Assembly (NCBI GenBank): GCA_963665665.1
Contig: OY762428.1
Span: 2,272,001-2,336,000 of the forward strand
Source: Candidatus Kapaibacterium sp.
Lineage (GTDB): Bacteria; Bacteroidota; Ignavibacteria; Kapaibacteriales; UBA2268
Direction: 5' to 3'
DNA: 64,000 nucleotides
Shown: positions 1 to 64,000 of the stretch, piece after piece
How positions within the stretch are numbered: position 1 is the first letter of the stretch
How the letters are laid out: each line of letters opens with the position of its first letter
Notes under the pieces: model-generated
Told to the model about the DNA's origin: nothing
Database searches by the model: none
Seen by the model: only the letters and a program-made list of their open reading frames with translations
Position numbers and translations under genes: made by a program

Positions 1-251
1 AAGTCCGTCATTATTACCAGGATCAAATTTCGATTTTTCAATTTCAGCTTTTTCAGTTCATCCAACGGCCTGTCCCTGAGCAGTATTGCATCGAGTAACA
101 GAGCGTCGAATTCCGAACTGTTTATTTTGCCAACAGTATCGGTAAATGTCGAGGCTATTCCTATATGTTCCAGGTCATTGACGTACTCTATTGCCAAGGC
201 AGCTATCCTTGCGCTAATCGATTTTGACCTTTCGCCTATCAGAAGTTTCAT
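1..251 (-). CDS. Receiver (REC)-domain response regulator, atypical; partial, runs off the window start
   Basis: Not in the ORF track. My translation from ATG at 251 is MKLLIGERSKSISARIAAL...DALLLDAILL...RNLILVIMTD. This matches the REC beta1/beta3(D)/beta4(T) pattern. It lies directly downstream of the hybrid kinase. Confidence 0.65.
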   Translation of the reverse strand, partial: MKLLIGERSKSISARIAALAIEYVNDLEHIGIASTFTDTVGKINSSEFDALLLDAILLRDRPLDELKKLKLKNRNLILVIMTD

Positions 252-395
252 TTTGTCCTTTATCCTTCGACAACCCGATTTTCAAATAATTAATTTATCA
301 ACTGGTACAAATTTAATAGATTAAAATACAAGTAATGTAGAACTTTATTAAAAAGTGATGTAGAACATAATTTTTTCTTGTAGAATTATCAATTT

Positions 396-3365
396 TTATT
401 TAACAATTCCCTGCTTCATGCAGTAATCTGTGAGTTGATTAATATCTTTCATTTCCATTTTTTCAAGTATTCTTGATCGGTAAGTAGATACAGTTGTTTT
501 ACTTATGCTTAGTTCAGATGAAATATCCTTATTCCTTTTTCCGCGTACTAATAAACGCATTACCTGGAATTCCCTGTCGGATAATTTCTCATGTGGCATA
601 AGTTCTTTTACTTCTTCAGTGCTGTAAACGTCATCATCTCTGAAATCTTCCGGTATGTATTTTTTATCATTTTTTATTTTATAGATAGCCTGCATATAAG
701 CTTTCCCGTCGGAATTTTTCTCAATAATTCCTGCCGCACCGCTGCTAATTGTTCTTTTAGCAAGGTGGCGGTCTGCCCTGGCAAAGCAAACCAATATTTT
801 GCAGTCTTTTTTCATATTAATCAGGTCTCCGATAATTTCAGTAACGCCCCGGACACTGAATTCAGAATCCAATATTATTATATCCGGCTGTAATTTCATA
901 GAGTTGAACAGCAAATCACGTTCTGTTGAAGTATCAGCGCTCACATTTATAAAGCTGTCTTCCTGAATAACTTCTGCAAGTCCTTTTCTGAAAATTGGAT
1001 TTGAATCTGCAATAAGTACATTAATATTAGATTTCGATTTTGAACCGCCTACAGGAAAACTAACTGATATAGTAGTTCCAAACCCCTGGGAACTGTCGAT
1101 ATTTATTCGGCCTTTCAGGTTATAGACCCTTTCAGTCATGGCAAGAAGCCCGAAGGAAGCAGGATTATTCATTTGTTCGCGGCTCATACCTACACCATCG
1201 TCACTAACAAGCAGTTCTACTCTGTTTGCCTTTTTATGAAGGTTAATTTGAACTTTAGTTGCTTTGGAATGCTTGCCGGTATTGGACAGGATTTCCTGGT
1301 ATATCCTGAAAATCATCTCGGATTTGCTCACATCCAGGAAGGAATCGATATCCTCGATATATAATTCGCAGCTGATAGAAGTCTTTTTCTCAAATTCTTT
1401 TGTCTGCCATTTTATCGCCGCTGAAAGCCCCATCCTGTCAAGTACAATCGGATGCAGGTCACTGGTAATCCTGTTGATATTTCCGCCCGTTTTTTCGATT
1501 AATTTCGACATTTCCGCAAGGCGCTCGTATAGAAATTTATTATCTTCCGGAACTTTTTTCATAAGCCAGGAAGCATCATATTTCAAGGTAGTTACAGCCT
1601 GCCCAAGTTCATCCCTGATATCCCTTGCAATTTGTTTCCTCTCGTCCTCCCTGATGGAGTCAAGGTGTATAGCCAGGTTCCTTAATTTTTCCTCGGAATT
1701 TCTTAGCCTTAACTCGGATTTTTTTCTTTCACTGATATCCCTGTCCACGCTAACCCAGCCAACAAATTTATTGTTCACGTCTGTCAGTGCAATTATCCTT
1801 GATTCAACTTCAATAAGTTTTCCTCCTTTAGCATATCTGGAAAATTCACCGTTGTACTCGTTTTTTTCCCTGAGAATATTCAACAGGTCGTAGAGGTGCA
1901 TGCCTGAATCGCCTGAAGGAAAGAACTGCTCCCAGCTTTTTCCGATAACTTCGTTTTTGCTCCATCCGTATATTCGTTCGGCACCACTATTCCATGCTGA
2001 TATTACCGGCCCCTGTTTTATTTCAACAGCAATAATTGCATCGTTAACTTTTTCAAGCAGGTTAGCCTGATAGGATAATTTAGTTTCGGCATCTTTCCGG
2101 TCTGCAATATTACGGCAAATTGTGAAAAGGGCATCATTTCCGGACTGAGGTATTCGTGTCATGGATATTTCTACAAAAACCTGCTCGTCGTAAAGGGTTC
2201 TGAACTGCCATTCAAAGCGCACGTAGCCGCTGTTGTAGCCATTGGCAATTTTTTCCCTGAATTTCATGAACGAGTTCTCTCCGTCCGGCTGTGTTTCAGG
2301 CGAAAGAAGTGCGGGATGAATACCAACAACATTATATTTTGATTCTGACTGAAACAATTGCAAAGTAGCTTTATTGCAGTCAATTATACCTTTCTTATCA
2401 ATCACGAGCATGGCATCGGCAGAATTCTCATATAGAAGCCTGAATTTTTTCTCACTTTCCATAAGTTCAATTGTTGCACGGGTTTTCTCGGTAATATCCA
2501 GGACTGTGAATATCTGGCCGGCATCAAAATCCTCCGGATCGATTGCGGAAATTTTAACATGGCAGTTCAATTTTTTACCATCCTTCTTTTTCCATATCCA
2601 CTCCGACCCGGGGTTATCCGGCTTTTCCAATTGTTTGTATAACTCCATGCCGGCTTTCTCGAAATCACTGTTATTTGTATAGAACATCCTTGTATCTTGA
2701 TTAATAAGCTCATTTTTGGCATAGCCGAGTATATTGTGAAGTTCATCATTAGCCCAGTATATAACCCTGTTTTTAACCAGCCCGATACCAACAGGAGATG
2801 CATCGAGAATTGCCTGCCTGATTTTCTGGTTTTCCTCAAGAGCCATTTCAGATTCTTTTATCTCTGTTATATTTCTTGCAAAAAGAAATACCTCCGTAAC
2901 TTCGTTATTACTGTCTAACAAAGGCCTGATATAGATATCATACCATACATCATTTCTCATATCCTGAAATCTGATAGTTCTTTTGTCAAGAATTGCTTTA
3001 TAAAAGCGTTCTTTTCTTTTTTCCGCACTTTCCTTAGGTTCAAAAATTTCAAAAAGGTTTTTTCCTATAGCATCATCAACTTTGTAACCTATGGATTTTG
3101 CCATTATTGGATTGATCAATTTAATTATTCCAGAAGTTTCAAGAATAGCAATATCATCAACAGTTGAATTGAAGAAATCCGGAGCATAGCTAATAATCAT
3201 TTCTGTTTGAATATTCAGATAATCCTTGTTCGATTTATGTTTGTCCGACAAACCCATGTTCATACTCCGAATTTCTTTTTTTAATTCATCATGGGAGCGG
3301 CTTATTATATCAAGGCTGTCAGTCAGCTTTTGTATTTGTTTTTCTAATTTATTGTCATTTTTCAT
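396..3365 (-). CDS. Multi-PAS, HisKA_3/HATPase, REC and LuxR-HTH fusion (hybrid sensor-regulator; phospho-His replaced by Arg)
   Basis: Four PAS/PAC-like segments; ERKQIARDIRDELGQ H-box; QEILSN..KHS N-box; DDGVG and FGL G-boxes; C-terminal REC plus LSDREFQV...TVSTYRSRILEK NarL/LuxR HTH. Confidence 0.85.
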   Translation of the reverse strand: MKNDNKLEKQIQKLTDSLDIISRSHDELKKEIRSMNMGLSDKHKSNKDYLNIQTEMIISYAPDFFNSTVDDIAILETSGIIKLINPIMAKSIGYKVDDAIGKNLFEIFEPKESAEKRKERFYKAILDKRTIRFQDMRNDVWYDIYIRPLLDSNNEVTEVFLFARNITEIKESEMALEENQKIRQAILDASPVGIGLVKNRVIYWANDELHNILGYAKNELINQDTRMFYTNNSDFEKAGMELYKQLEKPDNPGSEWIWKKKDGKKLNCHVKISAIDPEDFDAGQIFTVLDITEKTRATIELMESEKKFRLLYENSADAMLVIDKKGIIDCNKATLQLFQSESKYNVVGIHPALLSPETQPDGENSFMKFREKIANGYNSGYVRFEWQFRTLYDEQVFVEISMTRIPQSGNDALFTICRNIADRKDAETKLSYQANLLEKVNDAIIAVEIKQGPVISAWNSGAERIYGWSKNEVIGKSWEQFFPSGDSGMHLYDLLNILREKNEYNGEFSRYAKGGKLIEVESRIIALTDVNNKFVGWVSVDRDISERKKSELRLRNSEEKLRNLAIHLDSIREDERKQIARDIRDELGQAVTTLKYDASWLMKKVPEDNKFLYERLAEMSKLIEKTGGNINRITSDLHPIVLDRMGLSAAIKWQTKEFEKKTSISCELYIEDIDSFLDVSKSEMIFRIYQEILSNTGKHSKATKVQINLHKKANRVELLVSDDGVGMSREQMNNPASFGLLAMTERVYNLKGRINIDSSQGFGTTISVSFPVGGSKSKSNINVLIADSNPIFRKGLAEVIQEDSFINVSADTSTERDLLFNSMKLQPDIIILDSEFSVRGVTEIIGDLINMKKDCKILVCFARADRHLAKRTISSGAAGIIEKNSDGKAYMQAIYKIKNDKKYIPEDFRDDDVYSTEEVKELMPHEKLSDREFQVMRLLVRGKRNKDISSELSISKTTVSTYRSRILEKMEMKDINQLTDYCMKQGIVK

Positions 3366-3539
3366 TTTAGCATCAAAGCCAATATTAGTACTACACGTTC
3401 TACAATCTAATTAGAAAATAAATAATAGACAAGATTAATTTGTAGAATAAATGCTTTTGTCATGCTTAGCATCGTTCAAACTTGAATTTTAATAAAAAAA
3501 AAATTAACTTGCGTTGATTGTGATTAAACGGAGTGTTTT

Positions 3540-5759
3540 ATGCCGGACAGGATAACAAGCCTTCAATACTTTAAAGGAATCGGGCCGAGAAGAGCCGAAG
3601 CTCTCGCAGCCGAAGGCCTTATTACTCCCGGAGATTTGCTGACCAATTTCCCGAGGGCATATATTAACCGCAATGAAGTTCAATCGATAAAAAACCAAAT
3701 AGCTATATTAAGAAATAATGACAGTTTTGATAAAGACAGTTCCCTCAGCGATTTTAAATTCCAGTCGGAAATAACTATTGTCGGGAAAATTATTACTACA
3801 CAGGAACATCAATTCGGAAAAAAGAGAAAGATGTTCAAACTAAAGCTCGGTGACGGAAGCGGGGCAGAGGCAAACATTGTTTTCTGGCAGGGGGTGGAAT
3901 ATTTCAAGCGTCGCTATCAGCAGGGCCAAACCCTTGTGGTAAGCGGCAAGCCCGATAAATTCGGTTATAATTTTATGGATTTCAGCCATCCGGAAATAGA
4001 GATAGTTGATCCGGAGGATATTCAGCTTTACTCACAGGGAAAGATATTACCCAAGTATAAAAGCAGTGAAAACCTGCAAAAAGCCGGGATTACTATGCGC
4101 CTGATGCGTATGATAATGGAAACCGTGGTTCGCCAGGAAATTAAATATGTCGGCGAAACAATGCCCGGATATATTATTGAAAAAAATAATTTCCCCAACC
4201 TCAGGGATGCTGTTCAGAACCTGCATTTCCCCCGGAATGAAAAAATTCTTGCAGCATCGGTCAGGAGAATGAAATTCGAAGAAATATTTTATTTCGAGCT
4301 TTTCCTTGCGCACAGGCAGCGTGGCGTCAGGCTGACCGAAAGAGGCCCGGTTATGGACAAAAAAAGCCACAGCGCGAGAAAACTCTTTGACGCACTGCCA
4401 TTTGAACTGACAGGCGACCAGAAAAAAGTATTAAGGGAGATTGCCGCTGATATTAAAAGCGGTTCGGCAATGAACAGGCTGCTCCAGGGCGATGTGGGTT
4501 CAGGAAAAACAATTGTTGCCATCCTGGCTATGCTTATGGCTATCGACAACGGCTGCCAGGTAGCGCTTATGGCTCCTACAGAAATTCTGGCCGAGCAGCA
4601 CTTTCATTCCCTTGAAAAATTCCTTGAAGACTTTGACCTGAATATTGTTCAGCTTCTCGGAGGGCAGAGAGTAAAAGCAAGAAGGATGGCTCTCGAAAAA
4701 ATCAGTTCCGGCGACGCCGATATCATTGTCGGTACCCATGCCATGTTCCAGGCAGAAGTGGAATACAACAGGCTGGGCCTTGTAGTAATCGATGAGCAGC
4801 ACAGGTTCGGCGTGCAACAAAGAGCAGATATGAAAGAGCTTGGCAGCAAATCATTTCCCGATGAGAACCTTTTTCCCCACGTATTGGTGATGACTGCCAC
4901 GCCTATTCCAAGGACGCTTTCCATGACAGTTTACGGCGATTTGGATGTTTCGATAATCAAGCAGCTCCCAAAAAACCGTAAGCCGATAAAAACAAGAATA
5001 TCTTACGAGAAAGATATTGAATCGGTTTATTCTTTTATCCGATCGGAAATAGTTAAAGGCCGCCAGGCATATATTGTTTACCCGCTGGTGGAAAAATCCG
5101 ACAAACTTGAATTAAAAGCCGCCACCGACCATTACGAAAGGCTTAAAGAAGCGGTATTCCCGGATTTGAAAATCGGGCTGCTCCACGGCCAGATGTTCTG
5201 GTACGAGAAAGAAGATGCCATGAAAGCTTTCCTTGATAAGGAATATGATATTCTTGTGGCCACAACAGTTATTGAAGTGGGTATTGATGTGCCGAATGCA
5301 TCAGTCATGCTGATTGAAAATGCCGAGCGTTTCGGCCTTTCTCAATTGCATCAGCTTAGGGGGCGCGTTGGCAGGGGGCATGAGCAGTCATACTGCATAC
5401 TGATGACAAAGGATCATTTCCGCTACCAGGTAAAAAACAAAGCAAAAAAAGGTGATGACAGGTCCGCTTCGATAATCAGGCTGAAAACAATGGAGGAAAC
5501 CACCGACGGATTTAAAATTTCCGAGGCGGATATGCAGTTGCGCGGGCCCGGCGACGTGCTTGGCACCAGGCAGTCAGGCCTTCCTGAGTTTAAATACCTT
5601 GACCTGGTAAACGACGGGCCGCTGATAAGCGAAGCAAGAAAGCTGGCATTTGAGATTGTAGAAGACGACCCCGATCTGCTAAAACCGGAAAATAAAATCC
5701 TAAGGGAAGAATTCAGGGCGCGTTTCAGCGGACCGAATAATTATTATGACATAGCTTAA
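3540..5759 (+). CDS. recG: ATP-dependent DNA helicase RecG
   Basis: RLLQGDVGSGKT, DEQHRFGV, MTATPIPRTL, QLHQLRGRVGRG and RGPGD..GTRQSG motifs. Confidence 0.97.
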   Translation: MPDRITSLQYFKGIGPRRAEALAAEGLITPGDLLTNFPRAYINRNEVQSIKNQIAILRNNDSFDKDSSLSDFKFQSEITIVGKIITTQEHQFGKKRKMFKLKLGDGSGAEANIVFWQGVEYFKRRYQQGQTLVVSGKPDKFGYNFMDFSHPEIEIVDPEDIQLYSQGKILPKYKSSENLQKAGITMRLMRMIMETVVRQEIKYVGETMPGYIIEKNNFPNLRDAVQNLHFPRNEKILAASVRRMKFEEIFYFELFLAHRQRGVRLTERGPVMDKKSHSARKLFDALPFELTGDQKKVLREIAADIKSGSAMNRLLQGDVGSGKTIVAILAMLMAIDNGCQVALMAPTEILAEQHFHSLEKFLEDFDLNIVQLLGGQRVKARRMALEKISSGDADIIVGTHAMFQAEVEYNRLGLVVIDEQHRFGVQQRADMKELGSKSFPDENLFPHVLVMTATPIPRTLSMTVYGDLDVSIIKQLPKNRKPIKTRISYEKDIESVYSFIRSEIVKGRQAYIVYPLVEKSDKLELKAATDHYERLKEAVFPDLKIGLLHGQMFWYEKEDAMKAFLDKEYDILVATTVIEVGIDVPNASVMLIENAERFGLSQLHQLRGRVGRGHEQSYCILMTKDHFRYQVKNKAKKGDDRSASIIRLKTMEETTDGFKISEADMQLRGPGDVLGTRQSGLPEFKYLDLVNDGPLISEARKLAFEIVEDDPDLLKPENKILREEFRARFSGPNNYYDIA

Positions 5760-6050
5760 GTAAAGAAAATGGCAGATGCCAGGATGAAATTGAAATTAGA
5801 TTTGATTAGAAATGATCAATTTGTACCTTACAATATATTCGATTAATAATTCTCCTAAAGGATGGCTTTTGATTATGAAGAAAAGCATTATTGATAATTT
5901 ATAAGGTTTTGTATAACCCCTCCCAGCCCTCAGCGAGGCGGAGAGCTAAGAGATTACACCTTCATCTGTAAGTGTTGGTGAAATTAGAAAAAAAGTAGCT
6001 ACTCAGCTAAGATGATATTATTCTGCTTTGAAAAGAATAATTGAAAAATC

Positions 6051-6140
6051 ATCATTCTGATGGAGCGAAGCGACTGAAGAATCCACTTGTTGAAGTATAA
6101 AAATATTAAGAATAGACTCTTCACTTCGTTCAGAGTGACA
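6051..6140. repeat. REP-like palindromic element, copy 1
   Basis: TCATTCTGATGGAGCGAAGCGACTGAAGAATCC...GACTCTTCACTTCGTTCAGAGTGACA; related to copies at 25450 and 28720. Confidence 0.8.
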
Positions 6141-6254
6141 TTTTTTTATATTTTTTAAAACATTTAACATATTTTCCCTATATAATATGTAGTAACGAAT
6201 AAAATATCTGATAATATCATCAATTTTATAATTAAACTAAGCAGTAATAAGAAT

Positions 6255-7124
6255 ATGAAAACAAGCAAAGGCATTATTGGCGCAGGGCAACTTGGAAATG
6301 CATTGATAAGGCATTTCATAGAAAAAAATGAAATTGAATGGGTGCTTGCCCGTAAAGGGAAATCTTTAGAAAGGCTAAGAAATATCGGCGACAATATTAC
6401 AATTTTTAATAACATAAATGAGATCGATACAATCCCGGATATAATTATCGTTGCTGTTAATGACAAAGCTATCACTGAAGTCGATAAGCAATTAGCCAGA
6501 AAAGGAATAACAGAAAAGTATATTTGTCATTCCAGCGGTTTTCTGGGTAGTGAAATCCTATGTGAATCCCGAAAAGCCGGCGCTAAAACTGCCTCGGTGC
6601 ATCCCTACCAGACTTTTTATAACTATCATCCCCATGTATTTAATGGTATTTCATGGGGAATGGATTGTCCGGGAGAAGATAAAACATTCTGGACTGCTTT
6701 TGTTGAAAGTACCGGCGGGAAAGCAATTTTTCCCGATTACAGCGATAAACACTCAAAAGCATTGTATCATTGTTCGGCTGTAGCCGCATCAAACTTTCTG
6801 ACAGCCGTTATAAGCCTGTCATCGGAGATAGCCACTGCTGCAGGTATTGACCCCATGGACTTCGTACCTGCAATAACCAGGACTACTTTGCAGAATAATA
6901 TTGATGCAATGAAGGAGAATACATTCCCCCTTTCCGGCCCAATCGCCCGGGGAGACAGGGATGCGGTTAAATTGCATATCGAGGGCCTGGAAAGTTTCCC
7001 CGAACTTCAAAAATCTTACGCCTTAACGGGGCTGGCCCTGGCTGAACTATCCAGGAAAAACGGGCTGCTCGATGAAGAAAAATATTATGGGATCTGTGAG
7101 TTGCTGCGTTTGTATTCTGAATAA
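6255..7124 (+). CDS. Rossmann-fold DUF2520-family oxidoreductase (PanG-like)
   Basis: GIIGAGQLG, HSSG, HPYQTF, YHCSAVAASNF and LSGPIARGD motifs typical of DUF2520 proteins. Confidence 0.85.
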   Translation: MKTSKGIIGAGQLGNALIRHFIEKNEIEWVLARKGKSLERLRNIGDNITIFNNINEIDTIPDIIIVAVNDKAITEVDKQLARKGITEKYICHSSGFLGSEILCESRKAGAKTASVHPYQTFYNYHPHVFNGISWGMDCPGEDKTFWTAFVESTGGKAIFPDYSDKHSKALYHCSAVAASNFLTAVISLSSEIATAAGIDPMDFVPAITRTTLQNNIDAMKENTFPLSGPIARGDRDAVKLHIEGLESFPELQKSYALTGLALAELSRKNGLLDEEKYYGICELLRLYSE

Positions 7125-7125
7125 A

Positions 7126-7157
7126 AAATCCCCTCTAACTACCGCAGGAGGGGATTT
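7126..7157. terminator. Bidirectional intrinsic terminator
   Basis: AAATCCCCTC...GAGGGGATTT inverted repeat between convergent genes. Confidence 0.6.
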
Positions 7158-7181
7158 GTCGTTTATATTCTGAAAGAACTA

Positions 7182-8762
7182 TTATCTGATCACAACAAAT
7201 TTGCCGCTGTAGGAGCGCTTGTTTGCAGTCATCCGGATAATATATGATCCTGATTTATTAATCCTGAATGGCATGTTGTAAATACCCGCGTTCATACTGC
7301 CGTTTTTAATATCCAATACTTTATAGCCCAGGAGGTCATGTACGCTGATCGAAACATTCGAAGCCTCGCGAAGCTCGAATGAGACAGTTCCTTCACCCGT
7401 GGGGCTGGGGCTTGGATATACTTTCAGTCCGGACCGGCCGCCTGCAACCGGGTCATTTACCGATACATCGCGGGGTTCCAGAACACCTATAGGCATATAC
7501 TGCTCGCCAAAAACAGCCGCACTATCCTGTGGTTCAGCACCGAGCCATGTTTCCAGGAAATCCGTGTAGGTTCTGCGGTAATCAAACTGGTGGCGCACGT
7601 CGCCGTCCTCATCCAGGTCGTCCAGGTCAGGTTTTTCACCGTAATAACCGGCTTTCACGTGATCTCCGAAAACAAACTGCATGGAAGCTGCGCCGTGGTC
7701 AGTTCCACGCGATCCGTTATCGTAAGCCCTGCGGCCAAATTCCGATGTTGTCATTCCTACAACTCTTTCCGACCATCCCTGCTGCACGGCATCGTCCATG
7801 AACTCGCATATTGCAGCGGCAGCCTGCTGCAGGAGTGTCGGGTGCTGGCCTTCGAAATCTTCGGTCATCTGCTGGGCATGTGAATCGAAATTACTAAGAT
7901 TTACATAATACACTTTGGATTGCAGGCCTCCGGCTATAAGCGCGGATATCATTTTAAATTTCTGTGGTAGCCCCTCACTGTAATTCACTTTGATTTTCTC
8001 AATTCCGGCATCGTAGGCTGCTTTTACTTTCTGCGAATAAAGTTCTGACTGCTGGGCTATTACTCTTGCGAAATTAAATTCGTTATCAAAAGCACTGTCG
8101 CCTGTCATAATAGGTTCAACCGGAGTCAATCCCTGTCCAAGTTCGTAGAATTTATCCGGATCGGTAAGTGCTATGCCCATGTGTCCCTTATCGCTTTTGA
8201 ATGTAAGCGACAGCGAGCCGTCAATATTCACTGCTATCGGATCCTCGGGTATTTCCTGGGGATAATTTTCAAGCATATTTGCGAAATATCTTCCCAGCCA
8301 GCCCTCGTTCAGGTTCACGCTGTTGTTTGAATTATTTATACCACTCAGCCAAATATCCTGGGATCGAAAATGCGAAAGATTGGGATTAACATATCCAACT
8401 CCTTCGATAATGGCAAGCCTGCCGTCTTCAAGAAGGCGCATCATCCCGCCGTTGTGTATCCCGTCAACGATGGATTTATTCATGTAAACATCCGAAGTCT
8501 GGAAACGTCTTGTTTCGGCTTCGGGATAGGCAAGCGTAGGCCTGAGGTTGTAATAAGTATCGTTATACACCGGAACAATTGTGTTCAGCCCGTCATTTCC
8601 GCCGAAAAGTTCCAGTATTATCATGATATTATCATTTTCGTTATTTAATATCCTGTCGTTCGGGACGGTTGAAAATATCGGTTTCCCCTTAAGGAATGCC
8701 GGGGCAACTGCCGCTCCGGCTGTAGCAACTGCTGTGCTTTTAATAAATTGTCTTCTTTTCAT
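7182..8762 (-). CDS. DUF1501-family protein with twin-arginine signal and T9SS-type C-terminal domain
   Basis: MKRRQFIK signal; GGNDGLNT, LSHFRSQDIW, FDSH and SEFGRR...NGSRGTDHG motifs; tail LKVYPSP...SGSYIIR...KFVVIR. Confidence 0.85.
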   Translation of the reverse strand: MKRRQFIKSTAVATAGAAVAPAFLKGKPIFSTVPNDRILNNENDNIMIILELFGGNDGLNTIVPVYNDTYYNLRPTLAYPEAETRRFQTSDVYMNKSIVDGIHNGGMMRLLEDGRLAIIEGVGYVNPNLSHFRSQDIWLSGINNSNNSVNLNEGWLGRYFANMLENYPQEIPEDPIAVNIDGSLSLTFKSDKGHMGIALTDPDKFYELGQGLTPVEPIMTGDSAFDNEFNFARVIAQQSELYSQKVKAAYDAGIEKIKVNYSEGLPQKFKMISALIAGGLQSKVYYVNLSNFDSHAQQMTEDFEGQHPTLLQQAAAAICEFMDDAVQQGWSERVVGMTTSEFGRRAYDNGSRGTDHGAASMQFVFGDHVKAGYYGEKPDLDDLDEDGDVRHQFDYRRTYTDFLETWLGAEPQDSAAVFGEQYMPIGVLEPRDVSVNDPVAGGRSGLKVYPSPSPTGEGTVSFELREASNVSISVHDLLGYKVLDIKNGSMNAGIYNMPFRINKSGSYIIRMTANKRSYSGKFVVIR

Positions 8763-8772
8763 ATCGTCCCCC

Positions 8773-10386
8773 TTATATTAACTGAAAATCAGGTGAAGTA
8801 ATAAAAGAGTGAATTAATTCTCTGATCGCCGTGGCAACCGCTTCGTTTTCAGCCGCGAGTTCCGCGCCCCATGCAGATTCGTCAATTCCTGATTTTTCAA
8901 GAATCAGGGCTTTATACCTTGCAGTTCTTGTTGCGTCAATTGGATTTGGCAGGAAATATTCAGTTATGCTGGAAACGAAAGTATCGATATTATCGGAACC
9001 GGGGAATTTATTCGCGAGAGCAAAAATTTTATCATTTCCGGCAAGATCAATAATTTCTCCGGCATATTTTGCCCTTAGCGGGAATGTGGTCGTACTTATC
9101 CATGTACGGTAGCCCTTCCAGCTTCCCACATTTGGCGGATCGTAAAGCACCTGTTCCAGATCGAATATTGCCTGGCGGGATTCGCTGTATTCCACATTAA
9201 GCATCTTTTGCAGGCCGATAATGAATTCAGGCGGCCTCTTGAATTGAATACCCATATTGGCTTCGTCAAAGAAATGCTGGCTGGCAAATAATTTTACAAA
9301 CATCGGGCGTACATCATGCTCGTTGTGGATGAAAACATCTGCCAGTTCGTCGATTATATCCGCGTCAATTGCGTCCGGGTTGGAATACACAAAATACCTG
9401 TACATTTTATTTGCAATGAAGCGACCAATCGACCTTTCCCGGTTTCGGAACATAATATCGATTATTCCTTCACGCAGTTCTTCTTTTCTTACCAGGTCTT
9501 CGGTATTGGACATTTCATACCTGGGTGGAATTGTTTCACCCATGTAGCTTTTTGCTTCAATAATATGATCATTAGGGGAGAAGTATGTTTCGAAATATCC
9601 GTTCGGATGCGGTTCGCCATAGTAAGCGGCAGTACGCCATCCCGTAAGGGCTTTTGTACCCTCGCGGATATCGCCCTCTGTATAATTTCTGTCGCCGGTA
9701 AGTACATCGCCCGTGCCCATGGTGAACAGTTCCATCATCTCGCGCATATAGTTTTCATTGGCAATATTCCTGTTGCTATAGAAAAGGCTCTGGTACATCA
9801 GCATAGCACCGTCCAGAGTTATGGCTTCTGCAATTTCTTTGTAATTACCCATTCTGAGTTGCCTCAGGGTTTGATTGTTTCTTATCAGCAGGCCCGGGGG
9901 CAATAGCGCCAGGGTATCATAAGTAAATTCGATTGTCCAGATAGTTGACCAGAAGAGGGTTAGTTTTTCCATGGAGGACAGCCCCTCCTGTCTCATAAGG
10001 CCTATCCACCAGTCAATAAATTCTTTATATGCAGTTTTTATCCTTCCTTCTATTTCAAAGCGGATATCAACTGATCCGGTTGTCAGCGGATTTTCCTCGG
10101 GTGTTGTTACCCAGGATTTTTCCGGGAATTCCGGCATCGCCTGCGAGCCGTCACCAAGAATCATTTCCACTGCTTCGCGGGCAGTCTTGCCGGTAATTGT
10201 ATCAATTTCCTCAGGTGTTGGCACGAAAGTCAACCTGCGAAGCAGGTGCGCTGCCTGCCTGCGGGAAAGGGGGCCTGCCTGTTCGTCGAGAGACTGAATC
10301 ATGTCTCCCCGTTTCTTTGGCGAACCCTGCGGAGCTTTGAAAGCTGCCCCGGGTGAAAAACTTGTTATAAAGTCGCGACGATCCAT
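8773..10386 (-). CDS. DUF1800-family protein
   Basis: AAHLLRRL, EKLTLFW, NENYMREMMELFTMG, YTEGDI and PPNVGSW motifs; upstream of DUF1501, the usual pairing. Confidence 0.85.
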   Translation of the reverse strand: MDRRDFITSFSPGAAFKAPQGSPKKRGDMIQSLDEQAGPLSRRQAAHLLRRLTFVPTPEEIDTITGKTAREAVEMILGDGSQAMPEFPEKSWVTTPEENPLTTGSVDIRFEIEGRIKTAYKEFIDWWIGLMRQEGLSSMEKLTLFWSTIWTIEFTYDTLALLPPGLLIRNNQTLRQLRMGNYKEIAEAITLDGAMLMYQSLFYSNRNIANENYMREMMELFTMGTGDVLTGDRNYTEGDIREGTKALTGWRTAAYYGEPHPNGYFETYFSPNDHIIEAKSYMGETIPPRYEMSNTEDLVRKEELREGIIDIMFRNRERSIGRFIANKMYRYFVYSNPDAIDADIIDELADVFIHNEHDVRPMFVKLFASQHFFDEANMGIQFKRPPEFIIGLQKMLNVEYSESRQAIFDLEQVLYDPPNVGSWKGYRTWISTTTFPLRAKYAGEIIDLAGNDKIFALANKFPGSDNIDTFVSSITEYFLPNPIDATRTARYKALILEKSGIDESAWGAELAAENEAVATAIRELIHSFITSPDFQLI

Positions 10387-10411
10387 AATGTGTTCCTGTA
10401 ATTGTGATGAA

Positions 10412-12388
10412 TTATTCTATCGGAGTTTTAACTTCAATTAATACGGTACGGCAGTAAAAACGCCCTTCCGGCAGCGTGTTGTCGTATAATAATTTGTCTG
10501 GCCCCGTACCGCTTACTTTGTCTACTTCTACATCAGGATTTATCGACTTGATATAATCCCTGACATTTATTGCCCTGTCCAGCGAAAGGCGCATATTGTA
10601 CCTGTATTCGCCCAGCCTGTCGGTTGAGCCGGTAATATTTACCTTTGAATTATTCTTAATAGCGCTTCTTACAAAATCATTTATCATCTTTGTGTTAAAA
10701 TCAGAAATCAAAGATCTGTCAAAATCAAATACTATCAGATTCAGGCGGCCAATCTCAAAATTATCCCTGTTTTTTGTAATATTGATAAGCTCGGAAGATA
10801 TTTCCATTCCGCCGTCCTGATGATAAACAGTCAGTTCCGCCTCAAGAGGTTTATTTTTTTCAGCTGCATCGGTAATTATCTTTTCCAGTTGATAATCGGA
10901 AGGAATTGTCAGAGTTTCCGGTGCGCCTTCGCCACTAACTTTCTTAACCATTTCATCATTATATCTTAGCCTCAGCTCATAATTCCTGACATGTTTCGGT
11001 TCTTTGATATCAATTTTCAGTTCAAGGGGTTTTTCGAGCGGAGTGTATTCAAGAAATCGCGAATGGATTACCGGTGCCAGAAGCCTGGGATTATCAGAGT
11101 ACAATTCCAGACGCCTGTTCTCGTCAAATCCTTCGCTATATTCAGTACTTGTTGGCAGGTTAGGTTTGTCTGATTTATTGATAATAAACCTGTCCCTGTC
11201 AATATCCCAGCGATTCGCGATCAATCCGGCAAAGTTGCGCGCCCTTTGGCCGGCAAGATTCAGCCTGTCTTCTCTTTCAGGAAGCTCTTCGCCGTCGGTA
11301 ACTCCGTTTATTGTTAAAACGGCTTCGGGATTTTCTTTCATCCTGGAGCCGATAATATCAATAATTGAATAATATATATCCAGGGTTTCATTCGGGAGAT
11401 TATTCTCGCTGAATTCGTCAACATCTCCACCCGGTAAATATATATCTTTCATATCATGTGAAGCGCTGTCGAAAAACACATAGGGCAGTATAGGATATGC
11501 CCTGGTAACTATTGTTTCCCTTATCTCAACGGGTTCCGGTTTTATCAATGCAATAATCGGATCCCTGACCGGCGCAGGTTCATCCATATCATCATATCTG
11601 TTTTTATATTCAAATTCATAGTCTGGCTTTTCCTTTCCGCCCGGATTGTATGCCAGGGATACAGTAAATCGGAGAAGGCTGTTCTTCCAGTCACTTTCTT
11701 TCATCACTGAGTTTAACCCGTACCTGTATTCCACTCCCGGAAGAAGCGATATGTTTTCATTCAAACGGACTTTCCATTCAGCCCCGGCAAGCAGTCCAAG
11801 ATTTGTTTGCGACTGAATCTCACCTTCGCCAACTGTTTGCTGAAATGTACCGTTTTCATACCTCACGGATAATGGCGATTTAATTTTTTCAGTATTTGTA
11901 AATTCTGAAGAGAAGAAAGGCTCGGCAATATCAATACCCGCCCTAAAGTACAGAGGCAAAGATGACAGAGGTTTCAGCTTCGCGTTCAAAGCAAGCGCAA
12001 AAACAGCGATTTGGGCATCGAAATTATGCTCCCGGATGAAAGGAACATACTCGTCTTTTTCAGGATCCAGAACCTCAGAGCACTGCGACTCACCGCTTAG
12101 CGAAGCAGGACGGTAATCATAGCTCAGCCGACCCTCGATGAAAAGAAATTTCGGCATAATTTCATATCCGCCGATAAGTCCGGCGAACCAGCTTATATCT
12201 TCGCCGTTACCGTAACTGCCGCAAAGGCTGTTATTCGGAAAATAAGGAATAGTGCTTTCATTCCATATCATTCCGGCTCCTGCGCTGATGCCAATATAAT
12301 AAGGTTCTTTCTCCTCATTTGGGAAAACAGGGAAAGTAATAAACAGATAAATTGTAAGGAAAATTAAAACCCGGTAAATATATCTCAT
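10412..12388 (-). CDS. OmpA-family outer membrane protein (beta-barrel plus two OmpA-like domains)
   Basis: Signal peptide and alternating barrel strands; VFFD...LAGQRA...ENRRLE and VFDFD...GSTDRLG...LSLDRA...RTV domains. Confidence 0.75.
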   Translation of the reverse strand: MRYIYRVLIFLTIYLFITFPVFPNEEKEPYYIGISAGAGMIWNESTIPYFPNNSLCGSYGNGEDISWFAGLIGGYEIMPKFLFIEGRLSYDYRPASLSGESQCSEVLDPEKDEYVPFIREHNFDAQIAVFALALNAKLKPLSSLPLYFRAGIDIAEPFFSSEFTNTEKIKSPLSVRYENGTFQQTVGEGEIQSQTNLGLLAGAEWKVRLNENISLLPGVEYRYGLNSVMKESDWKNSLLRFTVSLAYNPGGKEKPDYEFEYKNRYDDMDEPAPVRDPIIALIKPEPVEIRETIVTRAYPILPYVFFDSASHDMKDIYLPGGDVDEFSENNLPNETLDIYYSIIDIIGSRMKENPEAVLTINGVTDGEELPEREDRLNLAGQRARNFAGLIANRWDIDRDRFIINKSDKPNLPTSTEYSEGFDENRRLELYSDNPRLLAPVIHSRFLEYTPLEKPLELKIDIKEPKHVRNYELRLRYNDEMVKKVSGEGAPETLTIPSDYQLEKIITDAAEKNKPLEAELTVYHQDGGMEISSELINITKNRDNFEIGRLNLIVFDFDRSLISDFNTKMINDFVRSAIKNNSKVNITGSTDRLGEYRYNMRLSLDRAINVRDYIKSINPDVEVDKVSGTGPDKLLYDNTLPEGRFYCRTVLIEVKTPIE

Positions 12389-12802
12389 AATTTATTTATG
12401 TTATCGGGGTATTCTACATTCCGAATGATGGTGATTTTGTCATGCTTTGTGTCAGATCTCCGCTCTAAGTCTCAGTCTTTCCTTTTTCAGCTCCCGGTGA
12501 AAAAAAGTTAATTAAAAGTATAATTAGAGACTTGCTTTACGCCTAAATATTTTAGGCAGGGTGAAAAATTTTAAGCCACAGAGGGAAAGACTGCATTCCA
12601 CTTACCGCAGTAAGCCAGAGTGTTTTATTCTCCGGCTTTGCAGCACTTAATCAGCCTGACCAACTTCCTATCGCTTCGCTTATGAAATTTGAATATCACT
12701 TTTTAATAATTTCTTGATTGGCAGGCCGCCAAAACCTTCCGATATAAATAACTTTTCTTTATATTGTCCGTATAAAATAGATCTAATACAGAATGAGTTT
12801 TT

Positions 12803-13906
12803 ATGGCGGGAACGAATAATTTCAGAAAAAAAGAACCGGGTATCAGGGAAACTTTACAGGATGACCTGAACAGCGGTGATTTCTTTAAGAACCTGAAACG
12901 CGAATGGGCCGAACTGAAAGAATTCTTTATTGATGATGACAGACGGGAACAGCTAAAAACGATGGGCGGGTTCAAAAAATTCTTCGTTTTGCCATTCTGG
13001 CTGCTGAAAAGCCTTTTTCTGAAAATGAATACTGTTCGAAGAATGCTTTTCATTTTCAGCATTGTACTTATGTTCCTGACAGTAAAAATTGGAAACAGCA
13101 ATTCTGAACCCAATATGGATTTCAATCTGTTTGCAGCTTTTGTACTGATATTTATTCTTATGCTGGAACTTAAGGACAAACTACTGGCTAAAAGTGAACT
13201 ACGCGAAGGACGCTCAGTTCAGGAGGCCATGATGCCCGAGGAGAATCCTGCTATCAGTGGCTGGGACATTTTTCTGTACTCCAGGCCTGCAAATGATGTT
13301 GGCGGCGACATGGTGGACTACCTGAGGCTTGGCGAAAAAAGGAATTACATAGCCCTCGGGGATGTTTCCGGCAAAGGCCTTGGGGCAGCGCTGTTTATGG
13401 TGAAATTACAATCCACACTCAGGGCTATGGCAAACGAGATAACTTCCCCAGCAGAAATTTGCGACAGGGTAAACTCCATTTTCCATAGGGATAAAACTTC
13501 TAAAAGCTTTGCATCGCTTGTTTATGTAGAAGTAGAAGACAATTCAGACAAACTCAAAATTGTTAATGCAGGCCACATGCCCCCAAAAATTCTCAGTGAT
13601 GAAATAAAAGAAACTAAAACAAAAGGTATGCCGGCAATAGGCCTGATGAAAAAACCTCCGTACAGCGAAGAAATAATTAGTTTTAACTCCGGTGATGCAA
13701 TGATAATTTATTCAGACGGAGTAACGGAAGCAAGAAACCCTTGGGGAGATTTCCTCGGGGAAGATAAGTTCGAGACATTTCTCGGCAAGATAAAACATCA
13801 GAATGCTTCTATGATGGGCAAAAGACTTCTTGCCGAATTAGAATATTTCATAGACGATGCCAGTCAGTCTGATGATATTTCAATAGCAATATTAAAGAAA
13901 GAATAA
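12803..13906 (+). CDS. Membrane PP2C/SpoIIE-family Ser/Thr phosphatase
   Basis: VGGD..D, GDVSGKG, NAGH, YSDGVTEA and DDIS motifs; two transmembrane helices. Confidence 0.9.
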   Translation: MAGTNNFRKKEPGIRETLQDDLNSGDFFKNLKREWAELKEFFIDDDRREQLKTMGGFKKFFVLPFWLLKSLFLKMNTVRRMLFIFSIVLMFLTVKIGNSNSEPNMDFNLFAAFVLIFILMLELKDKLLAKSELREGRSVQEAMMPEENPAISGWDIFLYSRPANDVGGDMVDYLRLGEKRNYIALGDVSGKGLGAALFMVKLQSTLRAMANEITSPAEICDRVNSIFHRDKTSKSFASLVYVEVEDNSDKLKIVNAGHMPPKILSDEIKETKTKGMPAIGLMKKPPYSEEIISFNSGDAMIIYSDGVTEARNPWGDFLGEDKFETFLGKIKHQNASMMGKRLLAELEYFIDDASQSDDISIAILKKE

Positions 13907-13922
13907 TTTCCTCTTTCAAATT

Positions 13923-14115
13923 TTCCCGTCCGGTTCTTATTATTATAAAGTTCGTTGCGGTAAGCAGCTCATGAACGGCCGTTTTATAGTAAGGAAGTAA
14001 AGTGTTGCAACCTGAGGGTTAACCATCAGATTTTGGATAGCATCACTCGTCCGGCGATTTTAATTGCCTGATTTTAGTTTAAAATAACAAGAACCGCCCG
14101 GGGAAGGCGGCTCTT
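13923..14115. other. Structured intergenic element (candidate ncRNA) overlapping a terminator hairpin
   Basis: CGGTTCTTATTATT (13931-13944) is complementary at 13/14 positions to AATAACAAGAACCG (14083-14096). It encloses several small hairpins. A terminator-like AAGAACCGCC/GGCGGCTCTT lies at 14089-14115. Confidence 0.35.
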
Positions 14116-14199
14116 TATGGGTTTAGGGTTAGTTTGTCAGATTCATCACATCTTTAAAAACGATGTATGGCTAATTATATTGTTAGGTGTTGCAAATAT

Positions 14200-15813
14200 T
14201 TATTCTTTTGCATCATCTTCTTTGTTTTTTCCAAAATGGCTGAGTATATCAACGCCTGTTGCATTCTCGATCATTTCGGAAAGTGAGACGACCGATCCCG
14301 GGAGCTGGTTTACAAGCTTGGAAATATTATTTCCGCCATTGTCGCCGTTTCCGCTGTCAATCATTGTTATCTTGTCAATATTAATACCCTTTATTGATGA
14401 AGTAAGGGTATCGACAATCTGCGGAAGCATTTGCAGCATGAATACTTTATCTCCCTTACCGTCCGCACTGAGATATGCGCCTATCATCTGCTCAAGCACC
14501 ATACGGCGTGCTTCACCGTCAGCGATAATTGATGCAGCCTCGCCTTTTGCTTCAAGTTCCAGTGCTTCTTTCCTGGCTTTAGCCGGTTCGATAACGTCAG
14601 CCTGCAGGCGTTTCTTCTGGAGGATAATCCTTTCCTCTTCCATTTCCTGCTCGTATTTGGCCTGAGCTTTCTGTCCTGCAACTTCAGCTTCTTTTTCCAT
14701 GATAATTGCTTCTTTTTCAAGCTCGGCTTTCTTCATCCTCAGGTTGTTGCGTTCAGTTTCAACTTCCTGACCGGCAAGTGCTTCAGAAACTTTAACATTT
14801 CTGTCCGAACTGATCTGCGCCTGTTCCACGGCCTGTTTGGATTCTGCTCTGGCCTTTTCGGCTTCTGCATTAGCAAGCGCTTCTGCCGCTTTGGCTTCTG
14901 CCTGCTTGCGTGAATTAGCAATATTAACATTCTGTTGCGACTCAATCTGTGCTGTTTCAATTTCCTGTTTGGCCTTTGCATTTGCTTTCTCAACTTTTTC
15001 CTTTGCAAGTGCGGCAGCTTCCTTGGCGTCGGCTTCTTTCATCGAGTTCTTGATATTAATATTCTGCTGAACTTCAATCTGTGCTGTTTCAATATCCTGC
15101 TTGGCTTTTGCCCTGGCAATCTCGGCTCTTTTCACGCCATCAGCTTCGGCTTCTTCAGCTTCGGCTTTTTTGTCCGCCTCGGCCTTTTTAGCCTGGGCAA
15201 TTACCTCGGCAGTTTTCATACGTCCGATAGAATCCAGATAGCCTCTTTCATCGGAAATATTCGTGATTTTCAAAGTGTCAAGTTTCAAACCCAGTTTTTC
15301 CAGGTCGGTATCGGCTTCTTCCATCAGCTTCTGAGCAAATTTCAACCTGTCCTCGTTTACTTCTTCCGGGGTCAGCGAGGCAAGGACTCCGCGAAGGTTA
15401 CCTTCCAGGTTGTCCTTGGCTATAGCATGGATCTCTTCCTGGTTCATTGTCAGGAATCTTTCCACGGCATTTCCGAAAATCGGTTCTGTAGCATCAATCT
15501 TAATATTTGCGATAGCATCCACTACCAGCGGAATACCGCCTTTGGAATATGCATTATGAACAGAGAGTTCAATCGGAATAGTTTCAAGCGACATGCGGGA
15601 TGCTTTTTCGAGCAGCGGTATCTTTATGGCTCTCCCGCCCCTGATCATCCTGAATCCGACAATCGAACCGTCAGATAGTTTTCGTTTACGCCCCGATAGT
15701 ATTATAACTTCGTTCGGCTGAGCGATCAGCAGAAGCCTGCTTACTGCTATCATAACTATCAGCAGGGCAGCTGCTGCGATTACAACAAGCACTAGTATTG
15801 CACTGTTTTCCAT
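14200..15813 (-). CDS. Flotillin/SPFH-domain protein
   Basis: N-terminal TM, SPFH domain (LEGNLRGVLASLTPEEVNEDR) and long Ala/Glu/Lys coiled coil with three 44-aa repeats. Confidence 0.9.
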   Translation of the reverse strand: MENSAILVLVVIAAAALLIVMIAVSRLLLIAQPNEVIILSGRKRKLSDGSIVGFRMIRGGRAIKIPLLEKASRMSLETIPIELSVHNAYSKGGIPLVVDAIANIKIDATEPIFGNAVERFLTMNQEEIHAIAKDNLEGNLRGVLASLTPEEVNEDRLKFAQKLMEEADTDLEKLGLKLDTLKITNISDERGYLDSIGRMKTAEVIAQAKKAEADKKAEAEEAEADGVKRAEIARAKAKQDIETAQIEVQQNINIKNSMKEADAKEAAALAKEKVEKANAKAKQEIETAQIESQQNVNIANSRKQAEAKAAEALANAEAEKARAESKQAVEQAQISSDRNVKVSEALAGQEVETERNNLRMKKAELEKEAIIMEKEAEVAGQKAQAKYEQEMEEERIILQKKRLQADVIEPAKARKEALELEAKGEAASIIADGEARRMVLEQMIGAYLSADGKGDKVFMLQMLPQIVDTLTSSIKGINIDKITMIDSGNGDNGGNNISKLVNQLPGSVVSLSEMIENATGVDILSHFGKNKEDDAKE

Positions 15814-15825
15814 AGTAAGTTCTCC

Positions 15826-16437
15826 TTAGTTTAAGTAATCTGTTTCTACAATGTAAGCCATATTGTCTTTCACTTCAATAATAAGAACCCTGTCACCGAA
15901 TTTGAATTGATTTTTCTTTGAAGCATCAGAAATCTTTGCTTTTAATTCAATTGTGTTTCCTCCGGCACATACAGATATCTTTCCTTTTTCTTTTCCGCTC
16001 AGTCCAAGCAATACCTTTCCTGTTCTTCCTTTCAATGTACCGAGCTGCAAAGATTCACCGCTTTGGGAAGTCAGAAGGTATTTATAAAATTTATGGCCTG
16101 TTACCCAGGACATTGCCCCAATACCGACGGATGCCGCCAGTGTGATCAGGAAATTTGCGGACATAAGCTCCAGCACTGTTCCGGTCAGCCCGAAAAAAGC
16201 CATGAAAAAGATAATATTTCTGAAACTCAGGAACTTTGCAGCATCGGCAGCATCGCCCTGGTGGTCAATATCTCCTGAATGGTCAACATCGTGGCTCAGG
16301 TCGGGATCACCCCCGGAAAGATCATGGCCACCCGCGTGAGCGTCAAGTTCATGGCTTCCGTGGCTGTCTCCCATTATAAAGCTGGCTCCGAGCAGGATAC
16401 CGCCAAAAATCAGACAAGATAAGTATAGAATAAACAT
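15826..16437 (-). CDS. NfeD/YuaF-like flotillin partner
   Basis: TM helices, His/Asp-rich loop and C-terminal OB-like domain; directly upstream of flotillin. Confidence 0.8.
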   Translation of the reverse strand: MFILYLSCLIFGGILLGASFIMGDSHGSHELDAHAGGHDLSGGDPDLSHDVDHSGDIDHQGDAADAAKFLSFRNIIFFMAFFGLTGTVLELMSANFLITLAASVGIGAMSWVTGHKFYKYLLTSQSGESLQLGTLKGRTGKVLLGLSGKEKGKISVCAGGNTIELKAKISDASKKNQFKFGDRVLIIEVKDNMAYIVETDYLN

Positions 16438-16885
16438 CTTTTACTCCCGAAAAATTACAATTTTACAATTTCAAGGGTCGGATATTCCGGCGCTAAGTGG
16501 TCATTTGATTCAATCAGAAAGCGAAATATAGCTTAATATTTTAAATTTTCAAAAGTGATTTTTAATTCGTAGGATAAAATTGATTTTGCTCCGAATATCA
16601 GGATTTCAAACAATCAATCATAGCGCTATGAACACTCAATGGCAAGCCAATAAATTGAATATCTGGAGCTGAATAATTATATCCCGGTTTCGATATTGCT
16701 TTCCCGGTAAATAATTATTCAAATAATTGTCTGCCGGGAAATTCCTGGTATGTTTGTGGTGGTAATCATATTGTCAAGGCCTCCGAAATTGTTAAACCTC
16801 TTACTAATAAATACGGATAAAAATTCCGGGGGTTTCAAAAATCGGAATGCAGATTATCGAAAATTGATAGTGAATTATGAGATAG

Positions 16886-18118
16886 CTATTTGAACCTTAA
16901 AGCGCGGGCCGGGCTAATCCTGACAGCAATCAATGCAGGAATGAAAGTAGCAAGAAATGCCATGAATACCGAAACACCGATGACTATAACGAAATGCCAG
17001 GGAGACATACTGATAGGAATTGCATCAAGGAAGTAAATCTCGCCTTTCAGGCTAATAATCTCGTATTTCTGCTGTATCAGGCACAAAATAAATGCCAGAA
17101 GCGAACCTGATATTGTACCGATAAAACCGGTCATTGTTCCCCTGAAAACAAAAATACTGACTATCTGGGAGCCTTTCATTCCGAGTGAACGGAGAATTCC
17201 AATGGTACGGGTTTTTTCTACCACAATAACAAGAAGAGTTGTAATAATGTTCAGGACGGCAACAATGCTTATCAATGCAAGCACTATGGGTATTGGTTGT
17301 TTCTGCAATTCTATCCATGAGAAAATTGCCGAATGCTTTTCGTAAACAGTTTCTGTAAAATAAGGAAAACCAAGCTGATCATCCATGTGCCTGGATACAC
17401 TTATGGCCTCTTCGGGATTTTTCAACATAATATCGATAGAAGTGGCCTGAGCTGGTGGAATCCTGTATAGCCCTGCAGCTGATTTCATAGGTATAAATAT
17501 ATATGTTTCATCATATTGGCTCATACCTGTGCGGTAAAGCCCCCTGACTTTGAAACGTGATATTCGCGCATCAGGTATTGCACCCGCCGACAACCCGGCA
17601 TTTTTGAGTGTATATAGTATTATTTTGTCCCCCGGCTTCACATTCAGTTTGTTTGCCAGAGGAACACCGATTATTGCTTCCCTGGCCGAATCCGAACTAA
17701 AAGCAAAATGGCCTTCTTTCAGGTTTTCTTCGAGCGATGTAATATCCAACCCCGGCTGCATCCCCCTTATCACCACTCCGTCAGTATAAGTTTTTGTCCT
17801 GACAAGCCCCTCGCGTTCAATTACCGGAGCCATTGCTTCCAGGTCGCTATAATTATCGCGAAGTGTATTCATAACTTCATGATAATTATATATAGGAGTC
17901 CTGTTAAATGTTTTTATTGAAATATGGGAGCTGAATTTAATGGCATTTTCGTGCAATTTGTCATCAAAGCCTTCGAGTACCGACAATGACAGTATCAGAG
18001 CCATACTTCCAAGCATTACGCTTAGAAGTGCCGCAATTCTGACAAACCAGACAAAACGGCTTTTTCCCTTTCCGGAAGTTACTTTCTCTGCAATATATTT
18101 TATATTTCCACCTGTCAT
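16886..18118 (-). CDS. Lipoprotein-releasing ABC transporter permease (LolC/E family)
   Basis: SVLEGFD, EKTRTIGILRSLG and ISPARALRF FtsX-like motifs. Confidence 0.85.
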   Translation of the reverse strand: MTGGNIKYIAEKVTSGKGKSRFVWFVRIAALLSVMLGSMALILSLSVLEGFDDKLHENAIKFSSHISIKTFNRTPIYNYHEVMNTLRDNYSDLEAMAPVIEREGLVRTKTYTDGVVIRGMQPGLDITSLEENLKEGHFAFSSDSAREAIIGVPLANKLNVKPGDKIILYTLKNAGLSAGAIPDARISRFKVRGLYRTGMSQYDETYIFIPMKSAAGLYRIPPAQATSIDIMLKNPEEAISVSRHMDDQLGFPYFTETVYEKHSAIFSWIELQKQPIPIVLALISIVAVLNIITTLLVIVVEKTRTIGILRSLGMKGSQIVSIFVFRGTMTGFIGTISGSLLAFILCLIQQKYEIISLKGEIYFLDAIPISMSPWHFVIVIGVSVFMAFLATFIPALIAVRISPARALRFK

Positions 18119-18323
18119 TATGCAAAGATATGAAAAAGGCAGAAAAGAATTTTACAGGATAAAGAATATTATTCAAATACTGCTGACACTAATTAACTTT
18201 AAAACAATATATCTTTAATCCCTTAATACAAATTGAATACTCCCGAATCCACTGTAATATAAAAAAAAGGCTGCCCTTAAAAAACAGGACAGCCCAAGTT
18301 ATGCCTTAATCATTGTTGAATGA

Positions 18324-21300
18324 TTATCTTACAATATTTAGTTTTCTTGCATAATCCTTACCGCCGGTTCTGATGATAATCAGGTAGGTTCCGGATGGAA
18401 TTTCGCTGATATCAAATTCAACATTACGGCTGCCTATAAGATTTTCTTTATCATACAAGTTGCCGATAATTCTGCCAGTCATATCAACAAGATCTATCCT
18501 GATATTTAATGGGTTAGTAAATTCCAAAGGTATTGCTACCTTATTGTGTGCCGGGTTCGGAGAAGGCATTCCTATTGAGTATCCTTCGCCTTTGATAATT
18601 TCATTAACAGATCCCGGATCTACTGCAAAGCCTTCAAGAACAACTGATAAAGGAGAATTATCGGCAATGCTGTAAACTTTCAGCTCGCCTTTTCTTAATC
18701 CGGCTTTCGCAGGTTTGAACCTTATGCGGAATCTTTCTGTCTGTCCTATCTGTATTTGTTCGGGGGCAGCCATCATAAACGAGAACTCTGCGTCCCCTCC
18801 CTGTGGATCGTCATCGGTGATAACTGAATTTGTAATATCAATATCAACTTCGCCGGTATTTTCAATTTCTGCAAAGGATGTTTTGGTTTTCCCGACCTCA
18901 AGAGTATCAAATACAAGTTTATTACCTGTTTTCAGGGTCAGTTCCTTCTTTGCCCCGGGGGGTATATAATTAAACAGCAGATTGTTAATATATTGCGAGA
19001 AATACCATACAAGCATTTTGTTTCCACTTTGCGGCACTGCGCAACCGGTCTGTGCTCCGTTTGCTTCTTCTGATAAAGCCGGGAACCACTTTTGCCCCAT
19101 ATTCGAAGAAAGATAAACCTGGCCTCCGCTGCCAATAATTCCTATCATCTCGGATTCAGGCGGGCTGAACAGATTTACAGGACGCAAACCAATATCTGTA
19201 AGGTTGAATTTATTCTTAACCCAGTTGTTGCCACCATCACTTGTTGAAGCAACGAGCAAATCGGAATCGGCATCTGCCGATTCAGTATAAACAGCAATAC
19301 CCTTGTTCTCATCAATGAAGCCGATATAATAAACATAACTGCCGGAATTAATCGTTGATACTCTCCAGTCAGCGCCACGGTTGGTAGTTCTGTAAACACG
19401 GCCCGTTGTTGTACCGAACCAGCCGTAATCTCCCATCCAGTATGTTGACCCGACATAACCGGTTTCCTGTGCTCCTGCAGCAGGGATACCTTCAACTCTT
19501 GCCCAGGTTTTACCGCCGTCAGTTGTTGAGCCTATACCCCAGTTCTCTCCCAACGGGTCACCGAGGAAAATACCATTATTCTCATCAAAGAAATTAATAT
19601 CATTAATAAAGCCGGTTATCGAATTTACAGCTATTGTTGACCATGAAGAACCCGTGTTAACTGTTCTGTATATTCTTGCACTTCCATTGGAAGGCCCGTC
19701 GCCAAGGCAGGCGGTTGTTTCATTGATAATTCCAACTGCATAAACAGGATTGTTTGTAGCTTTGTTTATCGTTGAACCATTAGGGCCGACCTTGAAATAA
19801 ATACCACCGTAAACAGCGCTCTGCCCGGCAGCCCAGACAACATTTGAACCCTGGTATTTGGCTGAATGAAATACAGCATAGAACCAGTCCGGAAGGGCTG
19901 TTACATTATTAAATACATTGTTGCTGCCAATCTGTATCGGAATTCGAACCATCTGGTAGTCTGTATAATTAGTGGCTTCAAATTTAACCAGAAGTTTGGC
20001 ATATCCCTCAAACCATGGATTTATATCAAGCAACCTGAGCCTTATATCAAAATCCTTTGTCTGGTTCATGGAAAGTACACCGATATTGAACTCACTGTTT
20101 TCAATGCTGACATATTTATCCATCGGTGTGATAGTTATCTTCAGGTCAGATACATTAGCAAGGAAGTTATGCGTTTCCATATTAATTATACGGCTTTCAA
20201 AGTTATCAAGGACATCACTTCCTTCAATTGATAATTCTGTTATTTCGCATCCGGGAGCGCTAAGCTGAGGATTTTTATCATTATAAGCAAGGGCTTTATA
20301 TGCATTTATCCTTCCGTAAAGCAAGGGCCTTAGATCAGGATCCGATGTTAAAACATTATCAGATGTTGACCTTATCTGGTGGATGATCTGTTTCGGCGAC
20401 CAATCCGGATGGTAAGCTGCAACAAGGCCACACACGCCTGCCGTTACCGGAGAAGCCATTGAAGTACCGTTCTGACTGGAGTATGTATCCGTTGGATATG
20501 TTGCCCTGATGCTCTGCCCGGGGGTAAAAACTGTCGTATAGTGGCCATAGTTACTGAAACTTGCCATTTTATTGTTTGAAGCAGAAGCACCAACGCAAAG
20601 TACGTTGTCATATTTTGCAGGATATTGATCGTAAGTATCCAGATTTGAACCGTCATTTCCTGCTGCAACTACAACAATTGAACCCATTTCGGTAACTTCG
20701 TTAATTATTTCCTGTGCTGCCGGGCTGAAACCCGGGCCGCCCCAGGAACAGTTAATAATTTTTGCGCCCATTCTTGCAGCATAAAGAATACCTTCGTACC
20801 CACGGTAAATTCCCTGAACGCTCCCGTTGTCTGCACTGCATTTTACAGGCAGCAGCGAACAATTGAATCCTGTTCCGGCAACACCGAGTTCGTTATCGGT
20901 AACTGCTGATGCACATCCGGCAACATGTGTGCCGTGATGGTTCGATGTCAGAGCAGGTTTAGGATTATTGTCTTCCCTGAATGATCCGTTGGCAGCCTGG
21001 TTCTGGTCGATATTTCCCACAAGGTCCCAGCCGTTAACATCATCAATTTTTCCATTATTATCATCATCTTCGCCATTATCGGGAATTTCATTCGGGTTTG
21101 TCCAGATGTTGGCTTCCAGGTCCGGGTGGTCAATCTGTGTTCCGGAATCAACAATACCTATAAGCACATCCTTGCTGCCTTTGCTGATATCCCATGCTTT
21201 TTTCAGTTCAATATTATTAACAGCCCACTGATTATTAAGAAGCGGATCGTTGGGTGTATATTCAAACGGTTGATGAATAAATACGGGAACGGCATATTCA

Positions 21301-21773
21301 ACTTCCGGATTGTCCATCAGTTCCCGGCAGACATCATACGGATCAACAGGCGCTGAATATGTTAATTCATAAATTTTTGTAATCTCGCTGCTTTCGGTAG
21401 AAGGAGCATTCCTGTCCTCGAATGGCGCCCTGATTGATTTGATACCAAGGTCGCTGATAGAGGATTGAAGAGTTGAATTTCTGAATCCTTTGTCACCGGC
21501 ATCGACAAGGAATTTTTGCCTGGTTTTAATATGAATCATTCCCTGAACATAGTGTTCGGGTGATACTTTTGGAATACGATATTTTTTTGCTGCAGAATAG
21601 TAATCAGCAGAAATTTTCTTTCCCGGTACATTAATCGTATATGCGAGTTTGAAATCATCGTCAGTTTGTTTCACCGATTTCGGGTATTTAACCGGAGGAG
21701 CAGCTGCAAAAGCACCTGAACTTGCAACAGCAAACATTATCATCATACATAAAGCGGTCATTTTTCTTATCAT
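18324..21773 (-). CDS. Secreted S8 subtilisin-like protease with BNR-type repeats, Ig-like domain and T9SS C-terminal domain
   Basis: Catalytic IVDSG, HGTHVAG and GTSMASP; S/T-x-DGG-x-x-W repeats; PSPNPA...SGTYLI...KLNIVR tail. Confidence 0.9.
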   Translation of the reverse strand: MIRKMTALCMMIMFAVASSGAFAAAPPVKYPKSVKQTDDDFKLAYTINVPGKKISADYYSAAKKYRIPKVSPEHYVQGMIHIKTRQKFLVDAGDKGFRNSTLQSSISDLGIKSIRAPFEDRNAPSTESSEITKIYELTYSAPVDPYDVCRELMDNPEVEYAVPVFIHQPFEYTPNDPLLNNQWAVNNIELKKAWDISKGSKDVLIGIVDSGTQIDHPDLEANIWTNPNEIPDNGEDDDNNGKIDDVNGWDLVGNIDQNQAANGSFREDNNPKPALTSNHHGTHVAGCASAVTDNELGVAGTGFNCSLLPVKCSADNGSVQGIYRGYEGILYAARMGAKIINCSWGGPGFSPAAQEIINEVTEMGSIVVVAAGNDGSNLDTYDQYPAKYDNVLCVGASASNNKMASFSNYGHYTTVFTPGQSIRATYPTDTYSSQNGTSMASPVTAGVCGLVAAYHPDWSPKQIIHQIRSTSDNVLTSDPDLRPLLYGRINAYKALAYNDKNPQLSAPGCEITELSIEGSDVLDNFESRIINMETHNFLANVSDLKITITPMDKYVSIENSEFNIGVLSMNQTKDFDIRLRLLDINPWFEGYAKLLVKFEATNYTDYQMVRIPIQIGSNNVFNNVTALPDWFYAVFHSAKYQGSNVVWAAGQSAVYGGIYFKVGPNGSTINKATNNPVYAVGIINETTACLGDGPSNGSARIYRTVNTGSSWSTIAVNSITGFINDINFFDENNGIFLGDPLGENWGIGSTTDGGKTWARVEGIPAAGAQETGYVGSTYWMGDYGWFGTTTGRVYRTTNRGADWRVSTINSGSYVYYIGFIDENKGIAVYTESADADSDLLVASTSDGGNNWVKNKFNLTDIGLRPVNLFSPPESEMIGIIGSGGQVYLSSNMGQKWFPALSEEANGAQTGCAVPQSGNKMLVWYFSQYINNLLFNYIPPGAKKELTLKTGNKLVFDTLEVGKTKTSFAEIENTGEVDIDITNSVITDDDPQGGDAEFSFMMAAPEQIQIGQTERFRIRFKPAKAGLRKGELKVYSIADNSPLSVVLEGFAVDPGSVNEIIKGEGYSIGMPSPNPAHNKVAIPLEFTNPLNIRIDLVDMTGRIIGNLYDKENLIGSRNVEFDISEIPSGTYLIIIRTGGKDYARKLNIVR

Positions 21774-21914
21774 CCAAATACTCCTTGTTCAAAAAGCTAT
21801 AAATCATATTTCGTAAAGATCTTGAATATACTTATTTTAGATGATAGTTTCAACTGTAAAATTATTATATAATTCCTTATATTATATTTTTCTAACTTTT
21901 TCAATTAAATTGCC

Positions 21915-24212
21915 ATGAAAATTACAAAATATATTCTGATATTTATTACCCTACAGGTTATTCCATTGTCTGCTCAGAACTGGGAATATTTTGAGCGCCG
22001 TGTGGAATATTACATGAACGAGAATAATATTCCCGAAGCATACAATTGGGCTATGCAGCAACTTCAGTTTACTCTTGAAAAGCACGGTACTGAAAGCGGC
22101 TACTATCGCCGTACTGCCGGACTGCTTATGGAAATTCACTTTGCTGCCGGAAATATTGATTCCTGCCTTTACTATGCAAAAATCGACAGTTCACTTCAAA
22201 TTAAGCATGGAAAGCCAAACAGGGGAGACAGCTACAGAAAAACCCTGGCATACATGGGGTTCGCTTACCAGGCAAAAAAGCAATTCGGGCTAGCGGAAAA
22301 TGTACTGCTCGAAGCTTATGAAAACTGTACCGAATATCATGCATTCAACGATTACGAATGCCTGGATATTAAAACTTTTATAGCCGATATGTACCTTCAG
22401 TCCGGTAATTTTGGAAAAGCACAATATTATATTACCGAGCTTAAGAATATCAGGGAACGCGATAAAAAAAGCAACCCGATTGCATTTGCAAGGATATTGA
22501 TTAAATATTCCTCCCTGATGATGGAAACCGGAAATTTTAATGCGGCAGACAGCCTGACCGATTTAAGCCTGACTATTTACAAGAAAAACGGCCCTGATAC
22601 TTTGCTGGATTATCCCGCAGCAATTGAATTTAAAGCACAACTTGCCTTCAGGAAAGGTAATTTGTTTGAAGTAAACAAAATAATGAAAAAATACATAGAA
22701 GCCTCAAAATTGGTTTACGGCATAAGTGAAACATTTTTCGGCTCAGTAAATATTTATTCTGAACTACTTCAGAATATCAGGTTTTATACCAACGGGGTTT
22801 TCTTACTTGAAAATGCTCTGCGTGAATTAGAAGAAGCAAATCTGAACAGCCTTTCTTTAAGAAAAACTACCGCTATATTTCAGGAAAAAGCTGGCAAAAA
22901 ATCCGAATCTCTGAAAAATATGCAGGAAGTTTACCAGCAGGAAAGTTCTTCAGCAACAGGAGTGCCGCTTACAACTATTGCCAGCGATGCAAATACCCTG
23001 GCCATGATGAATGCTGATGCCGGTAAGTATGGCATTGCCGGGCAACTGTTTAATAATGCCCAACTGATGTTCACTAATGTATACGGAGATAACAGTCCGA
23101 GCCATGCTATTGTACTGCAAAACAAAGCTTCGGTACTGGCAATGGAAGGAAATTATCCCGGAGCGATAAGCTCTATCGATAAAGCCATGAATATACTGAG
23201 GAAAGATACAAACCGCTACCTTCAGTTTATGCTGGCCCTTAAAACAAAAGCTGAAATCCAAAGGAAATCCGGCGATATTGAAGCTGCCTCTAATTCACTC
23301 GACACTGTGGTTATGAACCTTGGGGGACTTATGCCTGGCCATCCCTACTATCCTGTGTTTCTTAATGCCTACGCAGATTATGCCGAGGTGAATATAATAC
23401 GCGGAAACAGTAAAATTGTATATAGCAGGCTGCAGAATATTGCTAATGAGGCTGATTCTGTTTATTATCAAAACAATCCCAATATATTAAAACTAAGGCT
23501 GCTTATGGCCCTGGCCGGGCTGGAATCCGGGATTAAAAGTTCCGCCTTCAATAACATCTGGGAGGATGCTGAACATTATTATATATATGATTACCCCTTC
23601 CTTGATTACAAAGCACGGAAATCATTCCGGGAGCTTGCCGTGTTCATCGGCAGCAGGCTGGCAGGAAAGAATCGATTCAGATTTGATAACGGATTAACTG
23701 ATTTTCTAATAGCCGGTATTAGTTCAAATTACAAACTGCATCCGTCAATGCTGTTCAATACCGACAGCCTGAGAAATAAAAGCATATTGGATATTTCAGA
23801 AGCCGGAGAACTGAAAATGCTTCTTCTTGGAGGATTCAAAACCAAGGATAATAACCCTTTTTTATACCCTGATTCCGTGGATAAAATAAAAATGGAAAGA
23901 GCGGAAAAACTGAAAGACAGCAAATTATATTATGAAATATTTCCTCAGGCCAAAATAATTAGTTACGCCAATAAAATGATTATTACAGCATCTGATGATA
24001 ATGTGCTAATTATTCTTAAAAAATCAGAAAAGATCAGCTCTCATCATTTTAGCATGAAAGATTTTAAAAATCCGAAATCGGGCGAATGGAAAAAGATCAA
24101 CAAAGCATTGAAAGGAATTGACAGAATAGTTGTTATTTCAACCGATAGTAAGCTGAGCAAGGCTGCCAATAGTAATATCCCTGAATCAGTAAAAGTAATA
24201 TGCGAAAAATAA
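21915..24212 (+). CDS. Secreted TPR-repeat protein, possibly with a truncated CHAT domain
   Basis: Signal peptide and kinesin-light-chain-like TPRs; C-terminal WKKINKALKGIDRIVVISTD. Confidence 0.6.
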   Translation: MKITKYILIFITLQVIPLSAQNWEYFERRVEYYMNENNIPEAYNWAMQQLQFTLEKHGTESGYYRRTAGLLMEIHFAAGNIDSCLYYAKIDSSLQIKHGKPNRGDSYRKTLAYMGFAYQAKKQFGLAENVLLEAYENCTEYHAFNDYECLDIKTFIADMYLQSGNFGKAQYYITELKNIRERDKKSNPIAFARILIKYSSLMMETGNFNAADSLTDLSLTIYKKNGPDTLLDYPAAIEFKAQLAFRKGNLFEVNKIMKKYIEASKLVYGISETFFGSVNIYSELLQNIRFYTNGVFLLENALRELEEANLNSLSLRKTTAIFQEKAGKKSESLKNMQEVYQQESSSATGVPLTTIASDANTLAMMNADAGKYGIAGQLFNNAQLMFTNVYGDNSPSHAIVLQNKASVLAMEGNYPGAISSIDKAMNILRKDTNRYLQFMLALKTKAEIQRKSGDIEAASNSLDTVVMNLGGLMPGHPYYPVFLNAYADYAEVNIIRGNSKIVYSRLQNIANEADSVYYQNNPNILKLRLLMALAGLESGIKSSAFNNIWEDAEHYYIYDYPFLDYKARKSFRELAVFIGSRLAGKNRFRFDNGLTDFLIAGISSNYKLHPSMLFNTDSLRNKSILDISEAGELKMLLLGGFKTKDNNPFLYPDSVDKIKMERAEKLKDSKLYYEIFPQAKIISYANKMIITASDDNVLIILKKSEKISSHHFSMKDFKNPKSGEWKKINKALKGIDRIVVISTDSKLSKAANSNIPESVKVICEK

Positions 24213-24583
24213 ATTGAATTAAGATATCTTAATTGTAAAAAAAATGATTGCTGATAACTTGCGGGATAAGCGGTATACTTGCTGAACTTTTCCGCTACCA
24301 TCCGGATGACAATATCAGCACAGGCGTTTATTTCCTTCATTTCATTGATTCCGAAGGAAACGTTATTTCTCAGAAGATTGTATGGGAGTGATAGGTATTA
24401 TAAGAGCGAAATTTCCATATATCTAATCACCAATTCATATAATTTTTAAAAACTAAAATATTATGAAAATAATTTCGACTTTAAGCAAAATTCCGGTTTT
24501 AATTTTTACAAACCGTAAAGTTTCATATTTTTGTACGAGAGTAAATTTTGATAATTTTTTTAACTTTTTCAGGAATATTGGTT

Positions 24584-24907
24584 ATGGCGCAACCATTACA
24601 TTTAACAGACGACATGTTCGAAAACGAAGTAATTAAATCGGATGTTCCGGTAGTAATAGATTTCTGGGCAACATGGTGCGGCCCCTGCCGTATGATTGCT
24701 CCGATTATCGAGGAAATGGCAAATGAATTCGAAGGTAAAGCAAAGATATGTAAGCTTGATGTTGACAATAACCAGCAGACAGCTATGCAGTTCGGCATTC
24801 GTTCTATCCCCACAGTTCTTATCTTCAAGAACGGCGAAGTAGTAGAATCTATCGTCGGGGCAGTGCCAAAACAGCAGATTGTCAGCAAGCTTGAAGCCCA
24901 CATGTAA
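24584..24907 (+). CDS. trxA: Thioredoxin
   Basis: WCGPC active site; ATG at 24584 gives a canonical 107-aa protein. Confidence 0.95.
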   Translation: MAQPLHLTDDMFENEVIKSDVPVVIDFWATWCGPCRMIAPIIEEMANEFEGKAKICKLDVDNNQQTAMQFGIRSIPTVLIFKNGEVVESIVGAVPKQQIVSKLEAHM

Positions 24908-24917
24908 TAAAATTTTA

Positions 24918-24944
24918 AGGCGGATTCAATTCCGCCTGTTTTTT
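24918..24944 (+). terminator. Intrinsic terminator after trxA
   Basis: AGGCGGA-ttcaat-TCCGCCT followed by a T-tract. Confidence 0.6.
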
Positions 24945-24967
24945 GTTTATTAAATTGCGAGGTCAAA

Positions 24968-25261
24968 ATGCAGCGTCCGGAATTACTCCCGGAAGAAGAA
25001 ATTAATTCTCATCTGATTTCCCGCCCGCTCTGGAAACATGAGGATAACCTTATATACAGGGACTTCGCCCTTGCCAATTTCACAGCCTGCATGGGCCTGG
25101 CAAATTCCGTAGCCATCCTTGCCGAAAAAATGGATCATCACCCGGAAATCAGGCTTTATGCCTGGAATAAAATCCGTTTTACCCTGATGACCCACGACAA
25201 AGGCGGTCTTACATCTCTTGATTTCCAACTGGCAAAGCAGATTGACGAGCTTGGTTTTTGA
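24968..25261 (+). CDS. Pterin-4-alpha-carbinolamine dehydratase
   Basis: AEKMDHHPEI and THDKGGLTSLDFQLA motifs. Confidence 0.9.
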   Translation: MQRPELLPEEEINSHLISRPLWKHEDNLIYRDFALANFTACMGLANSVAILAEKMDHHPEIRLYAWNKIRFTLMTHDKGGLTSLDFQLAKQIDELGF

Positions 25262-25449
25262 TTCTTTGAAAACAAAGTTAAAAATGCTCTTTCGGATATC
25301 TTATCCGAAAGGAGAACAGGATTGGGAAATCCTCTCCCTATTGTACGTAGGGACAGGGATTCACCGACGAGCTATGTAGGTTAAAATCTTTATCGTTCTT
25401 TAAAAATTTATAGCAGATCCTTATGACGATAAACCATAAGCTACAATGC

Positions 25450-25540
25450 TGTCACTCTGAGCGAAGCGAAGAGTCCATTCTTCTGCAATGTTTGATTGAA
25501 AATATGGATTCTTCAGTCGATGCGCTCTTTCAGAATGACA
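25450..25540. repeat. REP-like palindromic element, copy 2 (inverted relative to copy 1)
   Basis: TGTCACTCTGAGCGAAGCGAAGAGTCC...GGATTCTTCAGTCGATGCGCTCTTTCAGAATGACA. Confidence 0.8.
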
Positions 25541-25660
25541 CTTTCGGATTTTTTCTCAAAAAATTGCTATAAATTTTCAATGCTGAGTAGGTACAAAAAA
25601 TAGAAAAGTTTTTTTATATAATAATTCAGATATTTCCATTTTAATATTTTATTCAATTGA

Positions 25661-26953
<1,293 letters not shown>

Positions 26954-27042
26954 AATATATTTGTAAATATACAATTATACCTTTATCCCCTCTTTTTTTT
27001 AAGGAGGGGAATTTTTTATTCAATTTTCCGATATAAATAACA

Positions 27043-27813
27043 TTAGAAATTATTCTCAACATCAAATGAACTAACCAGGAAACCCGGGTTCAGCAGTGAT
27101 TCTTTGTTGTAGATAAAACGTCTGCCACCGTTCTCAACCATACCGCCAGCTGCTTCCACAACACCCTGGCCTGCAGCAGTGTCCCATTCCATGGTAGGCC
27201 CTCCCCGGAAATACAGATGGGCTTTGCCCTCGGCCACCATACAGAATTTCAGTGAGCTGCCCCTGGAAATTGACTCAACAACATTAAATTTCGCAAGGAA
27301 TTCCTTTTCTGCTTCGCCGGCATGGGAACGTGACTGAACGGCGATTATTCCTTCGCCTGTGTTCTGATTAACTTTTATCTCTTCCTTAACTCCTTTGGTT
27401 ATTTTAAAAGCACCTTCTCCTTTTGTTCCAATATAAATATCATCCAATACTGGCGCTGATACTATACCAAATACCGGGTAACCGTCTTCTATCAGGGCAA
27501 TATTCACAGTAAATTCGCCGTTACGTTTTATAAATTCCTTTGTTCCGTCCAGAGGGTCAACCAGAAAGAAGCGTCTCCAATTCTTACGGTTTTCGTAGGG
27601 AATTTCCTTCTCTTCCTCTGAAATAATTGGAATATCCGGGTAGAATTCTCTTAAAGATTCAGTAATAACCTTATTTGAAGCTTTGTCGGCTTTTGTAAGC
27701 GGAGAGTTATCCGATTTCATCTCAACTCCGAAATCATCAGTATGGTAAATATCCATAATAGCTTTTCCGGCTTCAATAACTATCTCAATCATTTTATCAT
27801 TGTCAATCAGCAT
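27043..27813 (-). CDS. cysQ: 3'(2'),5'-bisphosphate nucleotidase CysQ
   Basis: SPLTKAD, DPLDGTKEFIKRNGEFTVNIAL, GSSLKFC and EWDTAAG motifs. Confidence 0.92.
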   Translation of the reverse strand: MLIDNDKMIEIVIEAGKAIMDIYHTDDFGVEMKSDNSPLTKADKASNKVITESLREFYPDIPIISEEEKEIPYENRKNWRRFFLVDPLDGTKEFIKRNGEFTVNIALIEDGYPVFGIVSAPVLDDIYIGTKGEGAFKITKGVKEEIKVNQNTGEGIIAVQSRSHAGEAEKEFLAKFNVVESISRGSSLKFCMVAEGKAHLYFRGGPTMEWDTAAGQGVVEAAGGMVENGGRRFIYNKESLLNPGFLVSSFDVENNF

Positions 27814-27999
27814 TTTTCATTTCCATTATTAATAAAGAACAAAATTAAACAATAAGAAACACTTTTATCGATCTTTATCATAAGAATTTTACCTTATCCG
27901 GCAGAAACAGTATTTTTTTAACTTTGTGAAAACTTAAAAAAATTTTATTTTTATAATGGATAATTTATATAATTATTTAATCATACAGGGAGAAACCAA

Positions 28000-28677
28000 A
28001 TGCTGAAAGTTACATACCTTAGCCACTCTGCTTTTATGCTTGACGACGGAGAGAACAAAGTTCTGATCGATCCGTTTATTACCGGAAACCCGGTTGCTCC
28101 GGTACAAGCCGATAACATTGATGCCGAATTTATTGTGCTTACTCATGGACATGGCGACCACCTTGGGGACGGGTTTGATATTGCTAAAAGAAATAACGGA
28201 ACGATAATAGCTGTAAACGAACTTGCTAATTTTGCTGCCGAAAATGGTATTAACGCACATAACATGCATATAGGCGGCGCATATAATTTTCCTTTTGGCA
28301 GGGTAAAGTTTACAATTGCTCATCATGGTTCTGCCAATAACGAAGGACGTTATATGGGCCCCGCATCAGGTGTGGTTATAACTATGGGCGGAAAAACTAT
28401 TTATCATGCCGGCGACACCGGACTATTCCTTGATATGAAACTTATCGGCGAACTTGATAAAATTGACCTTTTCATGGCTCCCATTGGCGATAACTTTACA
28501 ATGGGTATTGATGATGCCGTAAAGGCCACAGAATTTGTGAATCCCGGAATGGCTGTACCTATACATTACAATACATTCCCTGTTATTCCTGCTGATCCTG
28601 AAGAGTTTAAAAGGAAAGTGGAATCTATAGGCAAAAAATGCAAAGTGATGGAATTTGGCGAAACAATAGAGTTGTAA
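28000..28677 (+). CDS. UPF0173 metal-dependent hydrolase (metallo-beta-lactamase fold)
   Basis: THGHGDHLGD, YHAGDT, PIGDNFTM and PIHYNTF motifs. Confidence 0.9.
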   Translation: MLKVTYLSHSAFMLDDGENKVLIDPFITGNPVAPVQADNIDAEFIVLTHGHGDHLGDGFDIAKRNNGTIIAVNELANFAAENGINAHNMHIGGAYNFPFGRVKFTIAHHGSANNEGRYMGPASGVVITMGGKTIYHAGDTGLFLDMKLIGELDKIDLFMAPIGDNFTMGIDDAVKATEFVNPGMAVPIHYNTFPVIPADPEEFKRKVESIGKKCKVMEFGETIEL

Positions 28678-28719
28678 ATAATTTAATAATTTCTTCTTGT
28701 TTGAAAATTATGAAAAGCG

Positions 28720-28827
28720 GTCATTCTGATGGAACGAAGCGACCGAAGAATCCATACTATAATATTTTGGCCAGGAATAATATAAACTCGCAGGAATACT
28801 GGATTCTTCGCTTCGCTCAAAATGACA
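28720..28827. repeat. REP-like palindromic element, copy 3
   Basis: GTCATTCTGATGGAACGAAGCGACCGAAGAATCCA...TGGATTCTTCGCTTCGCTCAAAATGACA. Confidence 0.8.
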
Positions 28828-28932
28828 GATGTAAATTAAATGTTGAGTAATACATTTTTTAAATATTATAACAAAAAATGTCCGGCTTATTCAAAATATA
28901 AACCGGACATTATATTATTTAATTTTTAGATA

Positions 28933-29658
28933 TTATTCAGCCTGGTGAACGTCGCCGCTGCCTTTTATATCAACATAAACATTCTGCGGTTTTCCGGTAT
29001 AATAAACATCTCCGCTACCGTAGATTTTAACGCTCAGGTCTTCCTTAACATTCAGCCTGCAATTACCTGAACCATATATTTCTATATCAGATATTTTCGT
29101 TGTAAAGTCGGTTAATTTAAAATCACCTGACCCTTTAATTTCAAATTTTGTTTTTTCGGCTTTGCCCTTAACTGATATATCACCTGAGCCAAGAATTTCG
29201 CCTTTCAATTTCTCAGATTCAATCTCCATAGCAATATCACCTGACCCTTTGATAACCAGGGCAATAAGATCTGTTTTTATTGGCGTTTCTCCTACAATAT
29301 CACCGGATCCCTTGATCATAATGCCTTCATAATCAGGAGATGTAACGTAAACATCAAATCTTGAAGGGCAAATTGAACCAACGGAAGAAATAATAAGTGT
29401 ACTACCGGAAACCTCTGTTGTTACCTGTTCGATAATATTATCATCGGTAACAACTTTTACTTTAGTTTCATTTCCCTGGCTTACAAAAATATTTGAAGAA
29501 CCTTTAAGGACAATTTTATTAAATTGGTTCACATCCCTGTATTCTTCAACAATTTTCTCGGAACCCTGAACACAGTTAAGGCAGGTATTGAAACATGAAG
29601 TCATTGTGAATGAAAGAATTAAAGCTGATATTATAATAACTGGTTTGAAAATTTTCAT
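28933..29658 (-). CDS. DUF2807 (head GIN domain) lipoprotein
   Basis: Lipobox MTSC and repeated I-x-GSGD motifs; start placed at MKIFKP. Confidence 0.85.
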   Translation of the reverse strand: MKIFKPVIIISALILSFTMTSCFNTCLNCVQGSEKIVEEYRDVNQFNKIVLKGSSNIFVSQGNETKVKVVTDDNIIEQVTTEVSGSTLIISSVGSICPSRFDVYVTSPDYEGIMIKGSGDIVGETPIKTDLIALVIKGSGDIAMEIESEKLKGEILGSGDISVKGKAEKTKFEIKGSGDFKLTDFTTKISDIEIYGSGNCRLNVKEDLSVKIYGSGDVYYTGKPQNVYVDIKGSGDVHQAE

Positions 29659-29775
29659 ATAAAAACTCCGATTTTTGATATTATCCATCATTTTCATTAC
29701 GCAAAATATCTTATAAAGTTTCGTAATATTTTAATAAGTTGAAATATTAAAATTATAGCAGGAATTGAATAAGTA

Positions 29776-31338
29776 ATGACAAATAATGTTATCAATCTGA
29801 AGAAAAAGATAAAAGATTTTAAAACCGAAGGAATCAAATTTTCCGTATCAGGCAGGGAAATTCTGCCATATTATGATATAATTGATTTTCTAAAAATATA
29901 TTATCCGTTTATTAATTTGAAACAGATAGAAAGTTCATTTGGCAGTACATATATACCCTCTGATTTGTATGGCGGAAGGAAGTATAACCCTGAAAAATCA
30001 TTTACTGACGGGCATATTGCAAAATTGGCTGAGAATAATATTAACTTATCTTTAACACTTACCAATCATTACTTTTCTCCGGATATTTACGAAAAAAGTA
30101 AATATTTACTTGAGAAATACCATAAAGCCGGCAATTCAGTAATATGTGTAAATGATGAACTTGCAAAACAGATAAGGATTGATTTCCCGAAATATCAGCT
30201 CAGGGCAAGTATTATTAAAAATATAAATACTTTGAAAAAAGTTGAGGAAAATCTGGAAATATATGATTTTATTGTGATACCCATGGATAAAAATGACGAT
30301 GATGAATTTTTGAAAAGCCTGCCGGAAAAGAAAAAAATTATGCTTTTTGCCAATGCATCATGCGCTTATTCATGCCCGACAAGAACCTGCTATAAAGGAT
30401 TTTCGGAGGTAAATAGAGGTGGCGATCAGGTAAATCTTTGCTCAAGAAATAAAGTTGACAGATTGAACATGGGGCTTGTATTTTTTGATGTGCTGAAATT
30501 CAGGGATATGGGATTTGATTATTTTAAACTTGTTCCTTTGAAACAATATAAAACTAATGATGTAATAAAATTTTACAGCGAAAAAAGACTAAAACAAAAA
30601 ATTAATTTTAATGAAAAAAACATGTTTTATTTGTGTTCATTCCCAAAATCCGGGAGGACATGGCTGCGCTTTATACTGGCAAATTATATTAATCTATATT
30701 TTAAAACCGACGAAAAAATTAACCTTAACAATATGTTTGAATTCATTCCTAATAATATTTACGGAGGGCAAAAAGGTTTTGCCAGATTCAGATATTATAA
30801 CAGGCCGGAAATACCACTAATTTTATCTACCCATGAGAAATACAATCCGAATATTTTCAGTGAAAAAAGAATAATATTTTTAAAAAGGAACCCTTTGGAT
30901 ACGATAGTATCATACTATTTTCATATTAAAAATGATCCGGGATATCGGGGAAATATAAGCGAATTTATAAGAGATAAAAAATTTGGTATCAGGTATCTGA
31001 AAAGATACTATAAATTATGGGAAAAAAATCTGAATAATGAAAGTCTTATTATAAGCTATGAGGATATGATAGATGATATTGAATCTGTTATCATCAATGT
31101 TTTGAATTTTATTAATATTCAGGTTGATAATGAAATATTGAAGGAATCAATTAACAATTCTGATATTAATAATATGAGAAATTCAGAAAATCTGGTTAAA
31201 ATCCCTGACATGAATGAAAGTGCCGTCAGGGTAAGAAAAGGAAAGACAAATAATTACATGAATTATTTGTCTGAAGAGGATATTAAATATTGTAATGATA
31301 TTTTAGATGTAAAATTACATAAACTATTGGAAAAATAG
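29776..31338 (+). CDS. Fusion of a Cys-rich U32-like domain and a PAPS-dependent sulfotransferase
   Basis: C-terminal half has CSFPKSGRTW (5'-PSB), RNPLDTIVSYY (3'-PB), YED and VRKG. N-terminal half has GGR, LTLTN, ASII and NASCAYSCPTRTCY...C, which resemble U32-like TIM-barrel proteins (less certain). Confidence 0.7.
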   Translation: MTNNVINLKKKIKDFKTEGIKFSVSGREILPYYDIIDFLKIYYPFINLKQIESSFGSTYIPSDLYGGRKYNPEKSFTDGHIAKLAENNINLSLTLTNHYFSPDIYEKSKYLLEKYHKAGNSVICVNDELAKQIRIDFPKYQLRASIIKNINTLKKVEENLEIYDFIVIPMDKNDDDEFLKSLPEKKKIMLFANASCAYSCPTRTCYKGFSEVNRGGDQVNLCSRNKVDRLNMGLVFFDVLKFRDMGFDYFKLVPLKQYKTNDVIKFYSEKRLKQKINFNEKNMFYLCSFPKSGRTWLRFILANYINLYFKTDEKINLNNMFEFIPNNIYGGQKGFARFRYYNRPEIPLILSTHEKYNPNIFSEKRIIFLKRNPLDTIVSYYFHIKNDPGYRGNISEFIRDKKFGIRYLKRYYKLWEKNLNNESLIISYEDMIDDIESVIINVLNFINIQVDNEILKESINNSDINNMRNSENLVKIPDMNESAVRVRKGKTNNYMNYLSEEDIKYCNDILDVKLHKLLEK

Positions 31339-31350
31339 TTATTATGATAT

Positions 31351-31476
31351 CTAAGAAGTATGATAAGTATCGCTTTCGCCATCAGTTTCAGGTGGTGAAG
31401 AAATATTTCCATCAGTATCGCTTGAATCAAAATCAATTACCTGTGGCTTTTTCCATTCTTTTTTATTGTCTTTCAT
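31351..31476 (-). CDS. Lasso peptide precursor (41 aa; absent from the ORF track)
   Basis: MKDNKKEWKKPQVIDFDSSDTD|GNISSPPETDGESDTYHTS*. It has a WxxP leader motif, Thr at -2, Gly1, Glu8 and a C-terminal Ser, and lies 70 bp downstream of the cyclase on the same strand. Confidence 0.9.
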   Translation of the reverse strand: MKDNKKEWKKPQVIDFDSSDTDGNISSPPETDGESDTYHTS

Positions 31477-31546
31477 AATCAATTCTTTTTTTTTAAATAT
31501 ATATCAACTTAATCTGGATATAATATACTTAATTGTACAGTTAAAT

Positions 31547-33496
31547 TCAAATTTCTATTTGTTCAATAAATTTAATAGTAGCTATAGTATGCAGAATCAG
31601 CTTTGTTGTTTTTGAAAACAGATCCTGAGTATATTTCTCTGATTTTATATTCTCAAGAGTTTCTGATATTTTATTCTTATCGAATCGAATAATTCCATCA
31701 TTGCTATATGTATTAATAACTTTTTCAGTCCTGTTCATATCCAGTAAAACGCGATATGAAAGATCCTTTGCCTGCTTGCCGCGTTTGGTATTGCTAAGAA
31801 CTTTTTCGGGCAATTTTCCTTTCATAGCGCTTCTGATGAGATAACGTCCGATACCTTCGTGTTTGAATAATCCAGCAGGTATTTGTTTTGTAAATTCGCT
31901 AACGCGCCTATCGTTTGTGGCATCCCTGGTTTCAATTTTATTTATTAAATTATAATCAATATTACTATTAGATCCTGTATTGGATATATGTTTTTCAAGT
32001 ACTTTCCTGTTTTCGAAATTATTCAATTTATTATTTCTGTATTTAATAGCAGATTTGGCTTTTAACTGGTTCAGATGTTTATCTATTAATTCGAATCTGT
32101 TCAGCGTTTCTTCGCAAAATGGAATCAGGTGATCCCTGCCAAGAGATTCATGTAATTTTTTCGGGAAAAGACCTGAAAGCTTTGTTTTAGTTATTTTGCG
32201 AATACTTCCTAAAGATGTTGTAAACAACGATTTATTTGTATGCCGGGATTCAGACTTCCATTCTGAAAATAATTCTATCAATTTATATTGTCTCAGCAGA
32301 TCATGATAAAGGCCTGCGCCTGTTCTGGAAATTGTTAAATTACCGGCCTGGCCGTTAAGAAGCACATTAACATTATCCCCGGCTGCAAGCTGCAATATCC
32401 GCCAATGCCAGAAGCCGTTTTGAAAGTTAGAAGTGAATAGTTTGTTATATTTCAAGTCAATATCTATCGCGTCAATAGGGTAGAAATCCTTAGCGTTAAC
32501 AAAGTTGTGAGCAATATCATCGGGATACATATCCAGGATGGATTGAACATAAGGGGTTTCATCAGAAATCGACTTGATTTTCGGGCATTTATCAGGGTAA
32601 GCCGGAACAGAAGAATAGGAATATATCTTTTTCCCTTTTTTTCTTAGTTGATCAATTGCCAGTACAGTTGAAGAACTTGAATCCAGGCCTCCGCTCAGGT
32701 TAGAGCCTGTCCTTCCTTTTGTGCTAATTCTTTTAGATACAGCGTCGCTGTATATATCAAGAAAATGTTCAATATAATCATCGTTATTTTTATAATTGAT
32801 CGGAGATAAATTTTCCGGTTTCCACCAGCGTTCTTTTTTTTCTAATCCTGAAGAAGAGAAAATATAATTGTGGAATCTATTAATATTGAAAATATTTGTA
32901 TAAAATGTATCCTCATCGCCGGATTTAACCTGAAATGGCAGCATTCTGCAAATAAGATGTTCATAATTGACTTCGGGAGTAAAATCCGGTAGTTTAAAAA
33001 ATGCTGTTATTGTTGAAGAAAAGTAAATTGCTTTCGATGTTTCATAATAATACAATGGATAAATGCCGCTATGCCCTGATAATATAATTATTTTCCTGTC
33101 CTGTTTGTCCCAAATCAGCGGCATTAAATCACCAAAGATATGATTGTTTGTATCAAATTCCCATTTTTCGAAAGCATGAAGATAAAGACTGATATCGGAC
33201 AATTTATCTATATCTGTTTTTCCGGCAAGGCCCAAAGAATTTATTAGATCATCCCTGTTGTCAATCCTCATTCTCCCGGCGCCGATATACCTCCCGGACG
33301 GAGATTTAACAGGTTGTTCTTCTATCGGATTTTCAGTAAGTATGTCAATGTTCATCTGCACGAGAGCAAAGTTCCCGTCAGTAAAATAGTTATAGCTGTC
33401 GTATTGAACATCATCATAAGCAGATCTCATTTTTTCCAGTATATCAATATCAGCCGGGCTGATATCCTTATTAAAAAAAGCAATTGTGATAGTCAT
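31547..33496 (-). CDS. Lasso peptide cyclase (asparagine-synthetase-like, C protein)
   Basis: LSGGLDSS ATP-binding motif, RIDNRDDL, LNGQAGN, DRRVSEF and RYLIRSAMKGKLP; lacks the N-terminal Cys of AsnB; adjacent to B1/B2. Confidence 0.9.
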   Translation of the reverse strand: MTITIAFFNKDISPADIDILEKMRSAYDDVQYDSYNYFTDGNFALVQMNIDILTENPIEEQPVKSPSGRYIGAGRMRIDNRDDLINSLGLAGKTDIDKLSDISLYLHAFEKWEFDTNNHIFGDLMPLIWDKQDRKIIILSGHSGIYPLYYYETSKAIYFSSTITAFFKLPDFTPEVNYEHLICRMLPFQVKSGDEDTFYTNIFNINRFHNYIFSSSGLEKKERWWKPENLSPINYKNNDDYIEHFLDIYSDAVSKRISTKGRTGSNLSGGLDSSSSTVLAIDQLRKKGKKIYSYSSVPAYPDKCPKIKSISDETPYVQSILDMYPDDIAHNFVNAKDFYPIDAIDIDLKYNKLFTSNFQNGFWHWRILQLAAGDNVNVLLNGQAGNLTISRTGAGLYHDLLRQYKLIELFSEWKSESRHTNKSLFTTSLGSIRKITKTKLSGLFPKKLHESLGRDHLIPFCEETLNRFELIDKHLNQLKAKSAIKYRNNKLNNFENRKVLEKHISNTGSNSNIDYNLINKIETRDATNDRRVSEFTKQIPAGLFKHEGIGRYLIRSAMKGKLPEKVLSNTKRGKQAKDLSYRVLLDMNRTEKVINTYSNDGIIRFDKNKISETLENIKSEKYTQDLFSKTTKLILHTIATIKFIEQIEI

Positions 33497-33501
33497 ATTT
33501 A

Positions 33502-33948
33502 TCAGCTAAAGTATTCTACAACGGTGAATTGCCTCATGCCCTCGCGTCCGGTAACAATTCTGTTGCCGGAGCGGAGCCATGCATGAGCTTTCATTTTTTG
33601 ATCATTATCTTTCGCCACGCCAAAGTAGATGGTTGATTTTATTTTTCTTCTGCCAAGCATCCATTTTACGGTTAATGCTTTGTCATAGCATTTGGATTCC
33701 CAGGGAGATTCACGAAAGGCGCGATTTGCCGCCCTGTTTACTTTCATAATAATATTCTTTTCCTGAGCATTTAATTCCATTTTTTCGCTTTCTTTCCTTT
33801 TCTTTCCAATAAGGAAGGAATAGTATCTCATAGGCAGCAAAAGAATAATTACTCTGGCAAAAGCATCATTTATAAGGGCTTCGATAAATAGTAATTTATC
33901 TTCAAAAAGGAAGCCGTAGAAATTCCTTATTTTCCTAAAAATTTTCAG
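33502..33948 (-). CDS. Lasso peptide leader peptidase (B2, transglutaminase-like)
   Basis: PWESKCYDKAL (catalytic Cys) and AHAWLRSG (His). The frame stays open up to a CTG at 33948, adding a typical B2 N-terminus (KLLFIEAL...ARVIILLLP). Confidence 0.88.
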   Translation of the reverse strand: MKIFRKIRNFYGFLFEDKLLFIEALINDAFARVIILLLPMRYYSFLIGKKRKESEKMELNAQEKNIIMKVNRAANRAFRESPWESKCYDKALTVKWMLGRRKIKSTIYFGVAKDNDQKMKAHAWLRSGNRIVTGREGMRQFTVVEYFS

Positions 33949-34226
33949 GACTTCACATCAATAAGTTTCATTTTTACGAGTTTTTCCAGAAATTCCGTTG
34001 TGTCTTTTTCGCATACTTCCCTGTCGATATTATATTCTTCGAGTAGTTTATTTACCAGGTCGCCAAAGCTTATTTCATTTTCAATTTTTGCCCATATTAC
34101 TGATCCAATCTCGTCGAAACCATAGTATTTGCTGGTTTCTACGCTCATCATTACAGTCTGGTTGTCAATCTCGCTGCTGATAAAATCATCTTTCCTGATG
34201 ATTATTGTATTGCCTGTTATTTCCAT
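33945..34226 (-). CDS. PqqD-family RiPP recognition element (lasso B1)
   Basis: IDNQTVMM...KYYGFDEIGSVIW...LLEEY..DREVCEKD..EFL; 93 aa. Confidence 0.92.
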   Translation of the reverse strand: MEITGNTIIIRKDDFISSEIDNQTVMMSVETSKYYGFDEIGSVIWAKIENEISFGDLVNKLLEEYNIDREVCEKDTTEFLEKLVKMKLIDVKS

Positions 34227-34258
34227 GATATTTATCTATATGTTAATAAATGATAAAA

Positions 34259-34308
34259 TTCTTTACATAAGGAACGAACTCTGATAAGAAAACACGATTT
34301 TCTTTACA
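34259..34308. repeat. Direct repeat, left flank of fic
   Basis: 50 bp identical to 35453-35502; contains the 32-bp unit AACTCTGATAAGAAAACACGATTTTCTTTACA (34277-34308). Confidence 0.95.
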
Positions 34309-34319
34309 AAGAATAAAAA

Positions 34320-35381
34320 CTATCCGATTTTCAATAATTCCATCAATTTTTCATTGACATAATAATTCCCTGTGCCAAGCCGGTGTTTTGTCAGCAGGCC
34401 GTCATTTGCCATCTCGTTTAAATATTTTGCGGCGGTTATTCTTGATACTCCTAGATCTGTTTCAAGGAATTCAATTTTCGTATAAGGATGTTTGAATAAA
34501 TTGTTCAGTAAATCCTGGCTGTAGAATTTATATTTTGAACGTATAATATTTTTATATTCAAATATCAATTCCCGGATATTTTTTATTAATACTATTGTTT
34601 CCAGGGAAGTTTGTTCAACACATTCAAGGATATAAATCAGCCAGTTTTCAAAAATATTGCTTTGCCTGACATCCTGTAACAGATTGTAATAATGTTCTTT
34701 GTTTAATATAATATATCTGCTATGGTACAAGATCGGTAATTTTAATAGGTCTTTCAGAACAAGATATAACACATTCAATATTCTTCCTGTTCTGCCATTT
34801 CCATCATAAAACGGATGAATGCTTTCGAATTGATAATGTATTATTGCCATTTTTACCAAAGGATCCAAATCAGAAATCGAATCGTCATTGATGAAGAGTT
34901 CAAGATTTGACATAAGCTCAAGAATTTCATTCGGATCCTGGGGCGGAGTATAAACTATGTCTCCACTTGTATCATTTTTCAGCACAGTTCCCGGTACTTT
35001 CCTGAAACCGGCAGAATTTTTTTCAAGTTCCTCCTGAATTTCAAGAATGGTATTTCTTGTTATCATCCCGCTTTCAGAAACCAGGGCAAAACCTTTCTTA
35101 AGCGCCGAACCGTAGTTTTGAACTTCTTTTGCGTTAAGGGAATCAAAACCGTCAAGATTCAGTTCGGATTTATACAGGTCATCGTGTGTTGTGATGATAT
35201 TTTCTATTGCCGAACTGTCTTTTGCTTCCTGAAGCCCCAGAGTATTTATTAAAATATTCTCATTGGGAATTGTTGTTGAAATACCTTTCAATTCGGCGAG
35301 CGCTCTGTGAGCAGAAGAAAGTTTTTTGAGAACTTTTACAGTCTCCAGTTCTACTTTATTATATGGTAATTTCTGTATCAT
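34320..35381 (-). CDS. Fic-family protein (class II-like, with C-terminal HTH)
   Basis: HPFYDGNGRTGR Fic motif; SSAIEN inhibitory motif; LGVSRITAAKYL HTH. Start at ATG 35381 (MIQKLP); the track's extension lies inside the repeats. Confidence 0.92.
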   Translation of the reverse strand: MIQKLPYNKVELETVKVLKKLSSAHRALAELKGISTTIPNENILINTLGLQEAKDSSAIENIITTHDDLYKSELNLDGFDSLNAKEVQNYGSALKKGFALVSESGMITRNTILEIQEELEKNSAGFRKVPGTVLKNDTSGDIVYTPPQDPNEILELMSNLELFINDDSISDLDPLVKMAIIHYQFESIHPFYDGNGRTGRILNVLYLVLKDLLKLPILYHSRYIILNKEHYYNLLQDVRQSNIFENWLIYILECVEQTSLETIVLIKNIRELIFEYKNIIRSKYKFYSQDLLNNLFKHPYTKIEFLETDLGVSRITAAKYLNEMANDGLLTKHRLGTGNYYVNEKLMELLKIG

Positions 35382-35388
35382 AATTTCA

Positions 35389-35502
35389 AACTCTGATAAG
35401 AAAACACGATTTTCTTTACAAAGATACAAAACTCTGATAAGAAAACACGATTTTCTTTACATAAGGAACGAACTCTGATAAGAAAACACGATTTTCTTTA
35501 CA
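35389..35502. repeat. Three tandem 32-bp units with 41-bp period, right flank of fic
   Basis: Units at 35389-35420, 35430-35461 and 35471-35502, separated by 9-nt linkers AAGATACAA and TAAGGAACG; internal dyad AAGAAAA-cacga-TTTTCTT. Confidence 0.95.
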
Positions 35503-35505
35503 TAG

Positions 35506-36375
35506 TTAAACCAGAATATCTCCATTTTCAGAAAGGTATCCATATTTTTTCATTATTTCCGAATGGTTTGCGATTATTGATTCAACCATAGCATCGTTCA
35601 GCTGATTTCGCCAGGCGCCCTTTTTGCCTTTGCGGAAGAAGGATTCGGATTTTGGATTCTTTTCCTTAAAGCCGTGCTCTTTTTCCATTTCTTTTAATTT
35701 GTCAAATGTGCTTAGTCCAACTGCTTTTGAAATTTGCCCGTGCGTGTAATCGAAATCTGTAAATTCCAAAGCCCGTGTGAATTCTTTTACAGGATCGTCC
35801 TTCATATCTTCATATCTCAAAATAATAACCGGAATTTTATCCTGCTCAGTCCAGCTTCTGATATGCAGGCTCCATGACAGGAGTTTTTGCCTAAGCTGGT
35901 TATGAAGAGTACCGTCGTTGGTACAAAAAGCGAAATTCTCGTTGTTCATATCCAGGATACTTTTATGAATCGGTTTATTTGAATGATGTGCAAAGGAACA
36001 GGCTACATCAAAAGGATTCCTTATAATATATACAGCTGAATGGCTAATTTCTTCCGGGAACATTGGCCGCCCGTCAGGTAGAAGTGTATAAGCGTCATGC
36101 GTTTTCAGGAATCGTTTGTCTTCTTCAAATTCATCGGCAAGGTGTTTGTATATATCCGGCCTTGCCAGGTCAATCTCATCCATTGTCAGATCGGAAGCGG
36201 CAGTTCCGGCCAGATCGTCAAATGTATCCCGGCTGCTGGAAATAGGGCCTCCAGTCAGGTTATTTATATCTGCCGGTTCAGAATAACCCATTACAAGATT
36301 TGTGAAAAATACTCTGAACCATGTGTTACCTGATTTTGGGTAGGAGGCAAGCCAGATTATTTTTTTATTTTCCAC
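35506..36375 (-). CDS. PAPS-dependent sulfotransferase (lasso cluster)
   Basis: WLASYPKSGNTW, KTHD, RNPFDVACS, RYEDM and FFRKGKKG motifs; overlaps the kinase gene end. Confidence 0.92.
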   Translation of the reverse strand: MENKKIIWLASYPKSGNTWFRVFFTNLVMGYSEPADINNLTGGPISSSRDTFDDLAGTAASDLTMDEIDLARPDIYKHLADEFEEDKRFLKTHDAYTLLPDGRPMFPEEISHSAVYIIRNPFDVACSFAHHSNKPIHKSILDMNNENFAFCTNDGTLHNQLRQKLLSWSLHIRSWTEQDKIPVIILRYEDMKDDPVKEFTRALEFTDFDYTHGQISKAVGLSTFDKLKEMEKEHGFKEKNPKSESFFRKGKKGAWRNQLNDAMVESIIANHSEIMKKYGYLSENGDILV

Positions 36376-37279
36376 TATTAGCCTCCAAATCTTTTAGTAT
36401 TGCGTCAACAATCATTGCAGGATCCGATTTCATCCTAATCCTGTTAAGTTTTCGTATAAAGATATCTTTGGAGTTTGCTATTTGTGTTAAAAAGATAAAA
36501 TGTTTGTCCGGCTGTCCGGTTCTTTGAACAAATCTTTTACGGTATGTTGAATTTCTTAGAAATTTGATTTTCTTAATTGAATCAATTTCTGATATTTCAA
36601 TATCTTCAAAAGGCCCCGGCTTTATAAAATATATTCCCATTACCGGCCTTGATTTTTCAATATCGTGTATTGATATTGGAATTCTGAATTTTTCCTGTTC
36701 TTCTCTTATCTTTTCGATATTTGAATAATCTGTTTTCAGCATTTTCAGGCTGTCATTCCAAAGTTTAATCTCTGAATGTCCGGGAATTATTGATATAATC
36801 CCATCGTCGTCTATAGTTAATAATGAAGTATCGTCACAAAGCAGGCCGTATCCTCTTTTTACAAATTCAGCGGCAATGGTGGATTTTCCGGCGCCTGATT
36901 TCCCTGAGAAAAGTAATGCCCTGCCATCGATTTCCACTGCGCTGGCATGGAGGGCGAATATTCCGCGCTGATGCGCCAGGGCCCCGAGAACTGATCCGAA
37001 AAGGAATACTTTTAACTCGGATTCCGAAGTATCGGGATTAAGGTCAACAGTAATAGTCCTGCCGTCTTCAACAAGGAATCTTCCCACGCTTTCTAAGTTA
37101 AATAGAAATTTGCCCGGGGCTGCGGAATATAAAGGATAGACCTGTGCATTTCCGTTCAATTTTTCAGGTACGTCACCTTTGCGGATTATAACATCGCTTT
37201 CTTTTTCTGTTTCCGGAAGTCCGGAAAACTCGAATTCCGAGTCAAATACAAAACCGTATGCGTAATATTTTTTTCTCAT
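36365..37279 (-). CDS. HPr-kinase-like lasso peptide kinase
   Basis: YYAYG, LHASAV, GKSGAGKST P-loop, LCDD and IKLW: the signature set of paeninodin-type (PadeK-like) kinases. Confidence 0.88.
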   Translation of the reverse strand: MRKKYYAYGFVFDSEFEFSGLPETEKESDVIIRKGDVPEKLNGNAQVYPLYSAAPGKFLFNLESVGRFLVEDGRTITVDLNPDTSESELKVFLFGSVLGALAHQRGIFALHASAVEIDGRALLFSGKSGAGKSTIAAEFVKRGYGLLCDDTSLLTIDDDGIISIIPGHSEIKLWNDSLKMLKTDYSNIEKIREEQEKFRIPISIHDIEKSRPVMGIYFIKPGPFEDIEISEIDSIKKIKFLRNSTYRKRFVQRTGQPDKHFIFLTQIANSKDIFIRKLNRIRMKSDPAMIVDAILKDLEANSGK

Positions 37280-37285
37280 AGTATA

Positions 37286-38308
37286 TTATTTGGTTTTAAT
37301 TTTTAAATAATCAAAAACTATATAAAATGGAATTAAAGGATAATTTAGGTATCTGAATATTCCGGGAAATTTAATTTTTGATATATATGATATAGAATAA
37401 AAAGATCCAAAAAATATTTTCAATTTAAAAAAAATGGATCTTTTCAATTTCATTTTATAAATAATAGAATCAACAATACTATTAAAAGTCTTGATATCAT
37501 AGGGAATCAGTATTCTTTTTACACAGAAATCACTTAATTTTCCATGAAACTCTATATTATCATTCAACTTAATTTTGTGATTATAAATATACGATAAAAG
37601 ATTTAATAAAGGGAAGTAAAGGCGTTCTAAATGATATCTTTCCGCAAGTTTCCCTGCTGCAAAAAACAAATCAGGACGATTCATGTATATAAAATGTATA
37701 TCCCGAAGCCAAAATAGACGATTCCAGAAATGTATTCCTCCATGAATAATCAAAAAAAGAATATTTTCTGTTGATAAGGAGCTATAATCTACATAAATTT
37801 TAGATAGGTCATATTCAGTGTTAACATTTTTGGGAATCCAATTATGTTTAAATAATTTCCAATGAAGTTCAATTAAAATATTGGTTTTTGAACTAACAAA
37901 TTTCATCTGATTATTTCTGCGAAATAATTCATTAAAATTCTCTTTGTTGTAATCACTATAATCCTTATAAATTTTAATATTGTTCTCAGTTAAAACTTGT
38001 ATAGCTTTATTGATATTTTTAAATTCAATCAGGATATCAATATCTCTGCTCATCCTATCCGCCGGATCTGAGTATAGAAGCCCGGTTATTCCCGGCCCTT
38101 TCAGGTTTCTGAATTTAATTCCATTAATTTCAAGAATTTTGGAAATTCGTTTCAATTCAGTATTGATAACAAGCATTTTCCGGGTTTCTATTTTAATCAG
38201 GCTATCTATTTGTGTCAATATTGACTCGCTGAGATACGAACTATATAATTTCAATTTTCTAAGTGCAGGAAGAAGCAGGCGATGCCTTCTGCCAAGCTTT
38301 ACAAACAT
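37286..38308 (-). CDS. Nucleotidyltransferase (NTP_transf_5-like); true start probably upstream
   Basis: LKG, LY..P..R.S.DIDILI, IELHW and RLFWLRDI motifs. The frame stays open upstream (...FLEKGFDWQMFVKLGRRHRL). Confidence 0.85.
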   Translation of the reverse strand: MFVKLGRRHRLLLPALRKLKLYSSYLSESILTQIDSLIKIETRKMLVINTELKRISKILEINGIKFRNLKGPGITGLLYSDPADRMSRDIDILIEFKNINKAIQVLTENNIKIYKDYSDYNKENFNELFRRNNQMKFVSSKTNILIELHWKLFKHNWIPKNVNTEYDLSKIYVDYSSLSTENILFLIIHGGIHFWNRLFWLRDIHFIYMNRPDLFFAAGKLAERYHLERLYFPLLNLLSYIYNHKIKLNDNIEFHGKLSDFCVKRILIPYDIKTFNSIVDSIIYKMKLKRSIFFKLKIFFGSFYSISYISKIKFPGIFRYLNYPLIPFYIVFDYLKIKTK

Positions 38309-38459
38309 CTGCCAGTCGAAACCTTTTTCAAGAAAATTGATAATAATATCTTCACGATAAGCTTCCGGGTGTTTTGTCAGCTCGATTAGTAAGATAAGTT
38401 CCTTATTTGCATCATCTGTAAAAATTTTGATATACCTGTATATTATAGTTATAATATTA

Positions 38460-38497
38460 CAAATATAATAAATACAATGTTACGCATAACAAATATA
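38460..38497 (-). promoter_or_regulatory. Putative -7 promoter elements for the lasso operon
   Basis: TATATTTG on the minus strand at 38460-38467 and 38490-38497. The same TAnnTTTG motif precedes trxA (24526), cysQ (27840), the hydrolase (27919), serS (38609), mnmE (48978) and atpD (63740). Confidence 0.5.
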
Positions 38498-38657
38498 AGA
38501 TTGAGTTTATTCCGAAGTGAAAATTAGCTGATAAATATATTCATTGCCTTCTGTTATACAAAACCGGGCAATTATCAAATATTTCTAAGCTATATCGTGA
38601 AGATTAACTAATTTTGTATAAATATAGTTAATTGTTTTAAATAATATGGTTGTGATA

Positions 38658-39917
38658 ATGCTGGATTTGAAATTCATCAGGGAAAATGCCGAAAAGGTTA
38701 TAACTAATACCCACAATAAGAACGAAAAAGCAGATATTGATACAATTCTTGCCACCGACCTGAAAAGAAGAGAAATTATTCAGGAAGTTGACGAACTGAA
38801 AAACAAACGTAACGTTGTATCAAAAGAAATTGCAATGCTAAAAAAAAATAAAGAAGATGCAACTGAAAAAATTAGTAGTATGAAAGAAGTATCCGAAAGA
38901 ATCAAAGCGTTGGACGAGGAAATGCGCCACGTTGAGGAATACCTGAAGGATAAACTAATGCGTGTTCCAAATATGCTTCATGAATCTGTTCCTGTTGGTA
39001 AAAGTGAAAACGACAATATTGAAATAAGATCGTGGGGCGAGAAAAATGCAGATATTGATACCGACCATATAGAAATAGCAAAAAGGCTTGGCATTATAGA
39101 TTTTGAAAGAGGCGCTAAAGTTACAGGATCAGGATTTGCTTTTTATGTTGGTAAAGGCGCCGCCCTGGAAAGAGCCTTAATAAATTTCATGCTGGATCTG
39201 CATATAAACAAACACGGCTACACAGAAATTATACCTCCCTTTGTTGTAAACAGGGAGTCAATGAACGGTACAGGACAGCTTCCCAAGATGGAAGAGGACA
39301 TGTACCATGCAACAGAAGACGATGTATTTTTAATTCCTACATCCGAAGTTCCGCTGACAAATTTTCATGCCGGGGATATGATTAAACCAGAAGAACTGAC
39401 TAAAAAATTCTGTGCATATTCTCCATGCTTCAGGCGCGAGGCAGGATCGTACGGAAAAGAAGTACACGGGTTCCTGCGAGTACATCAGTTTAATAAAGTA
39501 GAAATGGTGAAATTCACCAAACCCGAGGATTCCTGGAATGAATTAGAAGCTCTTACGAATGATGCTGAAGAAGTACTAAAAGAACTTGGCTTACCGTACA
39601 GGGTGCTTTTACTTTGTTCAGGTGATACCAGTTTTGGAAGCGCAAAAACTTATGACCTTGAAGTATGGACTCCGGGCGAGAAAAAATGGCTTGAAGTATC
39701 AAGCTGTTCCAACTTTGAATCTTTCCAGGCAAGACGGGCAAACATAAGATTCAAACCTGATCCTAAATCAAAACCGGAATTTGTTCATACTCTGAATGGC
39801 AGCGGAGTAGCTACTTCAAGAATAATGGTTGCTATACTTGAGAACAATCTTCAGGAAGACGGCAGGGTGGAAATACCTGATGTGTTGAAAAAATATTGTG
39901 GTTTTGATTTTATATAA
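38658..39917 (+). CDS. serS: Serine--tRNA ligase
   Basis: MLDLKFIREN, GTGQLPK, PTSEVPL, CFRREAGS, EVSSCSN and HTLNGSG motifs. Confidence 0.97.
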   Translation: MLDLKFIRENAEKVITNTHNKNEKADIDTILATDLKRREIIQEVDELKNKRNVVSKEIAMLKKNKEDATEKISSMKEVSERIKALDEEMRHVEEYLKDKLMRVPNMLHESVPVGKSENDNIEIRSWGEKNADIDTDHIEIAKRLGIIDFERGAKVTGSGFAFYVGKGAALERALINFMLDLHINKHGYTEIIPPFVVNRESMNGTGQLPKMEEDMYHATEDDVFLIPTSEVPLTNFHAGDMIKPEELTKKFCAYSPCFRREAGSYGKEVHGFLRVHQFNKVEMVKFTKPEDSWNELEALTNDAEEVLKELGLPYRVLLLCSGDTSFGSAKTYDLEVWTPGEKKWLEVSSCSNFESFQARRANIRFKPDPKSKPEFVHTLNGSGVATSRIMVAILENNLQEDGRVEIPDVLKKYCGFDFI

Positions 39918-40200
39918 TAATATTTAATTATTCTTTATGTTATTATATATAAAGGTGTGGATAAGTTGAAAAATGAAACAAATGCGGTTATAACTCTTAT
40001 ATTTTTCTTTGATTGTTAAATTTAAAATTCTATTTTTAACTGTTGAAAAGAATGTTGATAAAAAGAATTAATTCACAGGGCGGTGTAAAAATAATTGTTG
40101 ATAATGTCAAACAATGATTTTTTCCACAATTTTTAAAAATATGTTTTTGGATTATCCACATGAATAAAAACTGCATGTTGAAAAGAAAAAGATAAGTTCG
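39918..40200. other. Putative replication origin (oriC): DnaA-box cluster with AT-rich flank
   Basis: TGTGGATAA 39956-39964, TTTTCCACA 40120-40128 and TTATCCACA 40152-40160. Near-consensus boxes at 40041, 40053, 40069, 40096 and 40176. Very AT-rich at 39911-39953. Confidence 0.7.
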
Positions 40201-40257
40201 GATGGAAATTATAACCATTAAAGAATAAAGAATTTAAAAAATTGAAACGGAATAGAA

Positions 40258-40698
40258 ATGAAAATTGCATTTGCATCTGATCACGCAGGATTCAAATATA
40301 AAAAGGAACTTTCAGCATGGCTGAAGACAAAGGAATACAAGATACTTGATTTTGGAACTTATGTAGAAGAATCAGTAGATTACCCGGATTATGCCTTTCC
40401 GGCTGCGGAAGCAGTAGCTTCAGGTGTAGCAGATCTTGGCATAATTATTTGCGGTTCCGGGGTTGGTATGAGTATTGTAGCAAATAAAGTTACAGGTATT
40501 AGAGCAGCAAATTGCTGTAATGCCGAAATGGCAAGGCTTGCCAGACAGCACAATAATGCCAATGTACTGACTTTCGGCCAAAGAATGGTGGATATTGAAA
40601 CTGCAAAGGATATGATCATTGAATTCCTGGAGGGTGAATTTGAAGGAGGACGCCACATGATAAGAGTTGAAAAAATTCATAACCTTACTGAGAATTGA
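40258..40698 (+). CDS. rpiB: Ribose-5-phosphate isomerase B
   Basis: SDHAG, DYPD, CGSGVGMSI.ANK, HNNANVL and FEGGRH motifs. Confidence 0.96.
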   Translation: MKIAFASDHAGFKYKKELSAWLKTKEYKILDFGTYVEESVDYPDYAFPAAEAVASGVADLGIIICGSGVGMSIVANKVTGIRAANCCNAEMARLARQHNNANVLTFGQRMVDIETAKDMIIEFLEGEFEGGRHMIRVEKIHNLTEN

Positions 40699-40884
40699 TC
40701 TGATATGTTTCCGAAAATTATTGAGCCCTGTATTTTTACAGGGCTTTATTATTTAAATTAGTTGATTCTTTTAGAATAATAGACTTATTATTTCACAAAC
40801 ATTTATAAGTACCTAAATTATTCCTTTGAAAGAATATTCTAAATTACTATTTTATTATATAATATTATTATTGAGGATTAAAAA

Positions 40885-42183
40885 TTGAAACAGAGTGATT
40901 TCAACACTTATTTGAATGAAGCAAATCTTAGTAATACCAGACTTATCTCTATTGTTGCTTTGGTTGCACATTTCCTTTCTTTTTTCACAGTTGAAATTCC
41001 TATACTTCAGTCAAATCTTCAGATAGCTTCCTTATTAAGATTTATACCAATAATTTATTTTACCGTTTTGATATTTGTTGTTTTTATAAAAAAGGAGATA
41101 ATAAAAGATAGTATTCAATTTTTATTATCATTTGGAATGATATTGAGCATTTTGCCAGTATCATATAACGGAAGCTTAATAGCTGAAATAGAGAATAATT
41201 ATTTTATCGGGACAATGGGTTATTTACAAGTACAATTTGCTTTTGTTACTTTCATTACAGTTTCGAAGTTTTATAATTATTTTACGTTGTTTGCAACAAG
41301 TATTTTATTTGCAGTACTATGCTTAATTGTTCCTGAAGATCCAATGAGTTTGCAATATCCTGTTATAGTACAGGCACAGTTTTTTTTCATATTGATTCTA
41401 ATATTCACACATCATTTTATATATAAATCAAAAATGGAGAATTTTAATAAACAGGAGGAACTTAAAAGAATAAATAAAGTACTGGAGGAAAATGTTAAGT
41501 CAAGAGACAAATATTTTTCAATATTATCTCATGACCTGATTAATCCTATTCAGGCAATTATGCTGACGTCTACAATGCTTAGAAATAATTATATGAAGTA
41601 TTCTGAGGAAAAACTCGGGAAAAAAATAAAAACTCTTCACGTTACAAATATACGTTTAATGAATTTTGTAATAAATATATTGAACTGGACAAGATCACAG
41701 AGAGGAAGAATAGTTTTTGAACCGGAAAATGTAGATATATATGAAATGATAAATGAAATTGTTTCATTATATAAGACAAATGCAGAAATTAAAAATATTG
41801 AAATAGAAATTCAAATACAAAAAGGTTCAGTTATTTTTGTTGACAAAAATATGATAGAAACTGTATTCAGAAATCTTATATCAAATGCAATTAAATTTTC
41901 AGAAAAATATGAGAAAATAAGGATTGTATCAGCTATCAATGAAAATAATATGATCATTGATTTTGTGGACAGAGGAAAAGGAATAGAACCGGAAGAGTTA
42001 GAGTATTTATTTTCATCAGAAAAAAGATCAAAATTAGGTACTTCAGGAGAGAAGGGGACCGGATTAGGATTAATTCTCTGCAAAGAATTTGTTGAAAGAA
42101 ATAATGGTAATATTAAAGTTGATTCTTTACCGGGATTAGGTAGTACATTTACAGTAACATTGCCTATGAAAAACGACAATTAA
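40885..42183 (+). CDS. Membrane sensor histidine kinase
   Basis: Multiple TM helices; SHDLINP, RNLISNAIKF, DRGKG and GTGLGLILC motifs. Confidence 0.9.
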   Translation: MKQSDFNTYLNEANLSNTRLISIVALVAHFLSFFTVEIPILQSNLQIASLLRFIPIIYFTVLIFVVFIKKEIIKDSIQFLLSFGMILSILPVSYNGSLIAEIENNYFIGTMGYLQVQFAFVTFITVSKFYNYFTLFATSILFAVLCLIVPEDPMSLQYPVIVQAQFFFILILIFTHHFIYKSKMENFNKQEELKRINKVLEENVKSRDKYFSILSHDLINPIQAIMLTSTMLRNNYMKYSEEKLGKKIKTLHVTNIRLMNFVINILNWTRSQRGRIVFEPENVDIYEMINEIVSLYKTNAEIKNIEIEIQIQKGSVIFVDKNMIETVFRNLISNAIKFSEKYEKIRIVSAINENNMIIDFVDRGKGIEPEELEYLFSSEKRSKLGTSGEKGTGLGLILCKEFVERNNGNIKVDSLPGLGSTFTVTLPMKNDN

Positions 42184-42188
42184 TAAAA

Positions 42189-43343
42189 TTAGATTCTAAT
42201 ACTGTAATGTTTATCCGGATTATAATTAATTAATTCAGATGTTATTTTAATAAATTTTTCTATACCAACAGCAGCGATAAAATATAATATAGAAGTATGT
42301 CTTTCCTGAAGCATACCATCAGGAAAAATTAAATTAAAGATAAGGTTATCCTGATGTTTTTTTTTCAAATTATTTATTATATCTGAAGGTAAAATAGTTG
42401 CAGAATAACGTGGGATCAAAGTAGGAGGATTAAATCCAAAATGTTCGAATAATGGATATAATAAAATTTCTTCACCAATCTCTGAAGGGCTGCAAATTTT
42501 CTTACCGGGCAACAGAATATCTATTAGGAAGGTTTTAAGCATAACAGCTGGTATAAGTTTATCAAGACTATTAATATCAGCTGTAAATTTGAGTAACTCA
42601 TTATCCCTGATATATTCAAGATTATAAATCGAAGTTTTAGGATTAATATTCAATCCTTTTTTTGAGATATAAGAAAATGATTGACTGACGATATCAGTAA
42701 ATTTTCCTGGATTATTTAATTCATCTGTTATAAAAAAATCTACAATTTCAGAATTTAATAATTCAGACAAATAAATATAATCGATGTTTTCATTTTCAAA
42801 TAAATATTGAAGATAATTCTTAAAAGCATAAATTATTGTTTTTCCAGGTTCATATATTTCAAACAATTTTAATTTAATATCATTATAATGCTTAAAACCG
42901 GAAAGAATTGATATAATATTTTCAATTTGATCAATACTATCAGCTGGACAATCTCTATACTTAATTAGTTTTCTATTTTCTTTTGTTGAATCAGAAGGAA
43001 AATGCATTTCTACTGTATCCATATTCTCATCTAATAGCTTAACGCCGGACAATTGCATATTATCAATGCAAAGATCATCAATAATTAATTTTCCAATTTT
43101 ATTACATTTAAGATAGGATATTAAGGAAAGAATTTTAAAATAGTTTGATAAAGTGCCACCGGCAAAAAAAGGCTTGATAATAGTAAATAGATTATCTTCA
43201 GATTGAGACAATTCTATATATGAATGAGAAATATTTAATGAAAAATCAGAAAAAATATCAGTTATGAAATTATCATTTTTTAGGAAATTATTAAAAAATT
43301 CCGGAAATCCGGGAATTGACGAAAACTCTGTTCCTTCTATCAT
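42189..43343 (-). CDS. Degenerate BshC-like protein
   Basis: GGTLSNYFK, SPSEI and PRYSAT segments, plus C-terminal FPDGMLQER, recall BshC; shorter and divergent. Confidence 0.5.
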   Translation of the reverse strand: MIEGTEFSSIPGFPEFFNNFLKNDNFITDIFSDFSLNISHSYIELSQSEDNLFTIIKPFFAGGTLSNYFKILSLISYLKCNKIGKLIIDDLCIDNMQLSGVKLLDENMDTVEMHFPSDSTKENRKLIKYRDCPADSIDQIENIISILSGFKHYNDIKLKLFEIYEPGKTIIYAFKNYLQYLFENENIDYIYLSELLNSEIVDFFITDELNNPGKFTDIVSQSFSYISKKGLNINPKTSIYNLEYIRDNELLKFTADINSLDKLIPAVMLKTFLIDILLPGKKICSPSEIGEEILLYPLFEHFGFNPPTLIPRYSATILPSDIINNLKKKHQDNLIFNLIFPDGMLQERHTSILYFIAAVGIEKFIKITSELINYNPDKHYSIRI

Positions 43344-43346
43344 AAA

Positions 43347-43958
43347 TTATAAGGATTTAAGTATTACTGAAAACACAGGGCCGCTTATATCAGAACCGGA
43401 CATTCCGTAAAAATCTACACCGGAAATTATCCTGTAAGAAAAATTAAATCCAACATGAAAGGATTCATAGAATCTGAAATTTATCCCCGTATATGGTTCT
43501 ATAATAAAAAACCAGTCACCACCGTCACCAACCGGCACATCAATATCACTTGAAGCTGAAATATCAACGGTACCAGTACCAATTAGAGATCCAAAACTTA
43601 AATGAGTTCTGGATAATATTGGTAATAAATATTCAATCTCTGCTCCACCATAACCTAACTGTAGAAATGTACCGGTATTTTCAAAATTGCTAAAATTAAA
43701 ATCTACATTATGAGATAATAAAGAATAGAAACCAAGACCGATAAAAACATTCTCATTTGCCATTATACCTGCTTTACCACCAAATTCAAAGCCATAATTA
43801 TCGATAGTTTTTGCAGATTTTAATCCAAGGGAAAATAAAAATTTTCCTGATTTACTTTCATTTTCATTATAACGGGTTTTACCTGTGCCTCCGGGAAGAA
43901 CCTGAGAGTGAAGTGATGTTAAATTTAAAAACAATAGAATTAATAATATTTTTTTCAT
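43347..43958 (-). CDS. Outer-membrane beta-barrel hypothetical protein
   Basis: Signal peptide and Gly/aromatic alternating strands (LGYGG, FFIIEP). Confidence 0.6.
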   Translation of the reverse strand: MKKILLILLFLNLTSLHSQVLPGGTGKTRYNENESKSGKFLFSLGLKSAKTIDNYGFEFGGKAGIMANENVFIGLGFYSLLSHNVDFNFSNFENTGTFLQLGYGGAEIEYLLPILSRTHLSFGSLIGTGTVDISASSDIDVPVGDGGDWFFIIEPYTGINFRFYESFHVGFNFSYRIISGVDFYGMSGSDISGPVFSVILKSL

Positions 43959-43989
43959 AGTAATATCAATAATTTTAAAAATGTAATAA

Positions 43990-44685
43990 TTATTTTGTTA
44001 AACCTCTATTAAAGAAATCAAGTAAAGGCGTAAGAGCAAATCCGCTATTAATAATATATTCTTTTATTTCAGATGTATAGATTATTTCCTGATCAATCTT
44101 ACCATAAAATGTAAAAGATTTGTTTTTAAGTAAATCACCGGCAGGATGGTCTTTTGGAAATCCTCTTGGCACTGTCTTAAGTTTTTCGCCTTCAAATTCA
44201 TCAGGGAAATATTTTCTGAAGGAATTTGATTCTATAAGATTGTAATATTCTTCATAGTTTTCTGAAAGAAGTTCACGTATCTTACGTAATTCTTCTGACG
44301 GGGGAGTATGAATGCCACCGGCAACAAAACATTCCTTAGGTTCAACATGGAAATACAAGCCCAAAGCATTTATTGGTTTTTTTGAAATATTTCCTATCGA
44401 ATATGGAAAGAACAAGCCCATATTTGTCTTATAAGGAGACTTATCCTTACTAAAGCGGATATCTCTGTTAATTCTGAAGGTTGATATTTTAGGGTCGGCA
44501 ATATAATTCAGTTCCCTTTCGGCAAACATATAAGATAGATCTGAAACCACAAGTTTATTTGTATCACGAATTTCTTTCTCGTAATACTTACGGTTTTCAT
44601 CAAACCATTCTTTTGAATTATTATTAGATAAATCATCAAAGAACTGTATTAGTCCCTTATCGTAACCATTAAATTTAGATTCCAT
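43990..44685 (-). CDS. DUF2461 family protein
   Basis: NNSKEWF, FRINRDIRFSKDKSPYK and LKTVPRGFPKDHP motifs. Confidence 0.9.
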   Translation of the reverse strand: MESKFNGYDKGLIQFFDDLSNNNSKEWFDENRKYYEKEIRDTNKLVVSDLSYMFAERELNYIADPKISTFRINRDIRFSKDKSPYKTNMGLFFPYSIGNISKKPINALGLYFHVEPKECFVAGGIHTPPSEELRKIRELLSENYEEYYNLIESNSFRKYFPDEFEGEKLKTVPRGFPKDHPAGDLLKNKSFTFYGKIDQEIIYTSEIKEYIINSGFALTPLLDFFNRGLTK

Positions 44686-45596
44686 TATTTGCTCCAGGAA
44701 TTATTTTTATTAAAAATAAAGAAAGCGTTATCAATACCTGCGGGTTCAATAGGAAAAAAAGATAACTGTTTGTGGTTAATAAGGTTATAATTTCCTATTG
44801 GATAATCATCTTTTAATTTAATTAAATTCTTATTAATATTAAGTTTATCGGATAAATTACTAATGATATCGAATTCATTAAAATATTCTGATGAGCATAT
44901 ATTTATTATTTCATTCTTGTTGATGAATGAATTAATCAAAGATAAAGATATATCATCAGTAAAAACAGGATTGAAATAATAATTCTTAGATAAGTATATT
45001 TCCTTGTTTTTAAGTAGTTTAAATATATAGAAGCGTATAAAATCATCATTATTATATGATGTCTGGCCAAAAACACGGCCAAGACGAAATATCATAAAAG
45101 AATTAGCATCTATTCTAATAGCATTTTCACCTGCAAGAATAGACTGAGAGAATTTATGCCTTGTTGTTGGAGCAGATTCTTCTGTATATTCTTTTTTTGT
45201 TCCATCGAAGATCAAGTGTGATGAAAAAGATATTACATGACATTCAATAATTTTGCTGATACTTGCCGACAATTCATTAAGTTCTACATTAGAGTATATC
45301 AGATTTGAAGATTTTCCCCTGAACAGTAATGGGTCATGAATTAAAGAAGCATTTATAAGAATGTCAGGTTTATAATCAATAATAGATCTTTTAAGTTTCT
45401 TTAAATCATTTTTTTCAAACTTAAAACTTTTTATACGCTCATCGTCAATTAAGCTTATATCAGATGAATAAAAAGCATGTAGTTCGTGGTCAGTTTCAAA
45501 TTTAATTATACGGTAAAGTGATTCACCTATTAAAGTATCAGACCCTATTAAAGCTATTTTGTATTTCATATATTCAGGATGTTTCACGTGAAACAT
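44685..45596 (-). CDS. RmlD-like (dTDP-4-dehydrorhamnose reductase fold) protein, divergent; start at 45596 or 45569
   Basis: IALIGSDTLIG, KPDILINA, IFDG..KEYTEES.P and FR...VFG; the SDR YxxxK motif is replaced by FSQSI. Confidence 0.6.
   Translation of the reverse strand: MFHVKHPEYMKYKIALIGSDTLIGESLYRIIKFETDHELHAFYSSDISLIDDERIKSFKFEKNDLKKLKRSIIDYKPDILINASLIHDPLLFRGKSSNLIYSNVELNELSASISKIIECHVISFSSHLIFDGTKKEYTEESAPTTRHKFSQSILAGENAIRIDANSFMIFRLGRVFGQTSYNNDDFIRFYIFKLLKNKEIYLSKNYYFNPVFTDDISLSLINSFINKNEIINICSSEYFNEFDIISNLSDKLNINKNLIKLKDDYPIGNYNLINHKQLSFFPIEPAGIDNAFFIFNKNNSWSK
45580..45595. promoter_or_regulatory. parS site
   Basis: Perfect palindrome TGTTTCACGTGAAACA. Confidence 0.9.
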
Positions 45597-47449
45597 TATT
45601 TTAAATAAATTGACAATATTGATATATCAGAAGCAGAAACACCGCTAATTCTTGATGCCTGGCCAAGAGATGATGGCCTGACGAGGCTGAGTTTTTCTCT
45701 TGCTTCATTGGATAGTGAAGAAATTTTACTATAATTAAAATTATCGGGAATCATTTTCTGTTCATTCTCGATAAAATACTCAATTTGCTTTTTTTGCCGG
45801 GCAATATATCCTTCATAACGAATTTCTATACCGGCCTGTTCTATAACTTTGTCATATATTTCATTTTGCGGGAAATAAAGAGAAGAGATTTTAATAAGCT
45901 CTTTTAATTGTACGCGGCTTCTTTTTGCAAGAGTATAGATATCAGTTGTTTCATTTACAGTTGATTCATCGACAGATTGTAAGTAGGGATTTATATCATC
46001 TTTTTTTACTTTTACTCTCTTAAGTTGTTCTATAAATAACCTGATCTCTTCATTAATTAAAATATTTTGTTTATATCTTGATTCAGGTATAAGCCCGTTT
46101 TTATATCCATATTTTGAAAGACGTAATTCAGCATTATCCTGGCGTAATAATAGTCGGTATTCAGCAAGAGAGGTAAACATTCTGTATGGTTCATCTGTGC
46201 TTTTATTTACAAGGTCATCAATTAGAACGCCAATATAAGATTCAGAACGGGAGAGCTTGAAATCATCCATACCGCGTAATTTTTGTACTGCATTTACACC
46301 TGCTACATATCCCTGTCCGGCAGCCTCCTCATAGCCGGAAGTGCCATTAATTTGCCCGGCAAAGTAAAGGCCGGATATAATATTTGTTTCAAGTGTATAT
46401 TTTAATTGATATGGAAAGAAAAAGTCATATTCAATAGCATAAGCAGGCCTGATTAATTTGCAATTAGCCAATCCGGGTATAGTTTTTAATGCTTTAATTT
46501 GTACATCAACCGGTAGACTAGAACTAAAACCATTAATATATACGGAATCTGTATTATGTCCCTCTGGCTCTAAAAGTATTTTATGAGAATCTCTGTCAGA
46601 AAAACGATCTATCTTATCTTCAATTGACGGACAATAGCGGGGGCCGCTTCCGGAAATTCTACCAGTAAACATAGGGGAGAGGTCGAAACCTGTTCTTAAT
46701 ATATCATGAGTTTGAATATTAGTTTCTGTAGAATGGCAAAGAGCAGTATTTTTAACAAAACCTGTAAGAAAAGAAAATGGCTTGGGATCTTCATCGCCAT
46801 AGGCTGGTATTACCTTAGAAAAATCTATACTATTTTTTAAAACCCTTGGGGGTGTTCCGGTTTTTAGCCTGCCAATTTTGAAACCAAGATCAAGGAAATT
46901 TGATGACAATTTATCTGAAGACATTTCACCATATCGGCCACCATAAGTTTTGCTCATACCAGTGAACATTACACCTTTAAGGAAAGTTCCGGCACAAACA
47001 ATAATTGCAGAACAATACAAGATTTCATTATCTTCGGTTTCGAGAGAATATACTTTATCATTCTTAAGATTTATCTTAGCAGCTGTTCCTTCAATTATTG
47101 AAAGATTATCTCTATTAAGTAGAAAACCTAAAGCAACAATTGGGTATAAATGTTTATCAATCTGAGCACGCGGAGACCAAACCGCCGGCCCCTTTGATGT
47201 ATTAAGTGTTTTAAATTGAATTCCTGCCCGATCAGAAATAAGAGGCATAATGCCGCCGAGAGCATCAATTTCCTTAACTATATGTCCTTTGGCAGTTCCT
47301 CCGATAGAAGGGTTACATGATGGTTTTCCAAGAGTAAATTTACTCATTGTTAAAAGTGCAGTTTTTGCTCCCATTCCGGATGATGCCCATGCAGCTTCTA
47401 TCCCTGCATGGCCTCCGCCAATTACTATTACATCGTATCTGTTATCCAT
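45596..47449 (-). CDS. mnmG: tRNA uridine-34 modification enzyme MnmG (GidA)
   Basis: [38 protein letters not shown] and [13 protein letters not shown] motifs. Confidence 0.97.
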
Positions 47450-47536
47450 TAAATTACAATATTAAAAAAGAAATAAAATGTGAAATAAATTCTAGTACAA
47501 AATAATAAAGACGAATGACATTATAAAAAAATGGAA

Positions 47537-47552
47537 TGTTCCACGTGAAACA
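47537..47552. promoter_or_regulatory. parS site
   Basis: TGTTCCACGTGAAACA. Confidence 0.88.
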
Positions 47553-47573
47553 TTCAAAATCGGAAATCAAGAA

Positions 47574-47589
47574 TGTTTCACGTGAAACA
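47574..47589. promoter_or_regulatory. parS site
   Basis: Perfect palindrome TGTTTCACGTGAAACA. Confidence 0.9.
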
Positions 47590-47593
47590 ATAA

Positions 47594-48946
47594 CTATTTT
47601 CCAATGCAAAAAGAAGAAAATATATTATTTAATACATTTTCATCCCATTGTTCTCCGGTAATCATACCAAGATTATTAGCTGCATCTCTGATATCAATAG
47701 CAATAGTCTCGTTTTCAAATTCATTATCAATAGCATTTAGTGCATTTTTAAGTGATGCTTCAGCATTTGTAAGGAGAATTCTATGTCTTTGATTTATTAA
47801 AATATCATTTACAGCGTCTGTTGAAGTTGTTACTTTATCCTTAATAATATCTCGAATTTTCTCAATTCCATCATCAAATTTAGCAGAAATATATACTCTG
47901 TTTTTATCATTGCTGAATGATTTAATATCAATTTTGTCAATTTTATTTTGTACTAATAATACTTCATTTTCTGGGAACATTTCTTTAATCGAATGCTCTA
48001 AGGAGTCCGAATGGTTTTTACCAAGGCTGATATCATTTAAGATGATAATTAGATTTGATTGCCTGAAGAGTTCATACGCAATCCGCACACCCTCAATTTC
48101 TATAATATCTTTTGTATGTCTCAATCCTGCTGTATCAATTATTTTAACGGAAATATTATCTATAAATATTTGTTCCTCAATATAATCTCTTGTTGTTCCT
48201 GGGATATTTGAAACAATAGCTCTTGATCTTTTTAAAAGTGCATTGAAAAAAGTGGACTTTCCTGCATTAGGGTGTCCTGCAATAGAAATGTAAAATCCGG
48301 ATCTTAATATCTGTGCTGATTCATAGGAAGAAGAGAGGTTAGCACAGAAATCAATGGTTGAGATAATGTGATTTTTAATATCATTCTTACTGATTAAATC
48401 AATTTCCTCTTCTGCAAAATCAAGTTCTAACTCAAGGAGGGAGGCAATTTTGAGAAGTTTTTTCCTGAAATTATCCAGTCGGTTTTTAAATTCGCCTGCT
48501 AATTGACGAGCTGAAGTTCTTGCTCCGGCAACTGATGAAGAATGAATAATATCAGTTATTGCCTCGGTTTGTGAAAGGTCAATTTTCCCATTCAGGAAAG
48601 CACGTTTCGTAAATTCACCAGGTTCTGCGTGATGTGCGCCATTAATAATTAAAGTATCTAATATCTGGTTTACGATAATAGGATTTCCATGGCATGAAAT
48701 TTCGGCAATATCTTCTCCGGTATACGAATTTGGATTTTTAAATACCGATACTGTTACATCATCAATAATTGTGTTAGCTGAAAAAATTTTACCATAATGG
48801 ATAGTATGTGTTTTTGCCCGGGATAATTCACTTTTTCCTTTGAATATTTTATCAACAATGAAAAAACACTCGGGACCAGAAATTCTTATTACAGCAATTC
48901 CGGAAATACCGGGTACTGTTGATAATGCACAAATTGTATTTTTCAT
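47594..48946 (-). CDS. mnmE: tRNA modification GTPase MnmE (TrmE)
   Basis: SYTGED, PGEFTKRAFLNGK, GHPNAGKS, GTTRD, DTAG and FCIGK motifs. Confidence 0.97.
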   Translation of the reverse strand: MKNTICALSTVPGISGIAVIRISGPECFFIVDKIFKGKSELSRAKTHTIHYGKIFSANTIIDDVTVSVFKNPNSYTGEDIAEISCHGNPIIVNQILDTLIINGAHHAEPGEFTKRAFLNGKIDLSQTEAITDIIHSSSVAGARTSARQLAGEFKNRLDNFRKKLLKIASLLELELDFAEEEIDLISKNDIKNHIISTIDFCANLSSSYESAQILRSGFYISIAGHPNAGKSTFFNALLKRSRAIVSNIPGTTRDYIEEQIFIDNISVKIIDTAGLRHTKDIIEIEGVRIAYELFRQSNLIIILNDISLGKNHSDSLEHSIKEMFPENEVLLVQNKIDKIDIKSFSNDKNRVYISAKFDDGIEKIRDIIKDKVTTSTDAVNDILINQRHRILLTNAEASLKNALNAIDNEFENETIAIDIRDAANNLGMITGEQWDENVLNNIFSSFCIGK

Positions 48947-49353
48947 AATTTTTTGCCGAAATTTAATTTTACTAATACAAATTTATAAAAAAGGTATACA
49001 AAATAATAATATTAGGTGGATATAAATAGAAAATCAGAGAAATAAATAAATTACAATGGTTATTATTGGCCATATTGCTTTATTTCAATAATATAGGCTC
49101 TATAAGCTGTTTTATAATGAAATCCATGTAGTAATATTTGTTGTATAAAAAAATTACAATAGTGGCTGTTTATTAAAGGAGGCCTTGAAACCCGCTCCAG
49201 TACAAGGTTCTGAGGGGTATAAAGTATGTCTGCTATCTGTTTTCAACATTTTATAAATTTTAGTTGAGAATTTTGAGTTATGATTAGAAATTTTGTAGTT
49301 TGTCGTGATTTGGCGTTTAATAAAATATCTGGAATTTTGAGATCGGACAATTT

Positions 49354-50472
49354 ATGGATTATGAAATAATAATTATTGGTGCCGGAGTTGTTGGGCTTTC
49401 GATTGCTTCCCGGCTTTCAGAAAAAAATAGATCAATTTTGGTTCTTGAAAAAAATGATAATTATGGAATGGAAACCAGCAGTAGAAATAGCGAGGTTATT
49501 CATGCCGGAATATACTATAAAACAAATTCATTAAAAGCGAATTTATGTGTTCAGGGAAACAGACTTTTAAAAAGCTGGTGTAAGGGAAAAAATATTGAAT
49601 ATAATAATATTGGAAAGTTTATTGTTGCAGTTAATAAAGAGGAAGAAGAAAAACTTGATCTGCTTTATGAACAGGCCCTGAATAATAATGTACCTGATAT
49701 AAATTTTTTATCATCATCGGAAGTTAGAAGAGAGGAGCCGAATATTCGTTCATATAAAACACTACATTCGGCAAGTACCGGAATAATAAATTCCCATCAT
49801 CTGATGAAAAGTTTTTTAGACATTTCGGAAATGAACGGAACAGACTATGCATTCAGGCACAACGTGGTTTTAATAGAAAAAATAAACGGCGGATACGAAC
49901 TTACTCTGAGAGATCCTGACGGAGAAGAAGTAAAAGTCAAATCTGAAATTATAATTAACAGTGCCGGGCTTTGGTCCGATATAATTGCCTCTTTGGCTGG
50001 TATAGATATTGAAAAAAACATGTACCGTTTAAACTGGGTGAAGGGTCATTATTTTAGAGCAGCCGGAAAATACAACAATATGGTTAATCATTTGATATAT
50101 CCCATTCCGCAGAAAAATTTGTCAGGGCTTGGTATACATATAACCAAGGAGCTTGACGGATCTTTGAAATTTGGACCGGATACATTAGAAATTGAAAACG
50201 GAACTGAGGACTATTCAGTTCCCCTTAGTTTAAAAGAAAAATTCCACTCTCTTGTTTCTTCATATTTTCCTCTTTTGGAAAAAGAGGATATTTATCCTGA
50301 TCAGGCAGGAATAAGGCCTAAATTATATTCACCGGACAATTCATTCAGAGATTTTATTATCAGGGAGGAATCAGATAAAGGCCTGCCGGGATTCATTAAT
50401 CTTGTAGGGATAGAGTCTCCGGGGCTTACCTGCTGCTTATCTATTGCAAAAATGGTTGAAAACATAGTATAA
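49354..50472 (+). CDS. FAD-dependent oxidoreductase (L-2-hydroxyglutarate dehydrogenase/LhgO-like)
   Basis: IIGAGVVG, TSSRNSEVIHAGIYY, GIRPKL and GIESPGLT motifs. Confidence 0.85.
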   Translation: MDYEIIIIGAGVVGLSIASRLSEKNRSILVLEKNDNYGMETSSRNSEVIHAGIYYKTNSLKANLCVQGNRLLKSWCKGKNIEYNNIGKFIVAVNKEEEEKLDLLYEQALNNNVPDINFLSSSEVRREEPNIRSYKTLHSASTGIINSHHLMKSFLDISEMNGTDYAFRHNVVLIEKINGGYELTLRDPDGEEVKVKSEIIINSAGLWSDIIASLAGIDIEKNMYRLNWVKGHYFRAAGKYNNMVNHLIYPIPQKNLSGLGIHITKELDGSLKFGPDTLEIENGTEDYSVPLSLKEKFHSLVSSYFPLLEKEDIYPDQAGIRPKLYSPDNSFRDFIIREESDKGLPGFINLVGIESPGLTCCLSIAKMVENIV

Positions 50473-50531
50473 ACTATTTGGCATATATTTTGCTCATTTA
50501 CATAAGAAGTTTTATATCATTTGAGTGTGAC

Positions 50532-50828
50532 ATGAGTACAACAGATTTTAAAACAACAATTGTTGAAATTGTTTCGAAATACCTTGAGAATAACAATAAT
50601 TTTAAGCTATTTGTTTTTGGTTATCACGGGATAAATACCGATCTAATTGGCAATGGTATTGATATTGGTATTAATGCCGGTACGGTACTGGATTATGATA
50701 CAATAGTTAAAATTCAAAATGATTTATATGGAATCCCGAGTGATCAGAAAATTTATCTTATTGATTTTATGAGAATAAGCAGTGAAATGAGAAATTGGGC
50801 TGAAAATACGGCAGTAAAAGTGAATTAA
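50532..50828 (+). CDS. Small protein resembling a degenerate minimal nucleotidyltransferase (MNT)
   Basis: KLFVFG...GIDIGI...KIYLIDF pattern; about 98 aa. Confidence 0.5.
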   Translation: MSTTDFKTTIVEIVSKYLENNNNFKLFVFGYHGINTDLIGNGIDIGINAGTVLDYDTIVKIQNDLYGIPSDQKIYLIDFMRISSEMRNWAENTAVKVN

Positions 50829-50846
50829 TTCAAAAAAGAATAAAGA

Positions 50847-53306
50847 TTGATTATGAGCAATGGTTTTTCACAAAAAAAAGCAGTGGGAAGAATGCCTGTT
50901 ATTCTTCCCGACCCGTGCAAACTTAATCTGGGCTGTGGTCTTGATATCCGAGGGGACTATATCAATATCGACTTATTTTCGGATAATCCGTTAGTTGTTT
51001 ACGGGGATGTCCGACAACTTGAACTTCAGGATAATACAGTTGATGAAATTCTTGCAAGCGATATTCTTGAGCATTTTCCGCATGCACAAACAGATGCTAT
51101 ACTTAAAGAATGGGCAAGAGTATTAAAACCGGACGGGCTTCTCGAGATTAGGTGTCCCTCGCTGAAATTGCAGGCTAAAGCATATATTCGCGGAGATTGG
51201 GATGCAGATATTGCTTCCTATATGATATTTGGCGGGCAGACAAATCCTGGCAATTTCCATTGTGTTGGGTTCGATGAAATTTCTATCCAAAAACATCTTG
51301 AAAAAGCCGGTTTCAAAATTATATCAATTCAGGAACATGATTACCCTCAGGATAAGGGTTTCATAAATCTTAATATGAGTGTTAAGGCATTAAAGATATC
51401 AAAGGATAAAGAAAATATCAGTAGTGATTCAAATGTGCTAAGCGAAAATTCGTTCGGATTGGATTTTTCAATTGATGATACTGCAAATAATATAAAACCG
51501 GATGAAAATAATAACAATTCTGATGATAAAACATTTGCCGATCTGAATATAGTCTGGGAGGGTTCTCAGTTTATATGGCATTCATTGGCTTTAATAAATC
51601 GTGAGCATTGCTTAAATATAATTGATTCAAATTCAGCACATCTAAGTATCGTACCTTATGAAAATGACCAGTTTCAGCCGGATGGCAACAAAAATTATGA
51701 GAAACTTAAATCACACGATGTCAGGTATGATAAGTCGCAGCCGATAGACAAGGCACCATTTTGCTGGATCAGGCATCAATGGCCACCAAACCCTGAAAGG
51801 CCAAAGGGTGCTAAATGGATTGTGATGCAGCCATGGGAATTCGGCGCATTGCGAAAAGACTTCAAGGATATTTTTGACCAGGTAGATGAAATCTGGACAC
51901 CGTCAACTTATAGCCGCAAAAGTTTTTTGAACAGCGGAATAGATTCTGATAAGGTTCAGGTGATACCCAATGGTATAAATCCGGCAATATTTAGTCCGGC
52001 AGGGAAGAAGTATGAATTAAAGACTAATAAAACCTTTAAGTTTCTGTTTATTGGCGGTACAACATTTCGTAAGGGAATTGATATTCTTCTTAAGGCTTAT
52101 ACTGCAAAATTTACTGCACAGGATGATGTTTGCCTGATTATTAAAGATTTGGGAAGTGATTCGTTTTATAAGGGGCAATCCGCTTCCAGCAATATTAAAA
52201 TGATTCAAAACGCTCCGGATGCTCCGGAAATAATTTATATTGATGAATATCTAAAGGAAGAAGAAATAGCATCATTGTACAGGGCATGTGATTTATTTGT
52301 AAGTCCATACAGAGGTGAAGGATTTTCTCTTCCAACACTTGAAGCGATGGCTTGCGGTTTGCCGGTGGTTGTTACGAAGGGCGGAGCCACAGATGATTTT
52401 ATTCGTGACGATTGTGCATGGATGATACCCGCTGAAAAGAGAAGTATTGGCAGCGAAATCGACGGGCTGGAACTTGCAGGCGAGGGCTACCTGCTTGAAC
52501 CTGATAAAGAAATACTTGCAGATCTTATTCGCAGCCTTTACGAGAATCCTAAGGGGCTGAAAGTTATGGGATTGATCGGTTCCTGGCAAGCCCGACATAA
52601 TTTTAACTGGAAAAAAGCTACTGTAAAGTTGCTAAACAGGCTCGATCTTCATTATGGAACTAATATGGCACAGAATGCCGAAGAAAAACTTCCTGATATT
52701 ATTGATGAATATATTCATGCAGGATATGGAGAAAAGTATTTCTCTGAAGGAAATTTTGATAAAGCGCTGGAATATTATTTATCTTCTTTAGATTTTGACA
52801 GTAAAGACGTTAATCTTAAGATTCATGTACTTTGTCGCCTTGCAGAAATATCTGCTATGGATGGTGATTTTGAGAAAGTTAAAACGATTCTTGATGAAGC
52901 CGAAAAACTTGATTCCTCTCATCCCGATACTATTTTCCTTAAGGCCCGTAACCTGGCTGACAGGGGCCTTGAAGTTGAAGCCATGGATACAGTTTCCGGG
53001 GTGTTGGACAGATGGATGGGAAAAAGGTTTGAAAGCACACTTGGCCACGGACTGGACCAGATATTATCATTTACGGCTGATTTGATCTTAAGGAATGGAG
53101 ATCCCGAAGGAGCAAAAGAGGTTTATTCAGAAGCACTGAAATATAATCCGGAAAATGAAGATGCCTGTTTTGGGTCTGCAATTTGTTTCAGGGCTATGGG
53201 AGCAGAAAAAGAAGCTATTACAATGCTGGAATGGGCGGTAAGGATCAATCCTGATTTTGAGTATGCTAAGAAAGTAATGGCTGAAATTAAGGGCGAAACA
53301 GAATAA
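50847..53306 (+). CDS. Methyltransferase-like, GT4 glycosyltransferase and TPR multidomain protein
   Basis: KLNLGCG and LEHF...RVLKP; RKGID and YRGEGFSLPTLEAMACG; C-terminal TPRs. Confidence 0.85.
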   Translation: MIMSNGFSQKKAVGRMPVILPDPCKLNLGCGLDIRGDYINIDLFSDNPLVVYGDVRQLELQDNTVDEILASDILEHFPHAQTDAILKEWARVLKPDGLLEIRCPSLKLQAKAYIRGDWDADIASYMIFGGQTNPGNFHCVGFDEISIQKHLEKAGFKIISIQEHDYPQDKGFINLNMSVKALKISKDKENISSDSNVLSENSFGLDFSIDDTANNIKPDENNNNSDDKTFADLNIVWEGSQFIWHSLALINREHCLNIIDSNSAHLSIVPYENDQFQPDGNKNYEKLKSHDVRYDKSQPIDKAPFCWIRHQWPPNPERPKGAKWIVMQPWEFGALRKDFKDIFDQVDEIWTPSTYSRKSFLNSGIDSDKVQVIPNGINPAIFSPAGKKYELKTNKTFKFLFIGGTTFRKGIDILLKAYTAKFTAQDDVCLIIKDLGSDSFYKGQSASSNIKMIQNAPDAPEIIYIDEYLKEEEIASLYRACDLFVSPYRGEGFSLPTLEAMACGLPVVVTKGGATDDFIRDDCAWMIPAEKRSIGSEIDGLELAGEGYLLEPDKEILADLIRSLYENPKGLKVMGLIGSWQARHNFNWKKATVKLLNRLDLHYGTNMAQNAEEKLPDIIDEYIHAGYGEKYFSEGNFDKALEYYLSSLDFDSKDVNLKIHVLCRLAEISAMDGDFEKVKTILDEAEKLDSSHPDTIFLKARNLADRGLEVEAMDTVSGVLDRWMGKRFESTLGHGLDQILSFTADLILRNGDPEGAKEVYSEALKYNPENEDACFGSAICFRAMGAEKEAITMLEWAVRINPDFEYAKKVMAEIKGETE

Positions 53307-53670
53307 AAAGATTAACTTAACAACAAACAAATTAGTCCGGACAATTATTGTTCGGGCTTTTTTTATGCTACAAATATTTTTAAAGCGTTGAGATAACATA
53401 ATTTCCGGCATAGATAATTCTAAGCGAAGCGGTTGGAAAATACAAGAGTGCCTGATGAGTTATCTGTTAGTAAATTATTCTTCATGGACGTAAAAGATGC
53501 TCGGCTGATAGGCAATAGTATGAAATGAATAGTGATATCTGCGTTTTGTAACCAATAATTTGTTAGTGTGTAATTTTAGAAACGGGATTAGATGAATATA
53601 TCAGAGAGCTAAGCTGAAATAATAAATCCTAAGGGATGGTTTGATTAAAATTTATCTGAAAGGAGATACT

Positions 53671-54495
53671 ATGAATTATTTAAAACACACTATTTTAATA
53701 TTATGCTGCTTAATATTTTGCGGGAATAGCCTGTATTCACAAATTAAGCTATATCCTCTTGAAAAAATTACTCCGGCCGAAGCAGGAACTGATGCTGCAA
53801 ACCTGTATTGGACAGAAGACGGTAATGAAACCTCGATGTTCGAAAAAGCCGGGGACAGGACAATTGTTCTGAGTTTCTGGGGAACCTGGTGTGGATTTTG
53901 TGTTCGCCACACTCCTGATCTGGAAAAGGCCTATCAGAATTTACCAAAGGAAAAGTATTATTTTATTAATGCTGTTGGCGAATATACCAAAGAAAGTGAA
54001 TCCGCACTCAGAACTGCCATTGAAACGAATAATGTTACTTTTGATAATGTGTGGTACACTTTTGATGATGAAGATTCAATGCAGGCACATGCATTTTATG
54101 GAGTTTCAGAATTTATCACAACCCTGGTAATAACTACAGACAGAAAAGTCAGGTTCGACATAAAGGATGTTCTTTATAAAGGCTTGATTGACAGCCTTGA
54201 TCAGATAACAAGTGTTGAAATTTCTGATGATGGTGATAAAGCAATGGTTGCTGCATATCCGAATCCATTTTCTGACATTCTGGTATTCAAATATAATGCG
54301 GGAAATGATGATGAAGCAATAATTGAATTGTTTGATCAGCTTGGGAATGTTGTTTCCACAAACCGTGAGAATGTATCATCTGGGAAAGAAAATACAAGTA
54401 TAATCGAAACAACAGGATTAAACAGCGGTATATATTATTACAGAATTAACACAGGAAAAGAATTCTACTCGGGCAGAGTAATTCTTTCAAGATAA
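53671..54495 (+). CDS. TlpA-like thioredoxin-fold protein with T9SS C-terminal domain
   Basis: Signal peptide, FWGTWCGFC, and AYPNPF...SGIYYYR tail. Confidence 0.8.
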   Translation: MNYLKHTILILCCLIFCGNSLYSQIKLYPLEKITPAEAGTDAANLYWTEDGNETSMFEKAGDRTIVLSFWGTWCGFCVRHTPDLEKAYQNLPKEKYYFINAVGEYTKESESALRTAIETNNVTFDNVWYTFDDEDSMQAHAFYGVSEFITTLVITTDRKVRFDIKDVLYKGLIDSLDQITSVEISDDGDKAMVAAYPNPFSDILVFKYNAGNDDEAIIELFDQLGNVVSTNRENVSSGKENTSIIETTGLNSGIYYYRINTGKEFYSGRVILSR

Positions 54496-54554
54496 TTTTT
54501 TATATTGAAAAGTTTTTGAATTATTATATTTGCAAACAGAATAGTTTGCATAAA

Positions 54555-54579
54555 AAAAGGCGCTGTACAAGCGCCTTTT
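54555..54579. terminator. Bidirectional intrinsic terminator
   Basis: AAAAGGCGCT-gtaca-AGCGCCTTTT between convergent genes. Confidence 0.7.
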
Positions 54580-54601
54580 GCAATTTTAATTAATTGTTCC
54601 T

Positions 54602-56047
54602 TTATTGAGGAACAATAAGGCCGTTTGTAATAGTAATTGTTTTTGTACTATCCATGCTTCCACGGCCATTCATTTCAAAAGATATTTCAATATCTGAATT
54701 AGTAATAGAGCCTGAGTAGGCTTCATAGCCTTCGGTAACGTCAGCTTCGATAATATTTCCTTCGTAGAAAATTATTCCGGCTTCGTCGGGGATGCTATAA
54801 GTTCTGTTTTCGAGTTCTTCAATAAATACGATAAGCATTGAATAGACTTTACCACCCTGCTCAATATAAGCCCATATACTGCTGCGTTCGTTTACTTCTT
54901 CATAACTAAGCTCAGTTGTTTGAAAATCAAAGTTCAAAGCGCCGCTTATAGTGCCTGTAAGTTTGGCTTTGTCTCCTTTTTTCAGCTTAAGATCCTCTAC
55001 CTTCACAGTTTGTCCTTTCAGTGGTGTTTCCACTTCAGTGAATTCACTGGAACGTATTCCGTTAAAAGCCCTTACCCTGACGGTTGAATAACTTTTAACG
55101 GGAATTTTGTAGTAGCCGTTATTATCTGTATATTCATAAGATACCCCGATATAGTTAACACCTTCGGCCCACACATAGCAGTCCCTGGCAACAGAGCCGT
55201 TATAGTCATATATCTGTCCTTCAATCCAGGCACGGTCCCATTTATACGCGGAGCACCAGTAGCTGAAGTGGCTGATTTCGCCAACGTAGCGATAACCTTC
55301 TTTTGTTGCCTGGCCTTCCTGAATCCATAGGCCTTTTTCAAAATTGTAATACCATAGCGGAATTGTGGCAGGTGCATCGGAAAATTGCTCTTCCGGAATT
55401 TTCATGCTGACAGTTACTTTTTTTCCATCAGCAAGGTCTAACTCGTTATAGCCATGATAAGCTTTTATTTCAATACATTCAATAGTCGAGATATCAACTT
55501 CATTTCCGTTATTATCAAGGCCTAAAAATTTGCCGGGAAAATAATCTTTAAGTACATTATTATCCGAACCCAGTTTTGTCATCAGTATTCTGATTTCTCC
55601 TTCTGCTGGCGCACCATTACTGAAAACAAAGGCATCTTCAGGAATGGTCAGGCTTACATCCTCTTCGTTGATAGTGGTTTTAGATGTCCCTATCCTGTGC
55701 TCAGAGCCAATTGGGCGGAGCATCAGGTTGACGGTAACAGTATCATTTTCAATTATATCAGTAATTTCAGAGTTCTCGCAATAATTCATGGACCTGGCTG
55801 AAACACTTGTATAATCAGTTACGGGAATGTTGCATAAAATATATTCACCCCTGGACAAAGTGCGGACAGATTTTCCGTTAGATTCAATTTCAATTCCTGA
55901 TAGCAGATTGCCATTATTATCAGTTACTATTCCACGAACACAGCCCTTAGGGTTGTTATTATCAGGATTAGTTGTTTCCTCTTCGCATGATGCAAAGAAA
56001 ATCAAAAATAATAAGGGAATTATAAAGTGTAGAGTTTTTATTTTCAT
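54602..56047 (-). CDS. Lipoprotein with carboxypeptidase-regulatory-like domains
   Basis: Lipobox FASC; GIVTDNNG...; IPLWYY...GLW..EG...HFSYW. Confidence 0.7.
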   Translation of the reverse strand: MKIKTLHFIIPLLFLIFFASCEEETTNPDNNNPKGCVRGIVTDNNGNLLSGIEIESNGKSVRTLSRGEYILCNIPVTDYTSVSARSMNYCENSEITDIIENDTVTVNLMLRPIGSEHRIGTSKTTINEEDVSLTIPEDAFVFSNGAPAEGEIRILMTKLGSDNNVLKDYFPGKFLGLDNNGNEVDISTIECIEIKAYHGYNELDLADGKKVTVSMKIPEEQFSDAPATIPLWYYNFEKGLWIQEGQATKEGYRYVGEISHFSYWCSAYKWDRAWIEGQIYDYNGSVARDCYVWAEGVNYIGVSYEYTDNNGYYKIPVKSYSTVRVRAFNGIRSSEFTEVETPLKGQTVKVEDLKLKKGDKAKLTGTISGALNFDFQTTELSYEEVNERSSIWAYIEQGGKVYSMLIVFIEELENRTYSIPDEAGIIFYEGNIIEADVTEGYEAYSGSITNSDIEISFEMNGRGSMDSTKTITITNGLIVPQ

Positions 56048-56202
56048 TTGTTCTCCGAATCAATAAACGGTTACTAATTTTAATAATATAGTAAAATAAA
56101 TTAAATTTTTATCATATTTTTAGAAATATCTTGGAACTGAAACATTAAAAGCCATATATTCGTTATAATTTAAAAAGTTTATTACATAATTAGGAGATAA
56201 AT

Positions 56203-58137
56203 ATGCCTGAAAATTCACAGACTCCTTCCCAAATGCCTTATCCACAGTACTATCCACCCCAAAAGAAAACCAATTGGTGGATTCCGGTATTGATCATTGG
56301 CCTTGTATTTGTGCTTATTATTACTTTTTTTGTTGCAATTTTTAGCGCTCTCAGCTCGCCCTTCGATAAAGAACCGGTTTACGTGCGCGATAATTCTGTT
56401 CTTTATCTCGATTTGCGGGGTAATATCCAGGAATACAGCAAATCCAATCCATTTGCAGAGATTTTCGGAGCCGGTCAAATATCTTATGCAGATATTCTTC
56501 ACGCGGTTAAAACAGCAAAATATGACGACAAAATTGATGGCATCTATATCAGGGGTGGCGTTAGCGGAATGGGTATGGCCAAAGCTGCCGAACTACAGCA
56601 GGAAATTCTTGATTTCAAGGAATCAGGAAAATTTGTTTATGCGTTCATGGAAATTGGTTCCGAAGGAGATTATTTCAATGCCCTTCCGGCAGATTCAATT
56701 TTTATGCCGGCAGAGGGGATTTTGGAAATGAATGGTTATGGTGCTTCGGTAATGTTCATGAAAGGGCTTTTTGACAAAATCGGTATTGATTTCCATGTTG
56801 AGCATTTCGAGGATTTTAAATCTGCCGGAGAAACATATAACCGCAAGAGCTTCAGCGATTCGGCTCGCTATCAGTTACAGGTTATGCTTCAGCAAAGGCA
56901 GGAGCAATACAATAATGCAGTTGCAAAATTTCGCGATCTGCCTATTGAAAAAGTCCATGAAGTTATTGCCGAGGGTACATACACAGCCGAGAAACTACAT
57001 GAATATGGATTTATTGATGCCCTGCTGACTGAATCCGATGTTAAATCCTTTATCAAAGATAAAATATTTGGTGATGACAATAACGATAGCAGAAATAAAC
57101 TTAAAATGCTAACTGCTGATAAATATATTCAGAGTGATTTACCAATTCACGGTACTATTGCTGATAAAGATAAACGTATTGCTATCATTTACGGCTCCGG
57201 TGTGATTCAGGATATGGCTCCTGATTCTCCATTCGATGATGAATTGAAAATTACAACAAAGAAATTTGTCAGCTACCTGAGAAAAGCCAGGGAAGACGAT
57301 GATGTGAAAGCTATTATTCTTAGAATTGACAGCCCCGGAGGTTCTGTTATAGCTTCCGATGCCATCTGGCAGGAAGTGATGCTCACAAAAAAAGTTAAGC
57401 CTGTGTATGCCTCAATGAGCGATGTTGCTGCTTCTGGCGGATATTATATACCTATGGCTTGCGATACTATCATTGCACACCCTTCAACTATTACAGGATC
57501 GATTGGGGTAGTGGCTACTATTCCGAATATGGCAGGCCTTATGGATAAACTGGGGCTTACTGTTGATACGGTTTCATCATCCCCTAATGCCCAGTTCCTA
57601 AACCCGATGCTTCCGTTCAGGAATGCTGATATGGTTAAATTTCACAAAATGTCAGAAAAAATTTACAAACGTTTCCTGACAAAAGTATCCGAAAGTCGCG
57701 GTATGACTTATGATGAAGTAAGGGCTATTGCACGTGGCCGTGTGTGGACGGGTAAGGATGCCAAGCGAATAGGGCTTGTTGACGTTCTTGGTGGTTTCGA
57801 TGAAGCGCTGAAGATAGCCAAACGCAGAATTGGCGTACCCGACACCATGAAGGTATTCGTTCAGACATATCCCGGAAAAGGTGATGAAATTGAAGAGCTC
57901 CTGAAAATGTTCGGCCTTAATACCGGATCGGACGAGGACGTGCAAACGGGTAATTTTGATGCTAAAACCGAACTTGCACGCCTTATGGGCGTAGAGCCGG
58001 ATATGGTATTATCAACTCTGAATTCACTTCCGCCGTCTGCAAGAAAGCAATTAATATATGCATATCAGATATTGCAGCTTTCCGGCAAGGAAAAGGTTAT
58101 GGCTGCAATGCCATATTATCCTTCCATAGATAACTGA
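56203..58137 (+). CDS. sppA: Signal peptide peptidase SppA (67K type)
   Basis: FKSAGE, RIDSPGGS, AASGGYY, TITGSIGV and GRVWTG motifs. Confidence 0.95.
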   Translation: MPENSQTPSQMPYPQYYPPQKKTNWWIPVLIIGLVFVLIITFFVAIFSALSSPFDKEPVYVRDNSVLYLDLRGNIQEYSKSNPFAEIFGAGQISYADILHAVKTAKYDDKIDGIYIRGGVSGMGMAKAAELQQEILDFKESGKFVYAFMEIGSEGDYFNALPADSIFMPAEGILEMNGYGASVMFMKGLFDKIGIDFHVEHFEDFKSAGETYNRKSFSDSARYQLQVMLQQRQEQYNNAVAKFRDLPIEKVHEVIAEGTYTAEKLHEYGFIDALLTESDVKSFIKDKIFGDDNNDSRNKLKMLTADKYIQSDLPIHGTIADKDKRIAIIYGSGVIQDMAPDSPFDDELKITTKKFVSYLRKAREDDDVKAIILRIDSPGGSVIASDAIWQEVMLTKKVKPVYASMSDVAASGGYYIPMACDTIIAHPSTITGSIGVVATIPNMAGLMDKLGLTVDTVSSSPNAQFLNPMLPFRNADMVKFHKMSEKIYKRFLTKVSESRGMTYDEVRAIARGRVWTGKDAKRIGLVDVLGGFDEALKIAKRRIGVPDTMKVFVQTYPGKGDEIEELLKMFGLNTGSDEDVQTGNFDAKTELARLMGVEPDMVLSTLNSLPPSARKQLIYAYQILQLSGKEKVMAAMPYYPSIDN

Positions 58138-58272
58138 TAATATCATAATATTATTTATGCCCGGTATTTTATTCAATATCGGGCATTTTTGATTTTTGCC
58201 AGTAGCCGAAATTAAATTATTATAATACTTGCGGATTTCATATATTGATTTTATTTGATTTTTCGGATTGTA

Positions 58273-59331
58273 ATGAAAAGAAGAAGTTTTATCGGACTTG
58301 CCGCTTCCGGGGCAGTTCTTAGCGGGTTTGGCCTTCCCCTGAAAATGAAGGCGAATGATGAAATATCCGATATTGAAATGATTCATCCGGCTGTTTTAAA
58401 GCCCGGTGATGAAGTGGGTATAATCGCTCCGGGAACAGCTGTGTCCGATCCCGATGATATTGCAAAGGCTGTTGAGATTTGCAACCATTATGAACTTAAC
58501 CCCGTTTTTGGCGATAATGTTATTAACGGAAGCGGATACAAGACAAGAAGTGTTGAGGAAAGAGTCGACGACCTGCATGAAATGTTTGATGACAATGATA
58601 TAAAAGCAGTTTTTTGCATACGTGGCGGGTATGGTTCAGCTCAGATGCTGCCATATATTGATTACGAGTTGATCAGGGACAATCCGAAAATTTTTATTGG
58701 ATACAGCGATATTACTGCAATGCATTCCGCCATTAATAAATATTCCGGCCTTGTTACATTTCATGGCCCGGTTATGCTTTCATCTTTTACAGGCTTTACA
58801 GCAGCGAATTTTGAAAAAGCCCTGTTTTCGTCCGAGCCATTAGGGACTCTGACAAATCCTGATGCACAATCCGGAATAAGGGATTTATATCCCCTGAGAA
58901 GTGTGAATTCAGGCAGAGCTGAAGGAATGCTTACCGGAGGGAACCTTTCACTTGTTTCTTCGCTTATGGGGACTCCTTATGAAATTGAAACCGATGGCAG
59001 GATCGTTCTCCTTGAAGATGTAGGCGAACAGCCCTACAGAATAGACAGAATGCTGACCCAACTGAACCTGGCAGGTAAACTTGAAAATGCAGCAGGCATA
59101 GTATTTGGCAAATGCAGTGGCTGCGGCCCCGACGGCTCGCAGTCCACTTGGGACCCAACGCTGGGCGAAGTACTTGACTATCAGCTTGGCGGGCTGAACT
59201 GTCCTGTGTTCTCGGGCCTTCTTTTTGGCCATACTTCCGATCAGCTTACTATTCCACTGGGAATACCTGCTGTTATGGATGCTGATAAAGGCACTCTGAT
59301 TATTGATAAACCGGCCTGCAAGCCGAGGTAA
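58273..59331 (+). CDS. S66 LD-carboxypeptidase with Tat signal
   Basis: MKRRSFIG, RGGYG, GYSDIT, GGNL, LEDVGE and FGH motifs. Confidence 0.92.
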   Translation: MKRRSFIGLAASGAVLSGFGLPLKMKANDEISDIEMIHPAVLKPGDEVGIIAPGTAVSDPDDIAKAVEICNHYELNPVFGDNVINGSGYKTRSVEERVDDLHEMFDDNDIKAVFCIRGGYGSAQMLPYIDYELIRDNPKIFIGYSDITAMHSAINKYSGLVTFHGPVMLSSFTGFTAANFEKALFSSEPLGTLTNPDAQSGIRDLYPLRSVNSGRAEGMLTGGNLSLVSSLMGTPYEIETDGRIVLLEDVGEQPYRIDRMLTQLNLAGKLENAAGIVFGKCSGCGPDGSQSTWDPTLGEVLDYQLGGLNCPVFSGLLFGHTSDQLTIPLGIPAVMDADKGTLIIDKPACKPR

Positions 59332-59436
59332 ACCGGTAATATTTGTTCGCTCCGAAAAAACGGAGCGAGGTTGAAGAGTTATTACACTGTAGCTTGATGC
59401 GAAAACGAACCGTTCAACCCGAAAAATAATAATTAA

Positions 59437-61152
59437 TTAATCCCACACTGATGCACGGCAAAAAGCGCATTTCGTTTCATGATCACAGTGGGTGTTATCC
59501 GTTCTTAGCGGGCATGTGCCGGTTTTTTCGCGGCGAACAGCATCGCTGAAAAGCTTAAGCCCTGTAGATATTTCGCCCCGTGGTACAATTACTTCAATCA
59601 GTACCGGCATATTATCTATATTTCTGGTTTTTTCAAGTACATTTGCCAATTCTTCAGGTGTGCTGGCTTTAAAGGATTTACCGCCGCCTGTTAATTCGGT
59701 TATTTTTGTGTAGTCCCATTGTCCGAGAGTATTAAATTCGCCTTCCTGGAAAACACGCTGCATACCGTAGCCGTCATTATTAAATACAATAATTACCGGA
59801 TTCAGATTATGCTTTACCATTGTGGAAAATTCCATACCCGTCATCTGGAAAGCACCGTCGCCGACAAGAACTACCGGCCTTGTTTCCGGGTCGGCAAGCT
59901 GAACTCCTACTGCTGCCGGAACGGCAAAACCCATTGTATTATAGAAAAGAGGCGCGAAATAACCATTTTTCCGCCGGGTATTCATAAATATCGACCCGTA
60001 GCAGGAATCACCTGTATCAGCCACAATTGTATTCTTATCGGTAATAAAGTCATTTATTATGGCAAGATGTTTATCCATAATACGGCCAGAAGCATGATAG
60101 TCAAACTTTGATTCCGGAAATTTTTCAATTTTCCCTGCTGCTATTCTGTCTGCATTTTCGGAAAGGGCTTTTATAAATATATCGAACGGGATATTGCCTT
60201 CAAATTTAATAAAACCGTCACCGATATGATTTTCATTGGCAATCAGCAGGTTTTCCTTTTTCAGGTCGGCGGTAAAAGCCCCGCAATTCACATCAGTTAC
60301 TTTTGTTCCAAGCATAAACACGAGATCGGAATTTTCAACGAATTTGCGTAATTTTTTATTAGGGCTTAGAATTCCGGCATATACCCCAAGATAATTTTCT
60401 TTTTCCTCTGAAAGAACACCTTTGCCAAGAGCTGTAAATACTACCGGCAGATTCAGTTGTTCAGAAATGTATTCTACTTCTTTTTGCAGTCCGTATCTGC
60501 CTGCCTCGGCGCCAACCTGAAGAACAGGATTGGAAGCCCGGCTTATTTTATCTATGAAAAATTCAAGTGCTGAATTCAATAAATCATTATCAATTTCAGG
60601 TTTTTCTTTGCTGACAGGATTAACCGGGATATCTGCCTGCATCAGGTCAATGGGAATTTCAAGATATACCGGCAGTCGTTTTTCTTCAGTATGGTATATA
60701 GCCTTTTGAATTGTCTCGGAAGCAGTTTCAGCCGATTCTACTTTCAGGCATATATCTGTTATTGGCCTGAAGGCATCAATCTGGCTGTCCATATTTTTAA
60801 CAACATGGTGGAATTGAGGGTTATACAGGCTGCCTCCGTCGGTTGCTCCTGTGGGCGGTGCCCCGCTGATTACCAAAAGGGGGGAAGACTCTGCATAAGC
60901 GCATGCAACTCCGTTCATAATGTTCAAAGCGCCAACACCATAAGTAACTAATACAACCCCGAAACCATTTATCCGGGCAAAAGCATCCGCGCTAAAAACT
61001 GCACAGGGCTCGTGTGTGCCAACAATGGCTTCCAGGCCCTGAATTTTATCAAGAGTTTTATATAATGGTAAAATGTAATCTCCCGGAACGCCGAAGCATT
61101 GTTTGGTTCCTCTGTCCCTGATTGTTGAAAACAGAAATTCAGCAAGTTTCAT
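59437..61152 (-). CDS. ThDP-dependent 2-oxoacid (indolepyruvate/phenylpyruvate-type) decarboxylase
   Basis: FGVPGDY, ADAFAR, TYGVG, HH, DTGD and GDGAFQMTG...NNDGY motifs. Confidence 0.88.
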   Translation of the reverse strand: MKLAEFLFSTIRDRGTKQCFGVPGDYILPLYKTLDKIQGLEAIVGTHEPCAVFSADAFARINGFGVVLVTYGVGALNIMNGVACAYAESSPLLVISGAPPTGATDGGSLYNPQFHHVVKNMDSQIDAFRPITDICLKVESAETASETIQKAIYHTEEKRLPVYLEIPIDLMQADIPVNPVSKEKPEIDNDLLNSALEFFIDKISRASNPVLQVGAEAGRYGLQKEVEYISEQLNLPVVFTALGKGVLSEEKENYLGVYAGILSPNKKLRKFVENSDLVFMLGTKVTDVNCGAFTADLKKENLLIANENHIGDGFIKFEGNIPFDIFIKALSENADRIAAGKIEKFPESKFDYHASGRIMDKHLAIINDFITDKNTIVADTGDSCYGSIFMNTRRKNGYFAPLFYNTMGFAVPAAVGVQLADPETRPVVLVGDGAFQMTGMEFSTMVKHNLNPVIIVFNNDGYGMQRVFQEGEFNTLGQWDYTKITELTGGGKSFKASTPEELANVLEKTRNIDNMPVLIEVIVPRGEISTGLKLFSDAVRREKTGTCPLRTDNTHCDHETKCAFCRASVWD

Positions 61153-61313
61153 TATTTATCCTTTAATCTGATATTATCTTTTTGCTTGATTTACGGATTG
61201 CAGTGCTTTTTATTGATTGCATCTTAGCTGTTTGCTGAATTTGCATTGTACCTGCAATTCTATGAAAGCAATAATCAGGTATAAAGTTAGTCTTTACTAA
61301 AAAGTGATAATGA

Positions 61314-61622
61314 ATGATTCAAGAGATATACGAATATCCGGAGAGATATATGAAATATATTGACATATTAACTGACGCGATGGAGCATTTCACTACAATA
61401 CCCCGGGAAAATATTAAGAAATATATTTATAAATTCAGTTCTGGTGAAGAATCCGAGGTTAAACTCCTTAAAACCGTTATGGAAATTGAATTCCCGCGTC
61501 CGGAAGGCGAGGTATTGCTTGAAGACCTTAAAAGCAAGAATTTTGCAGATACCATTGAATTCCTGAAAACATCACTGATGGTTTACCGGCAGGAAGTTAT
61601 CAGGCAATCGCTTGTAAATTAG
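61314..61622 (+). CDS. Hypothetical protein
   Basis: 102-aa ORF occupying an intergenic gap; protein-like composition. Confidence 0.55.
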   Translation: MIQEIYEYPERYMKYIDILTDAMEHFTTIPRENIKKYIYKFSSGEESEVKLLKTVMEIEFPRPEGEVLLEDLKSKNFADTIEFLKTSLMVYRQEVIRQSLVN

Positions 61623-61734
61623 TATGTTAAGAACCCCCGGAAATGAATCCCAAAGAATAGATATTTTATCCGGGGTTCGAATCAATTACACTCCTGCTTC
61701 ACTGCCAACGGAATTTTGATTAAAGTTAAAACAA

Positions 61735-61760
61735 AAAGGCAGGCTGAAAAGCCTGCCTTT
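61735..61760. terminator. Terminator after atpC
   Basis: AAAGGCAGGCT-gaaa-AGCCTGCCTTT. Confidence 0.75.
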
Positions 61761-61780
61761 GATAAAAAAATCAATCTGTA

Positions 61781-62194
61781 TTAAACCTTATCGGCAGCCC
61801 TGATTAAATTTTCGGAAATCCTGATCTTTCTTTTCAGTGTTTCTTTGTCTGCCGTACTTTCTGCCTCGGACAATTGATTTTTAAGATTGCTGATTTCAGT
61901 TTCAACTTCCGTTTTGTTGATGTTTGCAGCATCTTCAGCAGTTTCAACGAGAACAGATATTTTATTATCATGTACCTCGGCAAAACCATCGCTTACGGCA
62001 AACCATTTGGTAGCACCTGAATCATCAACCTTTATCAGCCCGAGATCAAGAGAAGAAACTATCGGGGCATGATTCCATAATATCTGGAACGGAGACTTTG
62101 TTCCCGGTACGGAAACAGCTTCCGCATTGCCCGAAAATATTATCTTCTGTGGCGTAACAATCTCGATGGTTAATTTATTATCCATAGCAGTCAC
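61781..62194 (-). CDS. atpC: ATP synthase F1 epsilon subunit
   Basis: IEIVTP, FQIL.NHAP and GFAEV motifs; downstream of atpD. Confidence 0.93.
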   Translation of the reverse strand: MTAMDNKLTIEIVTPQKIIFSGNAEAVSVPGTKSPFQILWNHAPIVSSLDLGLIKVDDSGATKWFAVSDGFAEVHDNKISVLVETAEDAANINKTEVETEISNLKNQLSEAESTADKETLKRKIRISENLIRAADKV

Positions 62195-62242
62195 TATTTA
62201 TTAATAATGATGGCAGCCGTGTGGCTGCCTTATATTATATTA

Positions 62243-63661
<1,419 letters not shown>

Positions 63662-64000
63662 TTAGATAAACTATTGTTTTTGTAGAATTTATGTGATTTT
63701 TTCTTCATAGGTTACTCGTGAAAATACGTATAACTGCCACAAAGTTAGTGAAATCTTTTATTAAAATCAAAGTAAAGAAATCATAAAATTCATTTCATTT
63801 CATTTAGTGTAACAAAAATGTTGCAGGCTGTATAAAAGTATATGTAGCCTGTTGAGTTTTCAAAGTTGGTTTTTATGCCAGGAAATATAATAATTGAATT
63901 AATTATCATATTTAATGACAATAATTTAGAAAAAAAATAATTAAGAAATGTCTTCTTCTTTATAAAAAATATTATTAGATTGTGAAAACCTTTTTCGAAA

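Follow-up and report, generated by a model that had tools for sequence, protein, structure and literature searches.

A minus-strand run of lasso peptide genes that also holds a kinase, a nucleotidyltransferase, a sulfotransferase and a Fic gene, with a second sulfotransferase gene beside it, raises the question of which of these enzymes act on the peptide and what the product would be. The window, that is, the whole stretch of 64,000 nucleotides analysed, comes from a host genome of the Bacteroidota, Ignavibacteria/Kapabacteria type, which supports the Bacteroidota/Chlorobi-type host first proposed. The locus is probably a paeninodin-like, kinase-tailored, class II lasso peptide cluster with a split B protein in this host (probability of about 0.8).

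Core machinery and precursor

ORF calls, Pfam and NCBIfam agree across the 64-kb window on the gene order N-K-ST1-Fic-B1-B2-C-A (Table 1), which is the minus-strand run described in the initial annotation, and all the named genes are intact and lie on the strands first given. The span had been drawn to 38497; its genes stand, but the coding run stops at 38308 and positions 38309-38497 are intergenic. The families suggested for searching (Asn-synthase-like cyclase, B2 peptidase, PqqD-type RRE, NTP_transf_5 and Sulfotransfer_1) were all matched. All four lasso functions (4/4) have family matches in Pfam and NCBIfam, and B1 and B2 both exceed the curated NCBIfam cut-offs.

Table 1. Features of the locus, with positions in the window
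Feature	Positions	Strand	Basis
ST2, 520 aa, U32-like TIM-barrel domain (1 to about 275) plus Sulfotransfer_1 (285-516, 92.4 bits)	29776-31338	+	Pfam, predicted fold
A, precursor, 41 aa, MKDNKKEWKKPQVIDFDSSDTDGNISSPPETDGESDTYHTS	31351-31476	-	Lasso hallmarks
C, Asn-synthase-like macrolactam (isopeptide) cyclase	31547-33496	-	NF033535 best family
B2, transglutaminase-like leader peptidase	33502-33840	-	NF033537, 82.2 bits (cut-off 33); PF13471
B1, PqqD-type RiPP recognition element (RRE)	33945-34226	-	NF033536, 87 bits (cut-off 80)
Exact 28-nt element, fourth copy and start of next unit, between Fic and B1	34262-34308		Repeat search
Fic (SoFic-like), C-terminal winged-helix domain	34320-35381 (listed ORF to 35429)	-	Fic_N, Fic, SoFic-like_C
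Exact 28-nt element, three tandem copies 41 nt apart, between ST1 and Fic	35393-35502		Repeat search
ST1, PAPS-type sulfotransferase, 11-nt overlap with kinase gene end	35506-36375	-	Sulfotransfer_1 PF00685, 97.9 bits
K, HprK-like lasso peptide kinase	36365-37279	-	PF07475, 34.4 bits; TIGR04352, E 1.2e-12
N, NTP_transf_5 nucleotidyltransferase, opens the minus-strand run	37286-38308	-	PF14907, 101.9 bits

The cyclase scores best with the lasso cyclase family NF033535 (232.6 bits, below its curated cut-off of 525), against 112 bits for asn_synth_AEB. It has no Cys at position 2, the glutaminase nucleophile, and its LSGGLDSSS PP-loop is invariant. Best family and missing Cys2 are those of a lasso cyclase rather than of AsnB or a polysaccharide amidotransferase, as the initial lasso assignment had supposed. 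In a quick LG+G4 tree the window cyclase falls in a clade of eight with P0001-P0007 (SH-aLRT 100), whose members share at most 31% identity with anything outside; the identity to P0002 is 54%. This clade lies within a larger group of 26 rows (SH-aLRT 99), to which L024 and the two Bacillota loci L005 and L029 also belong.

In B2, C51 and H86 are invariant against four homologues. Among solved proteins B1 comes closest to the lasso chaperone 9x90_B (E 4e-14), followed by TbiB1 (E 2.7e-12). The predicted fold of B1 with the precursor scored 0.47 against 0.01 for the best of three controls, with a contact agreement between runs of at least 94% and a partner pLDDT of at least 56 (own alignment supplied). 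The pass mark is met by 116/157 solved complexes and 2/215 mismatched pairs, and at scores of 0.60 or below by only 18/157 solved complexes plus both passing mismatches. Since like complexes have already been solved, the pass may reflect likeness only, and the predicted fold lends weak support to the pairing.

The precursor carries Trp at -15, Pro at -12 and Thr at -2, followed by a core with Gly1, Glu8, Tyr16 and the C-terminal Ser19. Of the 1476 segments of 22-130 aa that lie between stop codons in the 64-kb window, it alone matches the precursor pattern (W/YxxPx-hydrophobic, T/S at -2, G/A/S/C at 1 and D/E at 7-10). According to the available part of one study (PMC13381572), the Trp of WxxP shows almost no variation in paeninodin-like precursors and lies at -15 in the studied precursor PbaA. 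A search of 1.84 billion representatives returned a sole homologue, P0301 (53% identity, E 7.3e-4), with the same leader register, a varied mid-core and the same C-terminal YHTS. The conserved YHTS suggests phosphate on Ser19 and makes Tyr16 a candidate for sulfation. The first acidic core residue of P0301 is Asp10, with none at positions 7-9, so that the ring assignment is insecure for the family as a whole. Paeninodin-type kinases modify a C-terminal Ser (available text of PMC8498205); the precursor ends in this residue, which supports the kinase-tailored reading, and the kinase (PF07475/TIGR04352) and Ser19 are both present, as first claimed.

Gene neighbourhoods were compared with a sample of the 80 nearest related lasso loci in genomes; the neighbourhoods of P0001-P0007 and P0301 lie outside it. 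The lasso-cluster ABC transporter of L024, which matches 38/80 related loci, found no ABC exporter across the 64 kb at E<=1e-10, and Pfam found no S9-type isopeptidase in the 33 other large ORFs of the window. Both genes had been described as lacking in the cluster, and export must do without the ABC pump that such clusters usually encode.

Kinase, nucleotidyltransferase and first sulfotransferase

Homologues of the kinase occur in 65/80 related loci (23-36% identity), of the RRE in 62/80, of the nucleotidyltransferase in 26/80 and of ST1 in 8/80. The translation of K contains the P-loop GKSGAGKST, and its nearest solved protein is the HPr kinase 1ko7 (E 3.9e-5). N shares 25-33% identity with the nucleotidyltransferases of L005 and L029, both paeninodin-like Bacillota loci; among the structures searched it had no relative. 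Its recurrence in the 26 loci marks the NTP_transf_5 gene as a conserved partner of such clusters, which supports its place in the initial annotation.

ST1 is 34-49% identical to the sulfotransferases of its eight loci, seven of which are proteobacterial and one acidobacterial. The sulfotransferase adjoins the kinase gene in 8/8, at a spacing of 5-136 nt; in the window there is an 11-nt overlap between the two. Because its homologues always abut the kinase, ST1 is assigned by its gene neighbourhood to the lasso pathway, and its initial listing as a cluster member holds. The PAPS-binding and catalytic residues are kept (PKSGxTW, H93, R119 and S127 are invariant); no PAPS-synthesis genes were found in the 64-kb window. 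Among solved proteins, Teg12, Teg14 and StaL come nearest to ST1, along with aryl SULTs.

The acceptor tentatively favoured for ST1 is Tyr16 of the conserved YHTS, but a Ser/Thr hydroxyl or a sugar attached by N to the phosphoserine would be about as likely. Tyr makes up 10.9% of the predicted cores in ST1 loci and 0.7% elsewhere, being 15 times commoner in the former, and it occurs among the last 10 residues in 4/5 ST1 loci against 4/31 others (Fisher p = 0.005), in counts for which a strict filter yielded no candidate precursor in 44/80 loci, including the ST1-bearing L001, L024 and L030. Tyr16 is also favoured by the retention of YHTS in P0301 despite drift in the remaining core, and by the solved relatives of ST1. 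However, the Tyr-rich ST1 loci (L016, L027, L030, L032 and L036) form a single cyclase clade, which makes the Tyr argument weak on independence. The candidate precursors of the ST1-bearing L006 and L024 contain no Tyr, that of L024 ending in a residue other than Ser, whereas a Ser/Thr-rich C-terminus is common to almost all candidate precursors. L024 and L030 combine kinase, nucleotidyltransferase and ST1, as the window does, which would suit a sugar acceptor. Yet 6/8 ST1 loci have no nucleotidyltransferase within the fetched flanks, so that such an acceptor would not be general.

Clusters of this type are already known from genome mining: lasso clusters with kinase, nucleotidyltransferase and sulfotransferase genes are noted in the available parts of two papers (PMC8498205, PMC4289311). 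No characterised sulfated lasso peptide was found in literature listings outside subscription journals, in agreement with the initial annotation. Its precedents had all been taken from Firmicutes, which does not hold, as characterised proteobacterial kinases are described in the available text of PMC8498205 and the sampled kinase-sulfotransferase pairs are mainly proteobacterial.

Second sulfotransferase fusion, Fic gene and proposed product

The ST2 gene runs towards that of the precursor, the two stop codons being 12 nt apart, and the models of ST2 have pLDDT values of 89.9 and 90.3. The best Foldseek match of the N-terminal domain is the U32 peptidase 5d88 (E 2.5e-7, TM 0.58/0.64, 13% identity); no Pfam model, U32 included, matches the N-terminal 280 aa at E<=0.01. 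C196, C200, C205 and C222 are invariant and lie in a low-confidence loop of the model. The best relative of ST2 among 5.8 billion proteins, P0058 (56% identity), and the cyclase relative P0002 lie on contigs of equal length (296,950 bp). Homologues of ST2 are widespread (Draconibacterium, Labilibaculum, Scalindua, Rhodoferax, Methylomonas and Halarcobacter), no tie to lasso clusters being visible, and the N-terminal domain occurs in 0/80 related loci. The breadth of the family and this zero count make pathway membership doubtful, and ST2 is somewhat likelier to be an independent neighbour than a third tailoring enzyme. The fusion converging on the precursor, as first described, is therefore present, but a tailoring role for it is not supported.

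A wider form of this doubt is that the pathway is limited to A, B1, B2, C and the kinase, perhaps with N, and that both sulfotransferases act on glycans, lipids or small molecules. It would fit the spread of the ST2 family, the absence of ST2 from 80/80 related loci, its opposite strand and the highly diverse acceptors of Sulfotransfer_1 enzymes. However, the equal contig size of the ST2 and cyclase relatives speaks against it, and the linkage of ST1 to the kinase, kept in Pseudomonadota and Acidobacteriota and by overlapping genes in the window, would scarcely be expected unless the two enzymes shared a substrate. We consider it unlikely.

The Fic protein matches NF046030 with 359 bits, under the cut-off of 550, and its motif HPFYDGNGRTGR is intact in the translation. 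The exact 28-nt element on both sides of the gene occurs four times in the window, where 100 shuffles gave an expectation of 0. Fic is likely to start at the ATG at 35381, since the 16 codons that precede it in the listed ORF consist of repeat DNA. In view of the flanking repeat and the absence of the gene from the related loci (0/80), Fic is read as a probable insertion or DNA-binding regulator within a repeat array rather than as a tailoring enzyme.

Decoration of the peptide by each of the three extra enzymes is improbable; in that case the U32-like domain of ST2 would hydroxylate a residue without O2, the sulfotransferase domain of ST2 would sulfate the new hydroxyl and Fic would add AMP or a related group. 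U32 proteins are proposed as Fe-S, prephenate-dependent hydroxylases in the accessible part of PMC10990095, and the U32 structural match with four invariant Cys, the convergence of ST2 on the precursor, the two contigs of the same size and the intact catalytic motif of Fic would all be in line with it. Nevertheless, neither Fic nor ST2 occurs in any related locus, the broad ST2 family resides mostly in genomes with no known lasso link, the Pfam U32 model gives no match, and bracketing repeats of this kind would accompany an insertion or a regulator under operator control. A full-text search found no paper on U32 and sulfotransferase together. Finally, the sub-threshold NF033535 score and the weaker AsnB-type and EPS amidotransferase matches could suggest an asparagine synthase/amidotransferase of primary or polysaccharide metabolism and no lasso product, but this is scarcely credible for a protein that lacks the Cys2 nucleophile, whose gene starts 5 nt after the end of B2 beside B1 and a textbook precursor, and whose nearest loci so often carry the kinase and the RRE.

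For a kinase-tailored lasso peptide cluster, the reading preferred here, the steps can be drawn from family membership. B1 would bind the 41-aa precursor at the WKKP motif in its leader, Ser19 would receive a phosphate from the kinase, N may add a hexose or a nucleotide-derived group to the phosphate, as in pseudomycoidin, and ST1 would move sulfate from PAPS onto the peptide. B2 would cleave after Thr-Asp and the cyclase would link Gly1 to Glu8, giving a ring of eight residues, with 11 more in the loop and tail. The product would be a lasso peptide with phosphate and probably sulfate, carrying about six to seven negative charges; the core is anionic by prediction, in accordance with the strongly anionic mature peptide first envisaged.

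Comparison with known systems

The window resembles the paeninodin cluster of Paenibacillus dendritiformis and the paeninodin-like Bacillota loci L005 (Neobacillus cucumis) and L029 (Bacillus sp.) in its split B1/B2, Asn-synthase-like cyclase and HprK-like kinase, in the Trp -15 in WxxP and C-terminal Ser of its precursor, and in the NTP_transf_5 gene that is often present (available parts of PMC8498205 and PMC13381572). The Bacillota cyclases group with that of the window, although the identity is only 25-29%, and about 31% for the kinase. The gene order of the window is reversed, with the precursor last, L005 and L029 have an ABC exporter and the window none, and the window adds ST1, the internal Fic gene and a Bacteroidota host. 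In the pseudomycoidin cluster of Bacillus pseudomycoides, too, a kinase is combined with an NTP_transf_5-type enzyme, from which the phosphoserine there receives one or two hexoses (PMC8498205, available text); the window adds a sulfotransferase, and N is likened to PsmN by family.

Like the window, the uncharacterised proteobacterial loci L006, L016, L024, L027, L030, L032 and L036 have a kinase gene directly next to that of an ST1-type sulfotransferase (identity 34-38%), and their precursors have WxxP leaders and end in Ser. Tyr lies near the C-terminus in five of them, and L024 and L030 have the nucleotidyltransferase. They differ in phylum, five belong to another cyclase clade, many have several precursors or two kinases, and none has Fic or ST2. 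Polyphosphorylating proteobacterial kinases are attributed to Zhu et al. 2016b in the accessible text of a review (PMC8498205).

The linear polyphosphorylated peptide (LPP) clusters of Bacillota likewise contain an RRE, an HprK-like kinase and an NTP transferase but, in the part of PMC13381572 available, no cyclase or B2, and they have a signal-peptidase-like protease and YxxP leaders. The cyclase, the B2 gene and the WxxP leader of the window rule out an LPP cluster.

The N-terminal domain of ST2 resembles the U32 Fe-S proteins (UbiU/UbiV, RlhA and TrhP) and the U32 peptidase Mk0906 (5d88) in fold and in its four invariant Cys; it differs from the U32 family in its low identity, its missing Pfam match and its fusion to a sulfotransferase. 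By sequence, ST1 is closest among solved proteins to Teg12, Teg14 and StaL (E 7e-17 to 2e-11), in a match that spans only about residues 106-234. These are PAPS-dependent enzymes that sulfate hydroxyls on constrained glycopeptide antibiotic scaffolds, which are non-ribosomal substrates.

Gene run, core lasso machinery and precursor

The locus holds a genuine lasso cluster, apparently intact and paeninodin-like, which belongs to a deep-branching clade. Eight co-directional open reading frames (ORFs) on the minus strand extend from position 38308 to 31351, and they are met by a converging ninth one on the plus strand. The initial annotation had read this run as extending from a nucleotidyltransferase to a lasso precursor, and this is confirmed by family matches for all the genes named, a textbook precursor that is unique in the window, a cyclase with its PP-loop kept and without Cys at residue 2, and a B2 peptidase that retains its Cys and His.

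Features of the lasso locus and of its surroundings in the window
Feature	Coordinates	Strand	Basis or remark
Secreted proteins with Por_Secre_tail, including a 1149-aa subtilase	7182-8762, 18324-21773, 53641-54495		Por_Secre_tail
CysQ, 3'(2'),5'-bisphosphate nucleotidase	27043-27813	-	TIGR01331, 302 bits (cut-off 229)
ST2, 520-aa U32-like/sulfotransferase fusion	29776-31338	+	N-terminal half at 29776-30600
A, 41-aa precursor, downstream of C	31351-31476	-	MKDNKKEWKKPQVIDFDSSDTDGNISSPPETDGESDTYHTS
C, Asn-synthase-like lasso isopeptide cyclase	31547-33496	-	NF033535 best family
B2, lasso peptidase	33502-33840	-	NF033537, 82.2 bits (cut-off 33)
B1, lasso PqqD-type RRE	33945-34226	-	NF033536, 87 bits (cut-off 80)
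28-nt element, one copy and start of next unit, before B1	34262-34308	.
Fic, SoFic-like	34320-35429 as listed; likely ATG 35381	-	three Fic domains
28-nt element, three tandem copies, 41 nt apart, reaching likely Fic ATG	35393-35502	.
ST1, Sulfotransfer_1	35506-36375	-	PF00685
K, HprK-like kinase	36365-37279	-	Pfam/NCBIfam
N, NTP_transf_5 nucleotidyltransferase	37286-38308	-	Pfam/NCBIfam

The cyclase contains the Pfam domains PF00733 and GATase_7. Among NCBIfam models it scores 232.6 bits with NF033535, versus 112 bits for the AsnB-type asparagine synthase model; the former value lies under the curated cut-off of NF033535 (525 bits), which is a model of the 'exception' type, and the cyclase is a deep branch. 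Residue 2 is Thr and not Cys, the glutaminase nucleophile of glutamine-dependent asparagine synthases being absent, and the LSGGLDSSS PP-loop is invariant in the alignment with relatives. These characters, together with the best family, make it a cyclase of the lasso type and not a true AsnB, the alternative that had been raised against the cluster at the outset.

Residues C51 and H86 of B2 are invariant across five sequences. Among solved proteins, those nearest to B1 are two lasso chaperones, 9x90_B and TbiB1. Co-folding of B1 with the precursor gave a score of 0.47, the best of three controls reaching 0.01, which weakly supports the pairing. Of the solved complexes, 116 of 157 pass the mark applied, as do 2 of 215 mismatches; with a score of 0.60 or less it is passed by only 18 of these 157 and by both of the passing mismatches. 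The runs, made with our own alignment, agreed in at least 94% of contacts, with a partner pLDDT of at least 56. Since like complexes have been solved, the pass may reflect mere likeness to them.

The precursor shows Trp -15, Pro -12 and Thr -2 in the leader, and Gly1, Glu8 and a C-terminal Ser in the core. The precursor regular expression matches a single one of the 1476 small stop-to-stop segments in the window, namely ORF A. Its leader motif is WKKP, with W at -15; Popov et al. (PMC13381572) describe the Trp of the WxxP motif as nearly invariant in paeninodin-like precursors, the one that they studied having Trp at -15. A search of 1.84 billion representatives returned one credible homologue, P0301, of 39 aa (MKKEWHKPKLYDLDSNDTDSNPVKQPPNDGGGGGDYHTS); the other three of the four matches were dropped, being long proteins that match over a short, compositionally simple stretch only. 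P0301 and the window precursor have the same leader register, differ in the middle of the core and coincide in the C-terminal YHTS, which includes the final Ser. In P0301, core positions 7-9 lack an acidic residue, the first being Asp10, which the window core shares. A ten-residue ring or a shifted cleavage site may occur in the clade of the window.

Relationship to other lasso clusters

Close relatives of the cyclase are scarce. Only seven (P0001-P0007, 49-55% identity) were found among 5.8 billion proteins, the next best match being 31% identical, and when loci of species-representative genomes were scanned with the cyclase alone, none held a close relative. A second, profile-guided scan, which used only the generic PP-loop pattern, gave 80 loci with cyclases 23-31% identical, none of them from the window's own cyclase clade. 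Searched with the window proteins, these 80 loci contain matches to the kinase (65), the RRE (62), B2 (39), the nucleotidyltransferase (26) and ST1 (8), and none to Fic or to the N-terminal domain of ST2. From these counts, the wider kin of the cyclase are kinase-associated lasso clusters.

Such clusters are spread over many phyla, and two of the related loci are archaeal: those of Methanobacterium sp. (L028) and Halomontanus rarus (L061) each hold a cyclase, an HprK-like kinase, an RRE and a nucleotidyltransferase, together with candidate precursors, so that the kinase type of lasso cluster extends into Archaea. Two HprK-like kinase paralogues per locus are present in L016, L024 and L027, and three or four candidate precursors in each of L027 and L032.

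A quick maximum-likelihood tree of cyclases (92 rows, LG+G4, SH-aLRT support only), for which the software gave warnings of an uneven composition in amino acids and of two long-branch joins, places the window and P0001-P0007 in one clade (support 100, stem 1.24). This clade is nested in a 26-row group (support 99) with the Bacillota loci L005 (Neobacillus cucumis) and L029 (Bacillus sp.) and with L024, from Paramagnetospirillum, which carries kinase, nucleotidyltransferase and ST1. The kinases encoded in L005 and L029 share 31% identity with that of the window (E 1e-39 to 1e-40). The placement agrees with the literature, in which kinases of the paeninodin type have been described as acting on the precursor in its linear form and phosphorylating its C-terminal Ser, and the pseudomycoidin nucleotidyltransferase as adding hexoses onto that phosphate (PMC8498205). 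Identity with a linear polyphosphorylated peptide (LPP) cluster was rejected because the window has a cyclase and B2 and a leader of the WxxP type.

The two sulfotransferases

The PAPS-binding motifs and catalytic His of ST1 (PKSGxTW, H93, R119, S127) are invariant in nine sequences. Homologues 34-49% identical occur in eight of the 80 related loci; Pseudomonadota account for seven of these and Acidobacteriota for the eighth. In every one of them the gene adjoins a kinase gene, with gaps of 5-136 nt, and in the window the two share 11 nt. This constant pairing is the strongest evidence for a common substrate, and suggests that ST1 acts on the same molecule as the kinase. By sequence, the nearest solved relatives of ST1 are Teg12, Teg14 and StaL, ahead of aryl sulfotransferases. 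Teg12, Teg14 and StaL sulfate hydroxyls on glycopeptide antibiotics.

With respect to the acceptor, the evidence comprises these solved relatives, the YHTS shared by P0301 and the window core, and the Tyr content of related loci. Tyr makes up 10.9% of the predicted cores in ST1-bearing loci versus 0.7% in the others, and it is found within the last ten residues in 4/5 of the former and 4/31 of the latter (Fisher p = 0.005), under a strict filter that leaves 44 of the 80 loci, including the ST1-bearing L001, L024 and L030, with no precursor candidate. This statistic was not taken as proof of Tyr sulfation because the Tyr-rich loci belong to a single cyclase clade. The candidate precursors of two ST1-bearing loci, L006 and L024, have no Tyr. 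For these reasons, that is, the one-clade set, the loci with Tyr-less candidates and those with no candidate, Tyr16 of the window core is ranked as the favoured, not the established, acceptor of ST1. No description of a sulfated lasso product was found in search listings of the literature outside subscription journals, in agreement with the initial annotation, which knew of none.

ST2 belongs to a much wider group. Among the matches listed there are about 75 full-length relatives (35-56% identity), which come from many phyla and have Draconibacterium, Labilibaculum, Scalindua, Rhodoferax, Methylomonas, Halarcobacter and Desulfobacteraceae among their sources, and seven stand-alone proteins of about 287 aa that cover only the N-terminal half. 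Residues 1-280 match no Pfam family at E<=0.01, Peptidase_U32 included. Because Foldseek with the full-length model returned sulfotransferases only, and a PDB-sequence profile search gave no match for the N-terminal domain, this domain was folded separately (pLDDT 90.3). Its top Foldseek match is the U32 peptidase Mk0906 (5d88; E 2.5e-7, TM 0.58/0.64), and generic TIM barrels come next (E about 1e-3); according to the model, the domain has a U32-type TIM-barrel fold. Cys 196, 200, 205 and 222, candidate ligands of a 4Fe-4S cluster, are invariant and are situated in the least confident (low-pLDDT) loop of the model. As leads only, the ESM Atlas gives a U32 link at rank 19 (score 0.90, the family being on 20% of members), and, as nearest clusters to the domain, ones without names and mostly of viral origin (score 0.94).

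A full-text literature search found no paper joining U32 and sulfotransferase terms. For U32 proteins, a role as Fe-S hydroxylases that depend on prephenate has been proposed (PMC10990095). The fusion of the two domains suggests a hydroxylation step and then a sulfation step. All that ties ST2 to the lasso peptide is the position of its gene and one coincidence: P0058, its best match, and P0002, a relative of the cyclase, are each on a contig of 296,950 bp. Its membership of the pathway is possible, at a little short of even odds. Of the two sulfotransferases that the initial annotation had taken as tailoring enzymes, ST1 probably keeps this place as the constant neighbour of the kinase, whereas ST2, whose N-terminal domain has no counterpart in the 80 loci, does not keep it to the same degree. 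The U32-like/sulfotransferase fusion constitutes a widespread, uncharacterised enzyme family that is worth studying in its own right, with or without a role on the peptide.

The CysQ gene lies 2 kb from ST2, and its enzyme removes PAP, a by-product and inhibitor of sulfotransferases. This proximity may be coincidental. No PAPS-synthesis genes were found in the window.

Surroundings, possible product and comparison with known systems

The Fic protein has an intact HxFx(D/E)GNGRxxR motif and a C-terminal winged-helix domain, and it scores 359 bits with NF046030, whose cut-off is 550. An exact 28-nt element (CTGATAAGAAAACACGATTTTCTTTACA as read on the plus strand), which holds a short inverted repeat, is present in four copies in the 64-kb window versus none expected from shuffles, and all four are within the two gaps flanking Fic. 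Fic may be a regulator with its operator ahead of both its own gene and the B1-B2-C-A genes, the element forming an operator array. Alternatively, Fic may have been inserted into a repeat array, the element being an insertion scar. The scans of the window for promoters and terminators gave no more hits than shuffles (48 vs 49.1, and 4 vs 5.5, respectively). The GC content per gene (0.27-0.42) does not set Fic or ST2 apart from the other genes, and no tRNA was found as an island border.

Four window proteins carry type IX secretion sorting domains, and those with Por_Secre_tail fit a host of the Bacteroidota/Ignavibacteria group. The nearest relatives (up to 72%) of the seryl-tRNA synthetase that adjoins the cluster are from bacteria named Bacteroidota, Ignavibacteria or Kapabacteria. 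A protein-collection entry 100% identical to this synthetase is on a contig of 5,458,198 bp, and the window's own cyclase and ST2 were not among the matches of the searches made with them (best 55% and 56%, respectively).

The fullest product that the locus may encode is a lasso peptide with three anionic O-modifications: a (poly)phospho- or phosphoglycosyl-Ser19, a sulfo-Tyr16, which may double as a steric plug, and a sulfate placed on a new hydroxyl, the work of the U32-like, putatively Fe-S-bearing domain of ST2. We give this reading a probability of roughly 0.1. A lasso peptide with phospho-Ser and sulfo-Tyr alone is a tentative proposal, with somewhat less than an even chance. Should the three-modification peptide exist, its pathway would be the first for a ribosomal peptide to use U32-type hydroxylation without O2, and no lasso peptide before it would have carried a sulfate. 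The product of lasso-cluster sulfotransferase genes becomes concretely testable with this locus and its relatives, in a clear bench test, because the sulfotransferase is the fixed neighbour of the kinase, YHTS is all of the core that is conserved within the window's own clade, and the predicted masses are defined. The calculated monoisotopic masses are 1974.808 for the cyclised core, 2054.774 with HPO3, 2054.765 with SO3, 2134.731 with both, and 2216.827 with HPO3 and a hexose; the phosphate and sulfate forms differ by 9.5 mDa.

The kind of cluster is already known: clusters with kinase, nucleotidyltransferase and sulfotransferase genes are in print (PMC8498205, PMC4289311), and sulfotransferase genes in lasso clusters have been known since at least 2014 (PMC4289311). 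Only three phyla are represented among the lasso structures that have been solved (PMC12214591). The window's lineage is not one of these and has no characterised lasso peptides; therefore, an expressed lasso peptide from Bacteroidota would widen the sampled space. An ABC exporter is encoded in 38 of the 80 related loci but not in the window, where the scanned ORFs contain no Pfam ABC ATPase domain; the initial annotation had noted its absence from the cluster, and this holds for the whole 64 kb. Other characters of paeninodin-like clusters, namely an HprK-like kinase, a C-terminal Ser and a Trp at -15 in a WxxP motif, are all present in the window.

Follow-up and report, generated by a model that had tools for sequence, protein, structure and literature searches.

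In the window, that is, the whole 64,000-nt stretch of DNA that was analysed, a single gene joins an N-terminal TIM-barrel domain, most likely a highly diverged U32-superfamily protein and a very distant relative of the O2-independent Fe-S hydroxylases, to a C-terminal sulfotransferase, and this gene adjoins a lasso peptide cluster. The fused protein is proposed to be an O2-independent hydroxylase and sulfotransferase that would tailor the lasso peptide, a reading that we hold with about even confidence and whose chemistry we infer. U32 proteins form a large and poorly understood family; to our knowledge, the only roles assigned to them are the O2-independent hydroxylation of RNA bases and of quinone rings, for which we know of no in vitro assay, nor do we know of any U32 protein shown to act on a peptide.

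The fused gene and the adjoining lasso cluster

The genes on the minus strand beside the fused gene (Table 1) include a cyclase, B1 and B2 proteins, a kinase, an NTP_transf_5 nucleotidyltransferase and a precursor, and together they constitute a paeninodin-like (kinase-type) lasso cluster. The W-x-x-P motif of the precursor is that of paeninodin-like leaders in the accessible text of PMC13381572, and its C-terminal Ser corresponds to the residue described as the kinase target in the available portion of PMC8498205. The predicted cleavage site would leave a Thr at position -2 and permit a Gly1-Glu8 ring. The core peptide is rich in Ser, Thr and Tyr hydroxyls, including a Tyr four residues before the end. 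Such hydroxyls are already open to direct sulfation, an observation that runs against a hydroxylase reading.

Table 1. Positions of the fused gene, its parts and the lasso cluster genes in the window
Feature	Position	Strand	Basis
Fused gene, U32-like domain and sulfotransferase	29776..31338	+	520 aa, ATG start; ORF translation
N-terminal U32-like TIM-barrel domain, residues 1-278	29776..30609	+	Fold model, 5d88 match, hhalign
Four-Cys motif C196-x3-C200-x4-C205-x16-C222	30361..30441	+	Predicted Fe-S (or metal) site; conservation
Sulfotransferase domain, residues 285-516	30628..31323	+	PF00685 and solved cytosolic sulfotransferases
Lasso precursor, 41 aa from ATG	31351..31476	-	W-x-x-P leader motif, C-terminal Ser
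Lasso cyclase (C protein)	31547..33496	-	Asn_synthase and GATase_7; NF033535 E 9e-69, under its cut-off
B2 leader peptidase (transglutaminase-like, Transglut_core3)	33502..33840	-	PF13471 E 3e-23
B1 recognition element (PqqD-like)	33945..34226	-	PF05402 E 2e-17
Fic adenylyltransferase-like gene inside the cluster	34320..35429	-	Fic_N, Fic, SoFic-like_C; NF046030 E 2e-107, under cut-off
Second, standalone sulfotransferase (ST2)	35506..36375	-	PF00685 E 8e-28
HPr-kinase-like lasso kinase	36365..37279	-	PF07475 E 2e-8, 34.4 bits (cut-off 33.3); TIGR04352 E 1e-12, under cut-off
NTP_transf_5 nucleotidyltransferase	37286..38308	-	PF14907 E 5e-29, 101.9 bits

Two further genes lie among these components. 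The standalone sulfotransferase ST2, which shares 22% identity with the fused sulfotransferase domain, is conserved across related lasso loci. The Fic gene is of uncertain membership in the lasso pathway, and no Fic match was found in 76 related genome loci. No ABC transporter was detected among the genes at 21915-24212, 24523-25261, 25676-29697 and 31351-48946, while an ABC exporter is present in 13 of the lasso-linked related loci.

The fused gene converges on the cluster from the opposite strand. Its stop codon ends at 31338 and that of the precursor occupies 31351-31353 on the minus strand, so that the 12 bp noted between the two genes in the first-pass annotation were recovered exactly. 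The remark made there that the fused gene is AT-rich, like the nucleotidyltransferase of the cluster, is likewise reproduced by the base composition, with a GC content of 0.26-0.33 at 29500-31499 (around the fused gene) and 0.26-0.30 at 37000-37999 (the nucleotidyltransferase region) versus 0.42-0.47 at 25000-27499. Promoter-like sites in the window showed no excess over shuffled sequence, a search for a terminator-like site returned none, and the 64,000 nt contain no detected tRNA.

The full-length AlphaFold2 model of the fused protein (pLDDT 91.3, pTM 0.81) suggests, through its pTM, that the two modelled domains are held in a fixed mutual arrangement. A predicted complex of the full enzyme with the 41-aa precursor and a 4Fe-4S cluster gave an ipSAE of 0.00 in both runs, a result that speaks neither for nor against binding.

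Fold and conserved residues of the two domains

The N-terminal domain (~278 aa) is modelled by AlphaFold2 as a TIM barrel with a pLDDT of 90.9, and two structure comparisons rank the same U32 protein first. Foldseek returned 5d88 with an E-value of 3.3e-7 (runner-up, 5.1e-5), and VIA-align, run against 48,161 chains, placed 5d88 at Z 15.9 with 217 residues aligned at an rmsd of 4.0, the second match reaching Z 11.5. The U32-like TIM barrel predicted from the sequence at the outset is therefore found in the fold model. A glycoside hydrolase identity for the domain was rejected, the generic barrel matches at Z 9-11 lying far under the U32 match; a radical SAM identity was also set aside, as we judge the Cys spacing and the late position in the barrel to be unfitting.

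At the sequence level, the kinship is remote. Comparison by hhalign of 87 standalone family members with 21 canonical PF01136 proteins gave a score of 37.3 (E 3e-4, 181 columns, probability 40%), versus 16.0 for the reversed control and no score above 20.1 in 20 column shuffles. Identical conserved pairs in this alignment (N-terminal domain/canonical U32) are R68/R41, S145/S119, F191/F176, G246/G250 and K251/K255, together with the Cys pairs C196/C182, C205/C189 and C222/C205; R68, S145 and K251 are located at barrel strand ends. In the family of the N-terminal domain, no identical residues stand opposite the U32-invariant R144, E174 and Q121 or the E257-G258-R259 motif, and since these residues and the fourth U32 Cys are missing, its chemistry may differ. 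Among ESM Atlas clusters, the nearest are one named 'PrtC family' (0.95) and another in which 16% of the members carry PF01136. Pfam searches with the whole protein or with residues 1-278, at E-values up to 10, yielded no meaningful match to the N-terminal domain and none to PF01136, and only one of 87 family members matched PF01136 (E 0.0066). NCBIfam models did not match the domain, searches of the PDB by phmmer and with two family profiles returned nothing meaningful, and a canonical U32 profile likewise did not recover 5d88 from the PDB by sequence. The earlier U32 assignment thus stands on fold, hhalign and language-model neighbours, but not on the PF01136 model, which does not cover the N-terminal domain. 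The same genome encodes a canonical U32 gene elsewhere.

The Cys pattern N-x-x-C-x3-CP-x3-C and the further downstream Cys, both reported initially, correspond to C196, C200, C205 and C222. None of the four varies across 44 homologues or across 46 fused homologues. A set of 87 more distant standalone homologues also keeps three of them without exception, and C196 in at least 90% of its sequences; owing to this conservation in the sets of 44 and 87, the pattern is not a chance occurrence. In the hhalign comparison, C196, C205 and C222 are paired with U32 Cys 1 to 3; the fourth U32 Cys lies opposite a gap, the family having C200 as a fourth Cys of its own. The U32 motif CX6CX15CX3/4C binds a [4Fe-4S] cluster according to the accessible part of PMC6747719, and the conserved four-Cys site most likely holds such a cluster as well.

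The C-terminal domain (residues 285-516) matches Sulfotransfer_1 (PF00685) at E 4e-26 with 92.4 bits (cut-off 22), and its best match among solved cytosolic sulfotransferases is 1aqu (E 7e-14). In the alignment of 46 fused homologues, conservation is complete or at least 90% at S288, P290, K291, G293, R294, T295 and W296, and also at H353, R371, S379, R487 and G489. The stretch S288-W296 is taken here to be the PAPS-binding loop and H353 the catalytic His. The complete set of sulfotransferase motifs claimed for this region in the first-pass annotation is accordingly present, and the sequence indicates an intact PAPS sulfotransferase of the cytosolic (phenol/steroid) type. As an APS kinase is encoded in the genome, PAPS can be made.

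Genomic linkage and the precursor tyrosine

No Pfam or NCBIfam model names the family of the N-terminal domain, whose related proteins form at least 362 clusters. Every lasso-linked copy falls into one clade of 35 loci (SH-aLRT 98) spread over six phyla. At 19 of these loci the domain is joined to a sulfotransferase within one protein, and at 30 the available flanks contain lasso or kinase genes next to it, fused or unfused, a survey that turns the association with the lasso cluster, at first suggested from a single neighbourhood, into a recurrent one. In six loci (L002, L010, L015, L019, L020 and L065), the kinase, ST2, the fused gene and the cyclase follow one another in that order on one strand, apparently as one operon each, and in L065 the B1 gene is situated between ST2 and the fused gene. 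The five exceptions consist of three loci (L009, L018 and L032) whose flank is short on the side in question, one on a long, unsure branch (L028), and L033, whose fused homologue has no lasso genes within 10 kb. Among hosts for which a lineage label is given, most come from largely anaerobic or microaerophilic groups.

The distribution of the domain is also patchy. It was absent from all 80 loci found through the ST2 of the cluster, and is therefore regarded as an accessory module; the fused gene is present in 1 of 41 related genomes. In Bacteroidales loci, the domain is encoded by a separate, unfused gene that heads a run of GT8 and carbohydrate-type sulfotransferase genes, the latter unrelated to the fused sulfotransferase; NTP_transf_5 and Wzy_C-TPR genes lie next to this run. 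No precursor was found among the small ORFs situated between ST2 and B1 in the Bacteroidales loci, and a wider leader regex gave candidate precursors elsewhere in the same loci. A sulfotransferase gene is lacking within 7 kb of the domain at 29 of 40 loci of the non-lasso clade.

Clusters that contain the domain also appear to differ in their precursors. Where the domain is present, 19 of 24 candidate precursors (16 of 17 loci) have a Tyr among the last five residues ahead of the terminal Ser; where a lasso cluster lacks the domain, the figure is 5 of 15 peptides (5 of 15 loci). The enrichment (Fisher p = 0.007 by peptide and 0.0005 by locus) is soft, as related clusters count as independent and two to three likely false candidates are kept by the precursor regex.

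Proposed chemistry, rival explanations and known systems

By analogy with UbiU/UbiV, RlhA and TrhP, the N-terminal domain would hydroxylate an aromatic carbon without O2, and the C-terminal sulfotransferase would then add sulfate to one of the hydroxyls of that substrate. The lasso precursor or peptide is the likeliest substrate, and the preferred site would be the conserved Tyr located two to five residues before the C-terminal Ser, which might be converted to a catechol and subsequently to an O-sulfate. In the accessible text of PMC10990095, U32 proteins are proposed to be prephenate-dependent aromatic-ring hydroxylases, and direct hydroxylase activity of RlhA and TrhP is described as undemonstrated in vitro. 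The most far-reaching form of the proposal, possible but doubtful, is that the fused protein represents the first peptide-acting enzyme of the U32 superfamily: an O2-independent, probably prephenate-dependent activity would turn the C-proximal Tyr into a catechol, a phenol-type sulfotransferase would sulfate the new hydroxyl, and a DOPA-sulfate lasso peptide would be formed under anoxic conditions by a mobile two-step module shared by six phyla.

Several other explanations have to be weighed against the hydroxylation-sulfation reading. The U32-like domain may act on a phosphoglycan at the C-terminal Ser, assembled by the kinase and the nucleotidyltransferase, or on another non-peptide, with the sulfotransferases sulfating the glycan. 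Such a role would agree with the Bacteroidales gene runs, in which the unfused domain precedes GT8 and sulfotransferase genes next to NTP_transf_5 and Wzy_C-TPR, with the kinase and NTP_transf_5 genes of the window's own cluster, with the phospho-hexosyl lasso peptides made by characterised relatives of these two enzymes (accessible portion of PMC8498205), and with the many glycoside-hydrolase barrels (Z 9-11) among the second-rank fold matches. It is nevertheless unlikely: the cluster in the window contains no glycosyltransferase, the fused sulfotransferase resembles the phenol/steroid type and not the carbohydrate type of Bacteroidales, and the residues common with U32 proteins and the Cys motif point to U32-type, not glycosidase, chemistry. 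Alternatively, the N-terminal domain could be an Fe-S module that serves in docking, regulation or redox sensing and does not hydroxylate, with the sulfotransferase directly O-sulfating the conserved Tyr (or a Ser/Thr) of the precursor. This Tyr, whose side chain already bears a hydroxyl, is enriched in clusters with the module, the fused sulfotransferase is closest to phenol sulfotransferases, and several residues of the U32 catalytic region are unconserved in the domain; however, the eight conserved positions common to canonical U32 proteins, R68, S145 and K251 included, speak against such a module, as does the occurrence of the domain without a neighbouring sulfotransferase in most non-lasso loci, which fits an adaptor less well than an enzyme. 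We consider this second alternative quite unlikely.

A peptidase that trims the precursor, as implied by the 'U32 collagenase' name, is very improbable. The ESM Atlas cluster is indeed named 'collagenase-like protease, PrtC family' and the 5d88 entry is titled 'U32 peptidase', but the cluster already has its B2 leader peptidase, a protease would have no evident use for a fused sulfotransferase, and characterised U32 proteins are tied to Fe-S-dependent hydroxylation in the accessible parts of PMC6747719 and PMC10990095. Equally little credence is given to the view that the fused gene merely neighbours the lasso cluster here and serves an unrelated sulfation pathway. Its opposite orientation, the lasso-free surroundings of L033 and its rarity among related genomes are consistent with that view; against it stand the adjoining lasso or kinase genes in most of the clade, the six apparent operons, the low GC common to the fused gene and the cluster, and the fact that four of the five exceptions (short flanks or an unsure branch) are not clean negatives.

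For the hydroxylation-sulfation reading, the closest known systems are UbiU/UbiV, RlhA and TrhP, with which the N-terminal domain shares the TIM barrel, three Cys residues on the first three of CX6CX15CX3/4C, and Arg, Ser, Phe, Gly and Lys at aligned conserved positions. Unlike in these proteins, the domain is missed by PF01136, the fourth Cys is placed elsewhere, several U32-invariant residues are absent, and the presumed substrate is a peptide instead of RNA or a quinone precursor; the C-terminal domain of U32 proteins is also lacking, a sulfotransferase being found in its stead. The sole U32 structure found, Mk0906 from Methanopyrus kandleri (5d88), is a single-domain barrel of ~250 aa, with 217 of 247 residues aligned. 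Sequence identity to it is 9-12%, the family profile gave no match to it, and a literature search for 'Mk0906' returned only unrelated matches. The sulfotransferase domain shares the PF00685 fold and PAPS-site residues with SULT1/SULT2, StaL and Teg12/14, and it matches estrogen and phenol sulfotransferases at E 1e-14 to 1e-20; unlike those enzymes, it sits behind a U32-like barrel and in a RiPP cluster.

The cluster itself resembles those of paeninodin and pseudomycoidin, as far as the accessible texts of PMC8498205 and PMC13381572 describe them, in its split B1/B2, cyclase, kinase, nucleotidyltransferase, W-x-x-P leader and C-terminal Ser, and differs in its pair of sulfotransferases, its Fic gene and the lack of an ABC exporter. 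The paeninodin and pseudomycoidin clusters studied belong to Bacillota and Proteobacteria and lack a U32-like domain. Sulfotransferases in kinase-type lasso clusters are mentioned as putative only in the available portions of PMC8498205 and PMC4289311. In the literature searched, which consisted of the main texts of freely available articles, no RiPP or lasso cluster with a U32-like enzyme and no characterised sulfated lasso peptide was found. If the proposal is true, anaerobic hydroxylation and sulfation would join the known lasso tailoring steps and would help to explain the long-noted, uncharacterised sulfotransferases of kinase-type clusters; moreover, a soluble U32 protein whose substrate is a small, genetically encoded peptide, and to which the enzyme using its product is fused, could provide a tractable system. 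A functional analogy, and no more than that, is offered by CanE, an Fe/2-oxoglutarate enzyme that serves as a tailoring hydroxylase on a linear lasso precursor (accessible part of PMC8498205) and that, unlike the fused enzyme, is O2-dependent, has an unrelated fold and is not coupled to sulfation.

The fused protein and the neighbouring lasso cluster

The identities of the two domains of the fused protein, an N-terminal U32-like domain (residues 1-278) and a C-terminal sulfotransferase, are nearly certain. As the first-pass annotation had read it, the C-terminal part is a sulfotransferase: PF00685 (Sulfotransfer_1) matches residues 285-516 in Pfam (E 4e-26), the PAPS site is intact, and all 45 PDB sequence matches of the protein fall within residues 254-516, the best being estrogen and phenol sulfotransferases, which marks the domain as phenol/steroid type. 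The AlphaFold2 model of the full-length protein (pLDDT 91.3, pTM 0.81) suggests a fixed packing of one domain against the other.

The CysQ gene, 2 kb upstream of the fused gene (TIGR01331, 302 bits against a cut-off of 229), encodes an enzyme that removes PAP, the sulfotransferase product; given its host-like GC, it may be ordinary housekeeping. The adjoining cluster is of the paeninodin/pseudomycoidin type, and its precursor carries both a leader W-x-x-P motif and a C-terminal Ser; the latter is described as the phosphorylation target of such lasso kinases and W-x-x-P as the leader motif (PMC8498205, PMC13381572). A gap of 12 bp separates the fused gene from the stop codon of the convergent 41-aa precursor, and the fused gene is AT-rich (26-33% GC versus 42-47% in upstream housekeeping genes); both features were noticed initially. 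The genes flanking the cluster are housekeeping. An ABC exporter is present in 13 related lasso-linked loci, whereas Pfam searches of the cluster and its flanking genes found none here (cluster region 28933-38308). The Fic gene has no match in any of 76 related genome loci (tblastn with the window's cluster proteins). Either it is an insertion, or it serves tailoring or immunity in this cluster specifically.

Features of the window around the fused gene
Feature	Position	Strand	Remarks
CysQ, 3'(2'),5'-bisphosphate nucleotidase	27043-27813	-	
DUF2807 gene	28933-29697	-	low GC; divergently adjoins the fused gene
Fused gene	29776-31338	+	520 aa
Lasso cluster	31351-38308	-	precursor, cyclase, B2 (leader peptidase), B1 (recognition element), Fic-family gene, ST2 (standalone sulfotransferase), HPr-kinase-like, NTP_transf_5 (Pfam)
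Fic adenylyltransferase, SoFic-like	34320-35429	-	inside the cluster, between ST2 and B1

A divergent U32-like family

The N-terminal domain represents a genuine, conserved protein family. No Pfam (E up to 10) or NCBIfam model matches residues 1-278, and neither does any PDB sequence; a word-indexed search with residues 1-280 retrieved 43 proteins (E 2e-101 to 7e-57), 35 of them carrying PF00685 and the other eight, of about 290-330 aa, without a Pfam domain. A full HMMER search of 1.84 billion cluster representatives matched 362 with an E-value of 0.001 or less, 97 of them with 1e-30 or less; among these relatives, many are standalone and about 240-280 aa long. The cysteine pattern first seen in the sequence is present as C196, C200, C205 and C222, all invariant in a 44-row alignment; among 87 more distant, mostly standalone members, conservation is complete for C200, C205, C222 and K251 and at least 90% for C196.

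The initial U32 assignment stands for the fold and part of the motif, but not for membership of PF01136 (Peptidase_U32) or for several U32-invariant residues. From the 44-row alignment, AlphaFold2 modelled a beta/alpha barrel (pLDDT 90.9, pTM 0.89), for which Foldseek placed 5d88 (the U32 protein Mk0906 of Methanopyrus kandleri) first in the PDB (E 3.3e-7, TM 0.57/0.63), ahead of a runner-up at E 5.1e-5 and then generic barrels; VIA-align, over 48,161 representative chains, likewise ranked 5d88 top (Z 15.9, 217 residues, rmsd 4.0; runner-up Z 11.5). Aligned by hhalign to a reference profile of 21 canonical PF01136 proteins whose source genomes belong to the window's phylum, the 87-member family profile scored 37.3 (E 3e-4, probability 40%, 181 collinear columns), compared with 16.0 for the reversed profile and 20.1 for the best of 20 column shuffles. 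Identical conserved residues (family/U32) are R68/R41, S145/S119, F191/F176, C196/C182, C205/C189, C222/C205, G246/G250 and K251/K255.

According to PMC6747719, U32 proteins have a CX6CX15CX3/4C motif, which in UbiU and UbiV has been demonstrated to bind a [4Fe-4S] cluster. The family keeps positions 1-3 at slightly longer spacing, whereas the fourth U32 Cys lies opposite a gap and the family's own fourth, C200, sits inside the first loop; no identical residue stands opposite the U32-invariant R144, E174, Q121 or E257-G258-R259. Language-model neighbours of the domain include a 'PrtC family' cluster (0.95) and another in which 16% of members carry PF01136, and the PF01136 model itself matches just one of the 87 members (E 0.0066). 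We therefore place the domain in the U32 superfamily as a new branch that has diverged very far, outside PF01136.

Genomic linkage, spread and other settings

The 76 loci were collected by scanning a single genome for each species. Leaving out six partial matches and one with a stop codon, the N-domain tree (70 rows) splits into two clades of 35 rows each (SH-aLRT 98). Lasso or kinase genes lie in the available flanks of 30 of the 35 rows of the window's clade, and 19 rows carry the sulfotransferase fusion, so that fusions do co-occur with lasso genes. Among the remaining five rows, the flank of L009, L018 and L032 is short on the side that matters and L028 sits on a long, unsure branch; L033, with full flanks, looks like a true exception. 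Six loci (L002, L010, L015, L019, L020, L065) have kinase, ST2, fused gene and cyclase in order on one strand (in L065, B1 separates ST2 from the fused gene); the opposite strand in the window is thus no argument against a shared pathway, and the lasso link, tentative at first reading for that reason, is very likely. Conversely, an ST2 profile scan of metagenomes yielded 80 loci, 50 of them with lasso or kinase genes. The U32-like domain is absent from all 80, among them 10 whose flanks extend 5 kb or more in each direction. The domain is an optional accessory, since it almost always accompanies this cluster type, yet most such clusters lack it.

Hosts of the window's clade belong to Bacteroidota, Thermodesulfobacteriota, Acidobacteriota, Planctomycetota, Pseudomonadota and Campylobacterota, with one row (L030) labelled Myxococcota; many come from groups that we take to be largely anaerobic or microaerophilic. 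The branching of the clade, which does not follow host taxonomy, and the presence of the fused gene in only one of 41 genomes related to the window's point to horizontal spread. In three loci of Geobacter, Pelobacter and Acidobacteria (L012, L015, L020), three small 'phage tail collar domain' genes in tandem, plus a GT41-TPR gene, lie upstream of the kinase, ST2 and lasso genes, and L074 has the kinase-ST2-cyclase set in two copies.

Among 40 loci of the non-lasso clade, a TPR-sulfotransferase lies within 7 kb in seven (35-67 bp away in three) and another sulfotransferase (cluster c32) in four more, and the other 29 have no sulfation genes within 7 kb. As the window's genome holds just four PF00685 matches in 5.46 Mb, two of them within the lasso cluster, sulfation genes occur near the family more often than by chance, if not always. 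In Xanthomonadales-like loci (L040, L044, L050 and others), 35-67 bp separate the standalone homologue from a 670-aa TPR + Sulfotransfer_3 gene, with MTHFR-like, GcvT-like and TonB-receptor genes close by. In Syntrophaceae/Smithella (L063, L067, L068, L069), it comes first in a series with GNAT-like, TauE, CysD-like and CysN/APS-kinase genes, with a sulfotransferase, an ATP-grasp protein and a large GLUG-repeat protein upstream and no lasso genes. Standalone homologues in Shewanella (L039, L046, L055, L057, L059, L073) and Colwelliaceae are conserved in fixed positions on the chromosome, after the nqr operon or near hyp genes, with no sulfation or RiPP genes found nearby; we wonder whether they modify RNA like other U32 proteins.

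Candidate target and chemistry

Less probably than a peptide, a glycan might be the substrate of the domain and its sulfotransferases. Bacteroidales loci, where GT8 and sulfotransferase genes alternate behind the unfused domain, with NTP_transf_5 and a Wzy_C-TPR gene after them, favour this, and the run looks like sulfated-glycan machinery; its sulfotransferases, however, are of a carbohydrate-like type, unlike the fused one. This variant (L013, L017, L022, L025, L026, L027; about 10000-17500 in each) adjoins lasso genes.

A peptide target is suggested by the precursors. Candidates had to show W-x-x-P in the leader, reach the stop within 55 residues and end in Ser. Clusters with the domain gave 24 distinct peptides in 17 of 36 loci, and 19 peptides (16 of 17 loci) have a Tyr among the five residues preceding the terminal Ser; lasso clusters without it gave 15 peptides in 15 of 50 loci, with such a Tyr in five (5/15 loci). 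The enrichment (Fisher p 0.007 by peptide, 0.0005 by locus, with related clusters counted as independent and two or three matches likely spurious regex hits) is a lead to the modification target rather than proof. Some loci (L011, L016, L070, L074) have two or three differing candidates, and in the window's precursor the Tyr stands four residues from the C-terminus. UbiU/UbiV act on a phenol by hydroxylating it ortho to the existing hydroxyl, and conversion of Tyr to DOPA would need the same. A C-proximal Tyr fits published U32 chemistry: the mechanism proposed in PMC10990095 oxidises an aromatic ring, with hydroxide supplied from prephenate.

In the peptide reading, the N-terminal domain would carry a [4Fe-4S] cluster and hydroxylate without O2, and the fused sulfotransferase would then sulfate the new or a neighbouring hydroxyl, a reading to which we give an even chance; that the Tyr near the precursor C-terminus would be the site is a tentative and rather doubtful proposal. 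Among open-access article texts, a literature search turned up neither a U32-like enzyme associated with RiPPs nor any sulfated lasso peptide that has been characterised, and reviews call the sulfotransferases of kinase-type lasso clusters no more than putative (PMC8498205, PMC4289311). The proposed chemistry is unusual and testable, and would join two known kinds, U32 Fe-S enzymes and lasso peptide tailoring.

What the first reader, a model, noticed from the sequence alone, without database searches (positions are those of the whole stretch)
31351..31476. Unannotated 41-aa lasso precursor with core GNISSPPETDGESDTYHTS
Seen: ATG(31476) to TAG(31351) encodes MKDNKKEWKKPQVIDFDSSDTD-GNISSPPETDGESDTYHTS, below the ORF-track size cut-off. 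Established lasso rules fit: W-x-x-P RRE-binding motif, Thr at -2, Gly1, an acceptor at position 8 (Glu), and bulky Tyr16/His17 as candidate plugs. The His-x-Ser end resembles paeninodin's HYDS terminus, the kinase substrate. Inference: a Gly1-Glu8 macrolactam containing Pro-Pro, with Tyr16 in an acidic context (E-S-D-T-Y) as a plausible sulfation site. The TDG and SDT motifs each occur twice (DNA repeats ccatcagt and agtatcgctt), hinting at internal duplication.
Basis: partly seen in the sequence, partly recalled or inferred. Interest (0 to 1): 0.82.

Follow-up and report, generated by a model that had tools for sequence, protein, structure and literature searches.

The report
Lasso peptide precursor gene in Bacteroidota
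A real 41-codon gene at the end of a lasso-peptide operon encodes the peptide that the neighbouring enzymes tie into a knot and decorate, but related peptides suggest the ring closes on a different residue from the one first proposed.

Summary
The ORF exists exactly as described (31476..31351, minus strand, 41 aa). It is the last gene of a co-directional operon: nucleotidyltransferase, HPr-kinase-like kinase, sulfotransferase, an inserted Fic gene, B1 (PqqD/RRE), B2 protease, lasso cyclase, precursor.

It is the only small ORF in the 64-kb window that fits a canonical lasso-precursor pattern (simulations: mean 0.175 per 64 kb). It has one significant homologue, P0045 (39 aa, 54% identity, E 7e-4 against 1.8 billion proteins). 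P0045 keeps the W-x-x-P leader motif, D-T-D before the core, Pro-Pro, Asp-Gly and the Y-H-T-S end. I accept it as a lasso precursor.

The proposed Gly1-Glu8 ring is not supported by conservation. Glu8 occurs in 1 of 8 related peptides; an Asp-Gly pair exactly 11 residues after the leader Thr occurs in 8 of 8. The acceptor is therefore more likely Asp10 (precursor D32). That implies either a 10-residue ring, outside the known 7-9, or cleavage one residue later to give an Asn1-Asp9 ring.

C-terminal Ser phosphorylation follows from the family. Tyr sulfation is plausible, because the operon's sulfotransferase is closest to peptide-phenol sulfotransferases. It is a new member of a known kind, with an open ring question.

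The parts
31351..31476 (-). Precursor gene (41 codons plus TAG). On the canonical reading the leader is M1-D22 (31411-31476), the core is G23-S41 (31354-31410) and the stop is 31351-31353.
   Evidence: Translation. Only pattern match in the window. Homologue P0045.
31444..31455 (-). Leader W8-K-K-P11, the aromatic-x-x-Pro motif expected to dock on the B1 RRE. V13 follows at the usual Leu position.
   Evidence: Conserved as W-H-K-P-K-L in P0045. B1+precursor co-fold gave weak support.
31414..31416 (-). Leader Thr21 (-2 if cleavage is D22/G23; -3 if cleavage is G23/N24).
   Evidence: Invariant in the 5-sequence alignment and present in 8 of 8 related peptides.
31387..31389 (-).
   Evidence: Present here only: 1 of 8 related peptides has an acidic residue at core positions 7-9.
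31378..31383 (-). Asp32-Gly33 (core Asp10-Gly11), the conserved candidate isopeptide acceptor.
   Evidence: Asp at Thr+11 followed by Gly in 8 of 8 peptides.
31354..31365 (-). C-terminal Y38-H-T-S41. Ser41 is the candidate phosphorylation site. Tyr38 is a candidate plug and sulfation site.
   Evidence: Y-H-T-S is identical in P0045. Kinase and sulfotransferase are in the operon. C-terminal Ser phosphorylation in the family: PMC6993621 passages.
31547..33496 (-). Lasso cyclase (C), asparagine-synthase-like, 649 aa.
   Evidence: Pfam Asn_synthase and GATase_7. The best NCBIfam hit is NF033535, lasso isopeptide cyclase, at 232.6 bits, below its 525-bit cut-off. Seven relatives at 49-55% identity.
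33502..33957 (-). B2 leader protease. The ORF from the first ATG/GTG/TTG is 33502-33840 (112 aa), but the conserved N-terminus continues upstream in frame to the stop at 33958-33960.
   Evidence: NF033537 scores 82.2 bits over profile positions 22-129 for the 112-aa ORF. It scores 90.7 bits over positions 2-129 for the stop-to-stop frame. There is no canonical start codon in the extension.
33945..34226 (-). B1, a PqqD-like RiPP recognition element, 93 aa.
   Evidence: Pfam PqqD. NF033536 lasso PqqD chaperone at 87 bits, above its 80-bit cut-off.
34241..35505 (-). Fic-family gene (34320-35429) bracketed by 41-nt direct repeat units. Probably an inserted cassette and not part of the pathway.
   Evidence: Pfam Fic_N, Fic and SoFic-like_C. 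Repeat family D1. An exact 30-mer occurs 4 times, once on one side of the gene and three times on the other, against 0 expected.
35506..36375 (-). Sulfotransferase, 289 aa, aryl/peptide-phenol type.
   Evidence: Pfam Sulfotransfer_1, 8e-28. Best solved relatives are Teg12 (7e-17), Teg14, StaL and SULT1A1.
36365..37279 (-). HPr-kinase-like kinase, 304 aa. P-loop GKSGAGKS and a following Asp-Asp are present.
   Evidence: Pfam Hpr_kinase_C. TIGR04352 HprK-related kinase A, below its cut-off. PDB HPr kinases, 4e-5. Sequence.
37286..38308 (-). Nucleotidyltransferase (NTP_transf_5), 340 aa, first gene of the operon.
   Evidence: Pfam PF14907, 5e-29.
29776..31338 (+). Convergent 520-aa gene that ends 12 nt from the precursor's stop. 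It has an N-terminal domain of about 280 aa with no known family, plus a second Sulfotransfer_1 domain. Whether it belongs to the pathway is open.
   Evidence: Pfam. PDB estrogen/aryl SULTs for residues 284-500. The single-sequence fold of the N-domain failed, pLDDT 31.5.

Best explanation
The ORF is a genuine lasso-peptide precursor gene (A). It is the last gene of a minus-strand operon: N (nucleotidyltransferase), K (HPr-kinase-like), S (sulfotransferase), an inserted Fic gene, then B1, B2, C and A.

Proposed pathway (all steps inferred, none shown):
1. The B1 RRE binds the leader through W8-x-x-P11-x-V13.
2. [quoted passage not shown]
3. The nucleotidyltransferase may extend that phosphate, as PsmN does with hexose in pseudomycoidin.
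4. The aryl-type sulfotransferase may O-sulfate Tyr38.
5. B2 cuts next to the conserved D-T-D.
6. The cyclase joins the new N-terminus to an acidic side chain.

From comparison with relatives I take that side chain to be Asp32 (core Asp10, about 0.6) and not Glu30 (core Glu8, about 0.3). With Asp32 as acceptor there are two options that I cannot separate:
- a 10-residue Gly1-Asp10 ring, with canonical cleavage and Thr at -2;
- a 9-residue Asn-to-Asp ring after cleavage one residue later, with Thr at -3.

Tyr38/His39 and the modified C-terminus would sit below the ring as plugs.
For: Gene context:
- B1 is above its NCBIfam cut-off and B2 is above its cut-off. The cyclase's best hit is the lasso cyclase model.
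- All genes are co-directional with small gaps.

More than chance:
- This is the only ORF in 64 kb that fits the pattern. Simulations gave a mean of 0.175.

Conservation:
- P0045 (39 aa) is the only short hit among 4 hits at E<=0.001 in 1.84 billion representatives (E 7.3e-4, 54% identity over residues 5-41). The pairwise BLASTP E-value is 3e-12.
- The identities fall on K-K-E-W, K-P, D-x-D-S-x-D-T-D, N, P-P, G and Y-H-T-S.

Acceptor:
- Asp followed by Gly sits at Thr+11 in 8 of 8 peptides: the window, P0045, the L002 ORF and five Sphingomonadales loci. An acidic residue at core positions 7-9 occurs in 1 of 8.

B1-leader binding:
- The co-fold gave weak support. The score was 0.47 (median of 3 runs) against 0.01 for the best of 3 controls.
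- That mark was reached by 51 of 78 solved complexes and 2 of 108 mismatched pairs. At 0.60 or under it was reached by only 5 of those 78 solved complexes and by all 4 mismatches that passed (of 180).
- The runs agree in at least 95% of contacts, and the partner pLDDT is 56.
- RRE-leader complexes have been solved, so the pass may reflect likeness only.

Tailoring:
- HprK-like kinases phosphorylate the C-terminal Ser of the precursor, and PsmN adds hexose to that phosphate (PMC6993621 passages; PMC9266682 passages).
- The sulfotransferase's nearest solved relatives are Teg12, Teg14 and StaL, then phenol SULTs.
Against: - No transcript, peptide or mass data exist.
- Only one close homologue of the peptide was found, and its genomic context could not be seen.
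- The other seven peptides used for the spacing argument sit beside cyclases only 24-28% identical to this one. Five of them share one identical core, so they count as one lineage.
- The L002 locus shows no B1 or B2 within the region examined.
- The window peptide does carry Glu8, so a canonical 8-residue ring remains chemically possible.
- No curated lasso-precursor model matches the peptide at E<=10.
- B2 lacks a canonical start codon in front of its conserved N-terminus, a Fic cassette splits the operon, and no exporter gene is present. The cluster may therefore be impaired.
- The complex prediction is only a weak pass.
Confidence: 0.8

Rival explanations
1. One reading: canonical cleavage after D22 and an 8-residue Gly1-Glu8 macrolactam, with an 11-residue tail.
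For: Every canonical rule is met in this one sequence: Thr at -2, Gly1, Glu at position 8 and a bulky Tyr/His in the tail. Ring sizes of 7-9 are the only ones described (PMC6993621 introduction passage; PMC12214591 methods passage).
Against: Glu8 is not conserved. P0045 has no acidic residue at core positions 7-9, and the same holds for 7 of 8 related peptides. All 8 keep Asp-Gly at core 10-11.
Confidence: 0.3
2. The ORF is a chance open frame in an AT-rich spacer between convergent genes and encodes nothing.
For: An open frame of 41 codons is not rare at 38% GC. Two other ORFs of 44 and 57 aa overlap it. No terminator-like site was found, and promoter-like sites were not clearly above the shuffle mean (9 found against 5.9, sd 2.4).
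Against: It is the only pattern match in the window. It has a significant end-to-end homologue of the same length. Its position and strand follow the cyclase. No RNA family matches and there is no unusual RNA folding (z 0.79), so nothing else explains the spacer.
Confidence: 0.05
3. The precursor gene is real but the cluster is decaying and makes no mature product in this strain.
For: The conserved N-terminus of B2 has no ATG/GTG/TTG in front of it. A Fic gene bracketed by 41-nt repeats interrupts the operon between S and B1. There is no ABC exporter in or next to the operon.
Against: All reading frames are intact and full length. A CTG at 33946-33948 that overlaps the B1 stop codon, or an ATT at 33940-33942, could start B2. 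Pseudomycoidin is made without B1/B2 and without the exporter in E. coli (PMC6993621 passages).
Confidence: 0.2

Closest known systems
Paeninodin (Paenibacillus dendritiformis) and pseudomycoidin (Bacillus pseudomycoides): kinase-associated lasso peptides of Firmicutes
   Same: Split B1/B2, an asparagine-synthase-like cyclase, an HPr-kinase-like gene, a precursor ending in Ser, and, as in psm, an NTP-transferase gene. Sulfotransferase genes were also noted in some of those clusters (PMC8498205 and PMC4289311 passages; PMC6993621 passages).
   Different: - Host phylum: here Bacteroidota-like, with T9SS sorting domains on 3 proteins.
- Gene order: the precursor comes last, after C.
- No D exporter.
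- The peptide does not match the curated paeninodin-family model NF033524 (no hit for the window peptide; 14 bits for P0045 against a 27-bit cut-off).
- In those peptides the ring is Ala1 to an inner Asp, within the 7-9 range. Here the conserved Asp is one residue further from the leader Thr.
Metanodin (soil metagenome; PMC12670498)
   Same: It sets a precedent for Asn as the ring-forming first residue, and for a precursor gene missed by automatic tools (abstract; section 9 read in full). This bears on the Asn24-Asp32 alternative here.
   Different: Metanodin keeps Thr two residues before the Asn. Here the Asn alternative would put Thr at -3. Those passages mention no kinase or sulfotransferase.
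Teg12, Teg14 and StaL glycopeptide sulfotransferases
   Same: They are the nearest solved relatives of the operon's 289-aa sulfotransferase (E 7e-17 to 2e-11). From my own knowledge, not from a call, they are PAPS-dependent enzymes that sulfate phenolic hydroxyls on a peptide scaffold.
   Different: Their substrates are non-ribosomal glycopeptide aglycones. Similarity covers only about residues 106-234 in the best stretches. No lasso peptide substrate has been shown for any sulfotransferase in the papers I searched.
P450-associated lasso clusters of Sphingomonadales MAGs (loci L004, L005, L006, L009, L011)
   Same: Same Thr-to-Asp-Gly spacing, and a Tyr-x-Ser end in the precursor. In L006, B1, C and B2 were all seen; in L004, C and B2; in L009, C only. 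L005 and L011 were not scanned.
   Different: The cyclases are 24-26% identical. The precursor is upstream and divergent from the cyclase. A cytochrome P450 lies next to the precursor in L004 and L006. No kinase or sulfotransferase was seen in L004, L006 or L009.

Membership tests
Lasso peptide precursor (generic) | Short ORF next to, and co-directional with, the lasso cyclase and the B (B1/B2) genes | tested here: met
   70 nt downstream of C on the same strand. B1 and B2 are immediately upstream of C.
Lasso peptide precursor (generic) | Leader with an aromatic-x-x-Pro-x-Leu/Val recognition motif and a Thr near the cleavage site | tested here: met
   W8-K-K-P11-Q-V13 and T21. Both are conserved in P0045. 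Actual binding to B1 has only weak computational support.
Lasso peptide precursor (generic) | Small residue at core position 1 and an Asp/Glu acceptor at core position 7, 8 or 9 | tested here: inconclusive
   Gly1 and Glu8 are present in this sequence. No acidic residue at core positions 7-9 in 7 of 8 related peptides, while Asp10 is present in 8 of 8.
Lasso peptide precursor (generic) | Threaded lariat topology of the mature product | not testable with these tools
   Needs MS/MS, a carboxypeptidase or thermal assay, or NMR.
Lasso peptide precursor (generic) | Match to a curated precursor or leader model (NCBIfam or Pfam) | tested here: not met
   No family at E<=10 in NCBIfam or Pfam for the window peptide. 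The Atlas's nearest named clusters are lasso leader families at 0.83 and 0.81, which is below the level that counts as more than a lead.
Paeninodin-type (kinase-tailored) lasso peptides | HPr-kinase-like gene in the cluster and a precursor ending in Ser | tested here: met
   Hpr_kinase_C, PDB HPr kinases, and a C-terminal Ser in the window peptide and P0045. Phosphorylation itself was not tested.
Paeninodin-type (kinase-tailored) lasso peptides | Match to NF033524, the paeninodin family lasso peptide model | tested here: not met
   No hit for the window peptide. P0045 scores 14 bits against a 27-bit cut-off, over its first 9 aligned residues only.
Paeninodin-type (kinase-tailored) lasso peptides | ABC exporter (D) in the cluster | tested here: not met
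   None among the operon genes or their immediate neighbours.
Sulfated (Tyr-O-sulfo) RiPP | PAPS-type sulfotransferase in the cluster and a conserved Tyr in the core | tested here: met
   Sulfotransfer_1 in the operon and a second copy in the convergent gene. Aryl/peptide-phenol relatives. Tyr38 is conserved in P0045.
Sulfated (Tyr-O-sulfo) RiPP | Sulfate actually present on the peptide | not testable with these tools
   Needs accurate-mass MS, which separates sulfo from phospho.

The most novel reading that the evidence does not exclude
This peptide, P0045 and the more distant relatives form a lasso family whose macrolactam has ten residues (residue 1 to Asp10). That is outside the 7-9 range that defines every characterised lasso peptide. 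In this reading the wider ring is kept threaded by unusually bulky C-terminal decorations, namely sulfo-Tyr and a phospho(glycosyl)-Ser. This would also explain why RODEO-style rules would pick the non-conserved Glu8.
Probability: 0.25. Interest if true: 0.8.

Novelty: new member of a known kind. Interest (0 to 1): 0.5.

Why it matters
Lasso clusters that carry kinase, nucleotidyltransferase and sulfotransferase genes have been noted since 2014-2016. In the papers I could search, however, the sulfotransferase has no demonstrated product, and no member from Bacteroidota was described as characterised. A passage in PMC7533575 cites Tietz 2017 for Bacteroidetes being an underexplored source.

This locus offers a compact test case with three or four tailoring enzymes and a 19-residue core. 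The comparative result is the more useful part. The conserved acceptor sits one residue beyond the canonical window, so standard mining rules would assign the wrong ring. Two mutants (E30A and D32A) with one mass measurement would show whether lasso cyclases can make a 10-residue ring, or whether B2 can cut with Thr at -3.

Tried and rejected
- Word-index protein searches with the peptide alone found nothing. With the two-sequence alignment they found only P0045.
Annotation status, accession numbers and the host organism therefore stayed unchecked.
- The one genome-contig scan returned 11 loci from 48 pattern matches. The only close one, L001 (53% identity), is a 2.6-kb chimeric contig. Its GC jumps from about 0.3 to 0.6 at about 2100 and the cyclase frame is cut at residue 617, so no downstream precursor could be seen.
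- In four Sphingomonadales loci (L003, L007, L008, L010) the contig begins at or just before the cyclase, so the upstream precursor position is missing.
The contigs that carry P0045 and the cyclases P0002-P0008 were therefore not examined.
- The other three hits of the representative search (P0042-P0044, 643-1522 aa) are long proteins. P0042 was checked and is a repeat protein matching only K-P-x-x-x-D...S-x-P-P, so I rejected it as unrelated. P0043 and P0044 were not inspected.
- A single-sequence AlphaFold model of the N-terminal 282 aa of the 520-aa protein was unusable (pLDDT 31.5), so I ran no fold search. Pfam gives nothing for that domain.
- Rfam found nothing, RNA folding was unremarkable and the promoter/terminator scan gave no signal. 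I searched by eye for a Bacteroidetes-type promoter motif upstream of the ATG, found no exact match, and make no claim.
- Papers not held: PMC4919450, PMC5391289 and PMC6092944. I did not see the original paeninodin genome-mining figure, the RODEO data set or the paeninodin leader mutagenesis. Their supplements may list related Bacteroidetes precursors.

Full report
**1. The observation**

One search translates window 31351-31476 (minus strand) to MKDNKKEWKKPQVIDFDSSDTDGNISSPPETDGESDTYHTS plus a stop, exactly as reported. The start is ATG at 31476. An in-frame TTG lies two codons upstream.

The two DNA repeats named in the finding are present. CCATCAGT is at 31379 and 31409, and AGTATCGCTT is at 31366 and 31414.

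An open frame of 41 codons is not evidence in itself at 37.8% GC. ORFs of 44 and 57 aa overlap the same place in other frames.

I therefore asked how often a canonical lasso-precursor pattern arises by chance. The pattern was: aromatic-x-x-P-x-[LIVM], then 3-14 residues, T-x-[GASC], an acidic residue at core positions 7-9, and a tail of 5-20 residues to the end.
- Among 1185 small-ORF starts in the window, only this ORF matches.
- 200 Markov simulations of the window gave a mean of 0.175 matches, or 0.02 with a C-terminal Ser.
- The match lies 70 nt downstream of the cyclase gene on the same strand.

**2. Context**

The minus strand carries, in order:

| Coordinates | Gene | Notes |
|---|---|---|
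| 37286-38308 | NTP_transf_5 nucleotidyltransferase | First gene of the operon |
| 36365-37279 | HPr-kinase-like protein | P-loop and a following Asp-Asp visible; PDB HPr kinases at 4e-5, |
| 35506-36375 | Sulfotransfer_1 protein | |
| 34320-35429 | Fic-family gene | Inserted cassette (see below) |
| 33945-34226 | B1 | NF033536, 87 bits against an 80-bit cut-off |
| 33502-33840 | B2 | NF033537, 82 bits against a 33-bit cut-off |
| 31547-33496 | Asparagine-synthase-like cyclase | Best model NF033535, lasso isopeptide cyclase; 232.6 bits, below its 525-bit cut-off |
| 31351-31476 | The ORF | |

Other context:
- A convergent 520-aa gene (29776-31338) ends 12 nt from the ORF's stop. It carries a second sulfotransferase domain behind an N-terminal domain of unknown family.
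- A CysQ 3'(2'),5'-bisphosphate nucleotidase, above its cut-off, lies at 27043-27813.
- The surrounding genes are housekeeping genes (SerRS, enolase, MnmG/E, ATP synthase).
- Three proteins carry T9SS sorting domains, so the host is Bacteroidota-like.
- No ABC exporter is in or next to the operon.

**3. Is the peptide conserved?**

- The word-index search found nothing.
- The exhaustive phmmer search of 1.84 billion representatives returned 4 hits at E<=0.001.
- One is a 39-aa protein, P0045, aligned over residues 5-41 of the query at 54% identity (E 7.3e-4 for the whole library; pairwise E 3e-12).
- The identities are K-K-E-W, K-P, D-x-D-S-x-D-T-D, N, P-P, G and the terminal Y-H-T-S. These are the leader recognition motif, the cleavage region and the C-terminus.
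- The other three hits are long proteins. P0042, the one I checked, is a repeat protein with a trivial match.
- P0045's genomic context could not be seen, because the collections that hold it were closed.
- The cyclase has seven relatives at 49-55% identity. The only one found in the genome collection (L001) sits on a 2.6-kb chimeric contig that breaks inside the cyclase.

**4. The ring**

P0045 has no acidic residue at core positions 7, 8 or 9 on the canonical reading. Its first acidic residue is Asp10, followed by Gly. The window peptide also has Asp10-Gly11.

I then looked at the more distant loci.
- A Flavobacteriia MAG (L002; cyclase 28% identical) has a 44-aa ORF directly downstream of its cyclase with W-x-x-P-K-L, a Thr, and again Asp-Gly at Thr+11.
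- Five Sphingomonadales loci (cyclases 24-26% identical) share a conserved precursor upstream of the cyclase with the same spacing.
- Counted by script, Asp at Thr+11 followed by Gly occurs in 8 of 8 peptides. An acidic residue at core 7-9 occurs in 1 of 8, the window's Glu8.

Caveats:
- The five Sphingomonadales cores are identical, so there are four independent sequences, not eight.
- L002 shows no B1 or B2 in the stretch examined.
- Only P0045 is a close relative.

Even so, the simplest reading is that Asp32 (core Asp10) is the acceptor and Glu30 is incidental. That leaves two options.
- Canonical cleavage (Thr at -2; residue 1 is G, S, A or G in the four lineages) with a 10-residue ring.
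- Cleavage one residue later (Thr at -3; residue 1 is N, N, G or G) with a 9-residue ring.

Rings of 7-9 are the only ones stated in the passages I read (PMC6993621; PMC12214591). A search for 'lasso peptide' plus '10-membered' returned 8 papers, none with either term in the title or abstract. Asn at position 1 has one precedent, metanodin, which still has Thr at -2 (PMC12670498; abstract, section 9).

I cannot separate the two options. My estimates are about 0.3 for Gly1-Glu8 and about 0.6 for the Asp32 acceptor. I split the latter roughly evenly between a 10-residue and a 9-residue ring; my figure for the 10-residue ring alone is 0.25.

**5. Tailoring**

[quoted passage not shown] PsmN, an NTP-transferase homologue, adds one or two hexoses to that phosphate (PMC6993621 passages; PMC9266682 passages; PMC8498205 passages).
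- The window has both enzyme types and a precursor ending in Ser, which is conserved in P0045. Phosphorylation of Ser41 is therefore an inference from family precedent.
- Sulfotransferase genes in lasso clusters have been noted but not assigned a product (PMC8498205 passage; PMC4289311 passage).
- Searches for 'lasso peptide' with 'sulfotransferase' (18 papers) and with 'sulfation' (12 papers) listed no paper with the second term in its title or abstract.
- The operon's sulfotransferase is closest, among solved structures, to Teg12 (7e-17), Teg14 and StaL, followed by phenol/aryl SULTs. This favours a phenolic acceptor.
- Tyr38 is the only Tyr in the core and is conserved in P0045.

**6. B1 binding**

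- A co-fold of B1 with the precursor gave weak support. The score was 0.47 (median of three runs) against 0.01 for the best of 3 controls.
- That mark was reached by 51 of 78 solved complexes and 2 of 108 mismatched pairs. At 0.60 or under it was reached by only 5 of those 78 and by all 4 mismatches that passed (of 180).
- The runs agree in at least 95% of contacts, and the partner pLDDT is 56.
- RRE-leader complexes are solved, so this shows likeness at best.
- PadeB1 binds its leader with nanomolar affinity and hands it to B2 (PMC5067487 passages).

**7. Integrity of the cluster**

- The conserved N-terminus of B2 lies upstream of the first ATG/GTG/TTG. The stop-to-stop frame (33502-33957) matches profile positions 2-129 of NF033537 at 90.7 bits, against positions 22-129 at 82.2 bits for the canonical-start ORF.
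- B2 must therefore start at a rare codon, or it has lost its start. A CTG overlaps the B1 stop and an ATT lies two codons later.
- The Fic gene is bracketed by 41-nt direct repeat units. An exact 30-mer occurs four times, against 0 expected. It looks like an insertion.
- These points, and the missing exporter, leave room for an impaired cluster.

**8. Internal duplication**

The S-D-T and T-D-G motifs do recur, but in swapped order. The second copy is absent from P0045, and the repeat statistics are modest. I do not adopt this idea.

**9. Verdict**

- This is a real lasso precursor gene in a tailoring-rich cluster of a known kind (kinase, nucleotidyltransferase, sulfotransferase). The host phylum has no characterised member in the literature I could search.
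- The peptide matches no curated precursor model. The Atlas's nearest named clusters are lasso leader families at 0.83 and 0.81, which is a lead only.
- The proposed Gly1-Glu8 ring is probably wrong. The conserved Asp10-Gly11 raises a testable question about ring size or cleavage register.

Noticed in passing
window 34241-35505 (-): A Fic-family gene (34320-35429) sits inside the lasso operon between the sulfotransferase and B1. It is bracketed by 41-nt direct repeat units: one full unit on the B1 side and three on the other side. An exact 30-mer occurs 4 times against 0 expected. Each unit contains a short AGAAAA....TTTTCT palindrome. It looks like an inserted cassette or a repeat-mediated insertion.
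   Followed up: partly
window 33840-33957 (-): The conserved N-terminal 38 or so residues of B2 are encoded upstream of the first ATG/GTG/TTG, with no canonical start codon in the frame. A CTG overlaps the B1 stop codon (tcCTGa) and an ATT lies two codons later. This is either a rare-start gene coupled to B1 or a lost start codon.
   Followed up: partly
window 29776-31338 (+): A 520-aa protein fuses an N-terminal domain of about 280 residues, with no Pfam or NCBIfam match and several Cys residues around 204-222, to a C-terminal Sulfotransfer_1 domain. It is convergent with the precursor gene and ends 12 nt from it. The single-sequence AlphaFold model was unusable (pLDDT 31.5).
   Followed up: partly
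window 27043-27813 (-): A CysQ 3'(2'),5'-bisphosphate nucleotidase (301.9 bits against a 228.8-bit cut-off) lies about 2 kb from the second sulfotransferase gene. It would remove PAP, the by-product of PAPS-dependent sulfation. The linkage may be a coincidence.
   Followed up: no
L001 1-2641: The only close cyclase relative in the genome collection is on a contig titled as Hyphomicrobiales. GC is about 0.3 over the first 2100 bases or so (B2 and cyclase, Bacteroidota-like) and about 0.6 afterwards, and the cyclase frame breaks at residue 617. It is probably an assembly chimera.
   Followed up: partly
L004 9369-9512 (-), L005 449-592 (-), L006 7649-7783 (-), L009 9424-9567 (-), L011 9412-9555 (-): Five Sphingomonadales MAG loci share a conserved candidate lasso precursor with an identical 16-residue core that starts with four Gly and ends Y-N-S. 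It is divergent from the cyclase, and a cytochrome P450 lies next to it in L004 and L006. On the canonical reading the only acidic core residue is at position 10.
   Followed up: partly
L002 7380-11816 (+): A Flavobacteriia MAG has an 817-aa AMP-binding enzyme, a lasso-cyclase-like gene and a 44-aa precursor-like ORF in a row. No B1 or B2 was seen in the 12 kb examined, so it may be a B-less cluster.
   Followed up: no
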